NCBI GenBank assembly: GCA_003344405.1
Contig: NOWV01000150.1
Span: 124,001-187,199 of the forward strand
Length of the DNA: 63,199 bases
From: Trichoplax sp. H2
Taxonomy: Eukaryota
Direction of reading: 5' to 3'
The position numbers and the translations under genes are program-made. The first letter of the stretch is position 1, and each line of letters starts with the position of its first letter. Shown here one piece after another: positions 1-63,199 of the stretch. The notes beneath the pieces are model-generated. The model saw only the letters and a program-made list of their open reading frames with translations. It did no database searches and was not told the DNA's origin.

Positions 1-153
1 CGGGGAAATATGGACATTAATAATGGATCATCTGTAATGTTTGTTTACGAACAGTACCAGTTGACATCTTGTCGCTTCGCTGACGGAGATACTACATTTA
101 ACTTTCTATTTTTAATATAATAATTAATGCAGTAGTAATATAACGATTCCTAC

Positions 154-3100
154 CTGTAAAAACTGTAGCCATAGTGAATGATATTGAGCTGATGGTAGAC
201 CTAGAGTATATTAGGCAGGCATTGTGAAACTTTCTATTGTTATAATATTGCATGAAGGATAAATTTACCATCATGAGTGACGGAATAGAGGCACATAAGT
301 CTTAAAGCGGAGGTAATATCCTATAGAAAAGTTATAATATTTAATTTTCTGTATCACATTACACTGGATTATTTCTGTTACAGTAAACCAATCAGCAATA
401 AAATTCGTCATTAAACGAATATCTAATTTCTGTTGAAAAACATCAGAAACCTTATCTATGATACAAGTTTCAATAAAATCAAGGCACTCTTTTTCATTCG
501 TTCCAGCTAGCATATCTGTCATATCAATCAGAGTTATCATGAACACTACTGTTCAAAATATACTCAAAATATCGACTATAAATCAGTGGTAATTTAAAGT
601 AACTCTAGTGGGTCGATCATGCTACGTACAACTTTCTTGCGTTAGTAAGTATTCCAAATTTTCCTTCGTCTTTGTAGTCATTAAATTTTCACACAATGAT
701 AAATCTGGTGGGTTTTTTGTAGTAATGTAATGAATTAATTACAAAAATAAATTCAGTGGCCGCTTTCATAGGAAATCACTAAGTGATGCTTACGTCCAGT
801 TAAAGATTTATGTTGACTTTGCAAATCCTTAAATTCGTTTCGTACGAAATCTTTTAATCCACTTACACTTTTGTAATCATGGCGTTTCTATTGTGATGAA
901 AGAAATAAAGATTGTAGAATAATTATCAACATTACTATACGTATTTGATTGTATACAAACATCGTATCCTGATTGAATTTCTTTCGCTCGCTCTCGGATA
1001 ATTCCGAAGACTGTAGTAATATGACTATCCCTAATGTTAGCAAAAATCTGAAGAAGACACACATAATGATTATAGTAATGTATCTACTAAGATAGTACGA
1101 GTTAGGATTGCAACGCTTTAATTAAAGTATGTGGATGTACCTGGTCGCTGGAATTTAATAGCATTTTTATACTACCCTTTCCTACGTTACTGGACGGACC
1201 TAAGACAAGGTAACCTATAGAGTAGATCGATCAAATGCCGTAACAAAATATCAGTATCAATTAGCCACTACATATATTATCAGTACAATAACTGAGAATT
1301 TCAACAGTGTAACCAAACTGACCGTTTTCGATACCAAATGTATCGTCGATGATTCCTTGATACGTAACTTGAGTTAATAGAGGTGAAATATAATCCACGT
1401 CTGATGGGCAAAGTAAAGTTAAATACAATCAGTTGTGTACGAATGCCCTAAATAATTTGATCATTGCCTGTTTTCTATTCGTACGTCTATTCTGTACTTG
1501 CCTCGATCTATCATAATAAGAGTATCAAGTTTCGTAGCAGATACATCTGCCATTACGTTAGGATCTGAATCTACGTTTTTGGCTAGGACTTCAGCTAAGT
1601 TCCATATTTTCTGTAATAAATTTCGTCAGAGTGTGCACATTACGGTAAGTCGTCACAGTACTTTCATGATAAAAGCGCTCATCTCGATTTACCATTTAAC
1701 TGTAAAAATTATTTGTTACCTTGGAATAGTCTCCGATTGTGTAAACTCGATTAAATTCTCCAAACAACGATTGCGAGCTAACCAAAGATTGGGCTATACT
1801 TTTAATCCAGGATCGGTCACGATGCTATAAAAATTAGAGGGACAATGTAATCTGTACGATTGCAATTATATTACAAAGGTCGATAACCTTATCTCTAGCA
1901 TACTGTAAATTCATGATGGTCAAATCAAGAATTGTTTACTGTACTGTAATCTTACAGCAAAGTAGCTTGGGAATATAGCTGGTACTTCGAATGACAATAA
2001 ATCTTTATCCATAGGTATTAATTCCAAGTCTAATACTTCAATTGTAACATCTATAACGTAGCAATCAGTGTGATAGTTTGACTCCTAATGACGTTGGTTA
2101 ATAGGTAGATGGGTACAATCCAAATAGATTTGAAGATAATTTACCTCCATAAATTCCTTCCTGTTCTAGGTAAACTTCACAAGCATAGAACTATGGCAAA
2201 CATATAGTTATGATCAATTTCATACAGTTAAACGATGCATTTAATTATTTTCTCTACTGACAAATGAATATTGCATCAGGTTTTGTGTAAACACATGATT
2301 GATAGTACACAATAAACTTTGCCTAAAAAAAGCCTGCGGTGATTCAGATATTAAGGTATGCGATTGAATCAATCCCCGCTGGATCGGCACAGCATTTAGC
2401 TGTACGGTTAGCTAGCTATTCAAAGTTTTAATTTGATACCTTGCATGGAGTAAAAATGATTTTATATGATTTCCTAGTGCCATTTCTCTTGTCGCAGCTG
2501 ATTCTTTCTTAATATTTCAGAATAAATATCGTCAAGGCACCGGTTGTTATCGGCTAAAGATATGTTGAGGAGAATCTTGAATTATGAGTAGCAATATACC
2601 TGAGATCATCTTGAGGTTTGTAATGTTTGGACGAGTAACGTATATAAGGCTGTAAATTAAGAGGAAATCGTTAATATGATATTATTTATTTATAAGTCAT
2701 TAACAGTATGTTATATAAAATTTATATTAAAAATCCATCAGTAAAATCATACTAGATGCAAGTGTCATTGCAATGTTTGACTGCGTAGCAATTATTACTA
2801 ATTCCTGAGCATAAATTGACAATCTAGATGGCAGCGATTAATGCGGTATGTTAATCCTATACACTACTATTACCCACGATTTATTTTCTTATTATATCGT
2901 AGTAGATACAATAACTGCTAGTGCTTAGCAAATTTTTAAATTGGATTCTTTTATCTACAGTATCGTAATGATAAACAAATAAATGTAAATAAACTTACTT
3001 TTCCGTGACGATATTAATCATGGATGGTTCTAGCCGGTAGACTTTGTTAACACCATGGCGCTGATACGTCAATGCATAATATCAAAAACAATTTTGTAAG

Positions 3101-3890
3101 ATAATCTAGTAACTTTAAAGCGGGATGATCATGACAAGTATTTTTAATGGTGAAACAACTATTCATAAGCGTACGTGACTATCTATACTTCCGATAGATA
3201 TTACAGTATAACAAAATTTTATGCACTTGTATAGGTTGTGGGTGAGCAGTGATGTAAAAAGTACAAATTGATATACTAAGAGGGAAATACGCACATGAAA
3301 GTACAGCGTGGTAACATCAGCAGAATAGCATCTAATCGATATTAAGTAGTATAATAACAAAACTAGTGTAAACTAGCTTGCAAGTTTAGAAGCTATCGAG
3401 TTTGTGTCGATATTGTAATGTATTAAGCCAGGCTAAGCTATCCTTACCTTTAACGTTTGGAAATTCGCTACGAAATCAAATAAGCGGATAATTCTACTAT
3501 CTATGATGACATCTTTATCTCCGGATTCCTAATCACTCATGCAAATTAGATCTATTTAACTTTAAATTTAATTAAAGTACTGTTGTACCCTGTCAACAAC
3601 CAGATTATTATGAAAATAGAATTGAAATCATTCCAATGTAATCTGCTTATATCCTTGCAATTGATTCGATGCCTACAATGTATCCTCTTCTAATACTATG
3701 CTTAAGATATTAATGTACTGTAATATCAGTGATAAAATGATATGAAATGCTCATTAAATTCGTAAAATATCCAACACTTGACAAAAGACCCAACTTGAGA
3801 CTGATTCACTAAGATTAATACCGTTTCGAGCAAGGAGATGAGACGAGCTTCCGCTAGCTTTTTCAAGACGGATAAATCTGGTAAAGTCAT
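154..3890 (-). CDS. VPS33B: Vacuolar protein sorting 33B (Sec1/Munc18 family), multi-exon, 3' part runs off the window start
   Basis: Hand-spliced minus-strand exons give, in order: MTLPDLSVLKKLAEARLISLLET (3822-3890), ESGDKDVIIDSRIIRLFDFVANFQTLK, RHGVNKVYRLE, LIYVTRPNITNLKMIS, KSYKIIFTPCK, FYACEVYLEQEGIYG, DVTIEVLDLELIPMDKDLLSFEVPAIFPSYF, DRSWIKSIAQSL, DVDYISPLLTQVTYQGIIDDTFGIENG, IFANIRDSHITTVFGIIRERAKEIQSGYD, LKDFVRNEFKDLQSQHKSLTG, ALRLMCLYSVTHDG, GLPSAQYHSLWLQFLQ (154-200). These are collinear with remembered vertebrate VPS33B segments ([49 protein letters not shown]). ORFs 271-546 and 877-1062 are exon read-throughs. Confidence 0.9.
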
Positions 3891-4094
3891 TGCAGTACCG
3901 TCTATTTTGTCAGGACGTTCTCAGTAATGTAAAGAATGATGTTGTAAATGCTGTCAATGTTTTCTCAGTTGTATGGGGAGAAGAATAGCAAACTTTGCTG
4001 AATTTAGTTGTGATCTGAAATAAAATTGACTTCCATCTAAAGCATAATAAGAGTTTCAGCAGGAGCCGTTATTGAAAGGCTGCAGGTTGTGCAG

Positions 4095-4360
4095 GACTTC
4101 TGATAGGTACTGGTACTGTACGCTGAACACTGAGTGTACAGTACATTGAAAACTTTATCTTCATCTAACAGCTCGTCTGGTGTCTCGTCCGTCAGTGTCT
4201 GGCAGAGATTACAGTACAGTACTGTACACTTCTACAGTACTGTACTGTACGTAAACAGATTCTACAGTACTGTACTGTACTGTACTGTATACTGTGTACA
4301 GTACTGTACTGTACTGTACGCAATTAAAACATGCTTACAGTATAAGTACTGTACGCATTA
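4095..4360. repeat. (TACAG/CTGTA)n palindromic simple repeat upstream of VPS33B
   Basis: Dense runs of acagtactgt / tactgtactgtac about 200-470 bp upstream of the VPS33B ATG; this explains the YSTVLYCT ORF 4134-4415. Confidence 0.85.
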
Positions 4361-4729
4361 CACACCTTCTACTGAAATAAAAGTGTCACAATCAACTGTC
4401 TTAGTCAAAGGGTAATTTGTTTGAGGTATTTTCGAAAAGGCTTTTGCAAGAATAGTAGAGCAATAATTAATTGATTACTACAAGAATTTAGTCTAAAGTA
4501 TTCCGAGCTCAAAGCGAAGCAAAGTCTCTTCTCTCCCCTTGAGCTCATCTCTGCAGTTCTTAAATACATTTGGCTAAATCTACATTTAGGACAACTTCAA
4601 TTAATGTACAATCACACTTGAGTCATCAAACAGAATATTTTTATCTCAAAGAGAACATCATCTTCTACAATCGAAATCATTCTACTGAAGATATCACTAC
4701 TGTACTCTTCTACTAATGTCCAGCACCTT

Positions 4730-5000
4730 TCGGTGTTAGTACTACATTAAAGCTGAAAGTGAGTAAATACTGGTTGAGTAAAGTGTCTATTTTTTTCCAT
4801 TGCAAACGCAAGGTATATCGGAAGCTGTAAACATTTTCTACACTAGTTCACCAGTACAGTACGAAGTGGATAATACTGCTTTGCAACAACTCGATGAGCT
4901 GAAGCATTAATTTACTCCACTGTGCTGCGCGCAGACTGGACAGTGTACATGCCGCATAGGTCCTCAGTAATGCAATGAATGTGGAATCCACAATTGTGGA
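4730..5000 (-). pseudogene. Possible decayed PIF1-type (Helitron) helicase C-terminal remnant
   Basis: The minus strand reads LQLPIYLAFAM (4798-4830), then QPVFTHFQL (4750-4776). These resemble the PIF1/Helitron motifs QFPxxLAFAMT and PVFSHGQLYVALSR in the correct order, but with stops, frameshifts and a missing intervening segment. Confidence 0.4.
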
Positions 5001-5640
5001 TAGCTTCAGCAGTTTACACATAAATCAGTGTTAAATACGGAGATAAATAGGGGACGCTAATGAAGATATTAAAAGGGTAATGCATTTCTTGACCGATTTA
5101 TTCATATAATAATAAAATAGCACATGTTAATGTTACAGAAATATCAAAACAAACTAATGCTTATTTCTTTGTTTCTCAAAATACAAAAATCCTCTACTAA
5201 AATGTTGAATTTTAGCTTTACACATTAATGAATGGTTGCTTTATGTTGGGATGTTAACCTTTAATGTTTTGTCCGCTATGCTTGGTAATGAATTAACTAT
5301 GAGAAAATACATCTATGCTCAATTACTATTTTAGAATTATGTATGACATTTGTTTTATCAGTAAAAGCATAGTAAAAGTAACTCTTCAGAAATACATAAG
5401 AAAATTAAGTATACGTATGCTCTCAAACTACGATTGTAAATCAATTGATAGTAAATTGATTAGTATATAATGACGTGGAAAGATCCTACTCTTTCTTGAA
5501 GGATAGATAGGTATAGAATAGCTTAAAATTTACATTTACTTTGAAAACTAGCTTTAAGATCGTTTGAACTTGTTTGGCACCATGAAGGTAATAGAAAAAA
5601 CGGATATTGCATTATTATTATTATTGCCAAGAAAAAGTTA

Positions 5641-8600
5641 TTATTCAAGAAGTTGGCTATCAGCTCGATCTTTTTTTCTACGACGGCGGCCAAAACAGCA
5701 CACAAGAATTATGATAATGAGAACGACTGCTCCGACCGATCCTATCGATGCACTTACAATAGCAGTTAAGGCTACTTTACTTATTTTCTTGGCACATATA
5801 TCACCTATAAATCCTTCAACACAAATGCATTGACGAGCGCTCAATTCTTGTATGCATGTACCTCCGTTAAGGCAATAATCATTGGTGCATGCAAAGTAGC
5901 ATCCTTTATAAGGATCGCCGTGATAACCTACTGGACAGTAACAACTATAGGATCCTTTAGTATTAGTGCATGTTGCATTACCACCGCAGGGTACTTTAGT
6001 GATACATTCGTTAATATCGATACAATTTGAACCTGTGTAGCCTGCTAGACATTTACACGAGTATGAGCCATGCAAATTAACACATGTCTGATTTGAGGCG
6101 CACAAGTTATCATCACGACTTGCACATTCATTGTAATCTCGAATATTTACTTCTTCAATCTCTTTTCTATCAATTGTTGTATTACTACCGGAGATCGATT
6201 TGGTTAACTGGCCTAAGTCAATATTTTTTCCATTATGATCGAATACGACTGAAAATTCGACAACAATTCGAGTATTGGTATTTCCTGAGGTAAAGCTTGT
6301 AATTGTAACACGCTTAAAGCTCATTTTTGTCATGCTAAGTGAGTTAAATTTGTCTTCTAGTGCTTTTATAACTAATGCCGATAACGTTAGATGCTCGTTA
6401 CTATTAAGAATCGCAAGTCCTGGTTTAAATTGATCAATAATCTTGAATGTTCCCAGAAAGACTTGACCAGGTTGACAATGTGAATCAGATTTGTATTGAT
6501 CTACTGCCAACTGATCATTGCTGCTATAGTAACCTAACCTGCAAATACAGTAGTAACCAGTGTCAGTGGATGCGCACGTTGCTTTTTTGCCACAGCTGCG
6601 ATTTTGACTGCAGTATGTGCTTTTTGTGCATTTATTTCCATTTCCATAATAACCCAATCGACAACGACAGGTATATGATCCACGTGTATTTTGGCAATCT
6701 GCATTAGTATCGCATTTGTTTTGATTATTTAAGCATTCGTTAATGTCTGTGCAGGAAGTTGTTCCATCACCAGAAAATCCAGTTTGACATTTGCATTGAT
6801 AAGATCCGTTGTTATTGATACATGCCCCGTCCATTGCGCAATGAAATAGATTGGAGTTGCATTCATCAATATCGAAGCAATTAAAACCGCTGCCAGTGTA
6901 GCCTGTTTTACACTTGCAAGTATACGATCCATCATTATTAGTACATGTAGCTTGTGCTGAACAATTATGCTTATTCAATGAACATTCGTCAATATCTTGA
7001 CATGTCAGACCATCACCTTTATATCCTGCTTTACATTGACAACTATATGATCCTTTAGTATTATAGCAATTAGCGTGAGCTGAGCAATTGTGTTTATGTT
7101 GAGTGGATGTACTCGTACATTCGTTAACGTCATTGCATGTTATGCCGTATCCTTGATAACCGGTTTTACAGATACATTGATAAGATCCATCTATGTTAAT
7201 GCAGTTTGCATTTATATTGCACAAGTTATCTGCTGTACATTCGTTAATATCTCGACATGTTCGACCATCTTGGCTTAATTTAAAACCAGATCTACATGAA
7301 CACGATTGCAATCCGTTTATCATGGTGCAAGTATGTGTACAGTTATTGACACTAGCGCACTGACTAAGCGGGGTGCATGTAAGACCGTCATCGCTCAATT
7401 TAAAACCTTGGCCACATTGACAACGATAGGAACCTTGCGTATTAACACATTTTTGATCGCATTGATTAGCTTGTGGCCGCAAGCATTCATTTATATCAAC
7501 ACAAGTGTGGTAATGACTGCTGATTTCATAGCCTGGATAACACGAGCATTTATAACTGCCTGGAGTATTCTGGCATATTTGATTACATTGGCCGTTATTT
7601 ATTTTACATTCGTTGATTTCAGTACAATTTCTTCCGTCACCTAGGTAGCCAGACTTACAAATGCAATCATATGAACCTGGTTGATTAATACAGATAGCAT
7701 CATCACTGCAATTATGAGATCCTATAACACATTCATCAATATCCAGACATCCTCTATTGTCGCTCTCTAACATGTATCCAGATTGACATTCACAAGTATA
7801 AGTTCCTTCTTCATTTATACATGTTTGATTACATTGATGTGTACCATATTCACATTCATCGTAGTCATGACACTTTAAACCATCGCCAGTATATCCTGAA
7901 GGGCAATCACCACATTGATAGCCAGATAATGGGACAATATTATCTATACAAGTAACATTGTCAAAGCAAGGTTGATCAGAGCAAGCATCATAATCTTGTG
8001 TACAATTATCTCCAGTCCATGCTGAATCACATACACACTCGACGACGTCGATGTTATTAATACGTGCCGTCTCTACTGTATAATCGCAAGTTCCGTTATT
8101 TGGGCAGTAGCATAGGATAATTTGTGGTGTAAATTCACTTCTTGCACCTTTTGAGTCTGTAGCTACGAACTTGAATGAAATATTTTGGTAATTCGAAACA
8201 TTCCATGTGAATGTATAAGCAACTGTATCGAAGTAGGAGTTGTCAGGAGCATCGATAATTTGAACTGTAAGTATATCATCTTGATTCTTATCAGTTACGT
8301 TAAATTGAGTATGAAATATTTGCCCATACGTAACGTTAAACGTTGTCAATCCAGAAATATCAGGTGGAAAGTTCTCTAATAGTTGGCTTGTTTCTTTATA
8401 GATTTCCGATGTATCTTTACTCCTAACAGCAGCTTCAAGATTCATAGTTAGGCCAGCATCAAATAGACAGTCACTATTATTTTTGCACCGCATAACCGAT
8501 AGATCATAGAAATCCATCTTATCCGTAAATAACTCTGTGATATTATCAACTAACACCGGTATAAAGCTTAAATTTCTATAATTTTTAGCAGTTTTCCCAC

Positions 8601-11600
8601 TTGGATAAGTAAATAAAGAGTCACTAGCGTTAATCATCCACAACTGGCCAAAGTCATAGAATATCTGCGAACTATTCGATTTAATATCCAAGAAAGACCC
8701 ATCTGGTCGTTTAAAATCATCAATAGTATTGTCATTCCATGTGCCTAATAGCCCTGAAGTCTTACCTTTAATTTCATCCGGTGCATTGAAGGCAATCGTC
8801 AGCATTTGTGTCAACAATGTTACCTCTAGAGATATTCCAGACGAAAAGATGGCAGCAACAGATATCGTCGAAGTCTTTGCTAAATCAACATTATTAAATT
8901 CACGCGTCTCATTATTTGACATACTATGCATGCTGAAGGATCTAGTTCTATTAACTAAAATATTGATTCCATTAAGCGTTGAATTAAGAGTAAATTGCAC
9001 AGTATCAGCACCAGCTGAAATAGTAGCGAATCCAGATAATACCGTAGCAGGTGCTGAGACGTTACCGTTGTTTAAAGCTTGCATAGTGCGTCCTTGCAGG
9101 ATAAAAGAGCGATCATCAGTTTGCAATAAAACGTATTCTCCAAGCCCATTAAAGGTATATTGATTGCCATCTAATGTTCTAATATGTGGATCTCCCCAGA
9201 ACCAGGCTCTTCTCGGTGGTCGATATCCTGAACAACGATTAATTGGCCTCTTAATGGCGTAGAGATTACACATACTTGATCGGACGCAGCAGTCTCTGTA
9301 CGCAATTTTGTTAGCATTTTGCAATACATGATCTCGGAAAATGAATGAACTTCCGTATGGATAAGTAGTTAATAGTGAACCTAAAGAATTTTGTCGTGTT
9401 GAATAACAACATTGTTGATAGATACGTTCGCCGTTACTTGCTCTTGTTGGAAAAGTTGATCTTGCGCAAAATGTATCAAAATTAAATCGGAATCGCCTAT
9501 CACGAATAGCCTGCATGCTAGAGCAAGGGCAATGTCGATTCCTTAACGCTCTAAGATAAATTATTGGATCTGCTTCATTAGCGTACCAATTTTGACATCG
9601 ATCAGCATAGTTAATTCGGTCGCTTGCTGGATCATCTACGCGAAACATCCATCGTCCTTTCTTACCATAGTTACCCACGATACTGTCAATTTTTAACAGT
9701 TCTTTCGTGTTGGAATTTGGTAGTTCATAAGCATATTTTGTAACTGATGCCACTTGGCTAGCGAAACCAGCTCGTGGGCGAATATGACCAAAACGTTGCC
9801 ACCAGTTCATGCCTTTATCATCGTAAATAAAGGAAGCGAATAAATTGACACCATTAGAAATCAAAACTAATTGAAACGTATTAGTGACGTCATATTTAGC
9901 AGTAGTTTTAGAAGGGAAAGGGATAACTTTGTGCCAAGTAATGATTGTAACTAATGATGCATGGAAATTAGAGACGGTGCGATTAAATAGCCCATAGAGA
10001 TTAGATGTATTTGGATTGTTATTAACGTAGTTTTGAAAAGCACTGACATCATTGGTTGCATTTCGTAATATGGCTGTGGTCAAACTAGAAGGACTAAGAG
10101 ATGAATATTGATTAATATATATTCTAGCAGTACTAGATTGACGAGCATCAGCATCTGCATAGAATGGCGCTATAAGAGGTGGATATTTCTCCGAGGTGAA
10201 TGGTCGATTTGGCCTGCCGCTGTACCTCTTAACAAAGGAGATAAATCCGTTCATGGAGACCTAATGGTGTAATTTCATCATAATAGCCTTTAAATTCAGC
10301 TAAAGTCAACTATTTGATAGTTTCTACTCGAAAATTTTACAAATAGCCGAAGAAACACTTACGTAAACTTTCCTGTAAAATGCATTGGTAAATTGAATCG
10401 GTGATCGCAAGTAAATACGATATTGTCGGTCATCTACTCTACCAACAGAAATATCGCCATACTGCGGTCCATAGGGATAAAGTCTTAACTCTAGATACGG
10501 ATCAAATTTTTACGGTAATCTATTAATAGTTCTACTAGAAAATTATCCTTTTTTGCAGCAACAACTGCTTGTTATCGATCAAACTGACAATGGTTTAAAG
10601 TTAAGATAGAAAAATAAAGAATTGCTTAAATTGAAACGATTACTGACAAATATTCATAACTACCTTTACATGAGAGTCCATTTCCGATGTATCCTGGCTT
10701 GCAAGTGCATGAATAGGAAACATTATTACTGTTGATATGGCATACAGCATTTCTGTCGCATCGATAGCATGGTAGTTTCGTTTCATCAGGTTTGTCATCT
10801 GAACCTGCATATTTGATTCATTGATTACATTTGTTAGTATAGTATAAGGTATCGGAACTACTGTAATGGGTACGTTAGCTTAGTTTACTTGCACTTCATA
10901 TAAACAAATTTTTATTTGTAACCGCTGATAGTGGTACACATTTCAGATGGTCTTACTTGCTCATGACTCATCTTGGCATCATCATACTATACTTTTATGA
11001 ATATTGAAACTGAACTTCTTAAAAGTAATAGAATATCAAATCGCTATTCATTTTAGATAAAATATACTCGTATATTGTAGAGAGATAGCAAAGTTAAACA
11101 CTTTTACATATCATTAGCATTTATGAAGGCATCATGATGTAAATTAAGTGTGCTGATCAAACTTTAGTGAGTTAATCATAGATAGCATGATTAAATAGAT
11201 TAGATTACAGAATTGATCATTTTAGTTTTAGAAGCAATATGAAAAGATGCAACTATAGCACATGTTGTAATGCATTAATTTTGTTTTAACGAATGTTCCT
11301 TATCGCACCTTCTCTAGTTTCACACTGATGTCCTTTCCATCCAGAATTGCATTCACAAGTATATCCAGAATTGAGTCTACTGATGCATAAGCCATTGATA
11401 CAAGGGATAGATGAGCAGCTATCAACTAGGTGTTGCAAAAGAATCGGTTTGTGAATATATCGAGAGCCAATCATATATTATTTTGTTTTGAAAAATAAAA
11501 TGAAATTATATAGAATTAATTTGCCGATTTAGAATTCAATGCACTCACCAGCGCATTGAACTCCAGCATAATTGTTAGAATAGCTGTCGCAATTTCCGAT

Positions 11601-12886
11601 ACTTCCCCAGTTTAAATTGGAACAGCGAGAAAGTGAGCATTCATTGCCTCGACATCCGATATTTTTTAACCAAAGTGGAGTAATCTCTGTTGTGGTAAAG
11701 TTAGAACAACAATATATTTTGACGGCTAAATCGAATCCTAATTGACGACAAACGACCCTTGCGCTTTGAAAATTCCAGTCATAGCCGCAAATTCCTCCCC
11801 ATCTACCATTGTAGTATACTTGTACGTTTCCATTAGTCGAATTGCGTCCATCAACTAATCGAACATCTCCATTATTCACTAGGCCTACAATGTTAAAGCA
11901 GATATCTGTAACTTTTTGTATGTTGTGGCAAATCGAATCGTTAGTAACTATATAAGTTTTATCTATCCCAGATTATGACGGTTTTTGATATGAAAGAAAA
12001 TCTACCTAATGAGCAGTGTGATCCAAAATAGCCCTGAGAACATCTACAAGAATAAGCTCCTATACCATTAATACATGTAGCATTATTTGGGCATGGATTT
12101 GAATCACATTCTTGACCAGCTAAAATTGAAATAAAAAACAATATTTTATGCTGTATTGCAGGGATTTTAATCAAATTTTAACTTAAATTATCCTCACCCG
12201 CCATGGTATAAAGAGTGCTGAATATTAGTATCGAAAATTTTTTTAAACTTAACCGATATGACCTTAATCAGATAGACTAGTGCCTGCTATATCTGAAGAT
12301 TTTAACAGACGAAAATTTACTCACTATTTCAGATTAATAAGTAAGAACAGCCAATCATTTACTTCTGTTATTAATACGCTAATAAAATTATTTTAAATAG
12401 GATGGATGAACTTTTAGCGATATGCTTCCCTTCACGATAGGTAAATCTGCTTAGATTAGTGGGTGTAAGTTTTTTATTATTGAAGTCTTTTATCGTAGAA
12501 TGGAATGTATAAAACTAATGATCTAAGTTACAATAAAATTTAGATGAAATATGATTTACGATGAATTTAGGCCTTTACAATATTAATAAGTTTTAGTTTA
12601 CTAGTTATCACTATCAAAGATTTTATAAGAAGAGTAGTTCCTTTAGATATGTATCATAATAAATACTAGAAGTAATAATGTACATACCGAGCGTCTGCCT
12701 TAACAGCTGGAAATATATGACGATCTATGACGAAGGTAGAAATATAGTTTAAAAAGTGATGATGAATCTATTTAATTATCTTTTAATACGTCATGCTCAG
12801 TAAAATAACATGACGTTAATTGGTGATAAATTTATTTATTAGTTACTCACGCTAATGCTAGCTATGATTTTATTTCGTTTAATAAT
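5641..12886 (-). CDS. Paralogue A: EGF-SRCR-EGF-EGF-NIDO-AMOP-vWD-EGF(13)-SEA-EGF(3)-TM, MUC4/SUSD2-like type-I membrane protein
   Basis: GT-AG exons: putative signal exons 12851-12886 and 12688-12724 ([24 protein letters not shown]; start codon not securely located), EGF 12006-12119, SRCR 11549-11884, EGF 11309-11425, EGF 10664-10804, NIDO start 10363-10490, giant exon 5641-10260 (1537-aa ORF). Motifs: NTFQLVL (NIDO), CPCS...QQCCY (AMOP), WGDPHIRT (vWD), DINEC cbEGF repeats, [24 protein letters not shown], short basic tail. Confidence 0.88.
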
Positions 12887-15800
12887 CTATTTTAGATTAG
12901 TACCGACCTACACCTCTTTATAAAACGTTTACGTTTAAAATTTGATCTTCCGATAGTTTGCAATTTTAAGGCAATTATCTTGGACTTTACACGGGGATGA
13001 TAAAATAGATGAAAATTGGCTGCAGTCTTAACAATTATTCTAAAATGTGCTCCACGTAACGAATTTTGGGGTTTAAATAGATAAATTATAGTTTTCTTTA
13101 TGATACTGTTTTTTTGTGCACGGTATTCTTCACAAATTTAGAATTAAAAGGATGATACTCTGATACCGTAATGCTTTCTTACATGATAATTATTATCTAT
13201 ATTTACTACTAAATTTTATTTCACGCAATATCTATGTGTTAAAGTTCTATTAAACAATTATCTCAGATTACAGCATTATTGATGGAGCTCAATGGATTGA
13301 AATTTAGCCAGATGATAGATTTCAGATATATACTAGCGTCCATCGGGATTCGTAGTCTGGTAGGGTTATGAGTTATCAATTCCCTGAAGTTTAATTAAAT
13401 GTTAGATATTTTCTCTTACGTTATAGTATCTTTGCAACTAGAGCAACTGAATCGAGATAAAACTCTTGTCTACACAATTTCATATATTGAAAATGTAGGA
13501 TTTCAGTTCGTATCAACTAAGTGAAGAACAATAATCCGTTCCTATTTAGTAGTTAAGTTTAGAATGATTTATCAAAAAAACTGAGTTTTTTTGTTAGCTT
13601 TAGAGTTAAAAAAAACGGCATATGCCGTAACAAAATTGTACTCTTAATATTTAAAACTGATATTCAAAGTAGAATTTTTAACGACCTTTTTGAAAATAGA
13701 ATATCGTTCTTTTATTTAAATAGACTTACTATGATTGCTGTAATCAGTAATTGATTTACCACCTTCGCCATTCCTAGGTTGCGATCATAATCTATCTTTT
13801 GACGTGTCTGAAGTTAAAGGTGAATTTAGTTTTCGCTAACCTTCTCTTGTAGTTAATCTGAGGCTTCAAGTATACCAATAATTCTCTCAGTCCTTGCCCG
13901 CTGGTTTCTCAGTAGAATTAATTTTCACTTCGAGGCTCATTATATCAGCAATTATTGTCTTAGTAGATTACGTTAGCTTGCACTATAATAACTAGTTGAA
14001 TTGTTATAGATATTACATTGTTCTGCTTAGATTTTACAGTCATAGTTATTTAACTGTATAATATTCATGATGGGCAGCTAGGTGCCGCAAGAAAGAAAGC
14101 ATCGAGGTCAGGCTCTATACGGAGCTCGATTTAGTCTTACGAAAATTAAGATAAATTAAGCCTTATTAATTATAAAATCAGGATCTCTGCGTTATTTATG
14201 GCAACTAAACTTCAGAGCTAAATAGCTTATGACTAACATGTACTCTTACAATTTTGTGTCTGCTTTTATAGAGATGATATAAGTAAGTTTACTGTTGTGT
14301 ATCATGTTATCATATCGCTTGAACTAGCGATTGTTAAAATATTTGTTGCGCTACCCTATTTGTTTTCTGACAATGTTAACGAAAATTTCATGTCTGGCGA
14401 CGCTTTCTTCGACAAATTCTAAAAGTTGCCTATAGCAATATGGTTTTGGACGACTTTTATATAAGTATGTTGGCAGCTATGAGGATCATCAGGTTGATTT
14501 TATGAACATATTGTTAGTCTAGACTTATTTTAACTATTTCATACTTCCTGTTCACAATAGTTACAATAATAAACGTATGTATTGAATGCAATCCTTAAAC
14601 AATGGCCAAGGTCACGAAACTGAGTCTAATATTGTGCCTCAAAGTAGGCGGTCTTACCATTACTAACAATAAAAATATAATGAGTATTAATTTCTATTAG
14701 TGATGGTGATAGTAGTAATTATAAATTGATAAAAATGATCAAATGATTTAAGACTTTACTTAACTCGAATTACGTTTTATTTTATAAAAGAAGCAATCTC
14801 AGTAGTTAAGTTTGACTACAATGCATAAGCGAAGAATATTGTTTTACGAGTATGTAGGCATACTGAAAAAAAGAAGTAGAGCAATATTGAGGTCTAATTG
14901 ATCATTTCGGTATGATCTTATACAGCAGTTTATGATAACGCACATCATCATTTTATGAACGTGTACGGGAAGAATATGAGTAATATATATCACAGCAGCC
15001 AATGCCACTTCTATGCATACACACTTTGATTTAATGTTTATATTCCAATATTTTATTTACTTATATTCGAAAGAGAGAGAGCAAATAACTTATTGAAATC
15101 TATGGGCCTAGCGGTATTTATACAGCTTAATACGACTATCATTAAACCCCTCGTTCTATGAAAGGGCGCGTGGGATAGATAAATATAGCACGGTACTTGC
15201 AGTGCTATATATTTTGAAGGAAGAGGATACGGTGAAGTTGGTGACACTTTTTAACTAGATAGCATACCATACTTGGCTATTTTATGTACTCTACGTCTAT
15301 TACAAGAAAGGCAAATTAAGTGATTAATGATGTTTCTATTTAAGCAGTTCGAGTCAACAATATGCATATTCTACTCATTTAGAAAAACAAATTTATCACA
15401 AAATTTTAGCTTTGCTTCGGTTGATTTAAGATATATTTGATACATCGTGGTTTTGGACTACCGATATGTTAGATAATTCGAAATTTTTCTGGCGTTAAAA
15501 CATTCCTGTGAAAATTGCTATTTGATTTGGTGACGATCGTTAGCAAATGTCTTGAAATTTGAACCATTGCTATTAAATACTCGGCAATGTTTCAATTAGA
15601 TTGACAGATACATACCGGTAGCATCTTACTGGTATTTTCGTAGTTATTATTAATAAATGAATAGATACTGACAAAAAATTAGAAATTAAGTCTAAATTAA
15701 TGACAGTGTCCTTAGCTGCATAAACTGTAATCATTAATTAGTTGACGATACATGTTATCTTCCAGTACTATGACAAGTATTTAAAGTAGAAACAAGTTTT

Positions 15801-16752
15801 ACGCCGAGAACCTTCAAAATGCAGAGGATTATATCCCTTTATAATGGCTATAGTTCATGTAGCTGTTTAGCAATTAACTTTCGCAAAATAAAGCGCCAAT
15901 ATTATATGCATAAGATACAATGCATCACTTAATATTTTTGTGTTCTGCAGCCCTAACTCTAATAATCTGACTATTTCCAAGCTGGATAAAGTCATACACT
16001 CACGAATGTGTTACATTCTATAAACACTATCGGCATATGTTATTATTATAGGACTATATTGCGCTTACAGGTGTTTATTGATCGAACGGAAATTAATTCC
16101 TTACTCCATAATAGAGTAAACAGTAACTTGCCAGGTTACAATAATGGCATATGCCGAGTGACACGTAATATAGTTTATAGGGAAGCTTTACATTGAATTA
16201 GTGATTATAATACTATACTTAGGATAAAGCGTCTAGGCAAATATCATTTATATAACACATTTTGCAGCCACAAAAATGTAATGCTTTAATTCCGAACGTA
16301 AAGTAAATAAATTTTATTGCATTATGAATTTGTGATATGTAAAGGAGTAATTGCCATATTACTTTTATTGTTCCTTTGCAATACATCAATAATATTCTAA
16401 TCAGCATTATAGAGTAATCGGATGTTAATGAAATGTTGTCAAATTATGCAAAGTAAACTTGCAAATGAGTGTTCAATCATAATATTACTACTCAGCAATG
16501 GTTAATATAATTTTAATCTGTCCAGTAGCATTATTCTTCACATTAGGATATGTAGAGCAGATATTATAATTGCCGAATTATTATCAAAGACTGTAATAAG
16601 GTTTCATCCGTGAATGCATTATTGAAAAGTAGTATTCTAGAAGCATAGTTGTGAATATACTGTAGTGCCCGGCTATTACCGGGATATATATAATGTCGAA
16701 TGTTGATACTAACTATTAATTATTAACAAATGGGTACGTTATCAAATGCCCG

Positions 16753-16942
16753 TAGACCTTGTCAGAGGTTCGGTTCGGTTCAGAACGAACCGATGTATGT
16801 CGACGTGAACTGTGGTTCGTCGGTTCGGTTCTACTACAATTAACAGTACTGTACTGTAGTAAAAGTACTGTACAGTACAGTACTTTTATACAGCGTACAG
16901 TACTGTACACGGTAAAAAGTTACTGAACCTCTGACAGGTCTA
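16753..16942. mobile_element. 190-bp MITE with ~19-bp terminal inverted repeats (hAT-like ends)
   Basis: Left end TAGACCTTGTCAGAGGTTC; right end GAACCTCTGACAGGTCTA is its reverse complement with a 1-nt indel. Subterminal GGTTC repeats and an internal TACAG/CTGTA palindromic core are present. No clean adjacent TSD (tcaaatgc..ccg versus tcaaatgg). Confidence 0.75.
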
Positions 16943-16985
16943 TCAAATGGTAATACTATCTGTTAAATGAGCACATTATCGTAAA

Positions 16986-17016
16986 CCGTCAGCAAAGCGA
17001 CGGGAGTTTGCACTAG
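16986..17016 (+). mobile_element. Helitron-type 3' terminus (hairpin + CTAG)
   Basis: The hairpin CCGTC-agcaaagc-GACGG is followed 9 nt later by CTAG and then T, the canonical rolling-circle 3' signature. Confidence 0.55.
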
Positions 17017-17135
17017 TATCTTTTATGTGAATGTTTTAAATGTTATTATGACAAGTAAATGTAATTACCAAATTTATACCAATTCAAATCCTCGAACTAA
17101 TTAAGTAATTTAACAAAACAACTTGTGATTCCTGC

Positions 17136-17690
17136 TTAGGGCATGGTGGTAGAGATATTATGAATTCAGCTCTTAGGAAGAAGCTTGTTAACATTACTCG
17201 GCAACAAATAGAATTGTATCTATCACTATGTGAGAGTTGTTGCCAGAAGAAAAGGAAGATCAGAATATCGGTTGTAGTGAAGCCCATCGTTTCTAATAAT
17301 TTAAATTCTCGGTGCCAGGCAAGAGCACATCTTTTAGATATAATTATAATTATATCAATTATATGTTAAAAAATTAAGGAAAAGCAATATCTGAAATTTT
17401 TATTCATAAACTTAAGTCACTCTATTTTAAAGCAACAATTTTCAATTTAAAATATACGTTTTCATCGTTATCATGCTTATATGCTTCTTTAAAAAAACAC
17501 TTTTATATGCTAAGATACTTTACGTGCTTCCAAATAATTTCTTTGTTAATTTATAATCTTTTTTTATAGATTGATTTGATTGATATGCAAACACAAGCAG
17601 ACCATGGATATAAGTTCATCCTAAATTATCAGGATAATTTAACAAAGTTTTGTGTCTTACGGCCTTTGAAATCTAAGAGAGCAGAGGATA
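17136..17690 (+). pseudogene. KRBA2/SCAND3-like (Ginger-type) integrase/transposase fragment with one intron
   Basis: Exon 17136-17318 reads LGHGGRDIM...YLSLCESCCQKK...VVVKPIVSNNLNSRCQ. It joins across intron 17319-17569 (GC...AG) to IDLIDMQTQADHGYKFILNYQDNLTKFCVLRPLKSKRAE. This is an HHCC zinc region plus the first DDE aspartate; homology then stops. Confidence 0.8.
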
Positions 17691-18318
17691 AGCTAAGCAC
17701 GAGAAAGAGGGTTAGCGGAGAGTTATTATTTAGATCTGATCTTATTAATCGTTGGTAACATATCACTATTAAATTAGTTGTTGTTCAGCTACTCGTTGAT
17801 AATTTCTATTTTCTAACTGATGAATTGAATATGTAGCTAGATCTAAAGTCTGCTTTTATTATTATTAATCAGTACTACATCCCAACACCGTATTTAGTAA
17901 TACATCGCACTATTATGCATCATAATCTAGTAAATATAATATAATAAATTATAAATGTTACGTATACACTGCAAAACTGGAGGACGTAACAATAACAGTG
18001 ATGAAACTAGTTTAGTTGAAGAGTTATCAGCTTTTACAGCTTATCCATTTCTTTGATCATTACTTATCGCAAATTATAGAAACTGTAAAGAAGAACTAGC
18101 ATATTGCTAGCGATTTATAGTTACTACTAAAATTGTTGACCAAAATGCCTCAACTGGATGAAATTATTTTGAAACTTAAGATTGAATTAAATTAAGCTAT
18201 ACGAGTATGTATTTTAGGAAAGATAGTTATAAAATGGTAACCGAACTTACTCATTAAGTAAATAAACAAATTGTTACATAATAGTAAAATTTTAACGATG
18301 ATAATTTTGGAATGGCTA

Positions 18319-21300
18319 TTAATTAGTTATTGAAGAATTATTTGCATGGGTGCTCTCGCCTTGCTTAAAGTATGTAATAACTTTATCGCTAACGCCGCAA
18401 TTCATAATATTATCTACTCGTAATGACTTCAGTCCAACTTCAACGTAGTTATTGGAACTCACTGGCAGTGGCTGACTATCTATGAAGGAGATATTTACTT
18501 GATTGTGTGTTTTCTTCTTAAATTGTTCGTTCTGCATGTAACCTAAAAGAAGTAAAGCTGCGAAGATGATTACTACACCAATAGACCCCACAGCGATACC
18601 AATAACTGCTCCCTGAGGAAGTCCAGTATTAATATGAATATCACATCTTGTCCCAGTATAAGCCTTATCGCAAGTACACGAAAGTTGATTGTTTTTGTAC
18701 ATACAGGTTCCGCCATTTTGACAATAATCTACGTTACACGCTATACTACAGCCTGTAACTGAATATGGATCGCCTTGATATCCTACTTGACAAGTACATG
18801 TATAAGATCCTGCTGTATTCGAACATATAGTGTTATTTCTACATCGTCGTGATATAGTACATTCATCAATGTCGACACAACTAGAACCGGTATAACCTGT
18901 CTTACATTGACAAGTATAGGTACCAGGTAAATTAATACACTTTTGGTTATTATTACATGTGTTATCTGTTGCTCTAGCGCACTCATTGAAATCAGTAACT
19001 GTTACATTTTGTATCGATTGTCCTTGGATAGTTAAATTGCTAGTAGAGAGGACATTAATTAACTCGCTTTCATTAATATTAGAGTTTTGTTTAAAAACTG
19101 TATAATATTGTGTAATGATACTACCTACTTTGAAACCTGTAACAACTACACGTTCAAAGCTATTTTTCGTAGTAGAAGATGAATTAAGTGTTATTGTGAG
19201 AGCAGTTACGACTTTTTGTTTAAGTGTTTGATATGTCGTCGTGTTAGGATTATTTAGTTGTTGATCGAAAGTACCGGCGAGTTTAAGACTACCGTTAAAG
19301 ATATCTCCACGTTGACAATGAGTATCTGATTGAAGTCGTGTTTCAGATAATACACTATTAGAATAATATCCGATCTTACAGCTGCAATAGTAGTTATTAT
19401 TATATATGAGACAGCTTGCTTTGGTATCGCAGTTATTATTTCCATAGCAGGTAACAATCGGAGTACAAGAGATACCATTTCCGTAATAGCCAGATTTACA
19501 ACGACAACGGAATGATCCAAGAGTATTAATACATTGAGCGTTAGTGTGACAGTTATCTAGATTATATGAACATTCGTCTATATCTGTACAAGATATTAAT
19601 CCGTTTCCAGAGAATCCAGTATTACATAGGCAGTCGTACGATCCGTTCGTATTAACGCAGTTCGAGTTATTACTACACATGTTAAGGTTATTAGTAATAC
19701 ATTCATCGATATCTTGACAAGTGATGCCGTTACCTTTGTAACCGTTATTACAAGTACACATATACGATCCAATAGTGTTATTACAGTTTGCGTAGATAGA
19801 ACAGCTGTAAGTTTCTGATGTACACTCGTTAATATCGTTGCAAGATATTCCGTTACCCGAAAATCCTATGTTGCATTGACAAGTATAAGATCCAATCGTG
19901 TTATTACAATAAGCGTGGATTGAACATCGATGTACTTCTGATAGACATTCATCGACATCGTTACACGTTCTACCATCGCCTACGTATCCGTTATTACATT
20001 GGCACGTATAAGATCCGACTGAATTAATACATTGAGCGTTAGTGTGACAGTTATCTAGATTATTTGAACATTCGTCTATATCTGTACAAGATATTAATCC
20101 GTTTCCAGAGAATCCAGTATTACATAGACAGTCGTACGATCCGTTCGTATTAACGCAGCTCGAGTTATTACTACACACATTCAGGTTATTAGTAATACAT
20201 TCGTCGATATCTTGACAAGTGATGCCGTTACCTTTGTAACCGTTATTACAAGTACACATATACGATCCAATAGTGTTATTACAGTTTGCGTAGATAGAAC
20301 AGCTGTAAGTTTCTGTTGTACACTCGTTAATATCGTTGCAAGATATTCCGTTACCCGAAAATCCTGTGTTGCATTGACAAGTATAAGATCCGATCGTGTT
20401 ATTACAATAAGCGTGGATTGAACATCGATGTACTTCTGATAGACATTCATCGACATCGTTACACGTTCTACCATCGCCTACATATCCGTTATTACATTGG
20501 CACGTATAAGATCCGGCTGTATTATTACAATTAGCGTTAGAATCGCATTGATTTGTTGTAGAGCATTCGTTGACGTCTTGGCATGTAAATCCGTTTCCAG
20601 AATAACCAATACGACATATACAAGTATAAGACCCATTATTGTTATAGCAATCCGCATTAACGGAACATGAATGAGTTCCTGATGAGCATTCGTTATTATC
20701 TGTACATGTAATTCCATCGCCTGTGTATCCTTGCGTACAATGACACGTGTATGAGCCGTTAGTATTTATACAGTTAGCATTATTACTACATTGTTTGATC
20801 GATAAACATTCATTAATATCAATACATGTAAATCCGTTTCCGCTATATCCTGTCTTGCATGTACATCGATATGATCCGTGATTATTAATACAATCGGCGT
20901 TAATAGAACAAACATGACTGCCCGATGAGCATTCATTGTTATCAGTACATATTGTTCCATTACCTGTATAACCTTGTTTACATTGACATGTATATGAACC
21001 ATCAGTATTTATGCAATTAGCGTTATTATTGCAATAACTACTTATTGAACATTCGTTAATATCTTGACATGTAGACCCATTACCAGTATAGCCCGTCTTG
21101 CATGTACAAGAATATGAACCGTTGTTATTGTAGCAATTAGCATCACTAGAGCAGGTATGATTACCTACTGAGCATTCATTGATATCTATGCAAGTTGTTC
21201 CATTACCCGTATAGCCTGTCTTACACTGGCAAGAGTATACTCCAAGCGAATTGACACAATCTGCATGAGAATTATCGTAAAAATTTGAGTATGAGAAAGT

Positions 21301-24300
21301 ATCCCAATAGTGTATAAAAGTATACATGACGGAACAATTTTAATTTAATTAATCAAATAGTGAATTTATATTCACTAATAGATTCACACTAGTTATACTT
21401 GGCGTATTGTTATTACTTTAATACTCTTGATAACCGTAATAAATAAGCGCATGGCAGACAGTTATTTATTAACTTAATACTGCATTTATAAGTTGGTTCG
21501 TCTGGAATGAAGAAATAGTCTTAAATGCAAGAATAGCAGTTTATTGAGATCATAACTACGTACTCAAATAGAAATTTCTTAAATTTGCAATACTCCGTAA
21601 GTTATGAATTATTTACTGTAATTACCCTCCTAAAGTTGTANNNNNNNNNNNNNNNNNNNNTCTTGCATGTACAAGAATATGAACCGTTGTTATTGTAGCA
21701 ATTAGCATCACTAGAGCAGGTATGATTACCTACTGAGCATTCATTGATATCTATGCAAGTTGTTCCATTACCCGTATAGCCTGTCTTACACTGGCAAGAG
21801 TATACTCCAAGCGAATTGACACAATCTGCATGAGAATTATCGTGAAAATTTGAGTATAAGAAAGTATCCTAATAACGTATAAAGTATACATGACGGAACA
21901 ATTTTAATTTAATTAATCAAATAGTGAATTTATATTCACTAATAGATTCACACTCGTTATACTTGACGTATTGCTATTATTGTAATTTTCTTGATAATTG
22001 TTTAACATTATATTTAGTAGATATATTTGTAGAAATATTGTGATTGTTGTTAACGTGATGAAGGAAAGTATAAATGTAAAATTTCAGTAGACATTAGTTA
22101 GACTGTTCTGAACAGACCCACACGATAAGTTATACCAGCGTCTTCGGAATGGTAATAGTTATGAACCCCAACTGCTATGGGGACAATCTATTAGATAGAT
22201 TTCGCCGTCTCTACAGTGCAGGTTATCTAGCCATATAGAGCCAGTGCCAGAACCGTAAAGTATACTATGATTGGACGCTCATGAATTGAAATCTAATTGT
22301 CTACACTACATCGGCGTCAGTTATACTAAATGCATCGTCACATCCTGTGCCCCATATATTATTATGATAGATTTCTATCCGTCCAGAGCTAACGGATTGA
22401 CCACCGACAAGGCGTATTTCATCTGTACAAACTTTTTATCAATTATTAAACAGAATTTGAGTATTCAACGAGTTATCTCACTATAAATTACAGCTATTTT
22501 TCCTGTGAAAGTTTGATTATGACGTGCAATACACATATATGGACGCTGTTATCATATTGATTATTTAGGATGGTATAATTTCAAACCTTTAATTGGCGAA
22601 GCTAGGGTTCTATCTACTTCTCTAATTAAAACGAGCATGAAGAACTACACATATATCAAGAATTACAAATAAACTTCCCAGCTGCTGAGTATCAATCAAT
22701 ACGATATTTGTGATGATACAGAGTGATCTATGACGTCAGTAATACTACGATTTCTTGTACTATTCTCAATAAGAGTATCAATTGAATCACAGCGACACTA
22801 TATTTCGAATGTGATCATTTCGTACCGAATAGTATACGCTCACGCCAATATTATTCAATAAGTATGTATATTATCTACAGTAACGAATGAGAGCATAGCA
22901 GACAGTTATTAACTTGCTGCTGTATTTAGAAGTCGATTCATCTGGAATAAAGAAATAATCTTATACTGTATGTAAGAATAGCAGTTTACTGAAACCTTAA
23001 CTATGAATGCAAACAGAAATTTCTCAAATTTGCATTACTTTCTGAGTTATTAACTATTTACTGTAATTGCTCTATCAAAGTCGTGATGTACGATGTATTC
23101 TAGAGTTTAATGCGGTAAACATCATAAATACTATAATTCTGTCAATAGTAAAATGACAACGACTTTTTAGCTACGATACTTTGAGTGTACATACAAAATC
23201 GGTTAAATAAAGAATTTATAAGCTGGCTTTAAATAAGAAACTGTCTCCGTCGCCAAACTATATTTTTATACTTCGTAGTGTTGTAATAAATTGTTGTAGT
23301 TAATGTACTTGTCAGTGCTGGAAGCTTACTTGTGTTAAGTCAGGTCAGCTTACACATAATCTATTGTACAGTAACTACATCTAATCTTACACGATGCATG
23401 CAATATGTAATCAAAATTCTATTTAAAAGCTAGAATGCCTTGTGTTAAATATCTGATAGCTACTTAATCTTTTATCAATGCATCGAATCCTATATCACAA
23501 TTGTAAAACTTATTTGTATGAAATAATGTGATAAAAGGTTTAATCAGGTATTATCGTGTTCTGAAAGGAACTACAATATATATGGTGTGTTTATATAGTC
23601 TAGATACACATAGAAGCAGCTACTACTATCACTGGCTTACTACAACGTCCTGGTAGCGCAGCAATATCATCAATAGCCATGTCTCCTGTCCAACTGCTAC
23701 CTTGAACTCCTACAAATCTAATCTAGAGATTCGTGGCGACAATGATAATATTAAAGGTAGTTAACCCAATATATTTATAACAATACAGCTTTATTGCGTA
23801 GTAGTTTATATAATATTATAAGATATGGTGAGTATTCTTTTACTAATTCAAAAATAGTGAGTAGAGAGCTATCATATTTCGCTGTACCTTATGGATACCA
23901 GAAGGGATATTTAGTTGAACCAGATACCAAACGTCTCCACTATTGCCAGAAGTATTATATATTCTTTTAGAAAGATCATCAACAATGAGAGGACCAATTG
24001 TTATTCCATTCCGGTTATACCAAAAAGAGAGGCAAAAGACGCTATCTGAATAGATTACAGGACTTTCAATGATAAATTTAGTTCCTTTAGGCATATCGGA
24101 TGCTTCTGTATGAATGTAATAGCCTATAGACAGAGAAATAGTCACTATAGCATTGTCTGTAAATGGTAAATGATTCGTTAATAATTGCCGTTTAATGCTA
24201 AAATTAGGTAGGAGATGCAGATATATCTCTTTGCTCTAATTTTTTGCAAGTATGCACACTCTAAATTAAATGAGACTATTATAATTTCAATGTTTATGCA

Positions 24301-27300
24301 AAGCTAAATAGAAATTCAGAAGGCTTGACTACAGAGAAGGGGTTAGAGTAATTAACTTAATGTTAATGTACGAGTCTATAACTTTGATCGAACTGCATGT
24401 ACTGTATGTGTGTGTATAACCTGATATGTTTCCGTATGTATGATCGAAGCTTGGTCCAGTAAGCCAACTTGTGGTTTGGCCTCTACGCCTTGTCCACTGG
24501 AAGGTAGTTTCATTTGGATGTTTCCAGTTACAAAATCCAGACTCGAAAGTACAATTTAAACTATCGATACCGGCTGAAAATAATATAAAATTATAGTTCA
24601 AAGTAATTATTAGTAATTTAGTTATTGATAAATTACTCTAGAAGATCGTAAAAATTGTATCTAGATATAGTCAGTATCTGTATTAAAATAAAATAGTCGA
24701 AAGTCTTGTAAAAATTTATTGTAAGTATAACGATTAGACGCAATTATTTAGTACGTTCGTAGATCGTGATAATTGGAGATATACGTATAACAACATAACT
24801 AGATTAAACATACCGTTACGACAAGTTACGCCTATATCTCCGGAATGATTACAGTTATGAACGTTCCAACCGTTATGTGGACAATCCCTTAGATAGGTTT
24901 CGTTACCTCTGCAGCGTAGACCACTTAGCCATATACGACTGGTACTAGAGCCGTAGTAGTTACTATAATTCGATGCTCCTGAATTGAAACCTAACTGTCT
25001 ACACGCTACGTTGGCGTCAGTCATGTCAAATGCATAACCACATACTGTACCCCATATATTATTATGATAGATATTAATACGTCCAGAATTAAGAGATCGA
25101 TCATCGACAAAACGTATTTCACCATCGAAAACTTGTATTGGTTTGTTAACATAAAAATTCGAGTATAAGAAAATCATTCTCATTGTAAAACTACGTATAC
25201 CGCTATACTTTTAATTAATTAATCAGTAGGTAAAATATTGTATTTATGTAACATGTATATATACTAGAATACGATTGATTACTGTTTAACCATAACGTAG
25301 TAGTGAATACACACGTATTACGATTGTTATTAACGTAATATTAATCTAGGAAAGTGTAAATGTAAAATTAAAGTAGATATTAACTAGATTGAACATACCA
25401 AAACGGCAAGTTACGCTAATATCTTTATCATGGCCACAGTTATGAACTCCCCAGCCGTTGTGGCGACATTCTTTTAGATACATTTCGTTACCTTTGCAGT
25501 GTAGATTACTTAGCCATATAGGACCGGTGCTGCTAGAGCCGTGGTAGTTACCATAATTGGCTGCTCCTAAATTGAAATCTAACTGTCTGCAAACTACATT
25601 GGCGTCAGCCTTGTGAAAATAATCGCTACATACAGTGCCCCACATATTATTATGATAGATTTCTAATCGTCCAGAATCAGCATATTGACCACCGACAAGG
25701 CGTATTGTACCTTCGCCAACTTGTAATCGATTAATGAAAAGAATTTGAGTATTAAACGAGTGTACTGCCGTTATACGACAAAAGGAAGCAAAGTCAATTT
25801 TTTCGAAAATTTGAGTTTATTAATTCTAATTACTTATTAGGGCGTAATCTAACGGCAGACTAAATTTGATACTGTTCCTAGTATTCTCTGCCTATTTTTT
25901 TACTCAATTGGTATGACCCATTAAAACGGAATTTCTACCATTATATCGTACGCTAAATTCTACAAAGTTACTATACATCGCTGAGATGGCTATATTATAC
26001 TAAAATTGCATACGATTTTATTAAGACGATTCTAACTACTGTATGGCAGCATGCACTTTGCCATGGACTTCTAGATCGCCTGGACGAGACACGAGTTACC
26101 GTGAATTACAGTACTTAAATAAGCGATAGCATTAGATTTTATATAGCAATGAAGGTACTGTAGCATCTTCATCACTATAAAAGTGATGGCTTTAGAATTC
26201 TACTTTCTAGCAATTTACCATCGAAATATAATAATATTGCGATATATTGTTGAGATATTGACATATATATATATACTCTAACCTATAACGTATAATAAAA
26301 TGTTCCGAATATTGTAGTAATTTGATAGTATAAAAAATTTAAGACATATCTATTAAGTGATGCTGACAGACGCAAATTACTACACATCGTCAAATTTCAT
26401 GCAAACTATTTAGAAGTTCTTGTAAGAGTCCATGATATAACTAGCACTTTACACCCGTAACTATCTCCCTTAGTAAAGTGTGTTTGTACTGCTGTATTTA
26501 TTGATATTCACGAAAAAATTTCGTTTTGCCAGAGTAATTCAAGCCAAATACTTATAGCGCTTATGTATCACAGGCCTAAAGCTCAAGCCCAGATATGCCT
26601 AGTTTATTGTTAGATAGTCTAGCCCTAAATACTGAACTGTATCCATAAATAATCTGCTTTGCTCTGTTTAGGCAAAGAGGGGGAGGGGAGGGATTAGTAT
26701 TGTAGCCAAAGATGTAGCAAGAATGCTGTCTAGAGTTCTAAGATATTCCCACTGTTTGAAATCAACCGACTAATTACTATTTTCGTGCAATATGTACACT
26801 TACCAAATTCACAGAAATCACCATTGTATCCTTGCGGGCATTGGCACAGGTAATGAGAACTGTTTCCAATACATGTTGCATAACTTGAGCAAGGGTTGGA
26901 ATTGCAAGTATTATTACTTGACGACAAAACTATATAAGATAAAAACTACGTAAAACGTCGGTCCATAATAGACGGTATTTTAAAATCTAAGACAGTTCTT
27001 TATAGGGTTTTTACAAATTAACTGATTGTCTATACAGATACGTTTAAATATACCGTAATATACAATACTCGTACAGTGTATTGCATATTAGTAGTTAAAC
27101 TATGCTGTATGCCTGTTTACGACATGTTAACGACTGGATTAGAAACTCATAAGTAAAATCAACTATACTTTAGTATAAATTGCTGTCATTCACGGATAAG
27201 CTGAACACTGTAATTCTTACCTAATAGGACAAATTGTGATTCAGATATGATGAGCTGAATTAAAATTAAGAGTAAGTTAGAAACAAATCATTGCGATTTT

Positions 27301-27956
27301 ATCGATCAAATTGACTCCGAAAAAGAATAAAATACGGCAATTTGATATTTAACTTTAGCAAGTTTGCGATTAATTTGTTCATGAATTACGCGACACATAA
27401 ATACAAATGAAAGCGTAAAAATTCTATGATTATCTCGCTAGAAATTCTTTTAGTTAGTTGAAATTAACCGGTAGGTAACGATTCACTACTTGTAAGTTCG
27501 TCATCTTTCTGTATAACATACATTAAGATTATTCGTCTGACTTGATTCTGGTTTAAAAATAGGCTATAAATTTACTAACGATAGCTACCGTACCGTATGT
27601 AAGTAACTATTCACACTCTTTTCATGCTTAGTCGTTAACATTGTATAAGAATTTTATATTGTAGTTAATACAGTAAAAGATTCAAGCGATATTTTATAAA
27701 ATTACATAGTATTTGCTGTTAAAGAATTGCCATAGCTTTCACGATATTAATTTGATACTGGCTTAATGGCTTTATCAATCTCGTACGTGTATATGTACTA
27801 GTTGCTTAGATCATAGCACGTATAGTGTCTTTCATATTGTTTGTTCGATTCTAATAATCGATATCGTTTCTAATAAGAGTACAATCGTCTGGATAAAATA
27901 TTCTGTGAATGACTTACCAGCACAATGCTACAGAGAAGCCAAATATTTTTCCCCAT
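18319..27956 (-). CDS. Paralogue B: SP-EGF-SRCR-SRCR-MAM-EGF(15+)-SEA-EGF(3)-TM (lacks NIDO-AMOP-vWD); spans an assembly gap
   Basis: Signal exons 27918-27956 (MGKNIWLLCSIVL) and 27221-27254 (LIISESQFVLL), EGF 26804-26929, SRCR 25399-25719, SRCR 24814-25131, MAM exons 24421-24573, 23888-24123 and 23641-23722. The terminal exon is probably 18319-21260 (1002-aa ORF with cbEGFs, SEA GFKVGSII, TM AVIGIAVGSIGVVIIFAALLLLG). Confidence 0.7.
19524..20515 (-). repeat. Near-identical 498-bp (4-EGF, 166-aa) tandem duplication inside paralogue B
   Basis: acattgagcgttagtgtgac occurs at 19531 and 20029. The protein block DVDECLSEVHRCSIHAYC...NLDNCHTNAQCIN occurs twice with few substitutions. Confidence 0.9.
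21641..21660. other. Assembly gap flanked by a duplicated segment (21096-~21415 repeated at 21661-~21980)
   Basis: 20 N. The sequence after the gap (tcttgcatgtacaagaatatgaacc) restarts the sequence seen at 21096. Confidence 0.9.
22117..22422 (-). pseudogene. Degenerate SRCR exon within paralogue B
   Basis: [31 protein letters not shown]..., then a 2-nt deletion (GTAGTGTAGACAA versus GTAGCGTGTAGACAG in exon 24814-25131) and TGA in place of GGA. Confidence 0.8.
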
Positions 27957-30900
27957 TTCAATCTATATCATTCGGTTCGCTACATAAAGTAGATTGTTTT
28001 GGCTTTATCTCACGCAATCTTCCTAATTTCGAATTTTATATCTGTGATTTTAATCAGTATTGGTGAAAGGTTGTTTATTTATTAAGCTAGATACTATTAT
28101 CATTTCTACGAGACTGAAATAAAGAAATACAGTAATAAATTCTTCTTCAATAGTTATATAATTAATCAGAAAATAAATTACATTCTATTTTATACTAAAT
28201 ACTCAGTATCTTGCTCTTTACTAAGTAGAAGAGTCTGGCTTACTCAATTTATGGCGTCAAGATTTAAGATTATTAATTTTATTCTAAAAACAACTCAATT
28301 AGGTATCAACGATTATACTATGTGACGGATCTAGATATATCATTAGAATGAATAAATATTCGTAATAAGAAAGAATGGGACATAAGTACACTAATGAAAT
28401 TATGATAATTCGCTTCTACTAGACGTTAAGAAATCTTAAATTAGTTAAATAAGTGGAACTTTTCAGCGCGCTTACTCATGATACTTCATGTACTTGTCTA
28501 CTTAGAGAGTCATAAGCGCTTCACTTATGGTTATTGTATAAGATCGGTAAGTAAACTATAAACAACTAAATTACGTGAATAGATGATTTGAAATCAGTTC
28601 GATTCGAAGTTGAATGATTGCAGCCTATGTTTAATTAACCGAACCATTAATATTGTGAACAGGGAATATCAAGATTCCAAAACTAGTAAACAACAGTCAA
28701 TGAATTATAGATGAATATGTAATTATATGTGAGGAGACTTTTGACCTAATATTACAACGTGATATAAAATTACTTTAACGAACAATCTTTAAATTAGATT
28801 TATCCTATCCGTAACCGCATATCATTTAGAGTCTAGTGGCATAGCTATAAGCTACGCTTATCACGGTAGATATACAGTATTAGTACTAACTTTATGAATT
28901 TATCATTATTTTTGATGGGATAAGGTTCATTTAGTCTCCTTTATTCGGTTTTCGATATTATTCTCATTCACTAAAACTATAGAAGTGGCAAGGTACAGAA
29001 ATGTAAATTTACAGTATACGCGTATACTATACCGTACAGTATACGTATTATGTACAGTAAATGGGGATTTTTTGTAATACCGTCACAGTCAAGCAGAAAG
29101 TAGAAGGAAAATTACGCCCATCTCCACAATCAGTATTAAGTGTAGATGGTTTTTGTCGACTTTAAAATGGTCAAAGAGCTTTAGAAATGGTATTAACCAA
29201 TAAACTTCTAAACTCTATCGTGAAGAAGTGGGTATGCTACCATATTGTGCATGCACAGTGTATAAAATATGCAACCGTCAGCGTTCTTCTACTTCCAAAT
29301 TTGAGCGAAAATGCCTGGCTACGCGGCCGCGGTTGTACATTTAGTAAAGAACATACTAAATTCTACATAGAAACTTTGTGTTCGTTAATAGATATTAAAC
29401 ATTTTATTTCTAGTACTGTAGATAATAATTTACATTCTTTTCGAATTACGCTAGAATTTGATCATTTCGATATACGTACTCGTGCGTACATAATTATTCT
29501 CATCCTATTTTACGTCACATACTTATGCTTTCTAGCGGAATTAATTAAGTACTGTAGAATTTAAAAATTATTCTTCAGGATTACACTAAAATGCGACCAA
29601 TTCAGTATACGTAGGTAATTATTTTGCTAATTTCTATCTTGGGTAAACATATCTTCTGGAAGAGTTACGTCACTCTTACCGCCGTCAATAAGTTTAACAT
29701 TTTCGTTTCTTATCGCGTAAATGGCGTAATGATATTTGTTTAGCATAGCTCTGCTATAGTATCTCTACATTACTTTATACTTATTGCGTACTCGTTCAGC
29801 AAGAGTTTACTTAAGTTCGAATGAGATAAAATTTCTTAATGCTGACTGACATAGGAGCATTTCTTGTCATATTGACCTAGGATAAGCCATAGGTAAGATT
29901 TTGCTAATGAAAGTACTATAACACATTTGCCTGCACATTAAAGCTGTGATATAGAACATTTTTTAAAATTTGTATAACTAGATCTAACCAGAATACCATC
30001 GTTACATTTTCGTGCAAAGGCCTAATGAGTAATTGTTATACTGTACTAGCGTTCAGAATAAGTACTATTTTTAAAATCAGGCAACTTTGGTAATGGTGTA
30101 TTGGTAATTGTAGGATTTTGTATTGACGCTAAAATTGGTCGGCTTGGTTTTTCTTCAAATTTACTTTCACTATTGCTGACATCGGTTTCAGCTATTAAGC
30201 TATTCTGGCTTTCTGGAATAGTATTACGAGGCTCAATGCTTGTTTGCTCATTAACTTCTATTTGCACTCTAACAGTTGGTGAGCTTGATGTTTGATTATT
30301 TCTGTTTTGATCCTGTGCTATAGATTTAATAAATGCAATCTTAGGTGAATGATCCTTTAATTCAACTTTATCGCTTGAAGAATCCGCTAATGATTGATGT
30401 TCGGTGTGGTCTTTAACGACACCATGTGCTACTGAAGTTCGTCTTTTATAGTATGGACTTCGTAGATAGTATACAAGGCCAGCTATAGCGATTAAAAATA
30501 CTGCACTTACTGTTCCCACCGAAATTCCAGCCACTGCCCCAATCGAAAGTCCTGTTGCTTTTAAATTGCTACATCTAATGCCAGTATAAGCGTCAGTACA
30601 ATTACATGTGCGTGTATTATTTTGGTAAATACATTTTCCTCCATTTAGACAGAAATCATCATTGCATTCAATGCTACAACCGGGATTGGAGTATGGATTG
30701 CCTTGATAGCCAATCAAACATGTACATGTATATGAACCTAAAGTGTTTCGACATACAGCGTTAATTCCACATGATTCTGCTGCCAGACATTCATTGATAT
30801 CGACACAGCTAGATCCAGTGAAACCAACTTTACATTGGCAATTGTAAGTACCCGGTAAATTAATACAGTTTTGATTACTATTACAGATGTTGTCTGTTGA

Positions 30901-33900
30901 CCATGCACATTCATTGAAGTCGGTAACTGTGACATTTTGTATCGGTTGTCCTTGGATAATAACTGAGCCAGTAGATATGATACTAGCAATTTGGTTTGGA
31001 TTAATATTAGAATTTTGCTTAAATATCGGATAATATTCAGCAATGATACTACCAGCTTTGAATCCTGTAACCTCTACTCGTTCGAAACCATCTTTGGTTA
31101 CCGAAGAAGATTCAAGGGCTAAAGTTAATACTGAAGTAATCTGCTGCTTAAGTGTTTGAAATATAGCAGAATTTGAATTGTTCAAGTCTGATGTGAATGT
31201 ACCACCAATTTTAAGACTTCCAAAAAAGACCTTGCCTTGTTGACAGTGAGAATCGCTTTGAAGTTGAATTTGCGATAATGTATTGTTAGAATAGTATCCA
31301 AGTTTGCAGCTGCAATAATACTTATTCTCAAATATCATACAGGTTGCTCTATTAGTGCAGTTATTATTTCCGTCACAGGTAACAACAGCAGCGCAAGTAA
31401 CACCGTTGCCATAATAACCTGGTTTACAGTGGCACGTAAATGATCCTGGAATATTAGTACAAAGAGCATTACTATGACAATTATATTGGTTACTTGAGCA
31501 TTCATCGACGTCACTGCAATTAATTCGTGCATTTCCAAAATAACCAGCGTTACACTTGCATTGATATGATCCATTAGTGTTAATACACTGAGAATTATTA
31601 ACGCACATATTGAGACTAGTAGCATTGCATTCATCGATATCCTGACAAGTAAATCCATCTCCTGAATAGCCACTATTACAACCACATGTATACGATCCAA
31701 TGCTGTTACTACAAGCCGCATTAACTGAGCACCGGCGTAATCCAGATGTACAATTGTTTATCTCTTTAGTATTGCAATTAAACATTGTTGAACATTCATT
31801 GACATCCTGACATGTATATCCATTCCCTATAAAGCCTGGCTTGCACATACAAGAGTATGATCCATTGTTGTTCATACAACTAGCGTTAGAAGAACACATA
31901 TTTGAACCTGTTAAACATTCATCGATATCGCTACAAATTTTACCATTGCCAGTATAACCAATTTTGCATTGACAAGAATATAAACCAGGTGCGTTGGTAC
32001 AGTTTGCATTTTGACTACAGGGATTATTTTCTAAACATTCATTAATATCGTCACATGTCCAACCATCTGAACCAAATCGATAGCCGTTCATACAACTACA
32101 TGTATAGCTACCATCGTTGTTTGTACATAGTAGATTAGATGGACTAGGATTGGAGTTACACTCGTCGATATCTTCACTCTCAGTCTGGCTTCCATATGTT
32201 AGCGCGTAACCTTTCATACATGAACATATTTCAGATCCGTTTATATAGGCGCAAATTTGTGAACAATTATGTCCAAAATCACATGGATCGCTAACGCTAC
32301 ATGTTAGGTTGTTATTATTTAGTTCAAAACCTTGTTCACATTCACATGTAAACGATCCTTCTGTATTAATACAAACTTGGTCACATGGTCTAAATCGTTG
32401 GCATTCATTTATATCCACGCAAGTAAGTTTATCACTACTTAACTCGTAACCTTGAATACATGAACATGTATAACTTCCGACGGTGTTATTACAAATTTGG
32501 CTACAATTATTAGACATATTTTGACACTCATCTACGTCATAACAGTTTATGCCATCGCCTACATAGCCCGAATTACAAGCGCAGCTATAAGAACCAATTT
32601 GATTAGTACATGTAGCGACATTACTGCAGTTATTTGATCCAGTAATACACTCATTAACATCAGTACATCCTCTATTATCACTATTCAGAGTATAGCCAGG
32701 TAAAGACTGACAACTGTAGCTCCCCTCTTCGTTAATACAAGTTTGACTGCATGCATGTGTGCCATTTAAACATTCGTCATAATCAGAACATTTCAAGCCA
32801 TCACCGACATAACCTATTGGGCAATTACTACATGTATAGCCAGACATCGGAGCGATATTGTCCGTACAAGTAGCATTACTGAAGCATGGTTGATCTGCAC
32901 ATGCATTAAAATCTTGTGTACAATGATTACCAGTCCAAGCAGGATTGCATCTACATTTAACTTGATCAACATTATCAACAGTAACCATTTCGGCTGGGTA
33001 ATCGCATGTGCCATTATTCGAGCAATAGCACATAATAATTTGAGGTGCAAGCTCGCTTCTTGCTCCTTTATTATCTGTAGCAACAAATGTTAATGAAATA
33101 TTCTCATAGGTAGATATATTCCATGTAAATGTGTAAGTTTGTCTATCGAAATGGGAATTTATTGGAGGATTAATGATCTCGACTGTAACAATGTCGCCAT
33201 TATTAGGATCTGTTATGTTCAATGTTGTAGTAAACATATTTCCATAAGTGACATTATATGTCGTCGATCCAGAAATTTGAGGGGGAAATTTTCTAATTGA
33301 TTACTTGTATCTTGATATATCTGAGATGTATCTTTACTAACGACAGCAGCATCAAATAAACATTCACTATTATTACCGCATTGTGCTACGGCTTGGTTAT
33401 AGAGTTCCGTATTATTAGCAAATAATGCTTGAATATTTTGACCAAAGATTGGCGTAAAGTTTGAATCTGAATAATTACTAGCCGATAGACCATTAGAATA
33501 GATAAAAAGTGAATCACTAGCGTTAATCATCCATAATTGGCCAAAAATTGTAAAATATTTGGGATTCTGTTGAATTGATATTCAAGTATGATCCATGTGG
33601 TCGTTTGAAATCATGATTGATATTATCATTCCAAGTACCTAAAAGACCAGATGTTATACCTTTAATTTCATCAGGTCCATTGAAAGCAATAGTTAGCATT
33701 TGTGTTAATAGTGTAGCTTCCATAGATACTCCAGACGTAAAGATCGCAGCTACTGTTATATTTGATAATCATTGTACGTCCTTGTAACTGAAAATTTTTA
33801 TTTATAGTTTGCAATAGAATATATTCACCCAGTCCATTGAAGGTGTATAGTTTTCCATCAAATGTCCTTACATGAGGATCACCCCAGAACCACGCTTTTC

Positions 33901-33978
33901 GCGATGCTCTATATCCAACACATTTATTGATAGGTCTTTTCTTTAAGTAGAGACTACATAGGCTAGATCGCATGCAAC

Positions 33979-33998
33979 NNNNNNNNNNNNNNNNNNNN
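33979..33998. other. Assembly gap between two versions of the same vWD segment
   Basis: 20 N. 33322-33978 repeats 33999-34883 but with internal deletions. Confidence 0.9.
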
Positions 33999-36900
33999 TG
34001 AGATGTATCTTTACTAACGACAGCAGCATCAAGATTTAATGTTAATGCAGCATCAAATAAACATTCACTATTATTACCGCATTGTGCTACGGCTTGGTTA
34101 TAGAGTTCCGTATTATTAGCAAATAATGCTTGAATATTTTGACCAAAGATTGGCGTAAAGTTTGAATCTGAATAATTACTAGCCGATAGACCATTAGGAT
34201 AGGTAAAAAGTGAATCACTAGCATTAATCATCCATAATTGGCCAAAATTGTAAAATATTTGGGATTCTGTTGAATTGATATTCAAGTATGATCCATTCGG
34301 TCGTTTGAAATCATCATTGATATTATCATTCCAAGTACCTAAAAGACCAGATGTTATACCTTTAATTTCATCAGGTCCATTGAAAGCAATAGTTAGCATT
34401 TGTGTTAATAGTGTAACTTCCATAGATACTCCAGACGTAAAGATCGCAGCTACTGTTATATTTGATAATCTGGTAACATCGACATTATTAAATTCACGGG
34501 TTTCATTTTCAGAGAGGCTGTCCATATTAAATGATATTGTTCTATTGACTAAGATATCGATACCATTAAAAGTCGAATTAAGTGTAAATTGGACAATATC
34601 TGCACCAATTTCCATAGTAGCGAATTCAGAGAATACGATAGCAGCCGCAGATAGTGAGCTATTTCTAATAGCTTTCATTGTACGTCCTTGTAACTGAAAA
34701 TTTTTATTTATAGTTTGCAATAGAATATATTCACCCAGTTCATTGAAGGTGTATAGTTTTCCATCAAATGTCCTTACATGAGGATCACCCCAGAACCACG
34801 CTTTTCGCGGTGCTTTATATCCAACACATTTATTGATAGGTCTTTTCTTTAAGTAGAGACTACATAGGCTAGATCGCATGCAACAATCCGTTAGAGCCTC
34901 ATTGTTTCTGGCTTGTAAGGTAGTATTCCTGAAAATAAATGAGCTTCCAAAGGGATAATTAGTAATTAATGAACCGAAAGATTTTCCTGCTAAAGAGTAG
35001 CAGCATCGTTGATATACACGCTCGCCACTGAAAACTCTTCGTGAAAACCTTGATCTCACGTAAAATGTATTCAAGTTTAATCTAAATCGTCTATCACGAA
35101 TAGCTTGAAGGATAGAGCAAGGGCATAGCCTTCGTAGTAATTCATTTAGATAAACATCTGGTAATGGTTCATTGACGAACCAAGTTCGGCAACGTTGAGC
35201 ATAATTAATATGATTTATAGAGGGATCATCAACTCTGTACATCCATCTGCCTTTTTTACCATAATTTCCAGTTGCACTGTCAATCCGTAACAATTGTTTT
35301 GTGTTGGAATTTGGTAATTCATAGTATACATAGGGAATTTATTACTATAGCCTACTCTAGCATTTGTAAGTCGATATCTTTTCCACCAATTCATACCTTT
35401 TGCTATCGATGCGTAGTATCTTAATAGTATTCGAACTAGGCAGCTCATAAGTGTAGCTAGGTACTTTATTACTATAACCAACTCGAGGCCGAACGAACCT
35501 ATCCTTTTCCACCAATTCATACCTTTGTCGGCATATATGAATGATGCATATAAGTTGTCACCATTAGATGACAAGATCAACTGAAAAGTATTAGTAACGC
35601 CATATTTTGCTGTGACAGAGGATGGATATGGTACTAGTTTATGCCAGGTTATTATTGTTACTAACTTCGTATCAAATTTAGTAACAGTTTCATTAAACAA
35701 GCCGTAGCTAGTATCACTTGGATTTCTAGATAGATACTTTTGGTACCGAGCAACATCCATACTAGCATTCGCTAAAATTTCTCTTGTTAAGCTAGTAGGA
35801 TTTAATGAAGTGTACTGGTTGATGTAAACCTGAGAATTTGGAAAAAATCAACCGTCTGCATCAGCGAAGAATGGAGCAATAAAAGGGGCATTTCGTGATC
35901 TGTATAATGATCGATTTGGCGACCCGTAATAGGGATTACTAAATGATACAAATCCATTAATTGAAATCTGTGATATGATGTTGTGGAGTAATAATACAAA
36001 AATTACCGTAAGAAAATAAATTTAAAAAGAAAAGTAACCCGAAAATTGCCACCTTGTAATATGTTATGCTGTAAATTTTCTGGTAAATAATTAATAAACT
36101 AATACCAGCGCTACGTAAAATTCACTTACATATAGTTTACGCTGAAATTTATTCATGAAAAATATTGGTGTTCTCGGGTAGATTACGAAAGGTCTGCCAT
36201 CTACTCTACCGAATGATTGATCGTTTTGTGATGGTCCGTATGGGTAAAGCCTTAACTCTAAGATGGGATTAATGCCGCTATTAATCTGATATCAATTTGC
36301 ATTTCAAAGCTTAAAAAAATCTTATAGGGTTTGAGGTGATAATATACAAAATATTTCAAAATAATTCAAATCTTAAATTTTTTTATCGTAAATAGAAATT
36401 GCAATCGTTATGGCATAGACACGCGTCAAAATCAGACTGTACTGAGATAATGGTGTACTATACCTTTGCAAGTTAATCCGTCTCCTATATACCCAGGATT
36501 GCAGTAACAGCTATAGGAACCTATGGAATTATGACACATATCATTCTGATCGCAGCTGTGCATGGCCAGATCACATTCATTTTGATCTTGATGTTTTACA
36601 GAATAATATTATGATTAATACGGTGCCGTTATTGATTATGCAATTAGTGATCTATCCATTCACTAATTACTGGTCGTGCACAGAAATTTTTAGTAAAAGC
36701 CTGACTATTACATCACGTATTGTACGAAGTATTAATTATTTATATACGTGTTTCGTCTTAAAAGAGTGGCATTTGAACCCTGGTTTGCATTGACAGATAA
36801 ACGAAACATTCCTATTATGGCAAACTGCATTTTCATGACATGTGTGATTTCCAGCCACGCACTCATTGACATCTTCAATAAAATGCATGAAAAATTACTA

Positions 36901-39900
36901 ATATTCTGTGGAGTATAGGCTTGAGTTGTAGCATAGAATATCTAATTTTGGCTAAAGACTTATATTCAACCCCTTCGATTTCAAATGCTATTAGAATTTT
37001 TTATTTTTCGTCGTACCTTGGCATGTAAATCCATCCCCAATATATCCTTTTCTACATCGGCAAATATACGAACTGCTTGTATCAATGCATACAGCGTTCT
37101 CATCGCAACCATGAATTTCAGCTTTACACTCATCAACAGCTGAAATAAGATAAATAAGTTATACCTGTCATCAATTTAAATGTCACTACGTCGGATTACT
37201 ATCTACACAGATCCTAAGCATTGATATGCCACTTTCCTGAATGTAGAATTAAACTACGTGGCACTGTATTTGCTTTGAAAAGGCTACAGATGTCAGAACT
37301 GGCATGATAAGAAGTTCATACAGTTTCCATAACTATGGTACGAGAGATACAAGGTAATCTCCTTATCAGGTGGATTACGTAATATCAAAATACTTTAAAT
37401 CTGATCTAAATCTATAACTCACGCTTAATCATATTATATTAGTACTACCAGTAAAGTTCCTGTTCAAATGAACGGGTATATGTTATATTCTACGCAAAGA
37501 AAGATATTGAAAGGAAATTTACAGCCAGATTATTTCTTACTACTGTGTATATGCTTTCTCTAGTTTATGACGTGCTTTTTTGGTATTTTGCTATAATACC
37601 AAGATATTGCCTACTGTAACTATGGTATACTGTAGAGTTAGTATTGCTTATCCTTGTTGCTTCATTCCTCTGAATACATAAAAATTGTAACTTACTAGTT
37701 TTTCCCTATAATAAAATCAAGATACGGCGAAATTGGGGCAAGCATTAGTGCTATTGATAACATGCTAGGTGGAATAAAAACGGACTCTAAATTAGCGCTC
37801 GATAACAATTAGCAATAACAGAATTTCTTCATAAATGAAATCTGCATATATTTACTGGGCTTGTTAGCGGAATACCACTGTAACTTTAGTACTTGTATGA
37901 TATCGATAATATTAAGAAATTTTACTAGCATACCTGTATTACAGCCAATACTAACATCTTCATTGTGGATACAGTAAGTTTGTCTCAAATAGGAATGAGG
38001 ACATTGTGCTATATCTTGTTCATAGCCAACACATTTGATATCAGTTAACCAATCATGCCATTTCCGGAGCCATAAAATGCGTTCTTTCTAATAAAGATTG
38101 CTCCACTTGGAAAACCTAATTGTTTACATATCATATCAGCAGAAGTAATGGTAAATCCTCGTTGGCAAACAGTTCCCCAGATGCTATCATATTTGATTAT
38201 TAAGACGTCCTATGGAAAGATCACCACCAACTAGTCTGGCTTCCACATTACGGGCTTTATTGAGAAAATCGTGGTAGATTAGTTAGCTATTAGGGCGCAA
38301 AGGTCTGAATATGTATATGTGATTTACGATTATAGCAAGATACGCCAACGTCTTCCAAATGTGAACAATCATGGAAACCCCACCTATTATGATCACAGTT
38401 TGCCAAAGCTGATTCATTTCCACTACATGCGACGTTATCAAGCCAGATTGGTCCAGTTCCTTTTCCATAAGAGTGCATATAATAATTCGCACGTACGAAT
38501 CCAATTGTTGACAAACTACTTTGGCATCGGCATTTTGAAATTGGTCATCACAGACAGTACCCCAAACATTGTTATGATAAATTTCGACGCATCCTGTTGA
38601 GAAAGTGAAAGTATTGCCGGTGGCAGGTGTACCAGCAAGACGAATGTCGCCCTCCTTCGGTACGATATTTGCTGTAAAGACCAATTAAAAGCAAAATTAG
38701 ATATCTTGCCGTGAAATATAATAATACTACCGACAATACTTAATAATTATATTCCGAGGTAGTTTGATATTGAATCGGTAAATTAAAAAAATTCAGATTA
38801 TTATTATCGTAGTATTATGGCTTACTTCAAAGCTAATTTACATTTAAAATGGTTATCGATTGGTACGTAATGCCTATAACAAGATCATCTGCTTTAGACT
38901 TTGTTTCAACGTCCTTAGCTGGTTATCAGATTATAGAGATACATGGATGAGCAAATCTACCTCATAATTTTAAAGCGATGTAACTGTAAAACTGATTATT
39001 TATTAGCTAGTAGATTTTAGATTGGAGCACTTATAATATCGTCAGCTGAAACTATTACAAACCGGTAGTCTTCGTAACTATACTTTATTGTAAAACAATA
39101 CAGTATCTTTTTATCTTATCGATGCACTGTATCGATAGCTAATTGACCCGGTTATAAGCAACAGTACTAATCTAATATTAATCAGCATCGTTAATGGATT
39201 TTAGGGTTACTGAAATATGCGATAATTCATAAAGCTCAACAAAATTTTGTATGCTTGGTTATTGTGTTAGATATAAGTAATGCGGCAAAAATATTACACT
39301 TACCGCATCGATCAGATTTTACCGAAATATCGTATATCGCTTGTAGATTGAAAGTGACGAGTTCCGATAAAAAGAAGCTAGAAATTATGTGAAATAAGTA
39401 ATGTAGCTCAAATATTAAATATTCGAATCGTAAATGTTTACATTCTCTAAGATTTATTAGTCTTTGAAAAATGTAACAGTTCTAGTTAATACTCTCAAAA
39501 GGTTACCAAGGAGTGCAGAAAATCGGGGAATTGTGATACTATGCCCTGTGAAGCCCAGGCGAGAAGTTAATGTTAACATGGTACCATCGCTGCCCGCTGT
39601 TGCCAGAAAGTGTATAAATTCTATTTGAATAGCCAAATAGGGATAGATCGCCAATTCCCTCCCCATATCTGTTGTAACAAAATGTATGGCAGAATATGTT
39701 AAATGCATAGATAGAAGGACTTGCGATAATAAATTGATATCCGGTCGGTTTTCCCGATGCTTCGGTGTATAGATAATAACCTGTGCGCATCAAATACGAT
39801 ATGCTGTTAGCTGACGTACTGAATATTTCGTGTATATATATTAATATTGAAGTCACTAATTTATTTCTAACTAAGAAAAAGTATTCAACTTGGACACTTA

Positions 39901-42267
39901 AAATTTATTTTATAGTAGCAACGAGAAAACTGAAGTAATCTTCTAGCTAAAAATGCAAATTAAATGAAGACCCGATGGCATCGTCAATTTTATTTGTAGC
40001 ATTTATGTAATTTTGTCAGCAAGCTCACAAATTTACTGTGTGGTATAGTAATAGTTACGCTATAGATATTTCAGTCACGGTGACGTTTAATCATATATAC
40101 TGCAGTAAAGCATTCGACGAAATTTTCAAAACAATTATATACGTTTTACTTTATGCTGTTTAGATTTGATGATAAAGTAGTACAAACCTGCTGGAGTGCC
40201 TAAAGTATGATCATTATTTGGACCAGTATTGGAAGTTGGTGTTTTTCCTTTATTTCTAGTCCAACGGACCCTGTTGCTAGTGCCATTTGCTGGATTTTGC
40301 CATTTGCAAATGCTCATTTCGAAATTACAACTTAAAGCAGTTGTATTCACTACGGTACAAAAGGTGTAATTAGCGTAAAGTATTCTTCACATTGATTATG
40401 AGCAATAACTCTAAATACATTTGTCGTATCCTGACATGTGTTACTTAGTGTATAAGATATTCTAAGTGTATCACATCAGCTAAGCTGGTAAATTTAAATA
40501 AAAATGAAAAGATGAAAATGCTTTTGTTATACTAATTTTCTCTACCTGAGTTTGCAACAGCTTCGTTATGTCGTCGTTTGCATCATAAATATTAAACCTT
40601 TATGAAAATGAAATTATTTATTTTGCAAAGAAGGATATATGGCTTCTAAATTGTTGCCAAATACTGCTGAATTAAATATTTAACATTTTTCACAATAATT
40701 GTCAATTAGAGTAAGAGATATTAACAGCTTACAGTCTTGGCAGTATCTGCCGGCAATAATTGGAGGGCAGCTACATTGAATTGCATTGGTTGCCTGGTTA
40801 GCTGTGCAGACGCCATTAGTAAGACAGGTAGTAGATGTGCAGTATTCTCCTATGGCAATAAAGACAGGATAAAATGTGAAGCGATTGATGTAATTATTTA
40901 TTTATGATTGATTAATATTCTACAATCTCTAGCTAAAGCGTTAAATTTGTGGTGATAACAAATTTAGTACGGTAATAGACATCGATTTTTGAAGTATTAG
41001 ATATGACATCTTAGTATACACTGTATAGTTACCGTACATTTACTTCAGGGATTACTTTTATTTACTGATACTTTATGCTGTCATTTTAATTGTAGCATAA
41101 CAACTTTTAATTGCATCTTAATTAATGCATTAGACTTTCAAAGTCTACCTTCTGCTTGAGTAACTATTGATCTAGTATAATCACTACGAGTATTTACGAG
41201 TCAATAGTAATCGCATGTACTCGTAATCGAGTATTTAAATTCATAAGTACGTATATTACAGCGTTTTCCAGTATATGTTGGAGCGCAATCACATTTGTAA
41301 GTGCTATTTTGAATGGTACAGTTGCTACCGAAGCAAGGATTTTTATAGCAAGGATCACCCTCTAAAAATAAATAGATGATCAAGAGGGATAAATTAAAGC
41401 TGCAAGATTAATATAGTTTTAATGATCCACCTTAAAGAGATTTATTAGCATTTTACTCTGTAAAATATTAGGTTGTATTGTAAAAGCATGTTTCTTTCAT
41501 AAACTACCGTATTACTTAAATTCGTTACTTATTGTAGTATTTCCAGCTGATTTAGGTACGGCATCATTAAGAAGTAATCTTGTGTCACGTTAGAGATTCG
41601 CTCAATTTTAATAACTCAGACTTTGAGTTAGACGTTTGCGAGCCTAAGGGGTTATAAAACCTAAACACTACACTTATATAGGTATAGTAAAGCCCATAAT
41701 TACGGTTGCTTAACATAAAAATGAGAATTTGATATTTGTATGGCCGAAAAGCATTCTATATTACTCGATAAATATCGTAAAACAATAGTATTTCATCATT
41801 TCAAAATACTGTTATCACAGATTATGGAAATATCTTCGTCATGATTGCAGCTAGTTTTTCCCGAATAGGAATGAGGACATGTAGCAACATTACTTTCATC
41901 GCCTCTGCAGGAAACATGAGAGAGCCAGACTTTACCTCTCTCCAGGCCATAGTAATTTCCATTAAGAAAGTTTACTGCGGCGTTCATAAATCCTAACTGT
42001 TTACAGATAACATCGGCGGATTCTATGGTAAAGCCTTTTTGGCAGATTGTACCCCAAGTGTTATTATAATGAACTTCAATACGCCCAAACGAATACTCAT
42101 CCCCGTCAGCTATTCGAACCGAAACGCTGGTTGCTAGACGTGGTCACAGAATTGCAAAATCAGTAAACTTAGCAATAGGGACTTGTTTCATTGTACCATC
42201 TAAAATAAATATAGCAGAATTGGAAGATTTTATCATTTAATCACACACCATCATGGCATGTTACACT

Positions 42268-43902
42268 CATTATGTTCTCTATCGCGACCCTAATTCCTAG
42301 ACATTACCAGTCTATCATACATAACATCCTCCTTCCTCAGAAACAAAACATATTTATTTTTTATATCAATAAATTGTATTCACTGCACCTAAGCTTAACA
42401 TTCAAAGGTCTTGTCTGACTGAATACATTCCGTGCCAGCCTATTAATTAATTATTAAATTACTCTAATACATAGTCCTCGAGTTCCTTGGTAACTTTGTA
42501 TTACGACCCGATCTCGTGCTCGGTCTTCTGGTTACTGATGCTGACGTTTCTTGTCCTTTGTTGTCAGTTATATTCTGACTTTGCTCCGTTTCCCTTTCCG
42601 AAAAACTATCTATTAGTTCCTCTGTGACCGCGTAGTCATGATTTGGTACTTTCCTAATATGCTTTCGGTTACGTCTATAAATAACACCATCTAGTGATTG
42701 CAGTATATACGATCGAGGTGAATTATGTAACTTTAGTACCCTAGCACGTATCCATGCGCCTTTAAGCCGCATGACTACTTAGTCTCCTTCTTTCAGAAGC
42801 GACAAATCTCTGCCACTGCGACGATCGTAGTATCTTTTAGATAGCTCTTGTCTTTTCTTAAGCATCAATGGGATGTTTAAATTATGTGCTATAGGAAGTA
42901 ATACTTTTGCAGTAGCCGGTAGGAAAGCTTTTAATCTTCTTCCCAGAAACATTTGAGCTGGAGATCGTCCTATATCTAGAGGAGTATTTCTATAGTCTAG
43001 TATTGCTCGATGTGGATCTTTGTTTTTTCGTAGGATGTTCTTTACAGTCTGCACTGTTCTTTCCGCTTGTCCGTTACCTTGCGGGTAATTTGGGCTACTT
43101 GAAGTATGTTTGAATCCATACTGTTCCATAAAGCGTCTAAAGTTCTCTGAATTAAATTGCGGCCCATTATCACTGACGATCTCGTTCTGTATTCCATATC
43201 TAGAAAACAAACCCTTCGGGCATGTTATCGTCGCTTCGCTATTTAGGCTTTCGAGTCGTAGGAATTCCGGTCATTTAGAATAATAGTCGATGACTAATAA
43301 AAAATGTCTTCCTTGAAACTCAAATAAATCTACACCTAATTTAGACCATGGTCTCTCGGGCATTTGAGGCATTATCATTGGCTCTCTGGCCGGCATCTTT
43401 TGATATTGAGCACATATATGACACGACTTCACCAAGTTTTCCATGTCTAGTGACATCCCTCTCACAGTATATCTCTTGACATACTTTTGCACTTAACTAT
43501 ACCCTGATGTGAATGATGAATAATTTCCAACATGCGCTTTTGTAACGCTCTTACTCTTTGAAAATAATTTGCATCCCAATTCATTCTCGGGCAATTTCCC
43601 ATAACCCCTTCCATATTCTTTTACTTCTGACACCACGTTATGTTCTCTATCGCGACCCTAGGTCAATCATGCGATACTCGGTTAGACACAGCAAAGTAGC
43701 CTGATGCGTGGAGTACACTTCTTTATTCTGGTTTGCGTTTCCCACAAGTGATATATATATATTACATACGTAATTAGTAAATTACTAGTGAACGTATTGA
43801 TACAGTTACGATATTAGTATCATACGGTTATCTTATCAGCTAGGCAGCTATGCAATTTATCAGCCCTAATTCCTAGACATTACCAATCTATCATACATAA
43901 CA
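42268..43902 (-). mobile_element. Internally deleted Ty3/Gypsy LTR retrotransposon inserted in an SRCR exon
   Basis: 5' LTR 43636-43902 (ends ...ACATAACA, with TATA-like and AATAAA on the minus strand). PBS TGGTGTCAGAAGT (tRNA-Leu type) at 43623-43635. Integrase ORF remnants 43271-43492, 42779-43210 (IVSDNGPQF...YPQGNGQAERTVQTVK) and 42464-42772. PPT GAGGAAGGAGGA at 42327-42338, shortened 3' LTR 42268-42326, and a 5-bp TSD ACACT at 42263-42267 and 43903-43907. Confidence 0.93.
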
Positions 43903-45069
43903 ACACTAATATCCTCGGAATGAGCGCAGTTATGATTTCCCCAGCCATTATTGGTACAATTCATTAGGGAAGGCTCAGTGCCGAGGCAACTAATATCACC
44001 TAACCAAATTTGTCCGGTTCCTGCTCCGTAGATATTACCAAAAGTAATTACTCCTAGGAAACCTAATTGTTTGCAGACGACTTCTGCATTGGTATAAGTA
44101 GATCCATCATCGCATACAGTTCCAAACATCGCTGTGGTAGATTTCAACTCTTCCTGAAAAGTAATTCGAACCACCAACTAAGCGAATTGTACCTTCTCTG
44201 GCTGTTGCGATACGAAATTAATATCAGCATATCAATAACAGGCGATCTTTCTGACCTAGGTAGCGTTAGTGTGATCACTCATCTTCAATTTAAGTTTGAA
44301 TTTAATAAACACATCGGGCATGCATACTACGTTACAATACTTTAGCAATGCAATAAAACTATTAAAAACAGCATAACAATTATAATGTAATTCATTACAT
44401 GGAGCATAAATTTAAATTTTATTCGGTATGATGCGCAAAATACGGTACGATAGTCAATAATACTAAATTGTTGGATTATCATTCAATGTACGGATAACTG
44501 TAGAGAAAATCTTAAGTTTTAGAGATGATTTTGAACAAATGTATTGACTGGTATGGGAAGCACTGATACCTCGAAATTTCAGGTTATACGAAGAAAATTT
44601 AAGCGGTATGCTCCAGCATGTCTATTAATTTACTTATATTATAATTTTGTGGGTATTGTTCTTTAATACCTTCAGGTTGGAATTCAGAAGTTGCTGCTAG
44701 ATTCAATTATTTGACAATATAAAAATTAAGAAATCGAAAGTCATTAATTCATACTTCCAAATAGACCCTAGTGAACACTAATTTCACATACTCTGATATC
44801 AAATGCAGTGGCATATCGCTTTTACAGTAAGAAGAATATAATTATACTATACAAAATGCGGTATACAAAAACAGATAGTCTGAGTTTATGATACCATCAA
44901 TGATTAACTCTCCTATGTCCTTCTCTGATAATATAACAACTTACAATAGGGTTCTAGTGAGCTTGATATATCATCAATTTGTAATGTCACCGGTAAAACT
45001 GGTTCCAGCAACTCCTACAAACCTTATCTAATGCAATTAATATGTGATATTAAACGAGCACTGCTATTC

Positions 45070-47970
45070 TTATGATTTAGTACCATACGCAGACAAGTTA
45101 CTACTAGAAATGACACCAATCAATTGATTTTGGCTAATGTCAGTATTTCGTTTAAAAACGATATAGCAATCCATAATATTACTTCCTGCTCGGAATCCCG
45201 TAACTACTAATCTTTCAAGATTTTCCTTTGTTGCCATTGATGAGTTGAATGTAGCTGTTAAGGCAGATGTAACTTGCTGCTTGAGCACGCGATATGCTGT
45301 ACTGCTGGGATTATTTAATTCTGGTTTGAATGTCCTAGTCAGTCTTAGATTTCCAGAAAAGACCTTCCCACGTTGGCAATGTAAATCAGATTGAAGTTGA
45401 GTTTCTGGCACGGTGGTATCAGAATAATACCCGATCCTACAACTGCAACAGAAGTTGTACTCAAAAATCATGCAATTTGCTTTGTTATTGCAGTTAGTAT
45501 CACCTGTGCTTGTACCAATTTTTCGTGCAATTTAAGCCGTCACCGAAATAATCTGATGCACTTTGACGGTTAAATGATCCAGGCACATTAATACACTGAG
45601 CATTTTTATGACAATGATGCTGATTACTCGTGCACTCATTAATATCGTTGCATTCAATCAAGGTATCACCAAAGTAGCCACTATTACATTGGCAGTAATG
45701 AGATCCGTAAGTATTAAAGCAATGTGAATTTTTTCACTGTATTCATTAACGTCCTCACAAGTGTAGCCATAACCATCGTCACCGTTGTTGCAAGTGCATG
45801 TATATGATCCAATAGCATTACTACAAATTGCATTGACAGAACAGGCATGAATATTAGCATGGTATTCATTTATATCGCCATAAGTTATTCTTTTGCCTGA
45901 GTATTCATGATCACATTGGCATACGTATGATCCAATAGTGTTATCGAAGGTAGCGTTATAAGAGCACCGGCGTATTCCTGTGAAGCATTCATCAACATGG
46001 TTGCAAGTTTTACCGTTACCTGAATAGCGAAAAGCCTTGCTTGCATTGGCAAGTATAAGAGCTAATAGTGTTAGAACAATTAGCATTTGGATTGCATTCT
46101 TTGCTTATCAGGCATTCATTGATATCTTCGCAAATAAATCCATCTCCAGAATAACCTATATTACATAAACAACTATATGATCCATTGTTGTTATTGCAGT
46201 AAGCATCGACGGGACAATTGTGACCATTTGAAGAGCATTCTTTGATATCAGTACAGGTCGACCCATTACTGAAGTAGCCCTGTTTACATATACAAGTGTA
46301 AGAGCCATTACTGTTTAAACAATTAGCATTCGCGTCACAGCGATTACTGGTAGAGTATTCATTGATATCTTGACATGCAAATCCGTTTCCCGTGTAGCCT
46401 CCATCACATATACAATTATAAGATCCATGAATATTATTACAGGTGACTTATTACAGGTGGCTTTTGCGCAAGAAATGTGATTACCCCACAATACATTCAT
46501 TGATATCTACGTACGATCTACCATTACCGGTATAACCATGTCTGTAATAGCAAATATAAGAACCAATATTATTAGTACAGTTGACATTGAGATCACATTG
46601 ATTATAATCATTTGTGGTACACTCATCTACATCTTTACAAGTAAATCTGTTCCCTGTATAGCCAGTATTGCATATACGAGTATATGTATAAGATCCGTTA
46701 ATAGTACCACACGAAGCATTTATAGAACATGAATGAATACTAGTAGCACATTTATTTATATCTGAGCATGATCTACCGCTGCCAATATATCCATTTTTAT
46801 GTCGGCAATTATAAGATCCAACATTGTTGGTACAGTCGGCATTGGAGTCACATTGGTTACTGAAGGTACACTCATCGATATATCCTGATATACAAAGCCA
46901 TTTCCAGTATAGCCTGTATAGCAGTTGCAGGTGTCAGACCCGTTCTTGTTTAAGCAATCAGAAACAACTAAGCATGAATGGTTACCGTAAAGGCATTCAT
47001 TAACATCATTGAATGTTGTTCCATTGCCATGAAAGCTTTGCTTGCATATACAAATATGTGAACCATCAGTATTCATACAATCCGCATTATCACTACATGA
47101 GTTACTAGTAATACATTCATTGATATCTTGGCATCTATATCCATCTCCAGCATAGCCTGGCATACAGGTGCATGTATATGACCCATTCCTATTAAAGCAG
47201 TAAGAATTGCTTGAATACATACATATTGGTATCTGTTAAGCATTCATTAATTTTCGAGCTAGTTGTTCCATTAGCTTAACATAGCTTGATGATTGCACTA
47301 TATAAACTAGTACTACGATAAAGAAGGAGAAGGAGATGTGACAGTATACGTCATTGTATGTACATTCGTATGGTTCATAGTATTAGATGTGTTGCTTATG
47401 ACTTGGTACGCTTTAAATATGAATACTGTATTAAAGTATTAGGGATAAATAGTCATTATGATAACGTTTGATATACAACATATATAATCACTGGATAAGA
47501 GACCAGCTGCGACAGATGTACATGTATGAGCAAGGAGTAGGACAGGCTCTTAAATAAAGACTTACCTAAAACCGTTACAGAGTTATTGCCAAAAAAGTTG
47601 TCGGATGTTATCACTAAGTATCGGCATAAAATTTGTATTAGTGGAAATCGCTAGCCACTTATTTGGCCTTTAGGATAAGTAAATAGAGAATCAGTTGCAT
47701 TGATCATCCATAACTGACCAAAATTATAATATATATCTAAGATTCCGTGGAATTAATATCTATATAGCTTCCATCTGGTCGCTCAAAATCATCTTTCATA
47801 TTGTTTTTCCAAGTATATAGTAATCCTGCTGTGGTACCTTTAATTTCCTCGGGCCCATTAAATGCCACAGTCAGTATCTAGGTTAACAAAGTCACTTCGA
47901 CAGATAATCCTGATGCTATTGGATGCTTTAGCTACTTCTACGTTGGTAAATGTATGATCTCCATTCTCAG
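45070..47970 (-). pseudogene. Paralogue D relic: vWD fragments, decayed cbEGF array and SEA domain
   Basis: 47580-47970 reads vWD-like text ([39 protein letters not shown]). Frameshifted EGF ORFs lie at 46756-47220, 46315-46500 and 45658-46086, and the SEA ORF 45070-45471 has GFRAGSNI. No TM exon or upstream exons were seen. Confidence 0.85.
47320..47579 (+). mobile_element. PPT plus probable 3' LTR of a second, unrelated LTR element inside paralogue D
   Basis: The purine tract AAAGAAGGAGAAGGAGA directly precedes TGTGACAG (47337). The segment has TATATAAT (47481) and AATAAA (47553) and ends GTTACA (47579), exactly where the vWD relic resumes. Confidence 0.55.
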
Positions 47971-48138
47971 ACCGGTAGGCACTAGTGTATTACTGATAGC
48001 ATTGATACATGATGGAACGTATTGGAAATACCAGGTAAGCATATTACAGTACAGTGTACTGTATGGTACTCGCAGGAAATTTCAACTTATTTCTCACTTG
48101 CAATCTATCGTATTTTTCTAAGATAATCTACGGACAAT

Positions 48139-48305
48139 CTACAGCATCTTTAATTGCTTGTGCACATATAAATTATGTAAATGGGTCAGATAATTTCAGT
48201 ATCTTTAATTGTATGCGCACAGTACGGTAAATTATGTAAACTAGTCATATAAATAGGTAAGATAAGCTACAGCATCTTTAATTGCATACGGACACGTAAA
48301 TGGGC
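48139..48305. repeat. Three degenerate ~57-72-bp tandem copies (cagcatctttaattgc...gtaaatggg)
   Basis: The motif atctttaattg recurs three times, each followed by taaattatgtaaa or gtaaatggg. Confidence 0.7.
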
Positions 48306-48499
48306 ATCGAATACCTATATTGCACGAAAGGAAAATATTATGAGCACGATTAAACCGTATTTTATTGAGATTCTGACAAACACCTCAAAACAATTTGAGG
48401 TATATTTGAAATGAAACAATGAATTACGTCGCCAATATACATCTATACATCATTAGACTGTATAAACAAGGTTGAACGAACATGGCATATTTTTGATAC

Positions 48500-48880
48500 T
48501 GGTACTTGAATAGACGTATCACTGTTTACCTATGCAATTCCCAATATCAAACAAATAAAGTACGTAAGAACGATGGGAAAACTTCTCAACCAATATGCTG
48601 TATATAATAATAATCGGACATAAATATTAAAATATTGAATAGACCTATTACAATCTACCCTATGCAGCTCAAACATCAAGCAAATAAAGAAAGTATAAAA
48701 TTATGAGGAAGTTTCTCAGCCAACATAAACCGACATACTATATTTATTTATTAATAACTGTACAGTATACGCGTATACTGTAAGTGTTAAAATATTAAGT
48801 AGACTTGTTACAGTGTACCCAATGGGTCAAAAATATCAAATAAGGTTATAGAATAATGAGAAAACCTCTCAACAAACAGA
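48500..48880. repeat. Three degenerate ~130-160-bp tandem copies
   Basis: ttgaatagac...tacc(c)tatgca...atcaa..aaataaag...atg.gaaaacttctcaacc recurs at about 48506, 48634 and 48794. Confidence 0.65.
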
Positions 48881-48887
48881 AGTATCT

Positions 48888-49200
48888 CTAATGATATACG
48901 TTAGAGCATGTTCTGCGTGGATGATATTTACTCCTACATCTAATCTTAGCCATGAAACGTTTACATCTATTCTTACTGCAGGCTATTTGCAAGAGCATTT
49001 AAAAAGATCCTGACCTTTGTAAAGAGAATCTTTTCGGGAAGCTCCAAGTATAAGACTTCGAGATTAGCGATAAAGAGCAAATTATACACGTGCATTTAAG
49101 CGAAGTCTAAACTTTGAACAGTACAAATGAAAGATTAGTTCTGAGCTCGCAAAGATCTACATCGCGATAGACTAACAATATTCTTTAGCGATCTAGGTAC
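48888..49200 (-). pseudogene. C-terminal Cys-rich remnant of a KRBA2/SCAND3-like (Ginger-type) transposase
   Basis: The minus strand reads ASRKDSLYKGQDLFKCSCK, then after a frameshift ACSKNRCKRFMAKIRCRSKYHPRRTCSN*. This fits the GQG..KCxC..C.xNRCxC...CxSxCH...C.N tail pattern of this family. Confidence 0.55.
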
Positions 49201-51349
49201 ATATATCAGCCTCACTTCAAGAGACAGTGTACAAAATGTCGAGCGCTAACCCGTAAATAAGTTAATAATTCACTGCAGCTAGTGTCAAAATTTCAAGTGT
49301 TTCTCAATGAATCTATTACAATAATCAGCTCTAGATACTGACAGAGCTGTAAGAAGGTTTTCTATTAAGTGGCTTTCTTTCAGGAACGAAGTGAATCAGT
49401 TTTATATTTCAGTTTATGTACGGTAGCAAAAGATTTAGGAGTAAGTTCTTAAATCCAGATCACGATAATGAAATAGTAATCTATCCATAGTAAACGAACA
49501 CAAAAACCAGATCAAGATTGCTGACACGTTATATGAAACATAAGGCATTTAATTCACTGAATAATGTCTTATATCTGAAAATGTAGCATATCTACTACAG
49601 CAATGAAAAGTCACTAATAAGATAAAATGTATCTAACATAATTATTTCAAAATTCTAAGTAAAACTTCAATTTTACTGGATTAAATTGCATTTAGTCAAT
49701 AAATTTGATGAAATATGGATACTTGTATACTTTCTATTATAATAAAAATGACAACTAACTGAATTGAAGCAGTCATTTCAGCTCTCATAGATCACTTTCA
49801 CGGAAATTACTATTACGTAAATTGTAAATTCTAACAGTGCACTTCTGGTTTTCAGTAGGACCCTATCCTACTAGACACTTCATTAGAATTTCTACTAAGT
49901 AATCAACATATAATTATAATATTACAATAATTATAGATGACCCAACTTATCAATAAATATGGCTGATAAAATGATAACCATTAACAAGTTTCATCTGGTA
50001 CTGGTAAAAATGAATCCCTCCAAATTAACTACAATTAATCTGTGCACCTAAATTAAAAGAATGCATAACCATCATAAAATTATAATTACATTGTTTACTT
50101 ATTTAAACCAGAATATATCTTACAACGCCTGAAATTCATTAAACAATAGCCAAGCAATCATTTACGAGTAATTGCGATTTTGAGGTAATAATTTATTAAT
50201 TCTCTGTAACAAATCAATGCATGTCGGAAGCCTTATTCAAAGCCAGAAAGATAGATTCTGGTGTTTTAGCAAGAAATGACATTTAGTATGGATACCTATC
50301 AAAATTTAACGCTCCGTTTTATAAGGCTTATACAAATTTTAGAAATGTTAATGATTTGGTAACCAGTGATTGTAACAACCAAAACGGTATCCAATTATAA
50401 TACGCGTGTGCTTAGTTTACCATCAAACCGTGGATACATTCATATTTTTTAGGCTGCGAATTACATTTTTTGACAACGCGACCTGATGTATAGAGCTGTA
50501 CAATGTACATTCTCCGCTCATGGTGCCTATCAGTTCTGGACTGTAGTGTATGACAGCTCATTTATTATATTATGCAACTGTGAATTATTATGTCCTATTT
50601 CATACCGTGCACCTCTAATTAAGAGTTTAAAGAGGGATTTTATGCCACAATTAAGACAATACACGACCGTACAATGCCAAGCGATAATTTACGACATCTA
50701 AGCCTTGTTGCATCAGTAATCATCAAACTGATAAAAAATAATAAATGTTGTAATAGCATATGGTATCAGTGACCATCATTATACTGAGTATCCTGCGAGT
50801 TGCACCAAATAGTCTTGCGAGAACAAATCATAACATCACAGAGATTTTATTTTGTTTTATTTATTTATTCAGTAAGATAGAAACTGGATTACCAACACTC
50901 ATTCAGTTAGGCTGCAATATCATTATAGACTAAGTGTGGGTAATATAGGCTACAGATATCAATATAATAAAAATCCGAGAAAGACATATTAATCCTGCTA
51001 GCAGTATCCTTATTATTTCATTCAGATTTGAAACTATGAAATAGCATGAAGATTAAATCTAATAAAATTTCAAAACGTGGATTAATTTGAAGTGATAATA
51101 AAGATCTAACAACTTACGATACGATATATATCCATATAAAATTAGAGTCGTCGTGTTTCCACGTTCGTTACGAGAGCTTTTATACGAGTATTATTGAAGA
51201 TATCATGGCTACCAAAAGTTTATTGAGCCAATTATTTATTACGTATTGAAGCGTAGTACATCTCAAGAATTTAACTTGCTATGCTACATGTACGGTAGAA
51301 TCTATGTTATGTTATTTATATAATTAAAAAGACTAAAAATTATAATGAA

Positions 51350-54300
51350 CTAGAAGCTAGCATGAGCTTCAAAATCTTTATTCATGACACCACTAGGCCC
51401 GGGTGTTGGTTTCGTCTCTGTTAATGAATTCAACTCAATATCTTTGTTACTCTGCTTGTCTCGAACCATTGGTTGTTCAAAATGATGATCTAGATTTTCT
51501 TGGCTTTCATCTTTTTTCGCTACACGATTGCGCCTTATATTCTTTTTGTAGTATAGAGTCCACGCCAAAATGATGATAATTATTAATACCACTCCACCAA
51601 CCGATCCGACAGAAATGCCAATGATCAATCCTTGAGGACTAGTACATCTATCACCACTATATCCGCTAGCACATTTACATTTTCGTTTACCTTTTTCAAT
51701 GGTACATGATCCACCATTGACACAGTAATCACTATTACATTGTAGGAAGCATCCTGGTGTCGAATATGGGTTACCATAATAGCCAGCCAAACATGTACAA
51801 TTAAAATATCCTTGGGTATTGGTACAGATAGCATTATTAGCACAAGGATCTCTAGTAGCGCATTCATCGATGTCAACACAACTAGATCCGGTGAAACCTG
51901 ATTTGCAATTACATGTATATGTACCAGGTAAGTTCAAACAATTTTGATTATCGCTGCAATCATTGCTTTCAGGGTTTGCACACTCGTTAAAATCTTCTAC
52001 AGTTACATTTTGGACTGCTTGCCCATTAACTGTCACATTGCTGTTTGACACCACGGAAACTAACTTATTCTGGTTAATATTTAAAGTTTGCTTAAATACC
52101 GTATAATATTCAGCAATAATGCTGCCGGCTCTAAAACCTGTTATTACTACGCGTTTAAAACTTTCTTTTGTTGCAGAAGACGAGTTAAATGTATTGGTTA
52201 AAGCAGTTGTAACTTGATCTTTAAGTGTTGTATATGCAACACTATTAGGATCATTTAAATCTGAATTAAAGGTACCAGCAAATGTGAGACTACCGCTGAA
52301 GATTTTGCCGCGTTGGCAATGAGAATCCGATTGAAGTTCAGTTTCCGACTGTGAACTATTAGAGTAATATTCAGCATTACAACTACAATAGTAGCTACTG
52401 CCATACACCACACAAGTTGCTTTACTACCACAATTAGTGTTACCAGAGCAAGGTACAGTTGACGTGCATGTTAAACCATCACCAGAATAGCCCGATTTAC
52501 AGCTACACGTATATGATCCTGCCGTATTATTACAATTAGCGTTGCTACTGCAATTATTATTTGTTGCACATTCATCAATGTCTTGGCATGTGATGCCATT
52601 TCCAATGTATCCAGTCCTGCATGTACAGGTATATGATCCTGGTGTATTGCTACATACGGCATTGCTATTACAGGTGCTGCTATTTGCGCATTCGTCAAGA
52701 TCTTCGCATATAAAGCCATTACCACTATATCCTGAATTACACGTACATGTGTATGATCCAACGGTATCAACACATGTTGCATTACTAGAGCATTGATCAA
52801 TTTTAAGTAAGCATTCATCGATCTCATCGCAAGAAAATCCATTGCCCGTAAAACCTTGTCTGCATTGGCATGTATATGAACCTTCAATATTGGTACAAGT
52901 AGCATTGCTATCGCATTTATTGGCACTTTCACATTCATCGACATCTTGACAAGAAAATCCATTTCCTGAATAACCAGTTTTACAGGTGCAAGTGTATGAT
53001 CCAGCAGTATTAGCGCATGCAGCATTTGTAGAACAGGTGTGATTACCTGATGAGCATTCGTTGTCATCTGTACAAGTTCTGCCATCACCACTATAACCTT
53101 GCTTGCACTGGCATGTGTAAGATCCGTTAGTATTATTGCAAGTGGCGTTGTTACTACACTGATTGCTTGATAAACATTCGTTAACGTCTTGACAAGTGAA
53201 GCCAGTACCTGAGTAACCAGTATTACATGCGCATGTATATGAACCAGCGCTGTTAGTACAATTAGCATTCAGAGAGCAAGAGTGAGTACCTAATGAGCAC
53301 TCATCAATATCTGTACACATACCACCATTTCCAGTGTACCCTTGCATGCATTGACATATATATGAGCCGTTCGTATTAGTACACATTGCATTAGCATCGC
53401 AATTATTGCTTGTAGAACATTCATCGATATCTTGACAGGTAAAACCATTTCCAGCGTAGCCGGTCTTGCAAGTACAAGTGTATGATCCAGCATTATTAGT
53501 GCAATCGGCATTACTAGAACACATATGACTATTGGATGTACATTCGTTGATATCGGTGCAGACGCTACCATTACCAGTATATCCAGTCTTACACTGACAG
53601 GAATATGATCCCGGCATATTTACACAATTTGCAGTAGGAATGCAAACATTAGTATTTAAGCATTCATTAATATCAATACATGTCCAACCATCTGCTGCAT
53701 ATTTGTAGCCATTCATACAACTACAAGCGTAACTACCGTTGCTGTTATTACAAACTTGATTGCATGAAGGCGGACTAATGTTACATTCATTAATATCTTC
53801 GCATACCGTCTTACTACCATTTGCAAGTTTATATCCTTTCGTGCAGGAACAGACTGCCAATTCGTTTATATTAGTACAGATTTGTGTACAGTTGTGACCT
53901 GGATCGCATGGGTTAGTAACATTACAGGATAGCCCATCATTATTCAACTGAAAGCCTGTCTGACATTGACATTGGTAAGATCCAGGAGTATTAACGCATA
54001 CTTGATCGCATGGTCTAAAGCGAATACATTCATCTACGTCATTGCAAGCATGCTGATCATTGCTTAATTCATAACCTTGATTGCACGAACATATATAACT
54101 ACCGTTTGTATTGCTACATGTTTGATTACAATTTCCATTAGATAAATTACACTCATTTATATCTGTACAATTGATGCCGTCACCGGTATAACCAGCATTA
54201 CAGACACATTCGTATAAACCTGGTTGATTAATACATGTTGCCAATCCGCTACAGTTATGAGATCCTACGGAACATTCATCAATATCTGTGCAACCTCTGT

Positions 54301-57300
54301 TGTCGGCATTTAAAGTATATCCAGATAAGCATTGACAACTATAACTTCCCTCTTCATTGATACATGTTTGACTACACTCATGTGTACCGTTGACGCATTC
54401 ATCGAGATCAGTACATTTTAAGCCATCTCCAACATAACCGGTAGGGCAATCGCCACAACTGTAACCAGATTGTGGAGCAACATTGTCAGTGCACGTGACA
54501 TTTCCAAAGCAAGGCTGATCAGCACATGCATCAACGTCTTGAGTACAATGATCTCCAGTCCATGCTGGGTCACAAATGCATTCAACTTGATCGATATTAT
54601 CGATGTTTACCATTTCTGCTGCATAATCGCAGACACCATTATTCGGACAGTAACACATGATAATTTGTGGTGACAGTTCACTTGTTGCTCCCTTAGAATC
54701 TGTAGCTACAAATTTAAATGAAATATTTTGATACGTCGATACGTTCCATGTAAATGTGTATGTTTGTGTATCGAATTGAGCCCCCTCCGGACGATTAACA
54801 ACATCCACGGTGATAGTATCACCCTGGTTTTGATCAGTCACATTCAAAACCGTGACAAATGTTTCACCAAAAGTGACATTGTAACTTGTTAATCCAGATA
54901 TCTGTGGCGGAAAATTTTCTAATTGGTTAGTGGTATCTTGGTAAACTTCAGATGTATCTTTACCATTGACGGCAGCGTTGAGATTTAACGTTAAAGCGGC
55001 GTCGAACAAGCATTCGTTGTTGTTACCACATTGTGCAACAGCTTGATCATAAAATTCTGTATTATTACCAAATAAAGCCTGAATATTCTCACTAAACACT
55101 GGTGTGAAACTGGGATCTGTGTAATTATTTGCTGTCAGTCCGGCTGGATACGTAAAGAGTGAATCAGTAAAGTTAATCTTCCACGGCTGACCAAAACCAC
55201 TATATATCTGCGACTCCGTAGAATTGATGTCTACATTGGTTCCATCTGGTCGTTGAAAGTCGTCGTTGACGTTATCATTCCATGTGCCGAGTAGTCCAGA
55301 AGTTGATCCTTTAATCTCTTCAGGTCCGTTAAATGCTATCGTTAACATTTCTGTAAGCAAGGTAACCTCTACTGAAATGCCTGAAGAAAATATTGCTGCT
55401 ATTGAAACATTAGATACTCTGGTAATATCAACATTGGTAAATTCACGCGTGTCATTTTCAGGGACACTATTCATAGTAAATGATGTAGTTCTATTAACTA
55501 ATATATCGATACCATCAAAGGTTGCATTAAGAGTAAATTGTACGATATCAGCACCAATTTCTGTAGTTGCAAAAGCAGAGAAAACTGTTGCTGCAGCAGA
55601 CAAGGTTCCATTTCGAATAGCTCTCATAGTGCGTCCCTGTAAAACAAATGTGTTACCTATGGTTCGTAACAGTACATATTCTCCAAGTCCATTAAATGTA
55701 TACTGTTTCCCATCTAATGTTTTAACGTGTGGATCACCCCAAAACCATGCCCTTCGAGGTGGTCTATATCCGGCACACCGATTAATGGGTCTCTTTCTTG
55801 AGTATAAAGAACAGAAACTGGACCTGAGGCAGCAATCTGAATATGCCTGTCTACTACTATCTTGCAGTGTGCTATTCCTAAAAGTAAATGAGCTACCAAG
55901 AGGGTAAGTGGTGATTAATGAACCAAATGATCTCCTAAGAGATGAATAACAGCATCGTTGATAAACCCGTTCGCCGTTACTGGCTCTACGCGAAAATCTT
56001 GATCTAGCACAGAAAGTAAAGATACTAAATCTAAATCGTCTGTCACGAATGGCCTGGAATACAGAGCAAGGACAAGATCTTCTACGAAGTGCACGGAGAT
56101 AGATTGATGACGACGGTTCATTAGCTAACCATGTTTGACAGCGATCGGCATAGTTGATACGAAAAACTGAGGGATCATCGACTCGATACATCCATCGTCC
56201 TTTTCTACCATAATTACCTGTCATACCGTCAATGCGCAATAACTGTCTAGAGAATGAATCAGGTAATTCATATGTGTATCTTGATGTTCCGTTACTATAA
56301 CCGGCGCGAGGTCTCGTATATCTATATCTTTGCCACCAGTTCATTCCTTTATCTTCATATATATATCCAGCAAATAAGTTAGCACCATTAGATGATAATA
56401 CAAGTTGGAAAGTATTAGTTATACCATATTTTCCAGTAGTGGAAGATGGGAACGGAACAAGCTTGTACCACGTAACAGTAGTGACTAGCGTTGCAGTAAA
56501 ATTGCTTGCAACATCCGGAAATAATCCATACTGATTTGAATTAGACGGATTATTGCTAATATAGCTCTGATACTGCATAACATCATTAGTAGCATTTCTT
56601 AGAATTTCCGTTGTTGCATTTGAAGGACTAAACGAAGAATACTGACTGATGTAAACTTGAGACGTTTTATAAGATCGACTGTCTGCATCGGCAAAAAATG
56701 GTGCAATTATTGGTGCATATCTAGATGAATACAACGGTTTACTTGCTGTTCCGTAGTAAGGCCGGTCGAAGGATACAAATCCATTCATTGAAACCTGACA
56801 AATATTATGTCCTTAATGTTACTAAAAGAACAGCTACCAAAGAATTATAAGGAGTTTCAGTGGCCATACTGAAACTACTGTAGTTATTACTCTGAACTTT
56901 AACAACTGTATTTGCATAGTAAAAATATACTTGTAAAGAGTAGAGGATATTATTACGGCACTTACGTAGAGCTTACGATGAAATTTGTTCATGAAGAATA
57001 CGGGCGATCTTAAGTAGACTACAAAGGATGCATCATCTACACCTCCGAATGATTGATCACTTTGCAAATTTCCAAATGGATAGAGTCGCAATTCTATTTT
57101 CAAAGATATAAAACGTAAAAAATTGACGAAATTATCTTGGTATCAGACTATAAAATTCACAGTTAAATACTGTACCTTTACAATTAAATCCATCTCCAAT
57201 GAAACCTGGCTTGCAAGCACAGCTGTATGAGCCAACTGAATTTAGGCATATCGAGTTTACATCACACTTATGTATTCCAAGTCGGCATTCGTTTGCATCT

Positions 57301-60300
57301 TTAATTTAAAAAAATTTCGCTTTTATTTGCTCTGTAATCATTACATTTACTGTAGCTTATACTCTATCAACCAGCAAAAGCATGGAACAAGTAAACCATA
57401 ATTTTTCGCTTATATAAGATCCGTACTAAAGTATTTGCAAAAATACAGTTTGTGATAGCGATACTCCTATGTTTCTACTGGATCCATAGTAAAATATTTA
57501 CGATTTTATTACTCTACTACGATTGCAGATGCAAAATACTAACGCTGTTGTACCTTTAGTTCGCTTTCTAGCAATCATAACATTTTTGATAAATCTAGTC
57601 TGTCTTGTATAACAACGTATACCTAAGTTACAAGTAAGATCTAGCAGTCATTGTCGATAGTTACCGATACAAATAGTGCCATTTCCAGTGTATCCCAAAT
57701 TGCAAATGCATTTATAAGAGCCGTATGTGTTAACGCATCTTGCATTATTATTACATCCAGTTACATTAGTTGCGCATTCATTAATATCTATGGAATCCAA
57801 TGAGTGAAATTATAGCTTTAATAACTTATTCAAAATGAGTAATTTTATAAAGTATTGAATAATACCTGAGCATTGAAATCCATTTCCAGTAAAACCCGAA
57901 TTACATACACAATAATATGACGAATTAGTATTCACACATTGAGCCTGAGCATGACAACGATGACTTCCAATAACACATTCGTTGATGTCTTAATCAATAA
58001 AACGAATAAGCAATAAAGATTAATATAAATACATACCGGACATGGAATAAATTCTTTTAGAATTAATCATTTTATTGTAAAACTGAATCAGTACCCGGAG
58101 TCGTAGTTGTAACATAGTTTGGAGTCGTAGGTCTTGCAGATGAAACCGTAAGGATTGTCGTTGCTGTGGGCGATGCACTTATAGTCGCCGATGCAGATAT
58201 GGAAACGGTTCCAGATATTGAGTCTGTAAGCGAAGAGCTAAGGCTGGTAAACGAACGAGAACTTACGCGTGATAGCGATAAACTGTTTGAAGTTTGATAA
58301 ATACTCCCCGAAATCGAAGACGAGAAGATAGCCGATGATAAATCACTGGAAGTTCGATATACACTACGCGATATCGAAGATGAGAAGACATTGCTTAGTG
58401 TTGGTGAAACAGAGGATAAATCGCTGGAAGTTCGATATACACTACGCGATATCGAAGACGAGACGACATTGCTTAGTGTTGGTAAAACAGAGGATAAATC
58501 GCTGGAAGTTCGATACACACTACGCGATATCGAAGACGAGACGACATTGCTTAGTGTTAGTGAAACAGAGGATAAATCACTGGAAGTTCGATATACACTT
58601 CCCGATATTGAAGAAAAGACACTTGTCAGGGTTCTCGAAACAGAAAACATTCCGTTGGAAGTTTCATACGCGCTTCTCGATGTTGAAGAGAAAGAGAAGT
58701 TGGTACTGCTGTACGATGTACTACTCGATAATGATGTATATGGGAAATTGGTTGATAACCTTGAAATAGAACTGCTAATAGATGCTAGTAAAGTCGTGTA
58801 CGAGGCAAATGTTGTAAACATGCTACTAGATCGCGTGGAAGAAATATAATTGCTTGCTGTTTCTGATAATAGTGATGTTGATGTTGACATATGAGTAGCG
58901 CTGATGCTATGTGTAGCATTTGTTCCATCTAATCATAAGAAAAAAAGTTATGCATTTGAAATATTCAATTTTACGATCTATTCTTAGATATCAGCATCGA
59001 TATAGGTTACACTGATCAGTATTACATTATATTAAGCGTGTAAATATAATAAAAACTTACTGCGACACATAACTCCAACCCAACTATATCTTCCACAATC
59101 CGGAGTTTGAATCCAGCTGCTATTATGAAAGCATTGATCTAAACTGTTGCCTGTACTATTACAAACAATACCACTAAGCCATGTATGCGTAAACCCATTA
59201 GTGCCAAAGTGGCCACAACAATAATATGTAGAAGCTCCTTCTGTAAATCCAAGCTGACGGCAGACTACATTAGCCTCATTAAAGCCAAAATATTTATTAC
59301 AAACTGCACCCCATGACCCATTATGATAAATTTCGACATTTCCCTTATTGCTCTGATAACCATTTACAAGCCTTAAAGTTCCTTCTGCAACAGGACCTAT
59401 TTGCAATCAAGTATTTTTATAATATGAGCGTATGATCCTATTGTGTACAGTCGTACTTAAATCGCTTTTCGTTTTTTTAGCAATGCTATCAGATGTAGTT
59501 TTCAACATTTAAATAGATGTTTGGAAATATTTCCTTGTGACTACAGGTGTATCCGTGATAAAATGTTATCACTACTGATAAAAAACATGTATGAATTAAA
59601 TTGCTGGCTGAATTACATTATTTCAAGTACTTTGCTCGGCCGAGCAAGACATGTTTGAGGCATCTACTAGAGACTAACTAAATGCAGTATTTAGTAAAAC
59701 ATTCTGGAGATCTTCTTTTCGAGGGATAGAAATTATACATGCATATAACAGCGAATGAGTACAAAGCATATTCTGAACTGTAAACATAAGATATTTTATA
59801 GTTGATGTAAGTATAACACCAAAAACCTCCAATATTATAATGTTCGAGTTTTTAAATTAATTTAATGCAATTTTTACAATGTAAATTTATCTATCTACTA
59901 ATAGAATAAAATGCTTAAATCGCGAACTTAAAAGATTAAAATTAAAACTATAACACTAATGTATATCGAGCATGGAATCAGCAAAATAGAACTATTTTTA
60001 AAACTTATTTTCTTGCTCATACCTTGTCTACAATTATTTCCGTACCAGCCGTTAGGACAGAGACAAACATAACTTCGAAGTTTATCAATACAAGTGGCAT
60101 TTGGTGCGCACGGATTAGACAGACATTCATTCGTTTCTATCGCAATAAGTTCAGGGTAAATATTTAGTCAAAAAATGAACAAAATCATTCACGATGACAA
60201 AAATAGTTTATGGTACATGCGCCTATTAAAATGTTACCGATGCTTTTACCTTGGTCACATTGCGCTCCAGACCATCCACTGTAACATGAACAATTATATG

Positions 60301-63045
60301 ATGAATTACTAGTTGCAGTACAGCTACCACGAACGCACGGATATGAAGCACAAGGCCCGGCTATAGTTAAATTTAAAATGTTCGATAAGTTATTTAGAGT
60401 ACCAGTATATTTCAATATAAACAAATATAGTCTCTAAGGCGATATTGACTAACTTCATAGCGATATTATATCATAGTCTACTATAGCAATTTTATGATAA
60501 ATTTCAATACAAACTTTATTCGGCTATACTGGTGCTGGATTATGTATCGCATAATAAGGCTATCATTATATATTAATACTACTGGTAATATTGAAATTTA
60601 CAGCATTTATTTCCTTTCATAAACTATTACCGTACTTGAAATTGAATTACTTACAAATACATTGAACACCAGCGTGATTATATCTGCTGCAATAGCTTCC
60701 AGTGGTAACATTAGAATACGGACAATTATCTATGAAGGTTTCCGTGCCTGTACAATTAACCATTTCCTTTAAAATTGGACCGTTAAAATATCCGTAGCCT
60801 GAACAACAACCAGCACCACTGGTATTATCGAATCCCAATTGGCGGCAAACAACCATAGCGTCACTGATATCCCAGTAGTTATCGCATATAAATCCCCATA
60901 GACCATTCTGATAGACCTGAACAGTGCCGTAAGTTGAGCTGCCTCCGACAAGACGTACTTGCCCATTCTGAGCTATACCTATCATAAAATGATGGTATCA
61001 ATTAATATCAAACGGTCATGCAATAAACAATGCCAACTCTGGTTGTACTGTAGATATTTTAGTAAAAATTTTTTAATACTGTTAAGATGTAACTCTCTCA
61101 TCTAATGATATTTCATCAATTACAACGCGAAATAAAACTTGCTGAAATACTCGAATTTACTGCATAATTTAAAGAGAAAATTCCATTGAACTACCTAAGC
61201 CTATACCTTCAAATAAATTTACTTGAAGTAATATATGCAAATCATGATAATTAGTAAATAATTACAAAAAATGTATATTACATTTTAAATGCTAATAAAA
61301 TATAACAACATGACTATAATTAATTGATAATACAAGAATTTAAAATAGTTTCCCAAAATCTTAATGAGAACAGTACTAAATAAGGTCAACATTGAATTCT
61401 TTTCTTATTATTCGTAAATTCCTACCTTCTCGACAATAATTTCCATAGTAACCTTGTGGACATCGGCATGAATAAGATAAGTGAGCATCAACACAAGTTG
61501 CATTGGCAGGGCAAGGATTAGATGCACATTCATTGGTTTCTAGTAGGAAATAAATTTAATAGTAGTTTGTGTTTGAAATACCATAAAATTCTAATTTTAC
61601 AAATAGAAAATTTCTATGACAAATAGACTGGAAAAAGTATACATCCTGAGTTAAAAATAGATCAAAACGTAATTGTCAGTAAACATGATGCAATTTATCG
61701 CAGATATGCATTTTTCAAATCACTCAAATAAAGAATCCGTTAAACATTTCAAAGATTAAACTGAAAAAAAAAACTACAAGGATATCATACCAATGTCACA
61801 CTGCTGGCCAGTCCATCCAGAGTTACAACTGCAGTTATACCCACTAGTTGAGCTATTAGCATAACATGTACCATGAACACAAGGGTGAGATCCGCAAGCT
61901 CCAACTGAAACAATGAAAAATTCTTACTTATCGAATTATAACAGTACCTTGACATAGTAAGAACAATATCTTTAAGAACATCGAATATTTTATAATGTAA
62001 TATAGTATACGTGTATACTCAAATTCAATAAAATTTATTTACATCACAGTAGTAATAATAGTACTTTTATTTAGAATAAGCCTAAAATTACATGTATATA
62101 AGATACTCGTAATATTCGCCTTTTGAAAATTTACCATATATGTGAGGTATCAGAATCTAATTTTTATCAGGGATTTTATTTATAGCGAGACTCAGAAATA
62201 TTGTATTCACTTTTCATCCAGTAACCTTGAACGAAACAGTAGCTATTAACTTAATATTAAGCTATCACTGACCTATGCAACGAAGACCAATATCACCATA
62301 ACTTTGGGAACATTGAGGAGTATTACCCCATCCACTATGAGAACACTGTGACAATGAGGTTTCGCTACCGGTGCAATTAACGTCTTTAAGCCAATAGGAA
62401 CTATTTGTATAACCATAGTAACCACAACAAAACCATGATCCACTAACATTAGTGTATCCTAATTGTCTGCAAGCCACCAAAGCAGACTGAATGCTAAATC
62501 CCTGGGTACAGATAGGACCCCATCTGTTGTTATGATAGATTTCTAAACGACCCTCATTTGGTACCGGACCGTTATCTAATCGTATAAGCCATAAGCTATT
62601 CGCGTCTAACATCAAAAATTATTACGAAGTTTAGCATAAAAACAAAGTGGTGGACTAAACAAATCGCTTCAGATATCAAAGTTAGGATATCGCAACTTGC
62701 AATATAAACTGATATACTTGTGTAATATATTCGTACATTTATATTTATGCTATAGTAATCACATTACTATACTGAAATAAAATTGAAAGGATTCTCAATT
62801 TCAATACTTAATAAGATATGGTCTAAAGTCTTACAGTAAAAGGATTAAACTACTGACAGATGGCTGTCTTATAAACAAAATTTGTTTTGAAATGAATTAT
62901 AATATATGTTTATATATCATAAACCTTCTACCTGTTTCGCACATAGATCCTGTATAACCAATCGGACATTGGCAATTGTAACTGCCAATGCCATCATAAC
63001 AAGTTGCATTATTTGGGCACGGTGATGAAAGGCATTCATTTATAT
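51350..63045 (-). CDS. Paralogue E (5' end beyond window): EGF-SRCR-EGF-EGF-SRCR-EGF-EGF-SRCR-Ser/Thr mucin-EGF3-NIDO-AMOP-vWD-EGF(19)-SEA-EGF3-TM
   Basis: Exons: EGF 62932-63045, SRCR 62273-62605, EGF 61791-61904 and 61426-61539, SRCR 60655-60978, EGF 60250-60360 and 60023-60136, SRCR 59061-59396, S/T exon 58095-58928, EGF 57866-57988, 57665-57787 and 57176-57298, NIDO start 56966-57093. The giant exon 51350-56794 holds an intact 1812-aa ORF with [13 protein letters not shown] and [25 protein letters not shown]. Confidence 0.92.
58300..58640 (-). repeat. 78-bp (26-aa) mucin-like tandem repeat in the Ser/Thr exon of paralogue E
   Basis: gataaatc(a/g)ctggaagttcgata occurs at 58337, 58415, 58493 and 58571; the unit is [26 protein letters not shown]. 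Confidence 0.92.
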
Positions 63046-63199
63046 CTAAGTGTGCGATAAAATTTGTTACGATCAAACAAAAATGAAGCGTGATATGAAG
63101 TCATCTAAAATTATGAAATTTATTTCTACGACATAATAATAACACGAATCGAAAAACTTTCAAACTTAGTTGAAGTTTGAAATTTCTTATAAAATTTAA

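Follow-up and report, generated by a model that had tools for sequence, protein, structure and literature searches.

In passages of Haridi 2022 (PMC9080433), vertebrate MUC4 and the cnidarian mucin4-like proteins are described with one and the same order of NIDO, AMOP-like region, vWD with a GDPH motif, C8, EGF domains and transmembrane segment, and a SEA domain is already reported for the cnidarian MUC4-like proteins. For RT intron loss, the model predicts adjacent, exact and 3'-sided loss (excerpts of PMC3652778 and PMC2275149), and the excerpts of Zhu and Niu 2013 (PMC3652778), Irimia and Roy 2008 (PMC2275149) and Rogozin et al. 2012 (PMC3488318) describe this pattern with the 5' introns kept; in the available part of a published rodent table the runs comprise two or three adjacent introns. 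Processed retrogenes likewise have an intronless stretch derived from mRNA. Gene E of the window (the whole 63,199-nucleotide stretch of Trichoplax sp. H2 DNA analysed) has the domain order of the MUC4 proteins, and we put at roughly 70% the probability that in its clade a long series of ancient introns disappeared from the 3' end through recombination of cDNA with its own gene. Protein type (MUC4-like) and mechanism of intron loss are both already known; here the process is unusually large, with probable intermediate stages surviving in relatives.

The translation of RDD39041.1, the Trichoplax MUC4-like membrane protein encoded by gene E, is matched exactly by a model of 14 exons and 13 GT-AG introns, and the gene extends past the window edge beyond 63045 (Table 1). 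Its last exon holds a single ORF of 1814 codons plus stop, encoding most of NIDO, an AMOP-like region, vWD with GDPH, C8, an Ig-like region and the EGF stalk, followed by SEA, three EGFs, a transmembrane segment (one C-terminal hydrophobic stretch, judged by eye) and a tail. RNA support comes from two studies, X4 and X6 being runs with contigs mapped to the window: one X4 contig spans 50884-56792 and one X6 contig 50939-56792, each as a single piece, and the modelled upstream introns are spliced in both (13 of 13 joints each). The 5.4-kb coding exon is real, as the initial annotation had proposed. That annotation had also suggested looking for introns inside the giant ORF and for outgroups that lack them; spliced RNA shows none within the ORF, and the outgroups, discussed below, have introns. 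X13 cover was patchy, with no spliced joints among those listed, while X1 contigs pass through introns and are DNA-like. One odd RNA joint, 45619 -> 53655, is read here as cross-mapping between paralogous EGFs: its ends are non-canonical, one side is 20 letters long, and 10 letters are left unexplained (six further joints exist beyond those listed). With its 3' UTR the terminal exon measures about 5.9 kb, and the poly(A) site is likely to lie near the AATAAA cluster. An A-rich run after that cluster was considered as a retroposed poly(A) tail and dropped, given the age of the event and the coincidence of the run with the signals. Each of the 12 exons upstream, whether EGF, SRCR or Ser/Thr, has phase 1-1; the earlier description of EGF and SRCR domains in phase-1 exons of their own holds for E. 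The Ser/Thr segment, the candidate for a PTS tandem-repeat mucin domain, comprises 278 aa with short repeats.

Table 1. Features of gene E and its paralogues in the window; residues are counted in the giant exon of E.
Feature	Position	Strand	Evidence or remark
Paralogue A giant exon, 1539 aa (RDD39050 / TRIADDRAFT_54443)	5641..10260	-	clean 1539-codon ORF
Paralogue A last intron, 102 nt	10261-10362	-	
Paralogue A NIDO-start exon	10363-10490	-	
Paralogue B EGF-SEA-EGF-TM ORF without NIDO-vWD	18319..21339	-	ORF; Pfam
Paralogue C giant-exon region, broken	30046..35967	-	stop, frameshift, N gap
Paralogue C last intron, 162 nt	35968-36129	-	
Paralogue C NIDO-start exon	36130-36257	-	
Decayed copy D	45070..47919	-	vWD, EGF, SEA remnants in several frames
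3' UTR of gene E terminal exon	50851..51349	-	RNA cover to 50884; AATAAA cluster 50851-50869
Gene E terminal coding exon	51350..56794	-	ORF; Pfam; unbroken RNA contigs X4, X6
SEA domain with Gly-Ser motif	52049..52303	-	PF01390, E 4e-10
Lost phase-1 intron site after C8, residue 626	54918..54919	-	outgroups; P0212, P0220
Lost phase-1 intron site, vWD end, residue 538	55182..55183	-	outgroups and ORF ends; apparently kept in sister P0252
GDPH motif in vWD	55727..55738	-	sequence motif
Lost phase-1 AMOP/vWD intron site, residue 349	55749..55750	-	outgroups; P0231, P0062, P0070
Lost phase-0 intron site, residue 126	56419..56420	-	intron in L027/L029, L030; ORF ends of P0199, P0144; alignment
Gene E last intron, phase 0, 171 nt	56795..56965	-	position common to outgroups and intron-rich paralogue
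128-bp NIDO-start exon, phase 1 to 0	56966..57093	-	ancestral by position; P0221 among evidence
Three 123-bp phase-1 EGF exons (span 57176..57988)	57176-57298, 57665-57787, 57866-57988	-	gene model and RNA
Ser/Thr-rich exon, 834 bp, 50% S+T, 2% P	58095..58928	-	gene model and RNA
Head exons of gene E, span	59061..63045	-	gene model, RNA, profile matches
SRCR head exon	59061-59396	-	
EGF head exon	60023-60136	-	
EGF head exon	60250-60360	-	
SRCR head exon	60655-60978	-	
EGF head exon	61426-61539	-	
EGF head exon	61791-61904	-	
SRCR head exon	62273-62605	-	
EGF head exon	62932-63045	-	

In the encoded protein NIDO is clearly recognized (PF06119, 85 bits against a cutoff of 25) and the EGFs match Pfam EGF_CA. 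On the full-length sequence Pfam reports neither vWD nor AMOP; cut regions give both, vWD at 53.5 bits (PF00094, isolated region) and AMOP at 17.8 bits, under the cutoff of 25 (PF03782), and C8-3_MUC4 follows vWD at 30.8 bits (PF23263, isolated region). The AMOP region, in its expected place, is 32-34% identical to platypus and tiger MUC4 (E about 1e-13, small subject set); its direct comparison with P0180 was uninformative. Over 724 aa the protein is 31% identical to platypus MUC4, and a search of solved structures gave only weak matches to FCGBP, MUC2, vWF and Notch. In comparison with MUC4, gene E adds an SRCR/EGF head (with MAM in relatives) and a much longer EGF stalk, its Ser/Thr segment is proline-poor, and all that follows the NIDO start lies in a single terminal exon. 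The Gly-Ser motif in its SEA domain resembles the MUC1 cleavage site. Because SEA is present, and is absent from vertebrate MUC4 in the strict sense, the protein is MUC4-like and not MUC4. The GDPH motif is a putative cleavage site on the model of MUC4, which is cleaved at GDPH in vWD according to a passage of PMC4202122, and the protein is probably cleaved at both GDPH and SEA. Gene E is described here as a transcribed placozoan gene for a MUC4-like type I membrane glycoprotein, and its domains, with one paper, suggest an epithelial protein that belongs to the apical glycocalyx or binds microbes. One published protein combining VWD, SRCR and multiple EGF domains, as A, C and E do, may be another paralogue; the passages concerning it do not discuss gene structure. 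No paper on the structure of gene E was found in the literature search, and the portions of PMC6067683, PMC6321704, PMC4948705 and PMC5560861 that were retrieved carry no Trichoplax exon statistics, nor do they mention such a structure for this gene.

In A, C and E the 128-bp exon and the phase-0 last intron that follows it are placed identically, as first noted in the initial annotation. That annotation had further credited all three with a giant exon of 4.6-5.9 kb, which is confirmed for E and agrees with a clean ORF in A; C is broken by a TGA at codon 40 (35848-35850), a frameshift and an assembly gap of 20 N (33979-33998), whose flanks of 425 and 210 bp are each present twice at 98% identity, so that its 5.9 kb is not a clean exon. 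Its count of about 20 EGFs suits E (16 regular units before SEA and three after, plus atypical ones) but not A (nine and three), and the stalk is not fixed: intact copies have 9-16 EGFs, differing by duplication inside the exon. Paralogue B holds a recent internal duplication of four EGFs with units 95-97% identical. RNA cover over most of D is absent and was not used as evidence. Judged by eye, the MAM domains of the B and C heads seem to be split over several exons. A decayed LTR element lies within the cluster and is no proof of an RT source. For the VPS33 neighbour, one of three small ORFs tested gave a weak Sec1 match (E 5e-7), below cutoff.

Residues 126, 349, 538 and 626 of the giant exon correspond to intron sites common to cnidarian-clade genes and the placozoan paralogue TRIADDRAFT_53736, the latter judged from ORF fragments. 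One outgroup gene (L018/L027) has the retained intron and 18 downstream introns, another (L001/L030) the retained intron and seven; exons in the homologous region of L027 average 206 nt, the longest being 579 nt, and in L045 four stalk EGFs each occupy a separate phase-1 exon. Among 79 metagenome loci, the open frame before GDPH is shorter than 70 codons in 37, and in 34 of these an AG occupies precisely the position of the phase-1 acceptor. TRIADDRAFT_53736 is matched at 79-91% identity by fragments that begin or end at residues 1, 126, ~280, 349, 538 and 626; the introns of this paralogue are deduced from where automatic ORF calls stop and not from genomic DNA, and we infer that it still has five introns in its first 630 residues. 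For the stalk and SEA, the introns are seen in outgroups only. The outgroups show that numerous introns interrupted, in the animal ancestor, the region that now forms one exon. That this region never had introns, was acquired from a microbe or virus lacking them, or is a cDNA assembly artefact is barely credible. Some long genomic contigs do carry fully intronless relatives (L024-L026, L035-L039, L063), but L024, the sole one placed in the tree, falls in a Mesh/SUSD2-like branch far from E, and the intron sites are common across outgroups; a scan of prokaryote genomes gave three loci, which come from a single MAG and each have AG at that acceptor position, of 91 candidates on viral contigs none held up, and a DNA-like 5.9-kb X1 contig runs from the giant exon on through the upstream introns.

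The 128-bp exon and both flanking introns are, by position, ancestral as well, which argues for in-place cDNA recombination and against the other origin offered in the initial annotation, a retrocopy that captured exon-shuffled heads. Capture as a new head of unrelated SRCR/EGF exons lying beside a 5'-truncated retrocopy would suit the differing SRCR, MAM and EGF content of the paralogues' heads; it is nevertheless very improbable, as the junction is not new, the 128-bp exon with its phase-1 upstream and phase-0 downstream introns matching 53736 and the outgroups, and 53736 has EGFs directly before NIDO. The SRCRs of RDD42220 cluster by gene (support 99, FastTree), which indicates duplication within the gene. 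With two ancestral introns and this ancestral exon kept, E also differs from processed retrogenes. The retained last intron folds no better than shuffles (z -0.53), so RNA structure does not explain its retention.

The placozoan genes form a clade with support 100/99, and the giant-exon genes a clade inside it, also at 100/99, meaning that the introns were lost; the trees thus show the intronless form to be a derived clade within Placozoa, though the placozoan clade was not resolved in a reduced tree. The event is older than the cluster, the clade by membership covering RDD42220 on another scaffold; it also covers further copies 64-71% identical. By AU tests P0187, RDD36369 and 53736 could not be placed relative to the giant-exon clade (P0187/P0239, p 0.39). 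P0252, which is 67% identical to E over C8-Ig-EGF and has one ORF from residue 538 to the stop, is sister to the giant-exon clade (91/90, support not starred); in the SEA-region tree it joins that clade together with RDD36203 (96/95), on a long branch. P0252 appears to keep the residue-538 intron without any of the later ones, its origin being presumably genomic, and this apparent intermediate makes a single loss event doubtful. An intron-retaining RNA contig is an alternative source for P0252, whose longest contig is 14,567 bp where RNA contigs reach 19 kb.

Under the proposed recombination, reverse transcription of the spliced mRNA would be primed at its 3' end, and the cDNA would replace the 3' part of the gene it came from, or of a tandem duplicate of that gene. 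The 5' crossover would fall within the first ~125 codons downstream of the retained phase-0 NIDO intron, a position that would leave upstream exons and promoter in place. Probably at least two rounds would be involved, one removing every intron after residue 538 (about 2.9 kb, the P0252 state) and another extending the loss to residue 126; the converted gene would then multiply, heads changing by duplication of symmetric exons, while within the giant exon unequal crossing-over between EGF units would alter the length of the stalk. The initial suggestion that the ancestor recombined with a 3' cDNA is supported by the intron-bearing outgroups and the intron-rich placozoan paralogue. Introns were ancestrally present, and their loss is adjacent and 3'-sided, with all downstream sites lost and all 13 modelled upstream introns kept. 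Alignment of E with 53736 at the protein level is gap-free at junctions 349, 538 and 626, consistent with exact loss, while the junction at 126 lies in a loop with indels; exact junctions are also expected from selection removing inexact losses. Relative to the rodent cases, at least five (by the placozoan paralogue) to about 18 (by the outgroup) positions are gone over 4-5 kb, with a probable intermediate and later expansion of the family.

Introns could instead have gone one at a time, through genomic deletion or end-joining and with no long cDNA tract, perhaps under selection for a compact, highly expressed gene. This piecemeal course could draw on an isolated loss at residue 349 in P0187/P0239, on the probability of more than one step and on the scarcity of retroelements; it is quite unlikely given the clean division between lost and kept introns and the three gap-free junctions, and five of five adjacent losses would have p = 3e-4 at an independent loss rate of 20% (assumed, illustrative). 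In P0187/P0239 the 349 intron alone is missing, ~280 and 538 being apparently kept, which is not a clean 3' tract. Equally able to account for ancestral 5' exons and an intronless 3' part is a two-step course in which a processed retrocopy inserted at another place and then acquired the ancestral head by recombining, within the first NIDO codons, with a paralogue that had introns; the outcome would equal that of in-place conversion. The cluster does rearrange often (NIDO-vWD is gone from B, D has decayed, and the vWD of C is almost the same as that of RDD36431), but this course is unlikely: it requires an extra event, no head-less processed copy is seen, and P0252 would require a second chimera with a different crossover. 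As to the enzyme that cDNA recombination would need, non-LTR elements make up 0.003% of the Trichoplax genome and are apparently inactive (in a passage of PMC2871265), so that its source is not in evidence today. Intron loss has been linked to free-ribosome mRNAs (Zhu and Niu, abstract of PMC3652778), whereas gene E mRNA encodes a membrane protein, which counts against the mechanism.

Tentatively, with somewhat less than an even chance, the family may record a nested ratchet, in which 53736 is intron-rich, P0252 is intronless from 538 and the E clade from 126, and in which loss of the stalk introns then shifted the stalk to fast unequal crossing-over within one exon while the head changes by symmetric exons. 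If true, one gene family would record successive 3'-primed, multi-kilobase conversions in an animal with almost no retroelements. Such a loss of many introns, anchored at the 3' end and several kilobases long, is testable in existing placozoan genomes, since a paralogue of the parental type survives along with a probable intermediate; the case also shows how the structure of a gene governs the way domain number changes, here in a family of proteins that probably serves surface defence.

Five related MUC4-like units, A to E, form a tandem cluster on the minus strand of the window. Translation of the 14-exon model of E is identical to RDD39041.1, annotated in Trichoplax sp. H2 as "Mucin-like protein, partial". 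The last exon of E encodes, in order, NIDO, an AMOP-like region (scoring below the Pfam cutoff), vWD with the GDPH motif, C8, an Ig-like region, EGFs, SEA, three more EGFs, and then a hydrophobic segment and the tail. Upstream lies a 128-bp exon with the start of NIDO (the NIDO-start exon). Beyond it come three EGF exons, one Ser/Thr exon of 834 bp, and then SRCR exons alternating with further EGF exons; these EGF, Ser/Thr and SRCR exons are phase 1-1 throughout. A, C and E have the 128-bp exon and the last intron (phase 0) in common, as the initial annotation had stated; its reading of C as one giant exon does not stand, the region being broken by a TGA at codon 40, a frameshift and an N gap with duplicated flanks. 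The head of C carries an LTR element.

Four sequencing runs were aligned to 43300-63199. The record of X6 says RNA, while X4 was guessed to be RNA and is spliced; the two come from separate studies. In each, a single contig spans the whole coding exon of E plus about 410-470 bases of UTR, unbroken, and 13 of 13 modelled introns are seen as joints (six joints not displayed). X13 coverage is patchy, and X1 is DNA-like, connecting the E exon with upstream introns. One non-canonical joint, with a 20-letter side, is most likely cross-mapping between paralogues. The giant exon proposed for E is real, the contigs crossing its ORF in one piece where splicing had been looked for.

Other features were recorded as well. 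The LTR retroelement of C is internally deleted, with two LTRs and a 5-bp target duplication; DNA depth over it is high, suggesting many copies in the genome. B is without NIDO-vWD; intron-like sequence there joins mid-EGF beside a possible phase-1 acceptor, and an SRCR/MAM head may be spliced directly onto the stalk. Logan ORF P0242 likewise begins at EGF and extends to the tail. Flanks of both 20-N gaps are 96-98% identical, which suggests unmerged haplotypes or mis-joins. The Sec1/VPS33-like gene has small exons, with a single weak Pfam match among three ORFs tested. Runs of ACAGT-type repeats also occur, a microsatellite reported to be abundant in Trichoplax (PMC2871265).

Coordinates of features (window positions, except the L024 copies, which are on their own metagenome contig)
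Feature	Position	Strand	Remark
E last exon	56794-51350	-	encodes 1814 aa
LTR retroelement	42270-43902	-	in SRCR exon of C
Integrase remnant	42779-43270		of the LTR retroelement
B	18319-21339	-	
Intron-like junction in B	near 21261	-	
20-N gap	21641-21660		
20-N gap	33979-33998		
Sec1/VPS33-like gene	1-2700	-	
ACAGT-type repeats	4130-4330		
ACAGT-type repeats	16820-16900		
Non-canonical joint	45619 to 53655		
L024 copy	9815-13228	+	
L024 copy	16732-19911	-	

The region corresponding to the giant exon carries ancestral introns in outgroups. Of 378 candidates from a metagenome scan with alignment A1, 317 were confirmed; the scan gave 79 loci, and ten transcript/genomic pairs were aligned with splicing. 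Locus L018 has the core order of E, SEA included; its genomic partners L027 (~90% identical) and L029 (98-100%) both keep the phase-0 intron preceding the giant-exon start, and L027 has 18 further downstream introns, of which 14 are phase 1, with roughly one for each EGF. The pairs L001/L030 and L002/L072, which cluster with Actinia and Acropora (support 100/99), share intron sites at E giant-exon residues 349, 538 and 626, with the residue-126 site additionally in L001. Acropora-cluster ORF fragments P0069 and P0070 begin or end at those same sites, as do P0062, of the P0013 cluster, and the close matches P0072 and P0144. Fewer than 70 codons are open before GDPH in 37 of the 79 loci, 34 of them with a phase-1 acceptor AG; of the three exceptions, two lie on contigs that begin a short way upstream, and the other is an L035 copy with a frameshift. 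The other 42 are contiguous there: five have intron-bearing genomic partners, those on long low-GC contigs are intronless genes, and the rest are probably transcripts. This outgroup comparison, suggested in the initial annotation, favours intron loss.

The intronless relatives on long low-GC contigs are L024, L025, L026, L035-L039 and L063, with NIDO-AMOP-vWD in L024 and L035 and EGF-vWD in L038. The L024 copies are inverted and near-identical, among genes apparently with introns; L024, the only one of these placed in a tree, falls on a distant branch, and such genes look like independent intron loss on a Mesh/SUSD2-like branch. L051 and L054 are copies of a related gene, ~95% identical and on one 149-kb contig; they are a tandem expansion that kept its introns, in another animal. 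Three contigs of one bacterial MAG (L080-L082), with split, intron-bearing animal-type AMOP-vWD matches, are probably host contamination.

Within Placozoa, TRIADDRAFT_53736 (P0009) shares 46% identity with E across the core, and its NIDO-start exon has E's length (43 codons). A search for short relatives gave 48 proteins; ENA and Logan fragments 79-91% identical to TRIADDRAFT_53736 (contigs up to 6.9-9.4 kb) lose homology, with splice-like read-through, at the borders of the NIDO-start exon as well as at residues 126, ~280, 349, 538 and 626. These protein ends suggest that the paralogue keeps introns at those sites, and would make it the intron-rich parent type that was sought. In RDD39440 (P0059), the record of this paralogue from the other Trichoplax annotation, the N-terminal 1650 aa hold a long, acidic Ser/Thr repeat stretch that precedes the EGFs and is placed much as a mucin domain would be.

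In the AMOP-vWD tree (44 rows; two of 46 dropped, having no GDPH), the 13 placozoan-type rows form one clade (100/99), and nested within it E, A, C, RDD42220, RDD36431 and the ENA proteins P0002, P0005 and P0006 form another (100/99), the exon structure of RDD42220 and RDD36431 being assumed from clade membership. The giant-exon clade recurs in a reduced 18-row tree (100/99; placozoan clade unresolved) and in the C8-Ig-EGF region tree (99/99). P0002 opens with read-through of intron-like sequence immediately ahead of the exon start, then has one ORF to the stop (6,460-bp contig), and P0005 and P0006 start just after that point; the giant exon is thus shared among copies of only 64-71% identity. 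Sequence comparison places its origin within Placozoa, through the loss of ancestral introns.

Downstream of the retained intron every homologous intron is gone, upstream 13 of 13 modelled introns are kept, and of the four shared junctions three show no alignment gap. This accords with the adjacent, exact, 3'-side losses predicted by the reverse-transcriptase model (PMC3652778, PMC2275149, PMC3488318) and supports the proposed 3'-biased, cDNA-type loss. We favour, at a probability of about 0.7, recombination in place with a 3'-primed cDNA. The initial annotation had also suggested a retrocopy that captured heads, and that version is not supported: since the boundary exon is ancestral, as are its two introns, the partner of the cDNA in recombination must have been a homologous gene. 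A two-step chimera by way of a free retrocopy is a less likely route than recombination in place. Non-LTR elements, at 0.003% of the genome and seemingly inactive (PMC2871265), count against an easy reverse-transcriptase account.

More than one round of loss was probably involved. Among 70 matches of a SEA-domain search, Logan ORF P0252 (971 aa) shows a read-through start at the residue-538 acceptor and is unbroken to the stop; it is sister to the giant-exon clade in the C8-Ig-EGF tree (91/90), and in a second tree joins it together with RDD36203 (96/95, long branch). P0187/P0239 end at the donor matching that acceptor, are without the 349 intron, and may be the preceding exon of the same gene. 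If these are genomic, a shorter 3' tract like that of P0252 would have come first and been extended upstream later; genomic DNA has somewhat less than an even chance of confirming such a nested series. Piecemeal loss of single introns finds its best evidence in the isolated 349 loss of P0187/P0239.

The "fixed stalk" of the initial annotation has to be given up. Between the Ig-like region and SEA, the outer paralogues have 7, 7 and 5 regular EGF units and P0252 has 8; intact giant-exon members have 9 (A), 11, 13, 16 and 16 (E), and broken C has 8. With these counts, a four-unit duplication in B (95-97% identity) and a unit pair in RDD42220 (94%), the stalk varies inside the exon, part of whose size was gained after intron loss; going by the TRIADDRAFT_53736 equivalent (1476 aa), the tract was originally closer to 4.4 kb of coding sequence. 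Heads of paralogues vary in SRCR, MAM and EGF content, and in a quick, low-resolution tree the 24 SRCR domains included suggest that duplication took place inside individual genes.

Kamm et al. 2019 counted 45 SRCR receptors in Trichoplax sp. H2, in a text that does not mention NIDO, mucin or intron, and among the openly available papers searched, no published account of an E-type gene structure was found. Vertebrate mucins are cleaved at GDPH and SEA (PMC4202122), and cnidarian MUC4-like proteins, like E, have SEA (PMC9080433). In placozoans, a mucin-4-like gene with VWD, SRCR and EGF is reported in upper epithelial cells, with a proposed glycocalyx role (PMC12013895, PMC11452194). By analogy E would be a glycocalyx-type protein, and the reported gene may be another paralogue. 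Mechanism and protein class are already known; E is a new example, unusually large and well bracketed.
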